NCBI GenBank assembly: GCA_022712755.1
Contig: JAFLJY010000220.1
Span: 1-42,481, forward strand
Length of the DNA: 42,481 nucleotides
Direction of reading: 5' to 3'
Origin: Gammaproteobacteria bacterium
GTDB lineage: Bacteria > Pseudomonadota > Gammaproteobacteria > SZUA-229
How positions within the stretch are numbered: the first letter of the stretch is position 1; every line of letters starts with the position of its first letter. Below, one piece after another: positions 1 to 42,481 of this stretch. The translations under genes and the position numbers were made by a program. Under the pieces are notes generated by a model. That model did no database searches, was not told the DNA's origin, and saw only the letters and a program-made list of their open reading frames with translations.

Positions 1-320
1 TGAGTTTTTTATCATTTGATGCCGCGAGCTACAGAAGACTGCAATGCGGTATTTGAAGGTGTGTATCTTCTGGTGTCTATCTATGCGCAAGATGCCAACA
101 ATGTTGAGGTATTTGCCTTTAGTAATTCTAGTATAATAATACTGGCATAGCAATATTATTTTCATTTTCAAATACGAAATACTGTACCGGTTCCTGACTT
201 TATGGTATCGGTGCTTCTATGCATCTGTTTATTTATCGTGTAAGTTAGGTCGAAATTACTCTGAATTACTCTGTACTGCTGCTAAAATTGATTATCAAAG
301 GAACATAAGGACTGTCTATT

Positions 321-1268
321 GTGGAACATCTATCTGTATCATTTATTATCCCAGCATATAATGAAGAAGTATTCCTGCCATCGGTATTAAAAAATATTAC
401 TAAATATACGCCACCTGAGCTTACGTATGAAGTTATTGTTGCAGATAATGGTTCTGAAGATAAAACGGTACAACTAGCGAGAGAGGCTGGAGCAAAAGTT
501 CTTATTGATAAAGAAGCAACCATAGGTGGCTTGCGTAATTTAGCCGTTGATTCATCTACAGGTAAAGTCCTGGTCTTTCTGGATGCGGATATATTACTGA
601 CACAAATGTGGGCTGATAATATTATCGATGTATATAAATCTCTCCTGGATAATTGTTATCAGGTGTCTGGATCAAGATGTGGTATCCCGACACCGGCTAG
701 CTGGATAGAGAAAGCCTGGTTTAAGCCTTTAGTGAACCAGGTGGCTAAATATATAAATAGTGGTCACATGATAGTGTCCAGAAAATTATTTGATATTGTA
801 GGTGGTTTTGATGTAAATCTTGAAACGGGGGAGGATTATGCATTCGGGCAAGCAGCTCTACAGGCAAAGGCCGTTATTACTGTTAATCCTCTTTTATCGG
901 TAATTCATAAAGGTTATCCAAAAACAATTTATCAATTTATGCGCAGAGAGATGTGGCATGGCCGCGGTGATTGTGAATCTTTGCATAATATGGTGGCATC
1001 AAAGGTGGCAATGACATCTGTTTTATTTGCATTTCTTCATCTGTTGGTTATTATTGGGCTTGTAATGTCCTCATTTATGCTCATTGCTTCGGCCATGGTT
1101 GCCATTACAGTTATATGTGTAGGTGCATCAGTTTATAAACATAATGCATGCACAATAAAAGACTTGGTATTACTAAGTTTTTTGTATTATTTATACTTCA
1201 CGTCACGATTTTTATCTTGTATATCTTTTATGAGTGTTAGATCGGTTAAAAGAAAAGAAGGTGATTAG
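321..1268 (+). CDS. Family-2 glycosyltransferase with C-terminal membrane segments
   Basis: GTG start. GT2 motifs 'SFIIPAYNEE', 'VADNGSEDKT' and DXD-type 'FLDADILL'. The C-terminal third is hydrophobic. Confidence 0.8.
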   Translation: MEHLSVSFIIPAYNEEVFLPSVLKNITKYTPPELTYEVIVADNGSEDKTVQLAREAGAKVLIDKEATIGGLRNLAVDSSTGKVLVFLDADILLTQMWADNIIDVYKSLLDNCYQVSGSRCGIPTPASWIEKAWFKPLVNQVAKYINSGHMIVSRKLFDIVGGFDVNLETGEDYAFGQAALQAKAVITVNPLLSVIHKGYPKTIYQFMRREMWHGRGDCESLHNMVASKVAMTSVLFAFLHLLVIIGLVMSSFMLIASAMVAITVICVGASVYKHNACTIKDLVLLSFLYYLYFTSRFLSCISFMSVRSVKRKEGD

Positions 1269-1416
1269 TCGATCCTTAAGTGTGCATCTCAAGAGCTATA
1301 ATTATCCAAATATCTCCATGCTCTATCAGTATGTACTTTAATGTCGCATAAAATGTAAGGATATTCAACACAATTTGGTGGTAAACAAGCACGTACTTTG
1401 GAGAGTTACAATACGA

Positions 1417-2898
1417 TTATTTATTTGCCCTGGATGAAAATAGAGGGTGATTTTTTACTGTAAGAATGGTTTGCATGATTTTTTCTTTTTCATGTCGAGA
1501 AAAAATAGGTAATGCAAAAAATGCTGCAATAAATGCAACAATTAAAGCCAAACGTAGAGCTATTGATGTGATGATCCCCTCAGGTATTAGTAATGACACC
1601 AGGAAAAATGTTATAGCTAATAACAGTGTAAGGTTAACCTTGGGCCAGGGCAGCTCCATATCGTAAAGTTTTTTTGCTTTTTTATATATCCAGTAAAACC
1701 TGGTTCCAAAACCAATCACTGCAGCCCAGGCAGCGCCATAAAATCCGTAAGCTGGTATTAGGGTAAAGAAAGCGATAGACATGACGATTACGGCTATCAG
1801 CTCTGCATGAGCTATCTGGATAGTTTTCTTCTTTAATAATATGCCAAGATCGCAGAATTTAGTCCAGGCCTGAAATATAAATGCAAGAATAATGATAGGG
1901 ACAATCTGATGTGCGTTTAAGAAAGCAGGGTCAGCCATTATTTTAATGAGGTCTTTTGTAAAAAGTGATATACATAAACCTAGAGTGATGAGAATTATGT
2001 TTACGTATAGAAAATATTCCTGGTAGGTGGCTTTAGCGTTTGGTCTTTTGTGTATCTCGTATTTTTCTGAGTCCCAGATTTTTTCAAATGGAACCCAGGT
2101 AAGTATCATAAAGATGAAACCAAACTTGTAGCCAAGTGAGTAAATACCAACCTGCGAGAAATCAGTATATATACTCAGGATATAGCGATCGCCAAAAGTT
2201 AAATAAAATGTGCCTAAACTTGCAAGCATTAGTGGCAGGCTGAAGGAAAATAATTTTTTGCAGGTTGCAATTGATGCTGACAAGCCAACCTTAGAAAGTG
2301 AATATCCCGTTAATGCGGTTGCCATCACAATACTTGTGATGGCGGCACTGTATGCAACACCTTCTACATGCATGTCCAGGTATACAATGAAGTAGACATT
2401 AAGACCGACCTGTAACACAAGTTTTGCAATACTAAAGTAAAAAAACAACCAGGGCTTTTGTCGCGCACGTATATGTACAAGAGGTATTTCTATCAGTGGT
2501 AGCAACAGCATTGTAATTGCAAAGAGAACGATATAATACTGGAAGCTAGCATCAGAAAAGATTGCAACAGCAAGCGTTTCTGAGAGAAGAAATAATGTGA
2601 TAGCACCTATTCCGTTAAAAAAGATACCGAGTATGAGTGCTGAAGATATAATATTATTTTTTTCTGTGCCGCTTGTGGCTGTGCAATAGAATCGAAATAC
2701 CGAGATACCAATACGCGCGCCTAATATTAAAGCGGTAAAGTCAATTAGCATTGTAAGCAGTTCGATTACACCATAATCTTCTGGCGTTAAAAAACGCGTA
2801 TAGATGGGTAGCATAATTAGGCTTGTGCTGTATCTGAGAATATCACCAAACATGTAGATAGATGAGTGTTTTACAACTTTATTTCCGGGTGTGTTCAT
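1417..2898 (-). CDS. Wzx-like polysaccharide/oligosaccharide flippase (MOP superfamily)
   Basis: 493 aa and hydrophobic throughout, with about 12 or more predicted TM helices. Start 'KHSSIYMFGDILRYSTSLIMLPIYTRFLTPEDYG' is typical of polysaccharide biosynthesis (Wzx) proteins. Confidence 0.75.
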   Translation of the reverse strand: MNTPGNKVVKHSSIYMFGDILRYSTSLIMLPIYTRFLTPEDYGVIELLTMLIDFTALILGARIGISVFRFYCTATSGTEKNNIISSALILGIFFNGIGAITLFLLSETLAVAIFSDASFQYYIVLFAITMLLLPLIEIPLVHIRARQKPWLFFYFSIAKLVLQVGLNVYFIVYLDMHVEGVAYSAAITSIVMATALTGYSLSKVGLSASIATCKKLFSFSLPLMLASLGTFYLTFGDRYILSIYTDFSQVGIYSLGYKFGFIFMILTWVPFEKIWDSEKYEIHKRPNAKATYQEYFLYVNIILITLGLCISLFTKDLIKIMADPAFLNAHQIVPIIILAFIFQAWTKFCDLGILLKKKTIQIAHAELIAVIVMSIAFFTLIPAYGFYGAAWAAVIGFGTRFYWIYKKAKKLYDMELPWPKVNLTLLLAITFFLVSLLIPEGIITSIALRLALIVAFIAAFFALPIFSRHEKEKIMQTILTVKNHPLFSSRANK

Positions 2899-3114
2899 CT
2901 GTTGTTTTTCATGTTGTGAATAAGAGGATATTGCTTCATTACAGGGGGCGGCATTATTTGTTTATTGCATGAATAAAGTGCCGCAGTTGTTTTTTTGACA
3001 ACAGCTTCATGCTTAATCATTTCAGCGCTATTCTAATATATCCTGGTGTATGAGCAGGCGGGCTTTCTGCCGTTCATGGTAGTCGTAGTGAGGCTGTAAC
3101 ATTCAGCTAAGGTA

Positions 3115-5076
3115 TTAATCCATGGCTTTGCAATTCAGGCAATAAACTTGCGTAATGTTATCCTTCCCTGTAAATATGGGTGTGAGAGTTGATTCTATAT
3201 CTTCAAGCCATTGCTGTTGATCTTCTCTCAGGTAAAGATCGTGTTCATGGTGTGTTTCACCAGAAGTGATTAACCATGTCCGCCGACTTTTGTCGCGGGA
3301 AAGGCTTTTTAAAATTTCTGCAGTGGCAATCGCACTATTTGCATAGATGTCATACAGTTTTTGGTCTTCCTTCAGGAATGTAAAGTGGTTGCCTTTGACA
3401 TCATCATATTGCCGTAGCCAATAGTCGATTTTGCCAGCATACCAGCGTTGTTGGATTATATCTTCTGCAATAACAATGTCATTATCCAGTCTGTGTGCAG
3501 CTACATATTCGCCAGGATTTTTATGATCCGGGTAAAAGGGAAAAATAAGTGCCTGTTTGTTCAGGCGGTCACCATAATCTACGGTAGCAACTTTATATGA
3601 AGGTAATAAACCGTGGCCGCCCAAAATACCTGAAAAAATAATCAGGCATACAAAAATAAAAGCGGCTTTCCCAGCGTCAGCAAAACGGTTGTGGAATAAC
3701 GTATGAGTTGCTGTGTATAGGGCATACGTTGTTATGATAAAAATAAAGGGAAATGCCTGCACTAAATAACGGGCTGGTGCCCATTTTTCAAAAATTCCAA
3801 TCAGGATTAATGGGAACAGGCTAACCAGCAGCAGTACGCGTATATTTAAGTTGGACTCGGTTTTTTTTATGGATACGATGTATACCATAGCGGCGAGAAA
3901 CAGCAGTGTGACCCCTGAAAATAAGGCAAATAAAGTGAACCAGTTAGGGTATGGGAACGACAACAGTGTTTTTATTCCGGGAATGACTCCGTGTTCAGTA
4001 ATGGTTAAAATGGCAGTAACGAATGCGACCGTTGCGATAGCAAGCAAAGGTTTCCAGGTGGTTTTTACATAGTGATGCAATGATTCTGGATAGAGTAGTA
4101 ATAAAAGCAGGAGAGATAAAAGTGCACCATGCAAATGACCTGTGCCAGCAAAACCTGCGAATAGTATCGCCAATGAATACCTGGTGATGAGTCGAAATTC
4201 CTTGCCGTTTGCGTCATCAGTAAAGCTTGATTTTATTGCCAGCCATATTCCGAGTAGTAACCCCGCTACGCCCTGCGCAAATTGCAGAGCCGTTACAGAA
4301 AAGTGTTGAGGTAGTCTGCTGGCTGTTATATCTGACAGGATGATGCCATGTGCTTCTTTCCATTGTGAGTATGGCGCAGTAACAAACATTTCAGCATAAA
4401 GATAGGCGAGTATCCCGCTGATGATGGAAAATAAAATTAATTTGTACTGCGGTGTTGTTGCGTAGTCTTTAATAAATAGTGCGATAAACGGTATTATTGC
4501 TAAAAATATTCCTATTTGATGAAAGCTTACAGTAACAATAAACAGTGTTGTGGCTATGAGCAGGTTTTTGAATGTGTCCGTTTGAGCCCACCTTAGTATG
4601 CTGAAAACCCCTGCTACATAAAAAAACAGGAAGGGAGCATACATTCTTGCCTGGCGTGAGGTGATAATATGCCATTCAGACAAGGCTAGTAGCAAAGCGA
4701 CCAGAAACGCGATAGACGTACCGGTAAACACGCGGACAAGCAAAAAAATGAGTGGGATGGTGAGAATGCCTAGCAAGGCTCCGGGTAGTCTGTATGAAAA
4801 CTCATTATCCAGACCAAATGTTTTAGCTGAAATCGAATTTAACCATGTTTGAGAAATGGCGCGATAATAGGGCATGCCGCTGGGCATTTGTGGTGAGCCT
4901 GTTTCGGCCATAGAGCGTGATGCAAATGCGGTAGTTTCTTCATCCATATAGAAGCCAAGATCCCCCAGATCATACAGGCGAGGAATGGCCGCAACGATTG
5001 TTAGCAGTAAAACGATTAATGGAATTTTATAATTGTTGATAAAACGTAAAGTATTATTTTGCAAGGCATTATCCAT
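3115..5076 (-). CDS. GT-C fold glycosyltransferase (ArnT/PMT-like, GT39/GT83-type), polyprenyl-phosphate-sugar dependent
   Basis: 653 aa. The N-terminal loop 'LGFYMDEETTAFASRSM' is a DE motif in the first periplasmic loop. About 12 TM helices are followed by a soluble C-terminal domain. Confidence 0.7.
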   Translation of the reverse strand: MDNALQNNTLRFINNYKIPLIVLLLTIVAAIPRLYDLGDLGFYMDEETTAFASRSMAETGSPQMPSGMPYYRAISQTWLNSISAKTFGLDNEFSYRLPGALLGILTIPLIFLLVRVFTGTSIAFLVALLLALSEWHIITSRQARMYAPFLFFYVAGVFSILRWAQTDTFKNLLIATTLFIVTVSFHQIGIFLAIIPFIALFIKDYATTPQYKLILFSIISGILAYLYAEMFVTAPYSQWKEAHGIILSDITASRLPQHFSVTALQFAQGVAGLLLGIWLAIKSSFTDDANGKEFRLITRYSLAILFAGFAGTGHLHGALLSLLLLLLLYPESLHHYVKTTWKPLLAIATVAFVTAILTITEHGVIPGIKTLLSFPYPNWFTLFALFSGVTLLFLAAMVYIVSIKKTESNLNIRVLLLVSLFPLILIGIFEKWAPARYLVQAFPFIFIITTYALYTATHTLFHNRFADAGKAAFIFVCLIIFSGILGGHGLLPSYKVATVDYGDRLNKQALIFPFYPDHKNPGEYVAAHRLDNDIVIAEDIIQQRWYAGKIDYWLRQYDDVKGNHFTFLKEDQKLYDIYANSAIATAEILKSLSRDKSRRTWLITSGETHHEHDLYLREDQQQWLEDIESTLTPIFTGKDNITQVYCLNCKAMD

Positions 5077-5116
5077 ACTGACTCAGAAAGCGATTCTTTT
5101 ATTTAGGGGGTCTTAT

Positions 5117-6091
5117 TTAGGAAATCGCTGGTGTTGCCGGTGAATGAATAATTTTGTCTATTTTGTACTCTTTTAATTTTTTGGCATGGGTGAAAATAAT
5201 AATTTCACCAATCAAACCGATAGCGATGATCTGCACACCTAAAACAACCAAAAGTGAACTAAGAATTAACGCGGGTCGATCGCCTAAAGCCATATCAAAA
5301 AACAGTCGTTGTGCGACTAGAAACAGTGTTATGAACAAACCGGATGCAAATAAGGTGGTGCCGACAAGACCAAAAAAACGCAGAGGCTTTTTGGTGAATT
5401 TAACGAGGAAAAATATAGTGAGCAAATCCAGTAATCGTCTTACGTATAAGCCTGGAGAGTAGATTCGGCGGTGTTTGTCCTGCTTTGCCTGTGCCACATT
5501 GGTCTCGATGATTCGGTAGCCCTGCTGGTGGGCAATGACGGGGAAGAAACGGTGCAGATCACCATACAGCTGCACATTTTCAACAATTTTCCTGGTGAAA
5601 GCACGTACGCTGCAACCGGCATCGTTAATTTGCAAGTCAGTAGAAAACCGTAACAGAAAATTGAACAGCCGAGCCTGCATACGGTTGATAATGGAATCGC
5701 CGCGCGGGCTTCTGTTTGCCAGTACCATGTCGCAGTTTTCCAGTGATTTGATAATGGCTGGAATTTCGTCTACTTCTATCTGCTGGTAGGCGGGCAGGGT
5801 AAGAAAAGTGTCGCCGGTGGCCTGAGCAAAGCCTGCATTTAGTGCGGTGGTCTCGCCAAACCATTTGGCAAGTGTGATTATGGTGATGCTGTTTGTTTCC
5901 TGGAGCTGATTAAGCTCTTTTAGCACTTCGGGGTAATCGCCATCTAATACATAGATGATTTCAAAATTTTTCCCGGTAGATTCGATAACACGTTTGTACT
6001 CATGATAGAGTGCTGATACAGGGTCATAACGTTGTTCAGTCACAGGGATGATGACAGATAATTCAATTTTTTCAGTTGTGGCAGTATTCAC
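5117..6091 (-). CDS. GT2 polyprenyl-phosphate glycosyltransferase paralog (ArnC/GtrB/DPM1-like) lacking the canonical DXD motif
   Basis: GTG start. 'LSVIIPV' and 'YVLDGDYPE' are present, but 'LTLPAYQQ' replaces the D-x-D. Two C-terminal TM helices, as in ArnC/GtrB. Confidence 0.7.
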   Translation of the reverse strand: MNTATTEKIELSVIIPVTEQRYDPVSALYHEYKRVIESTGKNFEIIYVLDGDYPEVLKELNQLQETNSITIITLAKWFGETTALNAGFAQATGDTFLTLPAYQQIEVDEIPAIIKSLENCDMVLANRSPRGDSIINRMQARLFNFLLRFSTDLQINDAGCSVRAFTRKIVENVQLYGDLHRFFPVIAHQQGYRIIETNVAQAKQDKHRRIYSPGLYVRRLLDLLTIFFLVKFTKKPLRFFGLVGTTLFASGLFITLFLVAQRLFFDMALGDRPALILSSLLVVLGVQIIAIGLIGEIIIFTHAKKLKEYKIDKIIHSPATPAIS

Positions 6092-6100
6092 TTGTTTTCC

Positions 6101-7054
6101 TCATTGCCCGGTTTTAGTGTTGCTTTTAATTTGTGCGAAATGCTCCAGCTTAAGGTTTCCGGTTCGATAAATCAGTTCGCCAAGCGTACCCCAAAGCAGC
6201 AGGGTAATTGCTAACGAGCTATAGAGAACGCCTACGCTGTAAAAAACCAGTGCTGGTGAGTTGTCGTCTAGCGTCAGGACTGCGATAAAAGCAGTTATGC
6301 CTATCATTGCCGCTATGCTGGCCACCACTGCGAAAACCATTAATGGTTTGGAAAATGATGACAGCAATGTTTTGATGGTGATCAGATCAATGAACACTTT
6401 ATAGATTCTGGTTAAGCCATATTTAGATTCGCCAAATGCCCTGGCGTGGTGTTTTACTTTAACTTCAGCGATTTTAGTGCCAGCGAGTGATGTCATCGCA
6501 GGGATGAAGCGGTGCATTTCTGAGTAAAGAGGTATCTTCTTGATAACATCGGCTCGGTATGCTTTCAGTGAGCAGCCATTATCTTTAATCGGCACGCCGG
6601 TAATCTTTCCGATAAGCCAGTTGGCGATTTTTGAAGGGATTTTTCTGGTTATCAATTTATCCTGTCTGTTGTGTCGCCAGCCAACCACGATATCGAAACC
6701 TTCGCCAATCTTGTTAACTAGCATTGGAATATCATCAGGGTCATTTTGCAGATCGCCATCCATGGTCACCAGGATTTTTCCATAGGCGTTGTCAATTCCG
6801 GCTGCCATAGCCGGGGTCTGCCCGTAATTGCGGCGAAATTTAACAACTCGAAGTCGATGGTCTTTTGCTGCCAGCTCACTGGCTATAGGCACGGTTTTAT
6901 CTTTACTGCCGTCATCAACGAAAAGGATTTCGTAATCAAGCCCCATACGGTCGACTGATTTTACGATTGCTTCATATAGAGGGGTAACACTGTCTTCCTC
7001 GTTGTAGAGAGGGACAATTACAGATAAGTCCATAGCCTGAGATTTTTCCTGCAC
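6101..7054 (-). CDS. GT2 polyprenyl-phosphate glycosyltransferase (ArnC/GtrB/DPM1-like)
   Basis: 'LSVIVPLYNEE', 'FVDDGSKDKT', 'VTMDGDLQNDP', and two C-terminal TM helices. The track start at 7054 is GTG; an alternative ATG lies at 7033. Confidence 0.8.
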   Translation of the reverse strand: MQEKSQAMDLSVIVPLYNEEDSVTPLYEAIVKSVDRMGLDYEILFVDDGSKDKTVPIASELAAKDHRLRVVKFRRNYGQTPAMAAGIDNAYGKILVTMDGDLQNDPDDIPMLVNKIGEGFDIVVGWRHNRQDKLITRKIPSKIANWLIGKITGVPIKDNGCSLKAYRADVIKKIPLYSEMHRFIPAMTSLAGTKIAEVKVKHHARAFGESKYGLTRIYKVFIDLITIKTLLSSFSKPLMVFAVVASIAAMIGITAFIAVLTLDDNSPALVFYSVGVLYSSLAITLLLWGTLGELIYRTGNLKLEHFAQIKSNTKTGQ

Positions 7055-7094
7055 ACGATGTTATAAATTTTTATAGATAATGGTAAGGGATTAT

Positions 7095-7124
7095 AGGCTT
7101 CTTTTATAATTATAATAGTAATTG
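7095..7124 (+). promoter_or_regulatory. Copy 1 of a conserved ~30-bp AT-rich motif (aggCttcttttataAttataatagTAattg)
   Basis: 26/30 identical to 8420-8449 in the same orientation. Contains a TATAAT-like hexamer. Lies upstream of the minus-strand GT2 operon. Confidence 0.35.
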
Positions 7125-7223
7125 CCCAACATTCATGTTCCTATGCTGGGATTTAGATGACTTTGTGTTCTCAGACAGTATCCTGATGTTATTTGCGATC
7201 GAGTTTTTTATCAAATTGATATT

Positions 7224-8228
7224 TTACTTCTCATTGTCATTCATAAACAAGTCCAGGTTTTCAGACATTCCTTCTTCAAATGTAGTGGGAGTGAACCCTA
7301 ATTCTTCCTGAATCTTACGTGAACTGCATAGTTGATTAGTCATCAATCTTTTCAGGATGTCGCTATTAAAAGGCAGCTTTAGTTTAAAATATTTTTCAGA
7401 AAAATCACCGATCAAGGCTAAATAAGAAGCCAGGCCAGCAGGGATATGAAAACGGTATAGAGGTACACTAAGTTTAGTAGAGATAAATTCTGCCATTTCT
7501 TTGAGGGTATAGGTGTCTTTGTCTGTGACAATATAGGTTTGACCGCTAGATAAAGGGTTTTCTGCTACGCACAGGGCGGCTTCCACTACATTGTTAATGT
7601 AAACGATACTTCGCATCGTGCCTCCATCGCCGATGATGACAAATCGCCTTTTATTAATATAATTAATAAGTTTGGCTACGTTACCTATCTCGCCTTTTCC
7701 GTATACAACTACGGGTATTAAGATGGTGGTATCGATATTGTGTTTTTTTTGGTATTGCTGGACGAGTTCCCCTGCCTTTATTTTGCCTTCACCATATTTT
7801 CCCATTGGGCTAGATAAAGTTGATTCATCCAAAACTTCACTGTCGCTGCCAAAGCTAACAGCCATGCTGCTAAAGAAGACAAACTTAGAAACCCCATTTG
7901 ACACACAGGCATCCAGCAGGTTTTTTGTACCGTCTACGTTAACTGTTTGCAGTTCGGGATCCCTGGAGTCTAGAGCAACATGAAGTTTTGCCGCCAGATG
8001 GTAAACGATATCCACTCCTTCTGTAGCAACCTTCAGAGAGTCAATATCACACAGATCGCCTCTGACTATTTTCACATTATTATCTGTTAACCTGCTTACA
8101 TTGCTGGTGCTTCTTGCCAGAACCCTGACTTCGGCTCCTATTTCAGCAAGTTTGTTAACAAGGTGGTGTCCTATAAAGCCCGTGCCGCCTGTTACCAGCA
8201 CTTTTTTTTCTGCAAACGTATCTCTCAT
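7224..8228 (-). CDS. NAD-dependent epimerase/dehydratase (extended SDR)
   Basis: Rossmann motif 'VLVTGGTGFIGHHL'; length and layout are typical of sugar-nucleotide SDRs. Confidence 0.85.
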   Translation of the reverse strand: MRDTFAEKKVLVTGGTGFIGHHLVNKLAEIGAEVRVLARSTSNVSRLTDNNVKIVRGDLCDIDSLKVATEGVDIVYHLAAKLHVALDSRDPELQTVNVDGTKNLLDACVSNGVSKFVFFSSMAVSFGSDSEVLDESTLSSPMGKYGEGKIKAGELVQQYQKKHNIDTTILIPVVVYGKGEIGNVAKLINYINKRRFVIIGDGGTMRSIVYINNVVEAALCVAENPLSSGQTYIVTDKDTYTLKEMAEFISTKLSVPLYRFHIPAGLASYLALIGDFSEKYFKLKLPFNSDILKRLMTNQLCSSRKIQEELGFTPTTFEEGMSENLDLFMNDNEK

Positions 8229-8419
8229 ATTGTATTCCCTAACTAACGGTATATTTTAAGGTGGCGACCGTCTAAAGCTTAAAATTATTTATACATATTT
8301 CTTTTTGTTTTCTTATTCTGATTTTTTAATAAACCTTTTTTGTCCAAAACCATTTACTGGCGTTCCTCCTCGCACGCTGGCAGTATTATAACTGTTCAAG
8401 GACAAAGTTAACGAATAAC

Positions 8420-8449
8420 AGGTTTCTTTTATATTTATAATAGCGATTG
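8420..8449 (+). promoter_or_regulatory. Copy 2 of the conserved ~30-bp AT-rich motif
   Basis: aggTttcttttataTttataatagCGattg. An inverted partial copy (tataaaagaa) lies about 40 bp downstream at about 8472-8481. Sits in the divergent promoter region 8229-8621. Confidence 0.35.
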
Positions 8450-8621
8450 TGGCATATTAAGGATTATTGGCTATAAAAGAAGCTATAATCATAATCAACC
8501 GGGTATATTTATGTGGCAGTTGATTGTATGGAAATGTAGTTACAATCAATATTATTAACAAAAAACAGGTTTTTAGTGTGGTGTGTTTGGTATTTAAAAA
8601 GGAAAGAGGTGCTAACAAACG

Positions 8622-9437
8622 ATGAATGGCACTGACCAGGGAGCATTACTCGTTGATGCGCATGTGCATGTTTACGATTGTTTTGATATTAATGAACTGC
8701 TTGATGCTGCATTGCGTAATTTTGACCGTGCAGCAAAAAAACTGGGTTTAAATAATAAGTTTACAGGTATTTTATTACTTGCTGAAACAAGTCGTGATAA
8801 CTGGTTTCGGCAATTATCGATGTTAGGCGGACAGGCTCGTTGGCAGATAGAAAAAACCCCGGATAAAACCGTGCTACAGGCAAGACTGCTAACAGATAAC
8901 ACCGATACAGAAAATAGTATATACATCATGGCGGGCAGACAAATTATTACTGCTGAAGGTTTGGAGTTGTTGGCTCTGGCTACAGATAGTACGTTCGAAG
9001 ATGGTTTGTCAGTTACCTCTGCACTTAATGCCGCGCGTAAACAGGATGCTGTTCTAGTACTGCCCTGGGCGGTTGGTAAATGGTTGGGTAAAAGGGGCAA
9101 GTTACTGACTGCTTTGCTGAAAGCAGAAGTGCGTAGCGACCTGTGTCTGGGAGACAACAGTGGCCGGCCGGTATTTTGGCGTAACCCCTTGCATTTTCAG
9201 CAGGCGAAAACATATGGCATGCGTTTATTGCCGGGTACGGATTCGTTACCGTTTTCGAATGAGGTCAATCGTGTTGGCAGTTTTGGATTTATGATACGAG
9301 GCAAACTGACGAATGCACAGCCCTCTTATGATCTTAAACAATTATTACGAAATAATGCGTTAAAAATAACCGTCTATGGTCAGTTGGAAACGCCGCTGCG
9401 TTTTATCGCCAACCAGGTTAGATTACGAATTTCTTAA
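8622..9437 (+). CDS. Hypothetical protein, possible metal-dependent (PHP/amidohydrolase-like) hydrolase
   Basis: N-terminal 'LLVDAHVHVYD' resembles a metal-binding HxH motif. First gene of a tightly packed plus-strand operon. The family assignment is uncertain. Confidence 0.55.
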   Translation: MNGTDQGALLVDAHVHVYDCFDINELLDAALRNFDRAAKKLGLNNKFTGILLLAETSRDNWFRQLSMLGGQARWQIEKTPDKTVLQARLLTDNTDTENSIYIMAGRQIITAEGLELLALATDSTFEDGLSVTSALNAARKQDAVLVLPWAVGKWLGKRGKLLTALLKAEVRSDLCLGDNSGRPVFWRNPLHFQQAKTYGMRLLPGTDSLPFSNEVNRVGSFGFMIRGKLTNAQPSYDLKQLLRNNALKITVYGQLETPLRFIANQVRLRIS

Positions 9438-9464
9438 ATGTAAGGATATGGAAGACGTTATTGT

Positions 9465-10625
9465 ATGAAAGTTCTTATGTTATCACCGCACCCCTTTTAC
9501 CAGGAACGTGGAACATTGATTGCAGAGGATTTGGTCATGCGCGCATTAACTGAGCGCGGATACCAGATAGATTTGCTTACCTTTAATGAAGGCAGTGATG
9601 TTGATTATCCAGGATTAACCATACACCGGGTTAAGCCCATTCCAAAAATTGAAAATGTACGTCCGGGTTTTTCAATTAAAAAAGTTCTGCTGGACATTCT
9701 TGTTTTCTTTAAATTTATCGACCTCATGATTCGCAATCGATACCATGTGGTACATGCAGTAGAAGAGAGTGCGTTTATGGCGCTGTTGATCTGCCCATTA
9801 TTTAAAACGCCCTATATTTATGACATGGATTCTTCCATGACTACACAGATTCTTGATAAAGCAACGTTTCTCAGGCCGCTGGAAAGGGTATTGCGCTGGT
9901 TGGAATCCTTGCCCATGCGCCATGCTACTCTGGTTGTTCCTGTCTGCGATGCATTAGCGGATGATGTCGCGAAATATCGTTCAACGGGCATTCATGTTCT
10001 TAAAGACGTTTCGCTGGCAGACACTGGCAGTGAGCAACCCGCTTCGGTCATTGATATACGCCAAACTTATCAGGTTAAAGGAAAGATGTTTATGTATATC
10101 GGCAACCTTGAATCATATCAGGGTATTGATTTAATGCTTGATGCCTTTGCTCTCTATTGTCCCGAGTATGTTGAGTCACGCCTGATTATCATTGGTGGTG
10201 AGCAGGAGGATATAGAGCGCTATCAGTTCAAATGCCAGCAACTGTCTATTCAGCAGTCGGTCGTTTTTATGGGTAAACAGCCAGTCGCACAAATTGGCCA
10301 ATTTATGTCTCAGGCAGATATATTGTTGTCGCCACGAACACAGGGGGTGAATACACCAATGAAAGTGTATAGTTATCTTGATTCCGGCGTTGTTCTTTTA
10401 GCGACAGATCTACCGACACATACACAGGTTGCCGATTCCACTACAGCATATTTGTGTGCAGCCGATGAAAAATCATTTGCTGCTGGAATGGAAACACTGT
10501 CTATGGATGTTGATTTGTGCAAGGAACTTGCTGAAAACGCCAAAAAGCTGATTGCAAGGGAGCACAGCTACCCTGTATTTCGCTCAAGGTTGTATGATAT
10601 CTATGACAATTTTTCTACAGGATAA
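9465..10625 (+). CDS. GT4-family (GT-B fold) glycosyltransferase
   Basis: 'MKVLMLSPHPFYQERGT' start, a C-terminal 'FMGKQ...ADILLSPR...GVNTPMKVYSYLDSGVVLLATD' segment resembling the GT-B nucleotide-sugar binding region, and a 386-aa length. Confidence 0.8.
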   Translation: MKVLMLSPHPFYQERGTLIAEDLVMRALTERGYQIDLLTFNEGSDVDYPGLTIHRVKPIPKIENVRPGFSIKKVLLDILVFFKFIDLMIRNRYHVVHAVEESAFMALLICPLFKTPYIYDMDSSMTTQILDKATFLRPLERVLRWLESLPMRHATLVVPVCDALADDVAKYRSTGIHVLKDVSLADTGSEQPASVIDIRQTYQVKGKMFMYIGNLESYQGIDLMLDAFALYCPEYVESRLIIIGGEQEDIERYQFKCQQLSIQQSVVFMGKQPVAQIGQFMSQADILLSPRTQGVNTPMKVYSYLDSGVVLLATDLPTHTQVADSTTAYLCAADEKSFAAGMETLSMDVDLCKELAENAKKLIAREHSYPVFRSRLYDIYDNFSTG

Positions 10626-10635
10626 GTGGTGAGAG

Positions 10636-12327
10636 ATGGCAGATCAGTTAGCAGTAAATAATCGTCTTGAACAAATTGATACCGACTACCAGTTGGTTAT
10701 TGTTGGTGGCGGCGTTTATGGGGCGGCTTTGTGTTGGGAAGCTACGCATAGAGGGATTAAAACGCTTCTGGTTGAGCAGGATGATTATGCCTGTGGTGCT
10801 TCATCCAATAGCCTGAAAACGATACATGGTGGCTTGCGTTCATTGCAATCTTTAAATTTAAGTGCGGTCATTAAGGGTATACGTGAGCGCTCTATCTTTC
10901 TAAAAATCGCCCCGAACTATGTTAAGCCGCTGCACTGCATACTGCCCACCACTGGCTGGTTAATGAAGTCCAAAGCTGCGGTAGGCATGGGGTTTCTGCT
11001 CTATAACATGCTATGTCAAATAACCTCATTGTTTTCAGCAAATGACCGGAATTTACCTAATACTCGACTATTGTCCCTGAGTGAATTTCTCAGCCGAGCA
11101 TCCGGGATTAATGCACAAGGCATAACCGGCGGCGCATTGTGGTTTGACGCCCAGGTGACAAATACTGAAAGGCTGGTCTGGTTATTTATCAAGTCGGCAA
11201 TTAAAAAAGGAGCGGTCGCGATAAATCATACGATTGCGCTAAAGCTTAAACACGATCAATCTAATGGCAGGCATAGTGTATTAATTCGAGACCAGATAAC
11301 AGGCTTTGAGAAAACCGTAACAACGTCAACCATTGTTGACAGTAGCGCTGCCTGGAACTTTATAAAGCATTGCTTGCCAATGGCAGAGCAAAACGAGAAC
11401 CTTACTTTTTTAAAGTCGGTAAATATTATTGTTAAGAAAAAAATTTTTGATAATGCGGTAGGTGCGAGTGTTAAAGCAGAGAAAACAGGTAGTTCACGAT
11501 TGTATTTTCTCTCTCCATGGCGTGATTGCACAATGATCGGCACCTGGTATTCAAAGGTTGAAAACTACCCTGAGAACAGTTTTTCATCCGCTGAAGCAAG
11601 TGACTGTATCGATGAAATTAATACTCTTTTTAACCAAAAATTGCTGGATGTTGATGATATCTGTAATGTGCATATTGGTTTTTTACCAGCAAAAAATAAT
11701 CGGCATGACAACACATTATCTTTAGATCAGAATCTTTTGTCGAACTATCAGCTTAAAGACTGGTCAGGCTTGCCTGGTATGGATGGTGTGTACTCTTTGC
11801 GTGGCACAAAATATACGCTTGCACGTTATGACGTTAAACAGGTTATCGACAGGCTGGCAAAAACCATGAAATGGAAAGTTGCAGCATCACAGTCTGATCA
11901 TTTACCGATCTTTCAGGAGGCCACAGCGCCAGATCAAACCTACGCACTTTCGGATGAGGTTGTTAGCCATTTACTGATAAATTATGGTGCGGATGTTGAA
12001 CAGGTACTCGGTTATATCAAAAAAAATCCACAGTCAGCTGAGCTTATACCGGGTACGCAATATCACATCATGGCTGAAATATACTATGTGGTTTTTTATG
12101 AGCAGGCGTTAACATTGTGCGATTTACTCAAGCGCCGACTGGATATTGGCGATCGAGCGCTTCCCGAGTTAAAAACGGTGAACTATTGTGCGGCAATCAT
12201 GAAGGAATTATTATTGTGGTCAGACGATGTTTTTAAGGCGCAAATTTCTGAGTTATATGCTAGTTACCCCGAATTTCTAACACATCAAAGTACCGCTGTC
12301 GTAGATGAATATATGTCACATGCCTAA
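10636..12327 (+). CDS. FAD-dependent oxidoreductase, glycerol-3-phosphate dehydrogenase (GlpD/DAO)-like
   Basis: Dinucleotide fold 'VIVGGGVYGAALCWEATHRGIKTLLVEQDDYACGASSNSLKTIHGGLR', very GlpD-like. 563 aa. Confidence 0.8.
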   Translation: MADQLAVNNRLEQIDTDYQLVIVGGGVYGAALCWEATHRGIKTLLVEQDDYACGASSNSLKTIHGGLRSLQSLNLSAVIKGIRERSIFLKIAPNYVKPLHCILPTTGWLMKSKAAVGMGFLLYNMLCQITSLFSANDRNLPNTRLLSLSEFLSRASGINAQGITGGALWFDAQVTNTERLVWLFIKSAIKKGAVAINHTIALKLKHDQSNGRHSVLIRDQITGFEKTVTTSTIVDSSAAWNFIKHCLPMAEQNENLTFLKSVNIIVKKKIFDNAVGASVKAEKTGSSRLYFLSPWRDCTMIGTWYSKVENYPENSFSSAEASDCIDEINTLFNQKLLDVDDICNVHIGFLPAKNNRHDNTLSLDQNLLSNYQLKDWSGLPGMDGVYSLRGTKYTLARYDVKQVIDRLAKTMKWKVAASQSDHLPIFQEATAPDQTYALSDEVVSHLLINYGADVEQVLGYIKKNPQSAELIPGTQYHIMAEIYYVVFYEQALTLCDLLKRRLDIGDRALPELKTVNYCAAIMKELLLWSDDVFKAQISELYASYPEFLTHQSTAVVDEYMSHA

Positions 12328-13069
12328 AATAACAAATTATCCAGATTCTCCAGATATAGAATCTTCAACAAAGGATTATCAAAATAGATTTTCTGGTGCT
12401 GTTGGTGAATGGTTTGTTGATGTTCAAAGCCGGGCAACAAGAAACATTATTATGAAGCTTGGCGCAGGGAATTCGTTGAATGTGGCTGATGTAGGTGGAG
12501 GGCATGGCCAGAGTGTAGATCCTATATTAGATATGGGGCATCATCTTACAATAATTGCTAGTATTGACGAGTGTAAAAATATTATTAAACCGATCCTGGA
12601 TAAACAGTTGATTGAGTTTAAAGCAGCTAATATATTTGATATGCCATACAAGGATAACAGTTTTGATGTTGTCATAAGTTACAGAATGTTAGCGCATCTG
12701 CAAGATTGGGAAAAATATATTAAAGAGTTAGCAAGAATTAGTAGCAGGCTAGTGATTGTGGATTTTGCTTCTAAAAGAAGCGTCAATTTTTTTGCGAATG
12801 CTCTTTTTGGGCTTAAACAGAAAGTAGAAAAAAACACACGGCACTATAAATTATTTTTAGAAAAAGAAATTATTAAAGCTTTTGCTAGTCATGGTTTTGT
12901 TCCACTTTATAAAGTGGGGCAATTTGTGTTGCCGATGGCCTTGCATCGAGCAATGAATCAAAAGTTTCTTTCAATAGCTTTTGAGTCGGTATTTAAAATC
13001 ATTGGGTTTTCTTATTTATTCTCCTCTCCTGTCATCTTCGGATTTGTTAAAAAAGAGCAAGTTAAATAA
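12305..13069 (+). CDS. Class I SAM-dependent methyltransferase
   Basis: Motif I 'VADVGGGHG' and a downstream 'FDVVISYRMLAHL'. The start may be the ATG at 12320. Overlaps the end of the upstream gene. Confidence 0.75.
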   Translation: MNICHMPKITNYPDSPDIESSTKDYQNRFSGAVGEWFVDVQSRATRNIIMKLGAGNSLNVADVGGGHGQSVDPILDMGHHLTIIASIDECKNIIKPILDKQLIEFKAANIFDMPYKDNSFDVVISYRMLAHLQDWEKYIKELARISSRLVIVDFASKRSVNFFANALFGLKQKVEKNTRHYKLFLEKEIIKAFASHGFVPLYKVGQFVLPMALHRAMNQKFLSIAFESVFKIIGFSYLFSSPVIFGFVKKEQVK

Positions 13070-13116
13070 AGAGCAAGTTAAATAACTTATAAAAAATAAT
13101 ATTTTAGAGGTAAAAA

Positions 13117-14100
13117 ATGAAAGTTTTAGTAACAGGTGGCACAGGTTTTACAGGCAAAGCGCTTGTTAAGCGTCTATTGGATCAAGGACATGAAGTAGTA
13201 GCGTTAGATTACAAAGAAGGCATTGCAACAGAAGAGTTGAGGGAATGGGGTGCAGAAGTCGTTATAGGAAGTGTGGCTGATAAAGATATTGTCAATAAGT
13301 GTATGCAAGGAGTAGATATTGTACAACACCTGGCAGCGGCATTTAGAGAGCTGGATGTGCCCAATAGCTATTATGACGAGATAAATGTTGGTGGCACAAG
13401 AAACACGCTTGAAGCGGCTGAAAAGCAAAACGTTAAAAAGTTCATATATTGCAGTACCTGCGGGGTTCATGGGAATGTTGATAACCCGCCTGCTAACGAA
13501 GATGCTCCTATTAATGCTGCTGATTATTATCAACAAACCAAGTATGAAGCCGAGCCTTTAGTACATGAGTTTGCTGAAAGAGGGATGAAAACGGTGATTA
13601 CCAGACCAGCTGCAATATATGGCCCAGGTGACCCTGAAAGATTTTTCATGATTTTTAAGCGCGTTAACAATGGTTCCTTCCCCATGTTTGGTAGCGGTAA
13701 AACCTTGTATCATCCGCTGTATGTTGAAAACCTCGTGGACGCTCATATGCTTGCCATGGAACCGGGCAAGGGTGATGGCCAGACTTACCTGATTGCGGAC
13801 GAAGAATATGTAAGCATTGAAAATCTGGTGCAACGCGTAGGCAAGGCACTTAATGTGGATGTAAAGATACCACATTATCCTATATGGCCATTGATTATTG
13901 CAGGTCATGTATTTGAAAAAGCATACAAGCCGTTCAAAATAACCCCGCCCATTTTTCCGCGTCGTGTTGACTGGTACAGACAAAATAGAGCATTTGACAT
14001 TTCCAAAGCGAAAAAAGAGTTAGGTTATCAGCCAAAAGTCGGCCTGGATGAAGGTTTGAGTCTGACGGCAAAGTGGTATAAAAGTGAAGGCTATTTATAG
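13117..14100 (+). CDS. NAD-dependent epimerase/dehydratase (extended SDR)
   Basis: 'MKVLVTGGTGFTGKAL', and the 'YQQTK' catalytic YxxxK. Confidence 0.85.
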   Translation: MKVLVTGGTGFTGKALVKRLLDQGHEVVALDYKEGIATEELREWGAEVVIGSVADKDIVNKCMQGVDIVQHLAAAFRELDVPNSYYDEINVGGTRNTLEAAEKQNVKKFIYCSTCGVHGNVDNPPANEDAPINAADYYQQTKYEAEPLVHEFAERGMKTVITRPAAIYGPGDPERFFMIFKRVNNGSFPMFGSGKTLYHPLYVENLVDAHMLAMEPGKGDGQTYLIADEEYVSIENLVQRVGKALNVDVKIPHYPIWPLIIAGHVFEKAYKPFKITPPIFPRRVDWYRQNRAFDISKAKKELGYQPKVGLDEGLSLTAKWYKSEGYL

Positions 14101-14107
14101 GTGAGAA

Positions 14108-14857
14108 GTGGAAGAAAAATTCAAAAAAAGTCATGCCGCAGTAACCAGTAGTGGCTCTGCTCTGGCGAAATATCAGGATGTCATTGTAGGTGAGCGGTCT
14201 TTATTGACCCTGGTTTATTTTGAGTGGTGCATGTTCCTGGGCGTTATTCCAGGTGCGCTAGGACTTATACTGCGAAAAGTTTTCTGGCCGAGGCTTTTCG
14301 GATCATGTGGTCGCGGTGTACAGTTTGCTCAGAATATTATCCTTAGACATCCTAAAAGGATCCACCTTGGTCGCAATGTCGTTATAAGTGAGTTTTGTCT
14401 ACTTGATGCACGTACAGTCGCGAGTGAACGAGTGTTGATTCTAAGTGATGATGTCATACTTTCAAATAATGTAAGGATAGCCTGTAAGGACGGTGAGGTG
14501 TCCATTGGTGCCCGAACTGGGATTGGTGCTCTGACGAACATACAATCCACGAATCAGTGCCCGGTTTCGATTGGTGAAGATGTCATGATTGGTCCGGGAG
14601 GTTGTCTGGTAGGTGGTGGCGACTATAACGTTGATAGACTGGATATTCCGATGAATCAACAGGGGAAAAAACGGGACTCAGGTGCGTGCCTGGCATCTGA
14701 TGTTTGGTTAGGTGCTAATGTGACGGTTCTCGGTGGAGTTCAAATTGGTACTGGCAGTATAGTTGCCGCTGGCGCGGTAGTTACCCGATCAGTTCCGGAA
14801 CAATCAATAAATGCCGGTGTACCATCCAGGGTTGTAAAAATGCGTGGTGAACAATAA
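14108..14857 (+). CDS. Left-handed beta-helix (hexapeptide-repeat) acyl/acetyltransferase with an N-terminal membrane segment
   Basis: GTG start. Repeated [LIV]-G-x4 hexapeptides ('IGARTGIGALTNI', 'IGEDVMIGPGGCLVGG', 'VWLGANVTVLGGVQIGTGSIVAAGAVV'). Confidence 0.75.
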   Translation: MEEKFKKSHAAVTSSGSALAKYQDVIVGERSLLTLVYFEWCMFLGVIPGALGLILRKVFWPRLFGSCGRGVQFAQNIILRHPKRIHLGRNVVISEFCLLDARTVASERVLILSDDVILSNNVRIACKDGEVSIGARTGIGALTNIQSTNQCPVSIGEDVMIGPGGCLVGGGDYNVDRLDIPMNQQGKKRDSGACLASDVWLGANVTVLGGVQIGTGSIVAAGAVVTRSVPEQSINAGVPSRVVKMRGEQ

Positions 14858-14934
14858 AGGTTTATTATTTGGATTCGCATCTTGCTTTGCCGTTACCAGC
14901 AAAAAATCCTGGTATGACTATTCTTATGTAGGGA

Positions 14935-15885
14935 TTAGGCTTTATCTGAATTTTTATCCCAGCGATCGGTCAGTATCAGAACTCCCCCTGGCAAAGCGGC
15001 AGTAAAATGTACCGCATGACTTAATAAAGCAATAAGCAGAGCCTGTTCGACTGTCATGCCAATAAGGCTATACATAAATATTTGTAATGCAGTTGCCAGT
15101 CCCCAGCCGTCCAGTATGATGGCAATACGACGAATAAATTCAGTTATTGCAATAATGGCAATAAGTAGAAGCAGCGGCACGTCTACATTCAGTGTAATAG
15201 CAACACCACATTTAATAGCCAGTGCCAGGGCTGTTTCAAAAATAGCAATTAAAAAATTCCAGATTATTATTCGCCGCTGGTTTTTATAACTTGAGTAGGC
15301 TGTGGTTAATTTTTCAATGTACTTTCCTATTTTAAACCTGCTCAGTAGCAGAATAACCTTTTCTTGCATAACAGGGAGTAACGAAATCCATGTAACGAGT
15401 ATGGCGGTAACAGTAAGTCCAGTCAGGATATAAAATAGTGTGGCTGAATTCTCTTTGCCCAGATTAAACGTGATATAAAGCACACCTGCCCAGGCAAAGC
15501 TAATTGTTGAAAAAACACCAATAATTTTTTCCACGAACATGGAAGCTAGTACATCGTGGCTTTTTTCGAAGCTGGACAGTCTGGCTGCCTTATAAACCTC
15601 ACCACCAATAACTGTGGGTAGAGAATAACCAAGAAAAGTGGTGACATAATAAATTTTTAAAAACTGAAGGTAACCCGTTGTCATATTTAGCGCGGAACAT
15701 AAATGCATCCATTTTGCGGCCATAGTAAATCGGTCAACGGTAGCGAGGATGAGAAGAACAATAGCAGCAGACAGGCTAATCTTGTTCAGGTTATCAATGA
15801 ATGATTTAAAATCAACGGCAAAATATATTATGAATGCGAGCAGAATATAGCCGGCAAGGTGGAATAATTTGTATTTGTTTTTCAC
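14935..15885 (-). CDS. UPF0104 / lysylphosphatidylglycerol-synthase-TM-region-like ('flippase-like') integral membrane protein
   Basis: GTG start. About 8 TM helices. 'LPTVIGGEVYKAARL' matches the conserved P-x-GG-[DE]-x2-[RK]-A motif I associate with this family. Confidence 0.6.
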   Translation of the reverse strand: MKNKYKLFHLAGYILLAFIIYFAVDFKSFIDNLNKISLSAAIVLLILATVDRFTMAAKWMHLCSALNMTTGYLQFLKIYYVTTFLGYSLPTVIGGEVYKAARLSSFEKSHDVLASMFVEKIIGVFSTISFAWAGVLYITFNLGKENSATLFYILTGLTVTAILVTWISLLPVMQEKVILLLSRFKIGKYIEKLTTAYSSYKNQRRIIIWNFLIAIFETALALAIKCGVAITLNVDVPLLLLIAIIAITEFIRRIAIILDGWGLATALQIFMYSLIGMTVEQALLIALLSHAVHFTAALPGGVLILTDRWDKNSDKA

Positions 15886-16066
15886 GTATGTAGTTACAAA
15901 TAGCTTTTTATGCTACATGATATTGTTATAAATTTGGTGACAGGTGATAGCCGCATGTTGTGCAATATTTTTTACTTAGCAGTAGTGATTGGTCTTAATT
16001 GATTTTTTTAAAACTATATACTTGTACAATAAGAAATTGATTATAGTACTAAATGTTAAATAATTA

Positions 16067-16223
16067 GTAACTACTCAGCGTAATTTGAGAAAAGGACACA
16101 GGTTATTGATTTTTCAGGACGCTGTAAATACGTCCATGTACGCTCTACTGCAACATCCCTGTTGCAGAAGTCTGAAAAATCAATAACCTGCATCCTTACC
16201 TGGATAATACGCTGAGTAGTTAC
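16067..16223. mobile_element. 157-bp palindromic MITE-like element flanked by an 8-bp direct repeat
   Basis: Perfect 16-bp termini: GTAACTACTCAGCGTA at 16067-16082 and TACGCTGAGTAGTTAC at 16208-16223. An inner 26-bp stem pairs 16093-16118 with 16172-16197, with 2 mismatches. Two small central hairpins lie at about 16116-16135 and 16148-16167. AATAATTA abuts both ends (16059-16066 and 16224-16231). Confidence 0.55.
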
Positions 16224-16389
16224 AATAATTATTCCATTATTTCATCAGTCGCTTCCGCTAAAATTTCGTAACGGGTTAAATAAAGACATTTGTTGCATAA
16301 GGTCAAGGTGGCTACGTCCTATCGGTGTGCTAGTAAAAACCAGTAAAGAACTTTAATTGCCTGGTTGATACACTATACTACTATCTTTA

Positions 16390-17688
16390 TTGCATAAAAA
16401 TTTAATGAGTAAATATATGAGCAAAAAATCGACAAGGAAATCTCAGGATATTATCTCTATTCCTGTAGACCAAATATACAGCCAGGGCTCATTAACAAAT
16501 AATGCAAGACCTATAGGCTGGAAGGGCGAGTTTATAGATAACACGGCTCAAGATAGTAAACCCGCCACAATAAAGTTACCAGGATTAACAGCACCAGATA
16601 GAGTACCCACGGGTCTTGCTAAACAATGGCGTTTTGGAAAGACGCTGTTAAATTTACTGCGCAGACCGAAGATTGTGAAGGATCTGCCTATTCACCTTCA
16701 GATGGAGTCAACGGATGCCTGCAACTTAAACTGCACCACGTGCTCACGTGACATTTTTATAGATAAAGCAAAATTGCTTGATGAGAAAATCTGGAAAAAA
16801 GTCATTGATGAAATAGTCCCTACAAATATTAACGTATCCGGAATAGGTGAGCCTTTCCTGCATCCCGATATATTTGACATAGTTGGTTATGCAAAAAGCA
16901 AAGGGTCAATCATTAATTGCGCAACAAATTTCACTCGCATAGATGGACGTTACCGTGAAATTATTGATTCAGGAATAAGCCAGTTAAAAGTTTCCATCGA
17001 TTCTACCGATCGCGAAACATTTAAAGCGATTCGCGGTGAAGATTATTTTGATGAAATTATTGATAATGTCAGAAACATTGTGCATTTACGCGATGGCTTA
17101 AAAAAAGATGTGCCGGGAATAAGGTTTAATTTTGCGGTGCAGGCTCTAAATTACAAACAGGCACCCGGACTTATTGATCTGGCCGCTGAAGTAGGTGTGG
17201 AAGGTATCTATTTCCAATACCTTGAATATGTTGACATGGAAGATCGTAAGGGCATGTTAACTGGCGATATGACCAAAGAATCATTACTTGAAGTGTTAAA
17301 GGAAACAGAAAAAAGAGCCGAAGAAAAAGGCATTCTCACTAACCTGGATATCTGGTGGCGTGATTTTGATGTTTTCTGGAATAAAATGCAGCCGATAGCT
17401 GAATTTCAACCAAATAATAAGGCGTGTTATTTCCCATGGTTTAGCACCTGGCTTAGTGCCGATGGCTGGATTAGGCCCTGTCCTATTATGCCCTGGACCT
17501 TAGATGAAGGTCGAATGGGGAATTTAGCTGAACAAAGCTTTTCAGAAATCTGGAACGGTGCTAAATACCAGGAATTAAGAGCAGCGCTGGCGAGAGGCGA
17601 ACGTCCTACGCGTTCATGTAAAACATGTATTCCTCAGAGTTTGCATAACATCCTGTTCATGCGCTCCAAGCTTTTGCCAAAGAAATAA
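16390..17688 (+). CDS. Radical SAM enzyme with C-terminal SPASM/twitch-like Cys cluster
   Basis: 'ESTDACNLNCTTCSRD' is CX3CX2C. The C-terminal 'CYFPW...GWIRPCPIMPW...GNL...FSEIWNG...CKTC' is SPASM-like. The track start is TTG; ATGs at 16405 and 16417 are more likely. Confidence 0.85.
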   Translation: MHKNLMSKYMSKKSTRKSQDIISIPVDQIYSQGSLTNNARPIGWKGEFIDNTAQDSKPATIKLPGLTAPDRVPTGLAKQWRFGKTLLNLLRRPKIVKDLPIHLQMESTDACNLNCTTCSRDIFIDKAKLLDEKIWKKVIDEIVPTNINVSGIGEPFLHPDIFDIVGYAKSKGSIINCATNFTRIDGRYREIIDSGISQLKVSIDSTDRETFKAIRGEDYFDEIIDNVRNIVHLRDGLKKDVPGIRFNFAVQALNYKQAPGLIDLAAEVGVEGIYFQYLEYVDMEDRKGMLTGDMTKESLLEVLKETEKRAEEKGILTNLDIWWRDFDVFWNKMQPIAEFQPNNKACYFPWFSTWLSADGWIRPCPIMPWTLDEGRMGNLAEQSFSEIWNGAKYQELRAALARGERPTRSCKTCIPQSLHNILFMRSKLLPKK

Positions 17689-17742
17689 GGCGCAATTTTT
17701 GTATGAATCAGAATGTGAACATTTTTCAAAAGTGATTTTAAT

Positions 17743-17994
17743 ATGTCCAATACCATAGTACACGGGTTATCAATATTTGAGACAAGAGACGGCTTGTTTA
17801 AAATTCGTTCAACCATACGTGCAGGTCATGTTATGCCCGGACAGACATTGTCTTTTACCGCATCAGATGGTGAAGTACACACTTTAAAAGTCAAAGAATG
17901 TATAGATGGTCCAAGTCGGCATACAACCCTTATTGTTGATGGTGATGCCATTAGTGAGTTTAAAGGTGGCTATTATCTTTTTGGCTGTGATTGA
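17743..17994 (+). CDS. Hypothetical 83-aa protein (small beta-rich domain?)
   Basis: Free-standing ORF 55 bp downstream of the radical SAM gene on the same strand. No recognisable family. Ends '...KGGYYLFGCD'. Confidence 0.4.
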   Translation: MSNTIVHGLSIFETRDGLFKIRSTIRAGHVMPGQTLSFTASDGEVHTLKVKECIDGPSRHTTLIVDGDAISEFKGGYYLFGCD

Positions 17995-18155
17995 TGATAT
18001 ACAAGGTGATTTTGTTTTTTTATCTATAGTGCTAGCAAGTTAAGAAAAAACGTGAGATTACAGGTTTGGCGCAGCGTAAACAGACGATTATTTGTGGTAA
18101 ATTGTTGATTATTGGATTGCGTTATTGCTATCGCAAATTCAGCCTGTATAACCTA

Positions 18156-18581
18156 TCAGGCAGCTTCAAAACTCGCCTTTATATGATTGTTCGTTATGTC
18201 TTTCAGGTTGATGGAAACCGGACACAGCGCCATGCGTGCTGTAATCGAATCCACTTTGTCTTTAGTCGCTTCGCCTTTTTTCAGTTTGCCTTTGAATTCA
18301 ACATTCAGTGTTTGAATGCTTCTGTGTTCGTTGGTAATGACTGTTATTAATCCTTCGCTTGATTCCATTACCAGGTCGTATTCTGCCGCATTATTTCTAA
18401 AGAACATGTGCTGGCAGGTGAGTATGGCATACATAAAGGTATCGAAACCGGGGCTAGAGTTATTGATGGACAGCTTCTGCCAGTTGTTTGCAACCAAATG
18501 TTCAACATGTAACTGCTCAATATTGTTCTCGTCGCCGGTGTAATGGCAGTGCAGTAACATCTGGAAAGTTAAATCGTTCAT
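18156..18581 (-). CDS. OsmC/Ohr-family-like protein
   Basis: 141 aa with two spaced Cys in OsmC-like contexts ('FMYAILTCQHMFF' and 'ARMALCPVSINL'). Confidence 0.55.
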   Translation of the reverse strand: MNDLTFQMLLHCHYTGDENNIEQLHVEHLVANNWQKLSINNSSPGFDTFMYAILTCQHMFFRNNAAEYDLVMESSEGLITVITNEHRSIQTLNVEFKGKLKKGEATKDKVDSITARMALCPVSINLKDITNNHIKASFEAA

Positions 18582-18794
18582 TTTTTACTCATTTGGTCAA
18601 TTACAGGTATGTTTTTATACACTGGTTGTCGGCCAGATGGAAGGACATAAATCAAAGTTTAATTCTTTATGCCCGTTATAATAGAATGGTTAGCTGAGCA
18701 ACCTTGTTCAAATAATCGGAGCCATGCACTAACTAACTTAATCAGAACCTCCCGTGGACAAACGGTCTCTAATACAAATAAAAATTGTAGCCAC

Positions 18795-18905
18795 TCATAT
18801 TAATGATCCAGGACCAAATAATAATACGAGCACCAATATTGATAAAGAAATAATAACGTATATTAATTTTCTCGTATCTCTTTCCATAGCGTGTTTGTTG
18901 TCCAT
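18795..18905 (-). CDS. Candidate 36-aa single-TM small protein (not in the ORF track)
   Basis: My translation is MDNKHAMERDTRKLIYVIISLSILVLVLLFGPGSLI*. A strong Shine-Dalgarno (GAAGGAG) lies 6 nt upstream of the ATG. A charged N-terminus is followed by about 20 hydrophobic residues. Confidence 0.3.
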   Translation of the reverse strand: MDNKHAMERDTRKLIYVIISLSILVLVLLFGPGSLI

Positions 18906-19071
18906 CTATAACTCCTTCGTTTCGCAATTGTTGATAGCTTTATTGCTTAACAACTGTAAGTTTACGCCAAATGTGCTGGAGTGGAGTTGACTGTTATCAA
19001 ATAGCCCCCCTATTTCAGGCCCTGTTTCAGGGTCGATGTTTCCTTATAAATACCACTGCTTCCAATTAACA

Positions 19072-19103
19072 ACCCTCTGGCAATATAGAATCAGCCAGAG
19101 GGT
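19072..19103 (-). terminator. Stem-loop downstream of the 19119-19520 gene
   Basis: 10-bp perfect stem, ACCCTCTGGC (19072-19081) paired with GCCAGAGGGT (19094-19103), 16 bp past the stop codon. Only a modest T-run follows on the minus strand. Confidence 0.45.
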
Positions 19104-19118
19104 CTTCATAAGTGTGGT

Positions 19119-19520
19119 TTAACGACGACGACCACCACCCATAGAACGGTTGGTCGCACCCTGACGATTCATCGAGCCTGAATTGCCAGAGCCAGAAACA
19201 GCACTATTTTGCATAGTACGATTCATTGTGTTGTAACGATTCATGGAACCTTGGCCTGATCCAGATTGCTCTGTTGAATTGTTATTCATGTAGCTATATT
19301 GATGCTGGTTTTGGTTCTGGTTTTTATTTATCACCATTGTTTGTTCGCGATTTAGCGTTGGTGCAAAATTACTATCAGGTGCTTGCAGGTTTACATGCAT
19401 ACGAATACGATCCTGAATATGTGTTTGTGTTGTGTCGATGTCTTCTGCGTAGGCAGATCCTGTCGATGTAGCCAATATCAATACTGCAGCAGGAATGGAT
19501 AATTGTGTGATAGTTGTCAT
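19119..19520 (-). CDS. Secreted low-complexity Q/N/S/G/Met-rich protein with a basic GGGRRR C-terminus
   Basis: Sec signal 'AAVLILATSTGSAYA|ED'. 'NKNQNQNQHQ' tract. Repeated 'GS(G)..GSMNR' units. About 9 Met in the mature chain. Confidence 0.6.
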   Translation of the reverse strand: MTTITQLSIPAAVLILATSTGSAYAEDIDTTQTHIQDRIRMHVNLQAPDSNFAPTLNREQTMVINKNQNQNQHQYSYMNNNSTEQSGSGQGSMNRYNTMNRTMQNSAVSGSGNSGSMNRQGATNRSMGGGRRR

Positions 19521-19576
19521 TTTATTTGCCTTTAGATTTATTCGTTATGGGAGAAGCTTCCGGTTATCGATTTAAC

Positions 19577-19605
19577 GGCGGGATTGTGCAACTATTTATC
19601 CCGCC
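19577..19605 (-). terminator. Stem-loop between the beta-propeller gene and the Q/N-rich gene
   Basis: 8-bp perfect stem, GGCGGGAT (19577-19584) paired with ATCCCGCC (19598-19605). No clear U-tract on the minus strand, so its function is uncertain. Confidence 0.3.
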
Positions 19606-19642
19606 ATTAAACCATCTGTTTTTTGATTGGGTTTCAAATAGA

Positions 19643-21136
19643 TTACATATTCACGCCTTCACCATTCCAGATAAAGCTACCCATCAGCAAGTTACCGCCA
19701 ATATAGGTTTTATCAACTTGCCATGTATCCAGATCAATTCTAAAAAATACACCGTCATGGCTGGCAGTACTGTAGAAATATTCCATATCAAGACTCACGC
19801 CTGAGGTATGTGCCTGTGACTTGTAATCCGGTGAAGCAGAAGTAGCCACCTCCACATTTCTCACGAACTGATGGCTTAGTGTGTCGATAACCGTCATATA
19901 GGTCGCATTATGATTGGTGATGATGGCCTGATTGCGCATCGGTAGAAAAGTGGTATGGCCTGCACCCGCACCGGTATCAATCATGGCTTCGATGCCCATG
20001 GTGTTTTTATTGATGACAAAAGTATGGCCTTCCGCTGAGCCGATATAGATAAACTCACCGTCCGGATGAAAATCAGCATGATGTGCCCCCATGGTATTGA
20101 TATCCAGATTCACCGGGTCATAATCATGTAGATTGACCTGTGCGGTTTGCTCTAATGCATTTCGGTTAATACTAAAGCGGATGAGGCCGGGTGAAACCTG
20201 TTCACCCTGATTGCCTTCAATCACTGCATAAAATACATTTTGTTCGCCCGCTGCCATGGTTGAAGCCGGAGGCTGAAAAATATGATGGATGGAGGTCGGT
20301 GTATGCAGGACGGACAGCATGGTTCCCTCTCGATTCCACAATTGTATCTGACGTGATGCACGATCCAGCATGAAGAAATGATGATCACTGATCCACAATG
20401 GATGACCGGTAGACAAAGAGCCGCCAAAATCATGTGGTGTGGTTAATACATTTTCACCAACCACCTTGGTAACCTTATCCATATCGGTACGAATGATGCT
20501 AGTCATGGCTTTATCACCACCGGAAACCAGAGACAGTAAGGTATTGGCATTAAAGTTGGTTGAACGTGGCTTGTGCTGTAATTCAATTAAGCCCTTATTA
20601 TCCAGCGTATAGTTATCAACCACAGTTAACGATTCGGTTCTGCGTGTGAGTGCATAGGCTTTGTTTGCACCCTGCTGATCAATACCATAGGGGCCATCAC
20701 CGGTGCCTTCAACGCTAGTAAGCAAAGTCATATTGTCGACATCAATAATATAAACCCGGTTTGAATCCCAGTCGCCGTAGTAGGCCAGGTTGTCAACACC
20801 AAAAATATTCTCGCTGATGTAAGCGTCCTGATTGACATAACCTGGCTGACGATAACCAAAATGTCCGTGGTGTTTATGCGCTGTCTGCTGTTGTGCCAGG
20901 TCGGCAGGGTTACTTATTAACAGAGCTTCTGCATCGGTAGTGTTGCTTATTGACAGGGCTTCTGCGTTTTCAGCTAACGCATCTGTTATTTCGTTTACCG
21001 TCTCATCATTACATGCGCTCACACTCATAACCAGTACACCACTTAAGCAAAGTGCAATGGCGAGTCTGAGTTTGTCTGGTTGCTGATTGGGGCTGTCTGG
21101 TTTTACTGCTTTGTTTTGTAGATTGGAAGTTTTCAT
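19643..21136 (-). CDS. His-rich beta-propeller lipoprotein (YVTN / NosZ-CuZ-domain / thiocyanate-dehydrogenase-like fold suspected)
   Basis: Lipobox 'VSAC'. An 11-aa tandem repeat linker is followed by 'AHKHHGH'. Blade-like periodicity with recurring G/A-H-T turns ('EGHTF', 'GAGHTTF', 'QAHTSG', 'ASHDG') and HH pairs ('DHHFF', 'SIHHIF', 'GAHHADFHPDG'). Confidence 0.65.
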   Translation of the reverse strand: MKTSNLQNKAVKPDSPNQQPDKLRLAIALCLSGVLVMSVSACNDETVNEITDALAENAEALSISNTTDAEALLISNPADLAQQQTAHKHHGHFGYRQPGYVNQDAYISENIFGVDNLAYYGDWDSNRVYIIDVDNMTLLTSVEGTGDGPYGIDQQGANKAYALTRRTESLTVVDNYTLDNKGLIELQHKPRSTNFNANTLLSLVSGGDKAMTSIIRTDMDKVTKVVGENVLTTPHDFGGSLSTGHPLWISDHHFFMLDRASRQIQLWNREGTMLSVLHTPTSIHHIFQPPASTMAAGEQNVFYAVIEGNQGEQVSPGLIRFSINRNALEQTAQVNLHDYDPVNLDINTMGAHHADFHPDGEFIYIGSAEGHTFVINKNTMGIEAMIDTGAGAGHTTFLPMRNQAIITNHNATYMTVIDTLSHQFVRNVEVATSASPDYKSQAHTSGVSLDMEYFYSTASHDGVFFRIDLDTWQVDKTYIGGNLLMGSFIWNGEGVNM

Positions 21137-21159
21137 AAATCACTCTATAGTTTGCTAGT

Positions 21160-21208
21160 GTGGGAATAATTCCCACGTGCAATTATATTATGTGGTAATT
21201 TTTCCCAC
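21160..21208. promoter_or_regulatory. Two 7-3-7 palindromic operator-like sites in a divergent promoter
   Basis: GTGGGAA-TAA-TTCCCAC at 21160-21176 (perfect) and GTGGTAA-TTT-TTCCCAC at 21192-21208 (1 mismatch). Centres are 32 bp apart. A TATAAT hexamer lies at 21216-21221, about 48 bp upstream of the 21270 ATG. Confidence 0.5.
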
Positions 21209-21269
21209 GTCAAGGTATAATGCCCAGAAAGGTTGATCTAAGTCATCAAAGTAACGAATTGACGATGTT

Positions 21270-22157
21270 ATGATTAAAAGCAGAAAACAACAAAAAAAAT
21301 TTATGAAGCAAAGTGGATACAACAAGACACAGGCAGCGCTGGTGAAAGCGGTATCCATGCTTTGTCGGCCATTAATACGGTTGTTAATTGAAAAAGGCAT
21401 GACCTTTCCCCAGTTTCGTGAATTAATGAAAAGCCTTTATGTGGACGTTGCTGCGCAACATTTTTCACTGGATGATAAAAAACCCAGTGACAGCCGCATT
21501 TTTGTGCTCACCGGTGTGCACCGAAAAGACATTAAACGACTACGTCAGCAGGCCGAACAGGAAAGTTCAGCAATCACAAGTTCGGCTTCACTGAGCGCAG
21601 AAATTGTGGCGAGATGGAGCAGTGTGGCAGAATTTCTGGATGACAAAAACCGATCCAGAGCATTACAAAAAAGCGGGAAAAATAATGTCGCCGGATTTGA
21701 GCAGCTGGTATCCAGTGTCAACAAGGATGTCAGACCAAAAGTTATTCTCGAAGAATGGTTGCGCCTTAATATCGTACGTTTGAAAGGTGATTACGTGGTT
21801 CTCAATAAATCCGCCTTTGTCACCAACAAAGAATTTACCGAGATGGCGTATTACCTTGGTCATCATGTGCATGACCATCTTGCAAGTTGTGTTAATAACA
21901 TATTGGCTGAAAATGAACCGATGCTGGAGCGCAGTGTTTATTACGCTTCCTTAACCGAAGACTCAGTGAATAAATTAAATGCCATTGCCAGTAAAAAAGG
22001 TAATGAATTGTTGTTGCATGTAAACAAACAGGCTATCAAGTTTTACGACGCAGATAAAAATAAAGCAGATGCAGCATATCGAATGCGCCTGGGTGTTTAC
22101 TGGTATCAGACTCCACTTAATGCGTCTGTTGATCCTGCTAAGGAAGTTGAACAATGA
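21270..22157 (+). CDS. Hypothetical protein with HTH-like segment (resembles the DUF6502 family from memory)
   Basis: 'SDSRIFVLTGVHRKDIKRL' looks like a helix-turn-helix. First gene of the operon, immediately downstream of the palindromes. ATGA overlap with the next gene. Confidence 0.55.
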   Translation: MIKSRKQQKKFMKQSGYNKTQAALVKAVSMLCRPLIRLLIEKGMTFPQFRELMKSLYVDVAAQHFSLDDKKPSDSRIFVLTGVHRKDIKRLRQQAEQESSAITSSASLSAEIVARWSSVAEFLDDKNRSRALQKSGKNNVAGFEQLVSSVNKDVRPKVILEEWLRLNIVRLKGDYVVLNKSAFVTNKEFTEMAYYLGHHVHDHLASCVNNILAENEPMLERSVYYASLTEDSVNKLNAIASKKGNELLLHVNKQAIKFYDADKNKADAAYRMRLGVYWYQTPLNASVDPAKEVEQ

Positions 22158-23107
22158 ACAACTTTTATCGAATAATTATTCTGCTGCTGGTTATCAGTAT
22201 GACTGCCTGTACAACAAGCCAGTCGAACCAGTGGGTTGCCAGTGGCGAAGATGATGATAGTGGTCTGGGTGGTACCGGCCTGCTGGCTAATGTTAATAAC
22301 AGCGCCAGTAGTGGCGGCGATAGAGGTTTGGGTGGTACTGGTATTCGGGGTGAAATAACCGGTTATGGCAGCATTTTTGTAAACGGTACTGAAATCGAAT
22401 ACGACAGTGAAACCGCTTTTACTATTAATGGTGGCACGGCTGGCTATCAACAACTGGAAATAGGCGATGTGGTTGAAGTGCTTACCACAGACCTTAATAA
22501 ACATACTCAGGCACAGATAATTAACCTGCGACATGAAGTCATTGGCAAAGTTGAATCCATTGATCCGCAAGCCTTTAGTTTTACTGTTCAAGGGCAAACG
22601 GTTATTCAACCTGTAAATAAAAAACAGTTACCTTTAGTTGGAGACTCGGTAGCCGTCTCTGGTTTCCGTGTAAATGACAACACCATTGTATCTACTCGAG
22701 TGACTCCTGCTGGGGGTAAATCGATTTTATTGCGCACGCATACTGAGTTACCGTTTAAGGAAAAAACCACACACTGGTTAGTTCAGTTGCATGTGAAGAA
22801 TGACAAAGCCGTTTTCCAGGTAGAAGGTAGGACACAGGTTTTAAGCATTAAGAAAGAAGCTAAAACTGCATCTACAGACCGCTCGGGAACCCGCATTTTA
22901 CAACTACAGAAAACAGCGACTGGGCAACTTAAACTTGAGCAGGTGATTGAACCAATGGCGATGCCTCGTGGTCAACAAGTACCAACGTCTGTGCAGCACT
23001 CTGGTGGCAATAAGTCACAAAAACAGATGCCTGGATCAGGGCGGGGTGGTTACTCAAGGCAGGGACGCAGAGGCATGAATACTCAACCTGGAAAACGTGG
23101 AAAGTAA
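22154..23107 (+). CDS. Lipoprotein with repeated small beta-barrel modules (DUF5666-like) and a G/R/Q-rich basic tail
   Basis: Lipobox 'MTAC'. 'GLGGTGIRGEITGYGSIFVNGTEIEYDSETAFTING' and 'IGKVESIDPQAFSFTVQGQTV' match my memory of the DUF5666 pattern. Tail 'GSGRGGYSRQGRRGMNTQPGKRGK'. Confidence 0.6.
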   Translation: MNNFYRIIILLLVISMTACTTSQSNQWVASGEDDDSGLGGTGLLANVNNSASSGGDRGLGGTGIRGEITGYGSIFVNGTEIEYDSETAFTINGGTAGYQQLEIGDVVEVLTTDLNKHTQAQIINLRHEVIGKVESIDPQAFSFTVQGQTVIQPVNKKQLPLVGDSVAVSGFRVNDNTIVSTRVTPAGGKSILLRTHTELPFKEKTTHWLVQLHVKNDKAVFQVEGRTQVLSIKKEAKTASTDRSGTRILQLQKTATGQLKLEQVIEPMAMPRGQQVPTSVQHSGGNKSQKQMPGSGRGGYSRQGRRGMNTQPGKRGK

Positions 23108-23151
23108 TATGGATCAGCCGAACCTTAATTTAAAGTGTAAAATATTTTCAT

Positions 23152-23532
23152 ATGCAAATAAGTAAAAAACAGCGATCCACTAAAATGCTGATCATCTATA
23201 TGGTCACTGCATTGCTGTTTTTGACTTCCGTCGAATTGCATATCCACACACAGGAAACGGCAGCAACAGTAGGACATGGTTTTGCTGTTGATATTAGTTC
23301 GTTGGCTGATAGCCTTAAACCAGAAGGAAGCAATGATGAAATCTCAGTTAGTCCGGACACCGCATTACAGGTAAAACAAATCTTTGTCAGTTTGCTGGCA
23401 GTATTCCTGTTATTTACGGTTATGGTGGCCGTTCTTTGCCGAACCTTTATCGGTCGATGGCGAGAAAGCCACAATCTGTTACCTGCCGTGCCTTTTTATG
23501 GCACACCACACCTGCGCGCGCCGCCCCAATAA
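23152..23532 (+). CDS. Small two-TM membrane protein with an 'HIH' motif after TM1 and a '...LRAPPQ' C-terminus
   Basis: 126 aa with TM1 'LIIYMVTALLFLTSV' then 'ELHIHTQE'. TM2 is 'IFVSLLAVFLLFTVMVAVL'. Sits directly upstream of the OMF gene, a position comparable to czcI-type accessory genes. Confidence 0.45.
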   Translation: MQISKKQRSTKMLIIYMVTALLFLTSVELHIHTQETAATVGHGFAVDISSLADSLKPEGSNDEISVSPDTALQVKQIFVSLLAVFLLFTVMVAVLCRTFIGRWRESHNLLPAVPFYGTPHLRAPPQ

Positions 23533-23653
23533 ACGCCAAAACCAACCCGATAGTTTTTTACTGTTAGCAGTTTTATCTGCTGATGTGTTGTTGTGGAACT
23601 TGTTGCATAAAGCTTAATAGCTAAGTAGCCGTTCTCTGTTTGGAGTTTTCAAG

Positions 23654-25018
23654 ATGTTTATTAGAAACTTATTTATAAGAAGCTGGTGTATTCAGACTGG
23701 CATAAAAAATGTACTACTAAAAATTAATTATGGTTTAATTGTGGCACTAATGCTGCCAACTTCTCAGTCCATTGCACAGTCAGTGGTACAGTCGACTGGG
23801 CAACAATGGACTTTGCAAGCCAGTGTTCAGCAGGCGATGTCTGCATCACCGGAATTAAAAAAATCAATGGCTGAAATTGATGTACGCCAGACAGACATCA
23901 ACCTGTCCAGCCTGTGGCCCGAACCCAGTATAGCGTTTCGCATTGATAACAAACTGGGGCAGGATGATGCAACCGGTGGTTATGATTTGACGGACATCAC
24001 CATCAGTCAACCTATCCCGATATCACGTATAAAGTATCAGGCCTCAGCGGCTGAGGCCAGTTTGAAAGCCGCTCGCTTTTCGCGTTTGTATCAGTCTCTG
24101 CAGGTGCAGAACCGGGTGTCAAAAGTTTTTTTTCAGTTACAACTGGCTTCGGCAGAATTAGCATTGGCAGAACAACAGTTGCAACTGGCCGATAAACTCA
24201 TCAATCAAACTGAGAAAAACACCAAGGCTGTTGTGGTGCGATATTTGACGCCACTGGAAAAAATGCGGATGACGATTATTCGTGAAGAGGCTGACCAGGC
24301 AGCGAGTAGCGCCGAAGGGAAATACAATGAATCACTGAGCGAATTTGTTAAGTTGCTGGGTATAGAAGTTGATAACGTGACCACGGTTTCCGAACTGCAA
24401 CCGCTAGTTGAGATGCCCGATATTAAACAGTTGTCGGTATTGCAGGAACATCATGTGCAGCTGTCCAGTCAGCAACAGCAGGTACTGGCGGCAAAACATC
24501 AAATTGACGTAGCCAGGAATAGCCAGTTAGTTGATCCGTCTATCGGCCTGAGCTGGTCACGTGATACGTTTCCTAACGGCCGTGATGATGTTTACGCCAT
24601 CATGTTCAATATGCAGATTCCTATCGGTGACCGTAAAAACACAGCGGCAAGTAAAGCCACCTATAAAGCGAGCCAGCAAGGTATAGAGCTGGCGTTGCTG
24701 AAGCGTGAACTGAAAATTAATTTACATAAAAGTTTTACACATTTAAACCATGTGGTTATGCAGGCCAGAGATTACAAACAAAAAGTGCTTAAACCCGCGC
24801 AGAAAATGCTCGACTTAACCAACAGGGGGTTTAGCAGTGGTGAATTAAATATATTGTCGCTGGTGGATGCGAATAATACCTATTTTGCAGCGCGCTTAAA
24901 TTATCTGCAATTACTCTATCAGGCATGGGTGGAGCTGGCGGAGGTTAAGTTGTTTGCTGGACAGATGATAACGGATGCCGATACGCAGAGCGTTAGTCTG
25001 CTTAAAGGAGGGGTATAA
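23654..25018 (+). CDS. Outer-membrane efflux factor (TolC/CzcC/CusC family)
   Basis: 454 aa with a signal-like N-terminus. Two-repeat coiled-coil-rich OEP architecture; 'LNYLQLLYQAWVELAEV' is a typical C-terminal OMF segment. Confidence 0.85.
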   Translation: MFIRNLFIRSWCIQTGIKNVLLKINYGLIVALMLPTSQSIAQSVVQSTGQQWTLQASVQQAMSASPELKKSMAEIDVRQTDINLSSLWPEPSIAFRIDNKLGQDDATGGYDLTDITISQPIPISRIKYQASAAEASLKAARFSRLYQSLQVQNRVSKVFFQLQLASAELALAEQQLQLADKLINQTEKNTKAVVVRYLTPLEKMRMTIIREEADQAASSAEGKYNESLSEFVKLLGIEVDNVTTVSELQPLVEMPDIKQLSVLQEHHVQLSSQQQQVLAAKHQIDVARNSQLVDPSIGLSWSRDTFPNGRDDVYAIMFNMQIPIGDRKNTAASKATYKASQQGIELALLKRELKINLHKSFTHLNHVVMQARDYKQKVLKPAQKMLDLTNRGFSSGELNILSLVDANNTYFAARLNYLQLLYQAWVELAEVKLFAGQMITDADTQSVSLLKGGV

Positions 25019-25019
25019 A

Positions 25020-28000
25020 ATGATTGCTGCTATTTTACGTTTTTCACTTATTCAGCGACTGATGGTTGTGTTAGTCACGCTGGGCATTTCTGCCGCCGGT
25101 TTATGGTCGTTTAAAACCTTGCCGATAGATGCCTTTCCGGATATTTCTGCGCCGCAGGTGCAGATTATTGTCAAGGCTCCCGGTATGTCACCCAGCGAAG
25201 TTGAACAGCGCATTACCTTTCCGATAGAAATGGAAATGCAGGGCATTCCCGGACAAACCGTGCTCCGGTCAACAACCAAATACGCACTAAGTGTGATCGT
25301 TGTCGACTTTGAAGATGACATGGATATTTACCTGGCGCGTAACCTTGTTAACGAGCGACTTAACCAGGTGTGGGATGCGTTGCCGGCCGATATTGAAGGC
25401 GGCCTTGCGCCCATTACCACGCCACTGGGTGAGATATTTATGTATCGCATTATCGGCGATAGTGGCAGTAATAACTACAGTAATCAGGAATTACGCAGCT
25501 TGCAGGACTGGGTTATCCGTCCGCATTTGCGCAAAGTGGAAGGCGTGGCCGATGTCAATTCACTGGGCGGTGAAGTGCGTAGCTATGAAGTGGTGATCAA
25601 ACCAGAAACCCTGGTGAAACACGGTATTAGTATCGATGAAATCGAGCATGCACTGCAGGCCAGTAACCGTAATGCGGGCGGTGATCGCATCAACCGTAAC
25701 AATGAAGTCTTACTGGTGCGTACTGTTGGCAAATTAAACGACATCAACGACATCAAAAATATACCGGTACGCACACGTTATGGTGAACCGATACACATAC
25801 GCGATGTCGCTGAAGTGCGAATTGGTAGCATGACCCGTTATGGCGCAGTGACTGCTGATGGTGAAGGTGAAGTTGTCACCGGGCTGGTTTTATTACGCAA
25901 AGGTGCAAACAGTTTGCAGACGGTCGCCGGGGTCAAAGAAGCACTGCAGTCATTAAAAACAATTTTACCTGAAGGTATTAGCATCGAAGCCTTTTATGAT
26001 CGAACCGAGCTGATTACCAAAGCCGTATGGACGGTGGAAAAAGCACTGGCTGAAGCAGTGATACTGGTGTTACTGGTGTTGATTATTATGCTGGGTGACA
26101 TCCGCAGTGCGTTAACGGTGGCATTGATTTTGCCGTTAACCGTATTATTTACTTTCATCATGATGAAGCAGTTTAATGTCTCGGCCAACCTGATGTCACT
26201 GGGCGGGCTGGCCATTGCCATCGGCATTCTGGTGGATGCTGCCGTGGTGGTGGTAGAAAATATCCACACCCATTTCAGCAAAGCGCCAGCCGGGGTTAAT
26301 AAACTGCATCTGGTTTATCGTGCGGTACTGGAAGTGTCGACCCCCGTTATTTCCGGTATTCTGATTATTGTGGCGGTATTTCTGCCGCTGTTTAGTCTCA
26401 CCGGGCTGGAAGGCAAAATGTTTTCACCGTTGGCCATCACCATTACTTTTGCCCTGATTGGTTCCCTGGTCATGTCATTAACCGTGATTCCGGTGTTGGC
26501 CAGTTTCTTTATGAAATTGCATGTGCAAAAAGACTCTGAGGAACAAGTGAAGGAGACGGATGGTCATTTGATGCGGCTGCTGAAATTCATTTATTTACCG
26601 GTGATGAACTGGGCATTACGTTATCGAAAAATAGCAGTCGGTTTAGCGCTGCTGGCACTGTTTGCAACCGCCAGCCTGTTTCCGCATATTGGTAAAGAGT
26701 TTATGCCAGTCATGGATGAGGGCAGTACGGTTATCCTGCTAGAAAAAGACCCCAGTATTACCCTGGAAAAATCACTGGCAATGGACGCGCCTATTCAACG
26801 GGCTATGATGGAATTGCCGGAAGTGATTGGTGTAACCTCACGAACCGGCGCTGACGAATTACGCATGGATCCCATGGGTTTGCACCAGACCGATAATTTT
26901 CTGGTGACAAAGCCACGCGAACAATGGACTATTTCATTACAGCAATTCCAGCAAAATTTGCGTGAAAAACTGTCCCGGTTCGATAATGTGGATTATGCCT
27001 TTAGCCAGCCCATTGATATGCGGGTATCAGAAATGCTAACCGGTGTGCGCTCTGCGATGGCCATCAAACTCTATGGCGATGATCTCACCGTGCTGGAGCA
27101 AAAAGCCATCGAAATTGAAGCGCTGGTGAATAATGTACCGGGTGCTGTCGACGTATTTCGTGCCGATATTTCAGGGCAGAAATATTTACAGATTGACATC
27201 CATCAGGATGTGATCTCCGGTTACGGCATCCATGTTGAAGACATTAACCAGCTGGTGGAAATTGCAGTTGGTGGTCGGGTGGTTACCGAATTGCTGGAGA
27301 ATAATCGTCGTGTTGGCATCCTGCTGCGCTATCAGCAGGAGGATCGCAGCTCGCCCGAAGCCATCAAAAAGATGCTGGTGAGTCTACCCAATGGCACCAA
27401 AGTGTCGTTGGGTCATCTGGCCGAAGTATCGGTAGTGGATGGGCCGGTGCAGATTATTCGAGAATCGGCCAAACGGCTGGTGGTCATCCAGTCAAATGTC
27501 GAGGGCCGCGATGTGGTCGGTTTTGTCGATGAGGTGTCTCGTAATCTAGAAGAAAAAGTGACGCTGCCAACGGGCTATTACGTGACCTTTGGTGGCCAGT
27601 TTGAAAATCAGCAGCGTGCATCAAACCGATTGGCGCTGGTAGTGCCTGTCGCCATCGTGCTGATTTTCTTTATGTTATTTACCACCTTCCGCTCACTGTT
27701 ACAGGCAGGCATCATTATTCTGAATATCCCGTTTGCCATGATTGGCGGTGTTATCAGCCTGTATTATTCCGGGCTTTATCTATCGGTGCCGGCATCGGTA
27801 GGTTTTATTACCCTGTTTGGTGTGGCGGTACTTAACGGCGTGGTCATGGTGAGTTACTTCAACCAGCTTAGACAAAGCGGTCTGAGTATTCAGCAATCGG
27901 TAAAGCAAGGGGCAGAGCGACGATTAAGGCCGGTATTGATGACCGCCATGATAGCCAGTTTTGGTTTGTTGCCGCTGCTGACCGCGACCGGCCCAGGCTC

Positions 28001-28166
28001 TGAACTGCAGCAACCACTGGCGGTCGTGGTGATTGGCGGTCTGTTTACCTCAACCATTCTGACATTAATTTTACTGCCAGCACTGTATGCCTGGGTAGAA
28101 GAAGCCCTGGAAAGGCGGGTACTAAATAAAAGCATAGTAGAGAAAGAAGAGGAAGTTTCAGCATGA
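25020..28166 (+). CDS. Heavy-metal efflux RND pump (CusA/CzcA family; TM4 motif of CusA type)
   Basis: 'MIAAILRFSLIQRLMVV...' start at the ATG 25020, after GGAGG. The 24975 track start is an in-frame extension into the OMF gene. 12-TM, two-large-loop layout. TM4 reads 'LGGLAIAIGILVDAAVVVVEN'. Confidence 0.9.
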   Translation: MIAAILRFSLIQRLMVVLVTLGISAAGLWSFKTLPIDAFPDISAPQVQIIVKAPGMSPSEVEQRITFPIEMEMQGIPGQTVLRSTTKYALSVIVVDFEDDMDIYLARNLVNERLNQVWDALPADIEGGLAPITTPLGEIFMYRIIGDSGSNNYSNQELRSLQDWVIRPHLRKVEGVADVNSLGGEVRSYEVVIKPETLVKHGISIDEIEHALQASNRNAGGDRINRNNEVLLVRTVGKLNDINDIKNIPVRTRYGEPIHIRDVAEVRIGSMTRYGAVTADGEGEVVTGLVLLRKGANSLQTVAGVKEALQSLKTILPEGISIEAFYDRTELITKAVWTVEKALAEAVILVLLVLIIMLGDIRSALTVALILPLTVLFTFIMMKQFNVSANLMSLGGLAIAIGILVDAAVVVVENIHTHFSKAPAGVNKLHLVYRAVLEVSTPVISGILIIVAVFLPLFSLTGLEGKMFSPLAITITFALIGSLVMSLTVIPVLASFFMKLHVQKDSEEQVKETDGHLMRLLKFIYLPVMNWALRYRKIAVGLALLALFATASLFPHIGKEFMPVMDEGSTVILLEKDPSITLEKSLAMDAPIQRAMMELPEVIGVTSRTGADELRMDPMGLHQTDNFLVTKPREQWTISLQQFQQNLREKLSRFDNVDYAFSQPIDMRVSEMLTGVRSAMAIKLYGDDLTVLEQKAIEIEALVNNVPGAVDVFRADISGQKYLQIDIHQDVISGYGIHVEDINQLVEIAVGGRVVTELLENNRRVGILLRYQQEDRSSPEAIKKMLVSLPNGTKVSLGHLAEVSVVDGPVQIIRESAKRLVVIQSNVEGRDVVGFVDEVSRNLEEKVTLPTGYYVTFGGQFENQQRASNRLALVVPVAIVLIFFMLFTTFRSLLQAGIIILNIPFAMIGGVISLYYSGLYLSVPASVGFITLFGVAVLNGVVMVSYFNQLRQSGLSIQQSVKQGAERRLRPVLMTAMIASFGLLPLLTATGPGSELQQPLAVVVIGGLFTSTILTLILLPALYAWVEEALERRVLNKSIVEKEEEVSA

Positions 28167-28468
28167 AAAAATTATCCATCGTAGTGCATACATCACTGCA
28201 GCAGGAACTGGCTGACTGTTTGCGTAGTTTGAAACTGGACAGTTTTGTGTTTAGTCATATTGAGGAGCACAGTTCACAGCTAAAACAGGATGTTTTTTTA
28301 TCGGCGCGAGATAAAGTAGTAGGGTATGTGCCTAAAGTGCGCGTTGATGTATTGCTGGAGGACGTACGGGCTAAGAATTTACTGGATGAGCTTCGTGGTT
28401 CAAATATATCGTTCGCTGGCAAGGGTATCTATTGGATTTCAGAAGTGGATGAATCGGGCGAGTTGTAA
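28163..28468 (+). CDS. Small cytoplasmic PII/CutA-like protein (DUF3240-like)
   Basis: 101 aa. ATGA overlap with the RND stop. A 'KLSIVVHTSLQQELADCLRSL' beta-alpha start suggests a ferredoxin-like fold. From memory, this family commonly follows czcA-like genes. Confidence 0.6.
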   Translation: MKKLSIVVHTSLQQELADCLRSLKLDSFVFSHIEEHSSQLKQDVFLSARDKVVGYVPKVRVDVLLEDVRAKNLLDELRGSNISFAGKGIYWISEVDESGEL

Positions 28469-28517
28469 CGCAGGAGTGTTGGCTGAGTGATAATTATTTG
28501 TGGTAAACCCCAATAAT

Positions 28518-28782
28518 TCAGGCTGCCATCCTGCGGTCTCTGGTGGTCAGCCTTCTGTCAATAGTATATCTGCGAGACGGGCCATTGTAATTATGGTCAC
28601 CGTCTCCCCGGCGCTCACTATCTGGACGCCTACGGTTCAGGTTCATTTTTCGAGCATGGCTTTTTGAGGATATGCCATCTTGAACGCGGCGATTATGTAG
28701 TGGCTCGACTGTTGCAGTTTCCTCCATCCTTTTACCAGAGGGGTTTATTTTCGTGCCTTTGTGGGTGAAGTTTTTATCCATG
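28518..28782 (-). CDS. Hypothetical small Arg-rich basic protein
   Basis: The likely start 'MDKNF' (ATG at 28782) has AGGA about 8 nt upstream; the track start is 28802. Composition is biased: 'NRRRPDSERRGDGDHNYNGPSRRYTIDRRLTTRDRR'. Confidence 0.35.
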
Positions 28783-29234
28783 TTGTATGTCCTGCCTATC
28801 ATTATTTCAGGAGCGCTGCTATTTCATTTGCTTATGTGCTAATAGCGAGGTATTACAACAAAAATCAGCCGTATGAATTAATACATTCAGTACGATTGAT
28901 ATTAGTCCCTCAACGCTATATCAGAATTAAATAACATTATTTTTAAATAATAGCCCCACTTACATTCAAAACAAAGCCCTCATAGGCTATTTTTTTATGA
29001 AAGGCATTAATATCCAGTGCATTAGGCAGCTGCAGTAGATTTAATTGATTAATTTAGGTTTAAAATCATTGGTGGTACATAGGCAGAGAGTGCTACGTTA
29101 AATCAAAGTCCCGTTATCACTAAGACGTGTCGTCTAAAGTATTTTATTTTCTTCTGATTTTTTGACTCTAATCAATGCTCTCGCATCTACTATCTGCATG
29201 CTTATAAATGTAGCGTTTAATAAAACATGAGAGA

Positions 29235-29726
29235 ATGATTATGAACGACGTCCAGCAAAAGATTACCACTTGCGCAACTTTGCTAAGTGAAAATATTAAT
29301 GAGAAAGAGTGTAAGGTGCTTGCGGCCGTGTTTCAGTTACAAAAACTTGCTGCGGGTGACATTCTGTTGCGTGAAGGTGAACAGGATGATGCGTTATACA
29401 TCGTTATTGATGGTGACATCATGGCAACGCGTGACGCGGGTGGTGATCAGCATGTTACTTTACATCATCTGAAGCCTGGTGATATTGCGGGTGCGATGGG
29501 GTTTATCGATGGTAATAGTCATTCGGCGACACTGTGTGCAAGCCGGGATTCGCATGTGCTTACATTGCATCGTGATGCACTTGAAGGCATGGTTGATGAA
29601 CATCCTCAACTGGTTTACAAAATGATGAAGATGATTGTGCGCTCTGTTCATCAGACACTCTTGAAAATGAACCGGCAATTTGTCGAAATGAATAACTACA
29701 TCATGAAGGAACACGGTCGGTACTGA
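29235..29726 (+). CDS. Stand-alone cyclic-nucleotide-binding (cNMP/CAP effector) domain protein
   Basis: 'ILLREGEQDDALYIVIDGDI' and 'GDIAGAMGFIDGNSHSATLCA' are cNMP-binding beta-roll motifs. At 163 aa there is no room for a DNA-binding HTH. Confidence 0.8.
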   Translation: MIMNDVQQKITTCATLLSENINEKECKVLAAVFQLQKLAAGDILLREGEQDDALYIVIDGDIMATRDAGGDQHVTLHHLKPGDIAGAMGFIDGNSHSATLCASRDSHVLTLHRDALEGMVDEHPQLVYKMMKMIVRSVHQTLLKMNRQFVEMNNYIMKEHGRY

Positions 29727-29798
29727 CGATATATATTGCCGCCGGGTTAATAATATGCCTGTAATTTAATTTGAAAGTTCAATACTGCGCAGGTTTTA

Positions 29799-31721
29799 TT
29801 AAACTGGCTCGTCCAGCAATGCACGCACCTGTTGTATCAGTTCCGCCTGACTGTATGGTTTGCTGAGCAGGTTGGCGTTAAAACGTGCCTGTCCATTGTG
29901 GGCAACGGACTTTTCTGTATAGCCTGAAGTAAGTAGAACCTTGAGTTCTGGATACTGCCTGGTAGCCTGTTCGGCCAGTTCATAACCGTTTATGCCGCCT
30001 GGCATCACAATATCGCTGAACAGAAGCTTGATAGAAGGCTCTTCGGTCAGTTTCTCCAGTGCCTGATTACCATTTGTAGCAGTTATAACTCGATAGCCCT
30101 GTTCTTGCAGTGACTCTTTGGCCAGTTCCAGCAGGTCAGCTTCGTCGTCAACAGCCAGCAGGGTTTCGATACCACGGGGTAGTTTCCCGGTTTGTATTTT
30201 AGTTTGTTTATCTGGCAGATTTTCAGCCTCTGCTTTTGGCAGGTAGATTCTAAAGGTGGTGCCGATGTTCGGCTCGGAATATACCTTGATGTGGCCTTTG
30301 CAGCGTTTAATAAAACCAAACACCATGGCTAGCCCCAGCCCCGTGCCTTTACCTTGTGCTTTTGTTGTGAAAAAAGGCTCGAAGATGCGATTCTGTCGCT
30401 CGCCTGACATGCCTTCACCGTTGTCGCTTACCGCCAGTTGCACGTATTCACCAGGATTTGCGCCGGGGTTGAGTGAGCAGTAGGCGGCATCCAGATAGCA
30501 ATTTTGTGTTTCAAGTGTGAGCTGACCGCGCCCGCTCATGGCATCACGGGCATTTAGAACCAGGTTGATAAGCGTATCCTGAAAATCTCCAGTATCAATA
30601 GCTGTCAGCCAGAGATTCTCGGCAAAATGGAGTTGCACCTCCACCTGTGGCGTGACCGAGCGGGATATCAGATTTTCCATTTCCTGGATAATCTGGTTGA
30701 TATTGGTTACGGTTACGTGCTCGGCCTGACGGCGTGAAAAACCCAGTAACTGGCTGGTTAGATCAGCAGCGCGTTGAGTGGAATTCTGGATGTTTTCAAT
30801 CCTTTTATGCGCTTTGTCGTCACCTGCAGTCTGGCGTTCAAGTAACTCCAGGTTGCCCTGAATAATGCATAGGAGATTATTAAAGTCGTGGGCAATGCCG
30901 CCGGTGAGTTGGCCGATAGCGTCCATCTTCTGAGAATGGCTAAGGTTTTTTTCTGTTTTCCGCAATAATTTTTCTGCTTCTTCGCGACGCTGTGCCATAG
31001 TATTGTAGGTAGTGGCCAGTATAGCCATTTCATCGTGGCCATCAACGTCCAGCCTGTAGCCGAAGTCACCCCGGCTAAATCGTTCACTGGCCTTCAGCAA
31101 GCGAGTCAACCCCGTATTTAGCGACCGTGTTACCGGCAGAACCAGTACAGCTATAAATATCAGCATAAGCAGGGGCAGTGCCAGCAACAGCATGCCGCCA
31201 ATAAAATCCTGCCGGCGTGATTGAGCCCCTAGACGCTGATGAATCTTGTGAATTTCGACCAGTAAATCCTGTTGCGCCAGTCGTATCTGGTTACCCAGGC
31301 GGCGCTGTAGTTCATGGCAGGAGTTAGTTGTATAAACAGCGGACTTTTTCGTGACTTTTTTCTGTTGGCAATTTTCATGGGCCTGTATATAGGTATTAAA
31401 TCGTTGGCCAATTTTTTGGTGCTGTTTTTTTAGAATGGGATAAGTCGTTTGCTCATGCAATGGCGAGTCAGTGATTTTTTTGCCCAGATTATTATAGATG
31501 ATTAGCCACTGTTTGGATTGAATGCGGATCTGGGCATCGTGCAATAGATCGATAGTGATAATATTTAGATTTACTGCTTCTGTTTGCAACTGTTCTACGG
31601 CATCTTCTCGGTGGTTCTGTTTTTGTATGGTTAGATGTTCTAGCCAGGTGACGATTGCGGTTAGAACGACGACGAAGACAGCACCTGCAGTCAGCAGTTT
31701 GAGTTTTGAGCGAATCATCAT
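29799..31721 (-). CDS. Hybrid sensor histidine kinase (TM-sensor-TM-HAMP-HisKA-HATPase-REC)
   Basis: H-box 'LTGGIAHDFNNLL', N/G boxes 'LNARDAM' and 'GTGLGLAMV', and a C-terminal receiver 'LLAVDDE...LFSDIVMPG'. Confidence 0.85.
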   Translation of the reverse strand: MMIRSKLKLLTAGAVFVVVLTAIVTWLEHLTIQKQNHREDAVEQLQTEAVNLNIITIDLLHDAQIRIQSKQWLIIYNNLGKKITDSPLHEQTTYPILKKQHQKIGQRFNTYIQAHENCQQKKVTKKSAVYTTNSCHELQRRLGNQIRLAQQDLLVEIHKIHQRLGAQSRRQDFIGGMLLLALPLLMLIFIAVLVLPVTRSLNTGLTRLLKASERFSRGDFGYRLDVDGHDEMAILATTYNTMAQRREEAEKLLRKTEKNLSHSQKMDAIGQLTGGIAHDFNNLLCIIQGNLELLERQTAGDDKAHKRIENIQNSTQRAADLTSQLLGFSRRQAEHVTVTNINQIIQEMENLISRSVTPQVEVQLHFAENLWLTAIDTGDFQDTLINLVLNARDAMSGRGQLTLETQNCYLDAAYCSLNPGANPGEYVQLAVSDNGEGMSGERQNRIFEPFFTTKAQGKGTGLGLAMVFGFIKRCKGHIKVYSEPNIGTTFRIYLPKAEAENLPDKQTKIQTGKLPRGIETLLAVDDEADLLELAKESLQEQGYRVITATNGNQALEKLTEEPSIKLLFSDIVMPGGINGYELAEQATRQYPELKVLLTSGYTEKSVAHNGQARFNANLLSKPYSQAELIQQVRALLDEPV

Positions 31722-32752
31722 CTGGGTTTAATTCCTATCAGTCCGACTGCATAAGGTATAGCTTCCTCGAGTGGCGTAGAGTTGATTCGTGTTAGAAAAT
31801 CCGGTATCTGGGTGTCGCTCTGCTTATCTGGTTTGATCAAACCAGTGGTTACAGCCCACTGCGCTTCTTCCTGAAGGGTAATCAAAAGCCCCTGATTAAG
31901 GGTAACCGACAAGCGCATATCTGACAATAATGAGGCGACAGTTACCTGTGGTAACTGGAGTTTTCTGGAAATTATTTGCAGAGCTTTGTCAGGGTTCTTA
32001 TCTGCATAATTCGCCCCTTTGTTCAGTGCAAACAGAATTTTCCGTATAACGCCGGGATGGTTGTTATCGAAGTCTGCCGTACCCACTAAATTATAAGATT
32101 TGGTATAAAGCCCCGGCACGCTGAATTCTACAAGTTTATCAATACCGATTAGTTTTTTTGCCTGAGAGAGGTAGGGTTCGCGCATTGAAAAGGCATCGAT
32201 ATCACCTTTAGTCAGTGCTGCAGGCAAGTCTTCTGCCTTCATGAAGCGAGTACTGGTGCTGGTCGAGTCCAGCTGATAATAAAGCAGGAAACTGCTCAGA
32301 AAAAAATGTACAGCTGAACCTTGCTGGGTAGCGATGGTCTTGCCACGAAGGTCTGCCGGTTGATTGATGCCGTGGTCACGGCGTGCCAGTATACGGAGTT
32401 CATTATCGCTTTGCCCCATGCTGGCATACAGGCGTAGATCATCACGTTTGAAACTGGCGATAACAAAAGGTGTTTCCGCAGTGACGGCCAGCTTTACTTC
32501 ACCTCTCAGCATCGCTGCCAGCGCCCGCTTGCCACTGGGGTGGGCGTGTAGATCCAGTTGGATGCCCTGTTCCTCGAAGAATCCAAGATCATCAGTCAGC
32601 CAGATGAGTGAAGCCTGCGTGGACTGGGGCGCGCCCATAGAAATGCTTTGCAACGGTGGCTTGTTATCACAGGCGCTTAGCCATAAGCTGCTAAAGATAA
32701 CGAGTATTGCTGGATAAAAACGTAGGGGAAAAGTTGGCTGATCCTTGTTCAT
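31718..32752 (-). CDS. Periplasmic solute-binding protein (NMT1/SsuA/TauA-like) translationally coupled to the kinase
   Basis: Signal/lipobox-like 'LWLSAC'. Type-2 PBP-like length. 4-bp ATGA overlap with the kinase start. Confidence 0.7.
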   Translation of the reverse strand: MNKDQPTFPLRFYPAILVIFSSLWLSACDNKPPLQSISMGAPQSTQASLIWLTDDLGFFEEQGIQLDLHAHPSGKRALAAMLRGEVKLAVTAETPFVIASFKRDDLRLYASMGQSDNELRILARRDHGINQPADLRGKTIATQQGSAVHFFLSSFLLYYQLDSTSTSTRFMKAEDLPAALTKGDIDAFSMREPYLSQAKKLIGIDKLVEFSVPGLYTKSYNLVGTADFDNNHPGVIRKILFALNKGANYADKNPDKALQIISRKLQLPQVTVASLLSDMRLSVTLNQGLLITLQEEAQWAVTTGLIKPDKQSDTQIPDFLTRINSTPLEEAIPYAVGLIGIKPR

Positions 32753-33084
32753 ATTGGGAGAGGATTCCTTGTATTATAGTTCTTCTACGTTGTCGAATTT
32801 CATATTAGAGTACTACATAAATATAGCATGAGAACTTAGCTATCACTGAGTTTTACCCGTTTCCAGTAGAGAAAGTTTGATATATGTCATTGAATGGCGG
32901 CTTGATGGTGATTAATATCCGTCTACGCCCCTTTATTTTTTGCTGAGCAAGACTGTCGGTGTTTTCGCAGGTTTCAGCATTAGTAGAGTTCATATGGATT
33001 GATGAGGTTAACCTTATGTTATCGAAAAAATAGTTGCGTACAAACACGTGCTAATACAGTGCGTTTAACAGGAATTGCGTTGAA

Positions 33085-35265
33085 ATGTTTCAATTAAAAA
33101 CATTGTCGAATCGATTGTTGGCGGTTACGGTGGCAGGGATTACCTTACTGCTGGTTTTACTTTCTGTTATCTCTATTTTGTATACCAATCGTATGGTGTC
33201 GCAGTATTCGACGCTAGTGGCCAATTCAATTGAAGTTAAACTTGAAATAGCAACCGCCCATCTTTGGCTCGAAGAAGTTATCTCGGGTGATCTGCATGAA
33301 TCGATAGAAACAGTCTGGTTATTCCATGATAAAGCCAGCCACCATCTTGATGAAATACTTAAATGCAGTCGTGATCCGCTGATTAATGTTGGCTCTGTTG
33401 ATTTTTTTCAAATTCGACAGGATATTAACCATATAAAAAACAAGCTGGCTCAATTTCGTAATATTACGCTGGAGCGTTTTAATTCAATAGAGTACGCCGG
33501 AGCGGGCAGTGAAATTGACCAGATATATGATGCTGCCTTTGTTGATCTTCTGAAGCAAATAGATAAAGTTATTAAAAAATTGAAGTCATTCAGCAAAGAT
33601 GATCTTGAGCAGTTTAATCTCATTCAGTTATTGCTCATTTTATTGATTCTGATTACAGCAACGGTTTTCGGTTTTGTTTTATATCTTTATCAAAAACGTT
33701 TGATGGCTTTATATAATAAGCAACTGGTTATTAACCGGTCGCTAAGTGAAACTGAAACACGGTTACAGGATATCGCTTTTTGCGGGGGTGACTGGATTTG
33801 GGAGGTGGACTCATCAGGTCGTTATACCTATGCCAGTGAAAATGTTGTTGATATCATGGGTTATTATCCGGATGAAATTATTGGTCGCACACCTTTTGAT
33901 TTAATGCCGGCAGAAGAAAGCAAACGCGTTGCCCAATTGTTTGCGGAAATTGTAAAGAAACAGGGCAAAATTACAGATCTGGATAATCTGGGTATTCATA
34001 AAAACGGGAAATATATCTATTTGAGAACAAATGCTGTGCCCGTTTTTGATGCCAGTGGCCAGCTAACCGGTTATCGGGGTGTTGATAAAGACATTACCGA
34101 GCAGAAGGCGATGAATGATTTGTTGATGCGTACCCAGAAGATGGATGCATTAGGAAAGCTCACCGGTAGCATGGTGCATGATTTTAATAACATGCTCGGT
34201 GCGATCAAGAATTCTGCGGAGCTGTTACAAAATAAGTTATCCGTTGATGACAAATTAAACAAATATGTGCAGCAAATTTATAGTGTTGCTGAAGGGGCAA
34301 AGAAACTCACCGCAAAATTGCTTGCCTTTACAAATAATGAAAGTGACTCTACAGCAGAAACAGACATCAACCAGTTGTTAAGAGATGACCAGCATATGCT
34401 GGAGAGGTCACTGGGTGACCGTATTAGGTTAGCTTATGAGCTGGAAGTGGATTTATGGAATGTATGTCTGGACCGATCTGCGCTGCAAGATGCCATCCTG
34501 AATATCAGCAATAATGCCATGCATGCCATTACTGATACCGGTGTCTTCACCATAACAACAAAAAACGTCAGCCTGACGGCAGAAGATGGCGGCCAGTTGA
34601 ATATAAAACCGGGTGATTATGTAAAACTATCCTTTGTGGATACGGGTGTTGGTATGGATGAAACAACACAACAAAAAGCATTTGATCCCTTTTTTACTAC
34701 CAAAGGTGACAGTGGCACTGGTCTGGGTTTAAGTCAGGTTTATGGTTTTGCACAACAGTCTGGTGGTGCAATTCAGGTGTATTCAAAACCTGAACAGGGA
34801 ACACAGATGGTGATTTATCTACCGCGTTGTTTATCTTCGGCTACTGATGAGCCGGTAGTGAAAACGGCGGACACATCGTGGGATTATTCAGGCGATGAAA
34901 CTATTTTAGTTGTGGATGATGAAGGTGAGTTATGTGGTCTGGCAAAAGATTTTCTTACTAAACATGGCTACAAAGTGCTGTGCGCACAAAGCGGTGAGAA
35001 AGCATTAGACATACTGGAAAATGAGACCGTTGATTTACTGTTCAGTGATGTCGTCATGCCGGGCATGGGTGGATACGAGCTGGCATCCACAGTGAAAAAG
35101 AATTACCCCGATATAATAATACAGATGGCGAGTGGTTTTAGTAACCTGCGCCATGAGCGCAAGTTTGATGAAAAATTGCATCAGCAACGATTGCTGAAAC
35201 CCTATGGTTCTAAAATACTGCTGCATCGAATAAGGGAGTTGCTGGATAGAGCGCATGCTGCTTAA
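33085..35265 (+). CDS. Hybrid sensor histidine kinase (TM-helical sensor-TM-PAS-HisKA-HATPase-REC)
   Basis: PAS 'GDWIWEVDSSGRYTYASENV', H-box 'LTGSMVHDFNNML', 'GTGLGLSQVYGF', and receiver 'ILVVDDE...LFSDVVMPG'. Confidence 0.85.
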   Translation: MFQLKTLSNRLLAVTVAGITLLLVLLSVISILYTNRMVSQYSTLVANSIEVKLEIATAHLWLEEVISGDLHESIETVWLFHDKASHHLDEILKCSRDPLINVGSVDFFQIRQDINHIKNKLAQFRNITLERFNSIEYAGAGSEIDQIYDAAFVDLLKQIDKVIKKLKSFSKDDLEQFNLIQLLLILLILITATVFGFVLYLYQKRLMALYNKQLVINRSLSETETRLQDIAFCGGDWIWEVDSSGRYTYASENVVDIMGYYPDEIIGRTPFDLMPAEESKRVAQLFAEIVKKQGKITDLDNLGIHKNGKYIYLRTNAVPVFDASGQLTGYRGVDKDITEQKAMNDLLMRTQKMDALGKLTGSMVHDFNNMLGAIKNSAELLQNKLSVDDKLNKYVQQIYSVAEGAKKLTAKLLAFTNNESDSTAETDINQLLRDDQHMLERSLGDRIRLAYELEVDLWNVCLDRSALQDAILNISNNAMHAITDTGVFTITTKNVSLTAEDGGQLNIKPGDYVKLSFVDTGVGMDETTQQKAFDPFFTTKGDSGTGLGLSQVYGFAQQSGGAIQVYSKPEQGTQMVIYLPRCLSSATDEPVVKTADTSWDYSGDETILVVDDEGELCGLAKDFLTKHGYKVLCAQSGEKALDILENETVDLLFSDVVMPGMGGYELASTVKKNYPDIIIQMASGFSNLRHERKFDEKLHQQRLLKPYGSKILLHRIRELLDRAHAA

Positions 35266-35310
35266 TGGTTGGGTTAAGGTACATGAGTTTATATTTTATC
35301 TGATAGATAG

Positions 35311-35510
35311 TGTCAGATATGGAATGACTGATTTCGACACAAAAGAGAAGTTGGCAGTCGGCAGTTATCAGTCGGCAGTAAAAGCAAAACCATAGTTTGT
35401 GCTACACAGCCTGCGGCTTTTAGGTTATTTTGTTTTTAACTGCAAACTGATAACTGCCAACTTCTCTAAATGACCGAACTCAGTCATTCGCTTGATGAGT
35501 AAATCTGACA
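35311..35510. repeat. ~200-bp imperfect palindrome with GGCAGT/ACTGCC hexamer repeats
   Basis: Paired blocks: TGTCAGAT 35311-18 with ATCTGACA 35503-10; GAATGACTGATTTCG 35322-36 with CGAACTCAGTCATTC 35475-89; AGAGAAGTTGGCAG 35344-57 with CTGCCAACTTCTCT 35454-67. An 11-nt direct repeat CAGTCGGCAGT occurs at 35355-65 and 35369-79. Confidence 0.55.
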
Positions 35511-35574
35511 TACATTTGTCAAATTAAACCTGTGTTACTACAGTTAAGAGCAGTGAATTAGCGCTCTTCAGTCT

Positions 35575-36786
35575 TCACGCAGCCGTTTCCTGTCTTGTTT
35601 TAGCCCAATTCATCAATTCACTGCCTGACATTGGTTTTGCTATAAAATAACCCTGCGCCAGATCGCAGCCCATCTGTTTTAGTAGTTCGAGTTGCTGCTC
35701 TGTTTCTACGCCTTCAGCCACAACTCGCATGTTGAGTTCATGTCCAAGCATAATGCAGGTTTTGACAATTGCCCTTGCCTCATTATCTTCGCCCATCTTG
35801 CTGACGAAACTACGGTCTATTTTTAACTCGCTAAAGGGTATGCGATGCAGCTGTGATAACGAAGAGTAACCGGTACCAAAATCATCAATGGATAAGTTGA
35901 TGCCTTTTAGACGCAGGCGAGTAAGGATGTCGAGTGAAGTAACCAGCTTGCCCATTAAGGCGCTTTCGGTTATTTCCAGGGTAAGATGAGTGGCATCCAG
36001 TTTATTGTCATCTAAAAGTTCGGCAAGTTGCTCAGGCAACATCAGGCCGGTGATGTCGAGTGCAGACATATTAACCGACACGTCCATGCTGAAACCCGCG
36101 CCCTGACATAGTTGCCCCTGTTTTACTGCTTTTTCTAGCACCCAACGTGTTAGCACATTCATCATGCTGCTCTGTTCTACCAGAGGTAAAAAGTGCTCGG
36201 GATAGATTATTCCCTGTTCAGGATGTTGCCAGCGTACAAGTGCCTCTACTCCCACCATTGACCCTGTTGTTATTTCAATTTGAGGTTGAAAGTGCAGGAT
36301 CAATTGTTCGCCTTGAATAGCTTGTTGTACGTTTAATATTGCAATCTCAGCTTTGGCTGAGTGAGAACTGTCAGGTTTTTGATTTCTGATATCTGGGTTT
36401 GTGATATTTGGACTATGTTGATCAAATAGTTGTAATAAAGTATCAAGTGACAGGGGTTTTCTAAAGCAGCCGATAACCTCAAGACCATGGGCTTTACATA
36501 GTTTTTCAGCAGAATGCAGCACGCCGGTGTCATGCCCGCTAAGCAGGATTAATGCGGGTGTATTTTGCATTTGTGCCAGACGTCGCATCACTTCTATACC
36601 ATCCATTTCTGGCATATGCAGATCCAGCATCATAATCGAATCGGCTTCAAACTCAGTTACCTGCTCAAACAACTGGCTGGCACGAGTATAACCACGGGCA
36701 CTAAATCCAGCCAGGTCAGCCATTTCGCTATGCAGTTCTACCAGTGCTTCTTCATCATCAAGCAGATAGATTGTGGGTTTGGTCAT
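35575..36786 (-). CDS. Response regulator with EAL domain (c-di-GMP phosphodiesterase type)
   Basis: Receiver 'IYLLDDE...MLDLHMPEMDG'. EAL signatures 'EALVRW', 'SVNMS', 'LEITES', 'IDDFGTGYSS', 'LKIDRSF', 'VAEGVET', 'AQGY'. Confidence 0.85.
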   Translation of the reverse strand: MTKPTIYLLDDEEALVELHSEMADLAGFSARGYTRASQLFEQVTEFEADSIMMLDLHMPEMDGIEVMRRLAQMQNTPALILLSGHDTGVLHSAEKLCKAHGLEVIGCFRKPLSLDTLLQLFDQHSPNITNPDIRNQKPDSSHSAKAEIAILNVQQAIQGEQLILHFQPQIEITTGSMVGVEALVRWQHPEQGIIYPEHFLPLVEQSSMMNVLTRWVLEKAVKQGQLCQGAGFSMDVSVNMSALDITGLMLPEQLAELLDDNKLDATHLTLEITESALMGKLVTSLDILTRLRLKGINLSIDDFGTGYSSLSQLHRIPFSELKIDRSFVSKMGEDNEARAIVKTCIMLGHELNMRVVAEGVETEQQLELLKQMGCDLAQGYFIAKPMSGSELMNWAKTRQETAA

Positions 36787-37110
36787 GCGTTAATTTCCGT
36801 CCTGTCTGTCAGTAATATGCAGTAACTCATAATATAATTTTTTACTTTCAATTATTTTATGTTTTGTACTATGAATTGTTTGGTGATACAACACACTAAT
36901 ATAATATATTACGTTTAGCGTATTAGAGTGTAGTTGAAGTTTATAAAAAAGTACCTGTGATAAATGTCATATGATTGTCCTGTTTAATTCGTTAAAATGA
37001 TTCAAAGATAAAAGTCACCCGTTGAACAAATAATCAATCTATTCATGTTTATCTCGATAGTATTAAAAAGTCTGTCGAGAAATGAAATATTGATGGAGAG
37101 AGGAGCAAGA

Positions 37111-38103
37111 ATGATGAGAGTTAAAAATATTTTCTGGCTGATAACGGCAAGTTTTTTGCTAGTGAATGCCAATGTGTTTGCTGATGATTTACTGGTATCT
37201 CGCGCAAACCGTATTTTCTCACCTTTGCCGGAAGCTATGCCAGGGTCGGAGAATGACACAGCAGAGCGTATTGCACTAGGAAAAAAACTTTTTTTTGAAA
37301 AACGCTTGTCGATAAATGATACGCAGTCCTGTGCATCCTGCCACATCCTGGACAAAGGTTTTGCCGGGGTTGATAATCTACCCACTTCGCCCGGTGCAAG
37401 AGGTGAGCAGGGAACACGTAACAGCCCGACAGTATTAAATGCCGGTTGGCAGGATAGTCAATTTTGGGATGGTCGAGCAGAAGATTTGGTTGAGCAGGCA
37501 AAAGGACCTATTCTTAACCCGATTGAAATGGGTATGCCCGACGAAAAAACAGTGGAGAAAAAAATACAGGGTATTGCTGAATATCAGACTACTTTCGCAA
37601 AAGCCTTCCCCGGTGATAAGCCGGCCATAACCTACCAGAATATAGCCGAGGCCATTGCCGCTTTTGAGCGTACCTTAATAACACCGAGCCGTTTTGATGA
37701 TTTTATGAAAGGTGATGTTGCTGCATTAAGTATCACTGAAAAACGTGGTTTAAAAACTTTTATGAAGCTTGATTGCCAGTCATGCCATGATGGAATATTG
37801 CTGGGTGGTGAAACTTATGAGCCACTCGGTAAGGAAAACCCTTATGAAAACCAGGCTGATCAGGGAATGTTTTTGGTGACAAAAGATGAAGCTGATCGCA
37901 TGTTCTTCAAGGTGGCGCAACTGCGTAATATTGCCTTAACCGCACCGTATTTCCATGATGGAAAAATTGAAACACTGGATAAGGCCGTGCGCAAAATGGG
38001 CAAGCTGCAACTGGATGAAGAGCTTACCGATCAGCAGGTAAATGATGTCGTCAGTTTTTTGAAAGCTTTGACGGGCAAAAATAGAGAGCAGTACGTTAAA
38101 TAA
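37111..38103 (+). CDS. Di-haem cytochrome c peroxidase (CCP/MauG family)
   Basis: Two CxxCH sites ('CASCH', 'CQSCH') and 'APYFHDG'. The ATG at 37111, preceded by GGAGAGAGGAG, gives a signal peptide 'MMRVKNIFWLITASFLLVNANVFA'. The track start at 37045 is unlikely. Confidence 0.85.
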   Translation: MMRVKNIFWLITASFLLVNANVFADDLLVSRANRIFSPLPEAMPGSENDTAERIALGKKLFFEKRLSINDTQSCASCHILDKGFAGVDNLPTSPGARGEQGTRNSPTVLNAGWQDSQFWDGRAEDLVEQAKGPILNPIEMGMPDEKTVEKKIQGIAEYQTTFAKAFPGDKPAITYQNIAEAIAAFERTLITPSRFDDFMKGDVAALSITEKRGLKTFMKLDCQSCHDGILLGGETYEPLGKENPYENQADQGMFLVTKDEADRMFFKVAQLRNIALTAPYFHDGKIETLDKAVRKMGKLQLDEELTDQQVNDVVSFLKALTGKNREQYVK

Positions 38104-38113
38104 GACGTAGCCG

Positions 38114-38635
38114 TTATTCTTTTCCACCTGAATGATGTAAAAATTGCTGGATAAATTTATCCAGCAATTTTTTATTATCCAGTTCGCTGTCTTCAATGAC
38201 GGGTAATTCTGGATAAGTTTCACACAATTTTTTTGCAAAAATACCACGACCGGTTTCACTTACACAGCGCCCATCGATATAAACCGGGGTGCTGTTCAGG
38301 CCGCAACTGGGTGAGCGGCTTTTTAAGATAAAACCCGAAAGATTTTTTAGCTCAGTGACTTTTGTCTGGCAATAGGTTTGCATGATGGCGGTGATATCTA
38401 TGGTCGGATCATAACGACCAATAAGTTCTGGGTTTTCAATGTTGCCGGTAAGTTGCACAGGTGGCCGTGGAACGCTCAACCCGGCTTCAACTTCCGGGCA
38501 AATTGAAATAAGCTTGAATAGTTTATTCAGTTTTTTTATAACAATGGAATTGGGTTTTGAGTGGCCATCATAACGCACTGCATCACCCAGCAGGCATTGA
38601 CTTACGCCGATTAGTGGTTTTAAATTTTTAACCAT
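38114..38635 (-). CDS. DUF523-family protein (TudS-like Fe-S desulfidase family)
   Basis: 'IGVSQCLLGDAVRYDG', 'CPEVEAGLSVPRPP' and 'KSRSPSCG' conserved Cys motifs. The start was chosen at 'MVKNLKP' (38635) to avoid overlap with hemH. Confidence 0.7.
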   Translation of the reverse strand: MVKNLKPLIGVSQCLLGDAVRYDGHSKPNSIVIKKLNKLFKLISICPEVEAGLSVPRPPVQLTGNIENPELIGRYDPTIDITAIMQTYCQTKVTELKNLSGFILKSRSPSCGLNSTPVYIDGRCVSETGRGIFAKKLCETYPELPVIEDSELDNKKLLDKFIQQFLHHSGGKE

Positions 38636-38642
38636 TAACCAT

Positions 38643-39746
38643 TCACTTCCGTGCCCCCATATCCAACGCACGTTGTCTGGATGTATTGGCTGCTAGCGCA
38701 AGCTTGTCGGCATCCCCGTCAGGCATGGTTTCCGGCCAGCCGGACATGTGGCTGGTGAGCACTTCGTACAGTGCATCAATATGATCTTTATTATCGTTTA
38801 AGCAGGCGATGTAATTAAACTGCTCTCCACCGGCCTCAATAAACAGTTCTCTATTTTCCACCTGGATTTCTTCCAGTGTTTCCAGGCAATCGGCAGAAAA
38901 TCCGGGGCAGATGACATCGACACTTTTTACACCTGCTGCGGGTAGCTCCTGTAGTGTCACACTACAATAAGGTTCTAACCAGGGTTCGCGGCCAAAACGT
39001 GACTGAAACACAAGTTTCCATTCATCGGCTTTTAGTTGCAGGTTTTCTGCAACCAGGCGTGTGGTTTTTAAACAGTGGCAATAATAAGGGTCGCCACGGT
39101 CAATATAACGTTGCGGAATGCCGTGAAAAGAAAACAGCAGTAAGTCACCACGTTTATTCTCGCGCCATTGTTTTTTTATACTGTTGGCCAGTGCTTCGAT
39201 ATATTTTTCGTGATCGTGATATTGGTTGATCATGCGTAGATCGGGCAGCCAGCGCCAGCCTTTAAGGACATCGGTAACCTGGTCAAAGACCGCAGCGGTG
39301 GTAGTGGCGGAATACTGAGGGTATAAAGGCAACATTAGTAGACGACGGGCACCGGCATTGCGCAAGGCTTCCAGTCCACTTTTTATTGATGGCTTGCCAT
39401 ACGTCATGGCCATGTCGGCAATGACAGAACCATGGAAGTGATCTTCCAGTTTTTTTTGTATCGCCTGTGTTTGTAATCGGGTGATATGAACCAATGGCGA
39501 GCCGTTATCAGTCCATATTTTTTTATATAGTTTTGCTGATCGTGGCGGGCGGACGCGCAAAATCACGCCATGCAGGGCAAACCACCAGATTAAACGGTTG
39601 GCTTCGACCACACGGGGGTCGCCCAGAAATTGCGCCAGGTATTTTCGAACGGCTGAGGATGTCGGTGCATCGGGTGAACCGAGGTTAACCAGTAATATGC
39701 CCAGTTTTTCCTGTGCGCCATGAGTGTAAGTGTTTTTTTCTGACAC
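38643..39746 (-). CDS. hemH: Ferrochelatase
   Basis: GTG start. 'GILLVNLGSPDAPT', 'PLYPQYSATTT', 'FSFHGIP', 'VICPGFSADCLETLEEI'. Confidence 0.9.
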   Translation of the reverse strand: MSEKNTYTHGAQEKLGILLVNLGSPDAPTSSAVRKYLAQFLGDPRVVEANRLIWWFALHGVILRVRPPRSAKLYKKIWTDNGSPLVHITRLQTQAIQKKLEDHFHGSVIADMAMTYGKPSIKSGLEALRNAGARRLLMLPLYPQYSATTTAAVFDQVTDVLKGWRWLPDLRMINQYHDHEKYIEALANSIKKQWRENKRGDLLLFSFHGIPQRYIDRGDPYYCHCLKTTRLVAENLQLKADEWKLVFQSRFGREPWLEPYCSVTLQELPAAGVKSVDVICPGFSADCLETLEEIQVENRELFIEAGGEQFNYIACLNDNKDHIDALYEVLTSHMSGWPETMPDGDADKLALAANTSRQRALDMGARK

Positions 39747-40034
39747 AATAGTATTTTATGTTGTTGATTGAGTGCGAAGGGTGACAGATTTGCCTATTTT
39801 GCTCAAGCCAAATTTAAATTATGAAACCTTTTTGCTGGTTTGTGCGCTGGTTTGCGCATGTGTAGTAATAGTGGTTCACTATGTTTTCTTTTTTAAAGGC
39901 GAAAGTCAGGCGGAATATTCATGAGTTAATGTTTTGTTGAATTTTTAGCAAGAATGACTACAATCGTTAGACTATGTTTAAGAATGCTGTAACATCCGAC
40001 CATTATTTTTACTGTAAACGTATCAGGAGTTCCC

Positions 40035-41156
40035 ATGCCAACAAGGCTGGTTGTACCAAATGAAGTAGCCCCGGGTGAGAGACGCATTGCGTTGGCGCCA
40101 GAGGTGGCTAAAAAGTTTATCGCGACAGGCGTAAGCATTTCTATGCAGCAAGGTGCTGCTTTGTCCTCCTATTTTAGAGATGAAGATTTTACTGATGTCG
40201 AAACAGTGGCTGATGCTGCTGCATTGTACAAAGATGCTGATCTTATATTTAAAGTCATGCCACCTACGCTCGATGAACTCAAGCAGATGAAAGATGGCTG
40301 CACCGTGGTTGGTTTTATGATACCCAGTAAAAACGCCGATATGATGAAGCTGATGTGTGATAAAAAGATCACCTCGCTGGCAATGGAGCTGGTGCCACGT
40401 ATTACCCGTGCGCAATCAATGGATGCTTTATCTTCACAGGCATCCATTGCCGGTTATATGGGTGTATTGATGGGAGCACAGTTAGCACCGGTGTTCTTCC
40501 CGATGCTGACCACCGCCGCAGGCACTATTCGTCCGGCGAGGGTATTAGTTATTGGTGTCGGTGTTGCTGGTTTGCAGGCGATTGCTACGGCAAAACGTCT
40601 GGGTGCCATTGTTGAGGCTTATGATGTCCGTTCGGCAACGCGCGAGCAAGTTGAGTCTTTAGGCGGTAAGTTTATTGATACTGGTGTGAGTGCCGATGGC
40701 GAAGGTGGTTATGCACGTGAGCTAACCGATGATGAAAAACAGCAGCAGCAGGATGTACTGGCAAAACATATATCCATGGCTGATGTCATTATCAGCACGG
40801 CAGCCATTCCGGGTCGTCCATCACCAAAGATTATTACGCAAGCCATGGTTGAAGATATGAAAACCGGCGCGGTAATTGTTGATCTTGCATCGGAAGGTGG
40901 CGGTAATTGTGAGCTGACTAAACCGGGTGAAACAATTGAATATAAAGATCGTGTCACCATTCATGGTCCGTTAAATGTTGCTGGCGAATTACCGATTCAT
41001 GCCAGTGAAATGTATGCCAAAAATTTATTTAATCTGGTGTCACCGTTCATCACTGAAGACGGTAATCTGGAACTGGATTTCGAAGATGATGTGATTGCCG
41101 GTTGCGTGTTAACTCGCGATGGTGAAATCGTGCATCAACAGTATAAAGACAAATAA
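40035..41156 (+). CDS. pntAA: NAD(P) transhydrogenase subunit alpha part 1 (dI domain)
   Basis: 'VPNEVAPGERRIALAPE' start, Rossmann 'VLVIGVGVAGLQAIATAKRLGA', and the 373-aa split-alpha layout. Confidence 0.9.
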   Translation: MPTRLVVPNEVAPGERRIALAPEVAKKFIATGVSISMQQGAALSSYFRDEDFTDVETVADAAALYKDADLIFKVMPPTLDELKQMKDGCTVVGFMIPSKNADMMKLMCDKKITSLAMELVPRITRAQSMDALSSQASIAGYMGVLMGAQLAPVFFPMLTTAAGTIRPARVLVIGVGVAGLQAIATAKRLGAIVEAYDVRSATREQVESLGGKFIDTGVSADGEGGYARELTDDEKQQQQDVLAKHISMADVIISTAAIPGRPSPKIITQAMVEDMKTGAVIVDLASEGGGNCELTKPGETIEYKDRVTIHGPLNVAGELPIHASEMYAKNLFNLVSPFITEDGNLELDFEDDVIAGCVLTRDGEIVHQQYKDK

Positions 41157-41166
41157 GGTTTAAATT

Positions 41167-41466
41167 ATGATTGAAGGTTTACCCGCGTTATACATATTTA
41201 TGTTATCCGCCTTTACCGGCTACGAAGTGATTAGCCGTGTGCCGGTGATTTTACATACGCCATTAATGTCTGGTTCAAATTTTGTCCATGGCATTGTGCT
41301 GGTGGGCGCCATGATAGTGATGGGGAGTGCTGAGGGCGTGTTGGAATTAAGCATCGGTTTTTTTGCTGTTACCATGGCAGCGGGTAATGCGGTAGGCGGT
41401 TTTGTGGCGACCATTCGTATGCTGGATATGTTTCAGACGAAACCTAAAAATGCAGGAGCACAGTAA
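41167..41466 (+). CDS. pntAB: NAD(P) transhydrogenase subunit alpha part 2 (membrane dII fragment)
   Basis: 99 aa with 3 to 4 TM helices, located directly between the dI gene and pntB. Confidence 0.85.
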   Translation: MIEGLPALYIFMLSAFTGYEVISRVPVILHTPLMSGSNFVHGIVLVGAMIVMGSAEGVLELSIGFFAVTMAAGNAVGGFVATIRMLDMFQTKPKNAGAQ

Positions 41467-42481
41467 TGAACTTTATTATTGACGCGACTTATTTCCTTAC
41501 CGCCGGAATATTTATTATCGGTTTAAAACAGATGTCTTCACCGGTGACCGCGCATCGCGGCATCGTTTGGGCCGGTGTTGCCATGGTGGCTGCATCACTA
41601 GCAACTTTTGGCGCACCACAAATTACCCTGAATATTGGCAATATTAATTTACAGTTGATGCTGGTGGCTATTTTTATAGGTTCTACGGTAGCTTATGTTA
41701 CTGCTAAACGTGTTGCCATGACGGATATGCCGCAAATGATCGCCATGTACAACGGCATGGGCGGCGGTGCGGCTGCGGCTATTGCAGCGGTAGAACTGGT
41801 TAAACTGTCCGGTGGTGGTGAGAGCCATGGTTTAACCATACAGGTGCTGGCAGTACTCGGTGCGGTTATCGGCTCAGTCGCTTTCTCCGGTTCAATCATT
41901 GCTTTTGCAAAACTACAGGGCATTTTGAAGAAAACCACACGTCTGCCGTTGCACCAGATAATCAATATCGGTTTATTTGTTGCGGTTTGTGTATTCGGTT
42001 ATCTGGTGGCAACCGGGCAACCGATATTTGTGTATGTTGTTGTATTCTTTGTGCTGGCACTTGTTTTGGGTGTGATGGTGACGTTGCCGATCGGTGGTGC
42101 CGATATGCCGGTGGTTATTTCATTATTTAATGCTTTAACCGGCCTGGCCGTCGCATTTGAAGGTTTTGTATTAAATAATGCAGCGATGATTATTGCGGGC
42201 ACGGTGGTTGGTGCGGCGGGTACCCTGTTAACGCAGTTAATGGCAAAAGCCATGAATCGTCCAGTGACAAACATATTATTCAGCAGCTTCGGTAGCGACA
42301 GTGGTACTGCGGTAGAAGAAGATATCGAAGGTAGTATGAAGGAGATTCAGGCAAATGATGCCGCCATCATGATGGCCTATGGGCAGAAAGTGATTATCGT
42401 GCCAGGTTACGGTATGGCAGTGGCACAGGCGCAACATAAGCTAAAAGAAATGGGTGATTTACTAGAGAGTCGTGGTATCGA
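41466..42481 (+). CDS. pntB: NAD(P) transhydrogenase subunit beta (3' partial, runs off the window)
   Basis: Not in the ORF track because there is no stop. The ATG overlaps the TAA of pntAB (TAATG). My translation reads MNFIIDATYFLTAGIFIIGLKQMSSPVTAHRGIVWAG ... MPQMIAMYNGMGGGAAAA ... VIIVPGYGMAVAQAQHKLKEM. Confidence 0.85.
   Translation, partial: MNFIIDATYFLTAGIFIIGLKQMSSPVTAHRGIVWAGVAMVAASLATFGAPQITLNIGNINLQLMLVAIFIGSTVAYVTAKRVAMTDMPQMIAMYNGMGGGAAAAIAAVELVKLSGGGESHGLTIQVLAVLGAVIGSVAFSGSIIAFAKLQGILKKTTRLPLHQIINIGLFVAVCVFGYLVATGQPIFVYVVVFFVLALVLGVMVTLPIGGADMPVVISLFNALTGLAVAFEGFVLNNAAMIIAGTVVGAAGTLLTQLMAKAMNRPVTNILFSSFGSDSGTAVEEDIEGSMKEIQANDAAIMMAYGQKVIIVPGYGMAVAQAQHKLKEMGDLLESRGI

Follow-up and report, generated by a model that had tools for sequence, protein, structure and literature searches.

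Gene content and organization of the locus

The DNA analysed here, hereafter the window, is a stretch of 42,481 nucleotides from a gammaproteobacterial contig. Between positions 21270 and 28468 it carries six genes on the same strand, taken at their full ORF coordinates (Table 1); the original prediction had counted seven. The ATGA overlaps ascribed to 22154-22157 and 28163-28166 are both present in the sequence, and so is the junction at which the OMF stop codon ends at 25018 and the pump ATG begins at 25020. The Pfam families recognized are DUF6502 (E 3e-23), DUF5666 (2e-9), OEP (2e-32), ACR_tran (8e-296) and DUF3240 (8e-10).

The region consists of two independent and unrelated conserved modules, which happen to lie side by side in this lineage. 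The envelope module (19119-23107) comprises a small secreted protein, a propeller-like protein, a DUF6502 protein and an OB-repeat lipoprotein, and lacks a consistent link to efflux. The efflux operon (23152-28468) encodes a small HxH...RAPP membrane protein, an OMF, an HME-RND pump and a DUF3240 protein.

Table 1. Position of the genes and sequence features discussed in the text (window coordinates)
Feature	Position	Strand	Evidence or remark
Small secreted N/Q-rich protein, 133 aa, C-terminal GGGRRR tail	19119..19520	-	homologues
497-aa protein with weak YVTN/YncE-type beta-propeller repeats, divergently transcribed	19643..21136	-	NCBIfam and PDB matches weak
Six same-strand ORFs, full coordinates	21270-22157, 22154-23107, 23152-23532, 23654-25018, 25020-28166, 28163-28468	+	ORF listing
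DUF6502 protein, 284 aa from homologues' start (longest ORF from 21270)	21303..22157	+	Pfam E 3e-23
DUF5666 lipoprotein, 317 aa	22154..23107	+	Pfam DUF5666 2e-9; lipobox Cys19
Small membrane protein, 126 aa, at the head of the efflux operon	23152..23532	+	iterated HMM
OMF, TolC/CusC-type channel, 454 aa	23654..25018	+	Pfam OEP x2, E 1.6e-32
Remodelled first helical-hairpin tip of OMF, aa 185-199, QTEKNTKAVVVRYLT	24206..24250	+	alignment and AF2
Second hairpin tip of OMF, canonical type, GFSSGELNILSLVDA	24827..24871	+	aligns to TolC YSVGTRTIVDVLDA
HME-family RND pump, 1048 aa	25020..28166	+	TIGR00914, ACR_tran
Pump TM4 signature AIGILVDAAVVVVEN	26217..26261	+	pattern shared with E. coli CusA AVGAMVDAAIVMIEN
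Pump Tyr735 (E. coli CusA position 736)	27222..27224	+	Y in 42/42 MFP-less, F in 13/14 MFP-linked sisters
DUF3240, PII-like cytoplasmic protein, 101 aa	28163..28468	+	Pfam DUF3240, 39.2 bits (cut-off 21)

In the envelope module, the DUF6502 gene, whose start is placed at 21303 by the gene calls of its homologues, is always paired with the lipoprotein gene through an ATGA overlap, whether a pump is nearby or there is none. Its product had been labelled HTH-like, a name that does not hold, as neither an HTH family nor a PDB entry was matched. The description of its partner as a lipoprotein of beta-barrel repeats with a G/R-rich tail was sound: the protein has an invariant lipobox Cys19 and an all-beta body, which the model resolves into some four small OB-like beta-barrels, with a disordered, G-rich linker before them and a disordered tail rich in G, P and R behind. 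The PDB search gave no match at E < 0.04 and returned only single OB-fold domains (CcmE, IF1, RPA, CusF, the SilB C-terminal domain) and no MFP; the model contains neither hairpin, lipoyl nor MP domain and has no MFP fold match, and no Met is invariant.

The propeller-like protein is 84% identical to a 483-aa protein at the same position in locus L001, an arrangement that recurs in L089-93. Homologues of the secreted protein occur in L001/2, L003 and L005, those of L001 and L003 being 48-57% identical to it, and L089-93 carry one in the corresponding place. The lipoprotein/DUF6502 pair stands without any pump in L001/2, L004/5, L092, L093 and L094, is divergent from the efflux operon in L003, and is missing from the 10 kb around the closest relatives of the pump (L008, L009, L011, L012). 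The proposal that this pair substitutes for the adaptor is supported on neither count; the pair shows no consistent co-occurrence with MFP-less pumps, a result that the original prediction had itself named as refuting.

The small membrane protein and DUF3240

The N-terminal TM helix of the small membrane protein ends in L-H-I-H; another hydrophobic segment is present, the C-terminus carries an invariant P-x-L-R-A-P-P, and the protein matched nothing in Pfam or NCBIfam. An iterated HMM retrieved 41 homologues, encoded directly upstream of an OMF or MFP gene in MFP-less and MFP-containing operons, and dN/dS is 0.19-0.29. At the other end of the operon, the DUF3240 gene is translationally coupled to the pump by its ATGA overlap, and 62-64 of the loci, MFP-bearing as well as MFP-less, have such a gene after the pump. 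Its product scores 21.7 bits against Pfam P-II, below the cut-off of 25, and PDB PII proteins are reached at E ~1e-3.

Because both proteins accompany sister operons that bear a canonical MFP, they are not MFP replacements: the suggestion that the 2-TM protein is an adaptor substitute is not sustained, and DUF3240 was rejected in this role for the same reason. Furthermore, the accessory genes do not lie in the adaptor's place, as had been claimed, since the MFP slot of the sister operons is the gap between OMF and pump, and these two genes abut here.

An old and conserved absence of the adaptor gene

The absence of an MFP gene, already noted in the original prediction, extends to all six frames of the 42 kb window. 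None of its ~35 ORFs matches any HlyD family, and an HMM built from 39 cognate MFPs found nothing in the six-frame translation (best E 0.73); as a positive control, MFPs of sister operons match HlyD_D23 at ~1e-47.

The pump belongs to a large branch of the CusA/CzcA family. In this branch, whose neighbour-joining trees carry no support values, the operons of older and sister members have the order (small protein)-OMF-MFP-RND-DUF3240. A sizeable subgroup shows a clean absence of the MFP gene, its OMF and pump genes being joined as a translationally coupled pair. This layout was sampled in 43 loci, given as at least 43 species-level genomes, from Gamma-, Zeta- and Betaproteobacteria (Gallionellales), Nitrospirota, Planctomycetales and Omnitrophota. 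In all 40 MFP-less loci with a tabulated distance, the pump ATG lies between -4 and +2 nt from the OMF stop (-4 in 25, -1 in 2, +1 in 9 and +2 in 4). In 538 kb of flanks, an MFP-like ORF was found near only 3 of the 43 loci, each time as part of a second complete system, and two MFP-less copies may share a genome or stand in tandem (L036/L038, L050).

Judged from these sequences, the absence of the MFP is old and conserved across several phyla. A recent deletion had been considered; close as well as distant relatives have the MFP-less junction, and the genes of MFP-less loci give every sign of being under purifying selection, with dN/dS values of 0.05-0.29 over all six genes (0.05-0.22 for OMF and pump). 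The absence is therefore not attributable to recent deletion or decay.

A remodelled tip in the OMF

The AF2 model of the OMF (pLDDT 74.5) matches TolC, OprM, SilC and CusC at E ~1e-15, and dN/dS for this gene is 0.09-0.22. In the model, a helix (123-184) leads into a loop (185-199) and a second helix (200-235), the tip-2 loop spanning just 395-399. Tip 1 is thus a loop of 15 residues in which a variable basic insertion is combined with the motif V-R-Y-L-T-P(-L-E), and it aligns to TolC 'VGLVAITDV', i.e., to the VGL tip position. AcrA hairpins bind TolC at these VGL/T tips (PMC5404916). Motif and insertion are present in 38/38 MFP-less OMFs of the alignment (the OMF-pump junction is confirmed for 34 of them) and in none of the 13 sister or 3 basal MFP-linked OMFs, so that the correlation with MFP absence is perfect in the alignment. 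Across 44 database homologues, V195, R196, Y197 and L198 do not vary. MFP-linked sisters keep the canonical Gly tip 1, and tip 2 is conserved in both groups. In the MFP-less subgroup the first periplasmic hairpin tip, where a Gly turn normally meets the MFP hairpin, is thus rebuilt.

The pump: family, substrate and surface

The pump scores 1061.6 bits against NCBIfam TIGR00914 (CusA/CzcA, cut-off 701), and its start at 25020 agrees with the homologues' gene calls. Its TM4 reads LGGLAIAIGILVDAAVVVVEN, as originally stated, and this signature is nearly invariant in the family. The assignment to the CusA-type Cu/Ag pumps stands only in part: the TM4 motif matches E. coli CusA, but the methionine triad M573/M623/M672 is replaced by L/Q/E, and the Q and E are invariant across MFP-less and sister-MFP pumps. 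A CusA-type Cu(I) pump was therefore rejected; among solved structures, ZneA (4k0e, 6e-203) is a slightly better match than CusA (8e-193). Since carboxylate/amide residues replace the triad, the substrate is probably a divalent or hard cation. Conservation does extend to the charged relay residues R83, E567, D617 and R669.

Compared with its MFP-linked sisters, the pump has no indel and hardly any fixed substitution. Tyr735, which we take from homology to lie in the DC docking subdomain, is the only residue that cleanly separates the two groups. In identity-matched pairs, conservation of PC1, PC2 and DC is lower in MFP-less pumps (0.69, 0.64 and 0.53) than in MFP-linked ones (0.75, 0.72 and 0.65), TM regions being equal, and the entropy ratios of these subdomains are 1.6-1.8 (1.1-1.3 in other pump regions). 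For this contrast the MFP-linked side comprised 14 sequences, the MFP-less set was more diverse, and subdomain borders were approximate. The contacts of CusB are chiefly with DN/DC and with the tops of PN2, PC1 and PC2 (PMC4338810), and DN, a main CusB contact, shows no relaxation in MFP-less pumps.

A possible two-part efflux machine

To our knowledge, every characterised RND-OMF pump needs an MFP, both for bridging its components and for activation. We tentatively favour, with a probability of about 0.4, a mechanism in which the MFP-less subgroup works without a cognate MFP, the OMF docking directly on the pump. The proton-driven RND trimer would take up the metal cation and pass it directly to an OMF trimer, whose extended tip-1 loops, with their invariant V-R-Y-L-T-P-L-E, would dock on the pump docking domain. 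The old and maintained absence of the MFP, its co-variation with the OMF tip and the lower conservation of PC1, PC2 and DC speak for this reading, the unrelaxed DN against it. Both the small membrane protein and DUF3240, PII-like and cytoplasmic, would have belonged to the whole pump branch since its ancestor, probably as subunits that regulate the pump or associate with it.

A doubtful but serious alternative is a classical tripartite pump whose MFP is encoded elsewhere, e.g., by a paralogous HME, a Cus-like or another RND system, the altered tip 1 being then an adaptation to a foreign MFP or to a 3-MFP stoichiometry. There is a precedent in the orphan RND AcrD, which works with AcrA and TolC (PMC8277102), iron oxidisers carry several CzcA-family systems (PMC3770913), and a further system, complete with MFP, lies within 10 kb in L047, L048 and L054. 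Moreover, tip 2 is still canonical, and an almost unchanged pump is also what would be expected if an MFP still bound it. Yet the available flanks of 40/43 loci hold no MFP, and MFP-less copies are found duplicated or in tandem. The pairing of MFP and RND is specific, which is why the two are normally encoded together, and PC1, PC2 and DC, subdomains that contact the MFP, are relaxed. Borrowed MFPs would vary by genome, whereas the tip-1 motif is invariant across phyla, which argues for an invariant partner. That CusA-like HME pumps can take substrate from the cytoplasm (PMC4338810) would also suit an uncoupled RND trimer that takes the cation from the cytoplasm or inner membrane no further than the periplasm, with no trans-envelope complex and with the OMF as a separate outer-membrane exit channel whose gate is altered by the tip-1 loop. 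The remodelled tip does sit at the gate region, and the pump has no new docking feature except one F-to-Y change. This is nonetheless improbable: an ungated OMF would leak, and the strict OMF-pump translational coupling (40/40 loci) points to stoichiometric co-assembly.

It is very unlikely that the DUF5666 lipoprotein and/or the 2-TM HxH protein act as a non-canonical adaptor or periplasmic hand-off module. They are adjacent and on the same strand in the window and in its close relative L089-91, single lipoprotein domains bear a weak likeness to metal chaperones of the OB fold (CusF 3e6z/2vb2, SilB C-terminal domain 2l55; E 0.14-0.37), and the small protein has conserved His residues. The latter, however, is equally common in MFP-bearing operons; the lipoprotein shows none of the MFP hallmarks sought above, and its pair is pump-free in at least five independent contexts and absent near four of the closest pump relatives and all more distant MFP-less loci. 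As for a decayed operon, in which a recent deletion took the MFP and left non-functional relics, nothing but the missing gene speaks for it, and it is practically ruled out by the junctions shared by 43 loci across phyla and by the dN/dS of intact ORFs, besides the derived OMF motif conserved across the subgroup.

The MFP is an adaptor thought to be indispensable. Since the adaptor-less layout is conserved, and always comes with the remodelled channel tip, the operon may represent a natural two-part version of a three-part machine.

Comparison with known systems

With the Cu(I)/Ag(I) systems CusCFBA of E. coli and SilCFBA, the window operon shares the CusA/CzcA pump family (TIGR00914), the TM4 pattern A-[IV]-G-x3-D-A-A-x3-[VI]-E-N and a predicted CusC/SilC fold of the OMF. 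The pump is 35% identical to CusA and, besides the triad, lacks most of its transmembrane Met pairs; CusB and CusF are missing, DUF3240 and the small HxH protein are extra, and OMF tip 1 is remodelled.

Among the divalent-cation systems ZneCAB and CzcCBA of Cupriavidus metallidurans, ZneA is the best solved-structure match, and carboxylate-type residues occupy periplasmic site positions of the window pump. The small gene upstream of the OMF gene recalls, in position only, czcI, which sits upstream of the OMF gene in czcNICBA. These systems differ from the window in having an MFP and in TM4, where the window has one Asp (AIG-DAA-VEN) and HME1/2 pumps read DFG-DGA-VEN (PMC3637150).

Within the pump branch itself there are operons with the order MFP-RND-DUF3240-TolC or OMF-MFP-RND-DUF3240, for instance on Pseudomonas IncP-2 megaplasmids, on Ca. 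Thiodictyon pTs417 and in L013-L030. Their pumps are 50% (plasmid examples) to 64-72% (sister loci) identical to that of the window, and they share the DUF3240 partner, the small HxH...RAPP protein, TM4 and the Q/E site residues. They encode, however, a canonical HlyD_D23 MFP, and the OMF-encoding sisters (L013-L030) keep the canonical Gly tip 1, both lacking in the window subgroup.

In BesABC of Borrelia burgdorferi, an RND system whose adaptor has no alpha-hairpin, the tip-to-tip contact between MFP hairpin and OMF is impossible, which implies another engagement of the OMF, with altered gates (PMC8277102). BesA is still an MFP with beta-barrel, lipoyl and MP domains, whereas the window has no MFP gene, and BesABC is a drug pump, the window pump an HME. 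Finally, AcrD resembles the window in being an RND gene without a cognate MFP gene alongside (PMC8277102); unlike AcrD, which stands alone and uses a shared OMF, the window pump has a dedicated, coupled OMF with a subgroup-specific tip.

The Efflux Region and Its Genes

The region at 21270-28468 consists of two modules, a DUF6502/lipoprotein set and an efflux operon, which follow each other on the same strand (see table). ORF analysis gives six genes, one fewer than the seven of the original prediction, whose three quoted gene junctions and TM4 string are all exact. The genes for the outer-membrane factor (OMF) and the inner-membrane RND pump lie 1 nt apart. In the gene calls of homologues, the DUF6502 protein starts at 21303 and the pump at 25020. 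A promoter/terminator scan found promoter-like sites at chance level and a weak terminator-like hairpin (23562-23585) between the small protein gene and the OMF gene, while Rfam returned no RNA family match in the window.

Genes of the efflux region, with the family matches that identify them
Feature	Position	Strand	Evidence
DUF6502 (PF20112) protein	21270-22157	+	Pfam E 3e-23; 82.3 bits, gathering score 27
Lipoprotein with DUF5666 (PF18914)	22154-23107	+	Pfam E 2e-9; 38.2 bits, gathering score 27
Small protein, 126 aa, no family	23152-23532	+	ORF
OMF	23654-25018	+	Pfam OEP in two stretches, E 1.6e-32
RND pump	25020-28166	+	ACR_tran E 8e-296, residues 5-1026
DUF3240 (PF11582) protein	28163-28468	+	Pfam E 8e-10; 39.2 bits, gathering score 21

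Absence of an Adaptor Gene

A canonical tripartite RND operon encodes an OMF, a periplasmic membrane-fusion protein (MFP) of the HlyD family and the RND pump; the operon described here has no HlyD-family MFP gene. None of the approximately 35 ORFs of the window matches an HlyD-type family, and a six-frame search of the window with an HMM trained on the cognate MFPs of sister operons (39 sequences), run with the filters off, gave nothing (best E 0.73). As a positive control, the sister-operon MFPs themselves match HlyD_D23 at about 1e-47, so that the negative result in the window is meaningful, and the claim that the window is MFP-less is borne out by both kinds of search.

To place the operon among its relatives, the pump was used in a scan of one genome per species, which yielded 79 loci at 50-90% identity from more than 500 relatives, their ORFs being labelled by phmmer and HMMs. 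The OMF gene abuts the pump gene in 43 of these loci, window included, the distance from the OMF stop to the pump ATG being -4 (25 loci), -1 (2), +1 (9) or +2 (4). MFP-less loci are found in Gammaproteobacteria, Zetaproteobacteria (Mariprofundus, Ghiorsea), Gallionellales (Sideroxydans, Ferrigenium), Nitrospirota, Planctomycetales and Omnitrophota; among their hosts are iron oxidisers, methanotrophs and Gammaproteobacteria that oxidise sulfur. The MFP searches covered the 42 kb of the window's genome and flanks of up to 10 kb in the relatives; in these 538 kb of flanking DNA, MFP-like ORFs occur at only three loci, each as part of a second, complete system. Furthermore, all-vs-all clustering of the MFP-less flanks revealed no candidate cryptic-adaptor family beyond RND, OMF, DUF3240 and the small protein. 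In comparisons of close pairs the pump has a dN/dS of 0.06-0.09, the OMF one of 0.09-0.22, and the small genes lie at 0.05-0.29. The absence of the MFP gene from the operon is clean, ancient and under selection, and the operon is a real and conserved variant; literature searches in full text, of incomplete coverage, turned up no account of metal-efflux operons of the MFP-less OMF-RND type, nor of an OMF tip like the one presented below.

Some loci carry more than one system. Locus L050 (2204-13404) has two MFP-less systems in tandem on one contig, a Gallionellales MAG has two on different contigs (L036 and L038), and in L054 (3477-15096) an MFP-less system is directly followed by a small protein-OMF-MFP-RND system. 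In L090 (8189-11325), one metagenome assembly of a close relative, the pump is split into calls of 65 and 993 aa, by either a frameshift or an assembly error; in the other two assemblies of this relative it is intact or ends at a contig break.

A Rebuilt Tip in the Outer-Membrane Factor

The OMF belongs to the TolC family, with two OEP repeats and a TolC fold: in Foldseek its AF2 model (pLDDT 74.5) retrieves TolC, OprM, SilC and CusC at E values of about 1e-15 and TM scores of 0.6-0.7. Glycine turns of the VGL/VGT type at the periplasmic hairpin tips of OMFs are the contact for the MFP hairpin (PMC5404916). In HMMER alignments the segment at tip 1 (the first hairpin, residues 185-199) corresponds to TolC 'VGLVAITDV', and the unchanged tip-2 segment SSGELNILSLVDA to TolC 'VGTRTIVDVLDA'. 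Tip 2 is canonical; tip 1 ends in VRYLTP with no aligned Gly, so that the tight Gly turn is not present at both tips. In the model, residues 185-199 form a 15-residue loop between long helices (123-184 and 200-235), and the tip-2 loop has only five residues (395-399).

This tip is shared. In an alignment of 55 OMF sequences, a variable K/R/N/S-rich insertion followed by the motif (L/V)(V/I)-R-Y-(L/I)-(T/S)-P-L-E occurs in 38/38 OMFs from MFP-less loci, 34 of them with a confirmed OMF-pump junction. At the same site the sister OMFs with an MFP in their operon read ...RRE-QAG(E/D)LS-LERLRL (13/13), and the three basal MFP-linked OMFs also all lack the motif; the window carries QTEKNTKAVVVRYLT where its sister counterpart has 'RRE-QAGELS'. 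Residues V195, R196, Y197 and L198 do not vary among 44 further homologues from the database. Half of this OMF's MFP-docking tips are therefore rebuilt, in perfect correlation with the loss of the MFP gene. The gate residues equivalent to TolC Y362/R367, compared by eye, show no clean correlation with MFP status.

In the OMF tree, computed with the tip masked, the MFP-linked sisters form one clade and the MFP-less OMFs a surrounding grade or a sister group, and the pump tree agrees, both being neighbour-joining trees that carry no support values. The sharing of so complex a tip-1 motif argues for a single origin. In both trees the clade of MFP-containing sisters (L013-L030, L046, L057, L059, L063) is seemingly nested within the MFP-less diversity. 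If this nesting is real, the MFP and the canonical OMF tip would have been acquired anew, perhaps through recombination; should it be an artefact of rooting, there would have been a single loss of the MFP.

The Pump and Its Substrate Class

The pump is a member of the CusA/CzcA family of HME-RND proteins (TIGR00914, a full-length match of 1061.6 bits over an NCBIfam cut-off of 701.45) and has the 12-TM RND architecture, with 35% identity to E. coli CusA, ZneA being marginally closer in the PDB. Its TM4, AIGILVDAAVVVVEN (E. coli CusA: AVGAMVDAAIVMIEN), follows the single-Asp pattern A-[IV]-G-x3-D-A-A-x3-[VI]-E-N, reportedly the mark of HME4 since Nies's work of 2003. TM4 signatures in general serve for classification (PMC7060636, PMC3637150). 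Nevertheless, the triad M573/M623/M672 that constitutes the periplasmic Cu(I)/Ag(I) site of CusA, and is expected in HME4, is replaced by L/Q/E. All 40 MFP-less pumps have this Q and this E without exception; E672 does not vary anywhere in the family, and MFP-linked members have Q, E or D at position 623. From the methionine relay M391 alone is kept, most pairs being missing, and R83, E567, D617 and R669 are retained. Neither CusB nor CusF has a match in the window, and the co-encoded CusB-type MFP and CusF chaperone expected in HME4 are thus lacking. The proposal of a CusA-type Cu/Ag pump therefore holds for the TM4 pattern and not for the methionine site, CusB or CusF; with L/Q/E at the triad and most of the relay pairs gone it is not supported, and a hard or divalent cation is the more likely substrate. 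For annotation logic this means that a methionine Cu(I) site does not follow from a 'CusA-type' TM4 motif. A metal-type two-component system, present beside the pump in plasmid relatives, does not occur next to the pump of the window.

No indel separates MFP-less pumps from their MFP-linked sisters, and just two alignment columns discriminate the groups; in essence a single difference is fixed, Tyr in the former (Tyr735 in the window) and Phe in the latter at CusA position 736. In identity-matched pairs, and with subdomain borders that are approximate, conservation of PC1/PC2/DC is 0.69/0.64/0.53 in MFP-less pumps vs 0.75/0.72/0.65 in MFP-linked ones, the transmembrane regions being equally conserved; entropy ratios agree, with 1.6-1.8 for PC1, PC2 and DC vs 1.1-1.3 elsewhere. 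According to a review of the CusBA structure (PMC4338810), the contacts of CusB are mainly with DN and DC, and with PN2, PC1 and PC2 at their tops. Since DN is not relaxed, the overlap with these surfaces is only partial, and the relaxation is no more than suggestive.

Accessory Genes of the Efflux Operon

Ancestrally, the operons of this CusA/CzcA branch have the order small protein-OMF-MFP-RND-DUF3240; on Pseudomonas megaplasmids it is MFP-RND-DUF3240-TolC, an order already present in the PGAP annotation. The small protein has no match in Pfam or NCBIfam. Its family has 41 members in these loci (the window and 40 homologues), which have a TM helix at the N-terminus, an HxH where the first hydrophobic helix ends and an invariant C-terminal PPLRAPP, the most distant members appearing to lack the second hydrophobic segment; the family is found in operons with and without an MFP. 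Its place upstream of the OMF gene is analogous to that of CzcI in czcNICBA, a likeness in position only. In turn, a DUF3240 gene lies downstream of the pump in 62-64 loci, again of both kinds, and PGAP names the homologues 'DUF3240 family protein'. The protein is PII-like, with a P-II score of 21.7 bits under a gathering cut-off of 25 and PDB PII proteins at E 1e-3 to 0.8. As both genes also accompany operons that contain an MFP, neither stands 'in the adaptor's place', and the suggestion that they substitute for the MFP does not hold.

The DUF6502/Lipoprotein Module

In the database the lipoprotein has 242 relatives, none of them named and all of them from Gammaproteobacteria that are uncultured. 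In the genomic contexts examined its gene always forms a pair with that of the DUF6502 protein, with an ATGA overlap; upstream and divergent lie two genes, one for a 481-497-aa protein with weak YVTN/YncE propeller repeats and one for a small secreted protein, rich in N/Q, whose tail is RRR. A PDB sequence search gave nothing for the DUF6502 protein and weak propeller matches only for the 497-aa protein.

The association of this module with the pump is local. The four-gene set occurs with no nearby pump in L001/L002 (beside multihaem cytochromes), L092 and L093, and the pair itself in L004/5 and L094; in L003 the pair is divergent from an efflux operon. Of the pump relatives whose flanks reach the full 10 kb, the closest (L008, L009, L011 and L012, 78-88% identical in the pump) lack the pair, and so do all more distant MFP-less loci. 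Adjacency of pair and operon is confined to the window and a near-identical relative, 'Cardiobacterium sp. AH-315-I02' (GCA_017113985.1, loci L089-91; OMF identity 92%).

Moreover, the lipoprotein does not have the build of an adaptor. Its only Pfam domain is DUF5666, the HlyD beta-barrel, lipoyl, alpha-hairpin and MP domains being absent. In the AF2 model (pLDDT 65; 190 residues at 70 or above) the signal helix is followed by a Gly-rich linker, about four small beta-barrels and a tail, linker and tail being disordered. A helical hairpin is absent, and the only helix beyond the signal is one short turn (residues 267-269). Foldseek found no significant whole-protein match in the PDB (best E 0.04) and no MFP among 632 matches, and gave weak single-domain OB-fold matches to CcmE, IF1, RPA, CusF and the C-terminal domain of SilB. 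Nor does the lipoprotein classify as a CusF-type periplasmic metallochaperone: the matches to CusF are weak (E 0.32-0.37), and the family alignment has no invariant Met and a single invariant His (H127), that is, no conserved His/Met/Met (+ Trp) Cu(I) site. With the pair found elsewhere without a pump, and missing near close pump relatives, and the lipoprotein devoid of an MFP fold, the idea of the lipoprotein as adaptor fails both the co-occurrence test proposed with it and the structural one.

The four-gene envelope module is kept in the window (19119-23107), L001 (1-17177), L092 and L093. It lies directly upstream of an MtrC-like multihaem cytochrome cluster in L001/L002 and beside a Ni_hydr_CYTB cytochrome b in L001 and L092, which hints at a link with extracellular or periplasmic electron transfer rather than efflux. 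Gly/Arg-rich low-complexity C-termini are found in the lipoprotein (23056-23107, …GRGGYSRQGRRGMNTQPGKRGK) and the small secreted protein (19119-19160, …MGGGRRR), as well as in homologues of both, and may be a shared sorting or matrix-binding signal.

Genomic Neighbourhood

Positions 1-15885 hold a large envelope-glycan cluster with several GT2/GT4 glycosyltransferases, an ArnT/PMT-like 653-aa membrane protein, a Wzx-type flippase, two NAD-dependent epimerases, a hexapeptide acyltransferase and an LPG_synthase_TM-domain protein. A radical-SAM/SPASM enzyme (16390-17688) follows, with small conserved ORFs up to about 18600, syntenic with L089 2365-4700, where these ORFs have 85 and 141 aa; it is possible that they form a peptide-modification (RiPP-type) cluster. 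Convergent with the end of the efflux operon is a very Arg-rich 94-aa ORF with no family match (28518-28802, minus strand); at the corresponding place in L089/L090 (L089 14865-15128) it is annotated as a gene of 87 aa. Downstream, a signalling cluster (29235-36786) comprises a stand-alone cNMP-binding protein, two hybrid histidine kinases, an NMT1-type periplasmic binding protein and a receiver-EAL phosphodiesterase.

Discussion

Altogether, what the original prediction observed is largely right and its mechanistic hypothesis largely wrong. The reading that we favour, with a probability of roughly 0.4, is that the OMF docks directly onto the docking domain of the RND pump through its extended tip-1 loops, so that the system would work without a cognate MFP. 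More tentatively, these operons might represent a widespread natural class of two-component RND pumps, in which an OMF with a rebuilt tip would dock on, and be opened by, the RND trimer, with no adaptor for the pump anywhere in the genome.

The main rival, an MFP supplied in trans, which the original prediction had named as its alternative, has a precedent in AcrD-AcrA (PMC8277102) and fits a pump that is nearly unchanged; it fits poorly with a tip motif that is invariant from phylum to phylum and with MFPs being rare nearby, and we consider it somewhat less likely than direct docking. It is improbable that the OMF and the pump function uncoupled from each other. The presence of a substitute adaptor, as which the lipoprotein and/or the small protein had been proposed, is very improbable given their distribution and, for the lipoprotein, its fold. 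Recent deletion or decay of the operon is excluded by the recurrence of the MFP-less junction in 43 loci and by the low dN/dS, and decay as a general account has a next to negligible probability.

The periplasmic adaptor, itself a drug target, bridges the components of both membranes, activates the pump and opens the channel. To our knowledge, RND-OMF efflux machines have all been considered to require it as their third component. Here, a large set of operons, broad in phylogenetic range, does without a co-encoded adaptor, with a co-evolved change at the very surface where the OMF normally meets it. The minimal need for an adaptor thus becomes directly testable in sister operons with and without an MFP, whose pumps share 64-72% identity. 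Even if the pump borrows its adaptor, its OMF tip would still be of a new type, and the sharing of adaptors between metal pumps would follow a new rule. Of the known departures from tip-to-tip assembly BesABC is the nearest, its adaptor lacking the hairpin (PMC8277102); unlike in the system described here, in BesABC an adaptor is still present.
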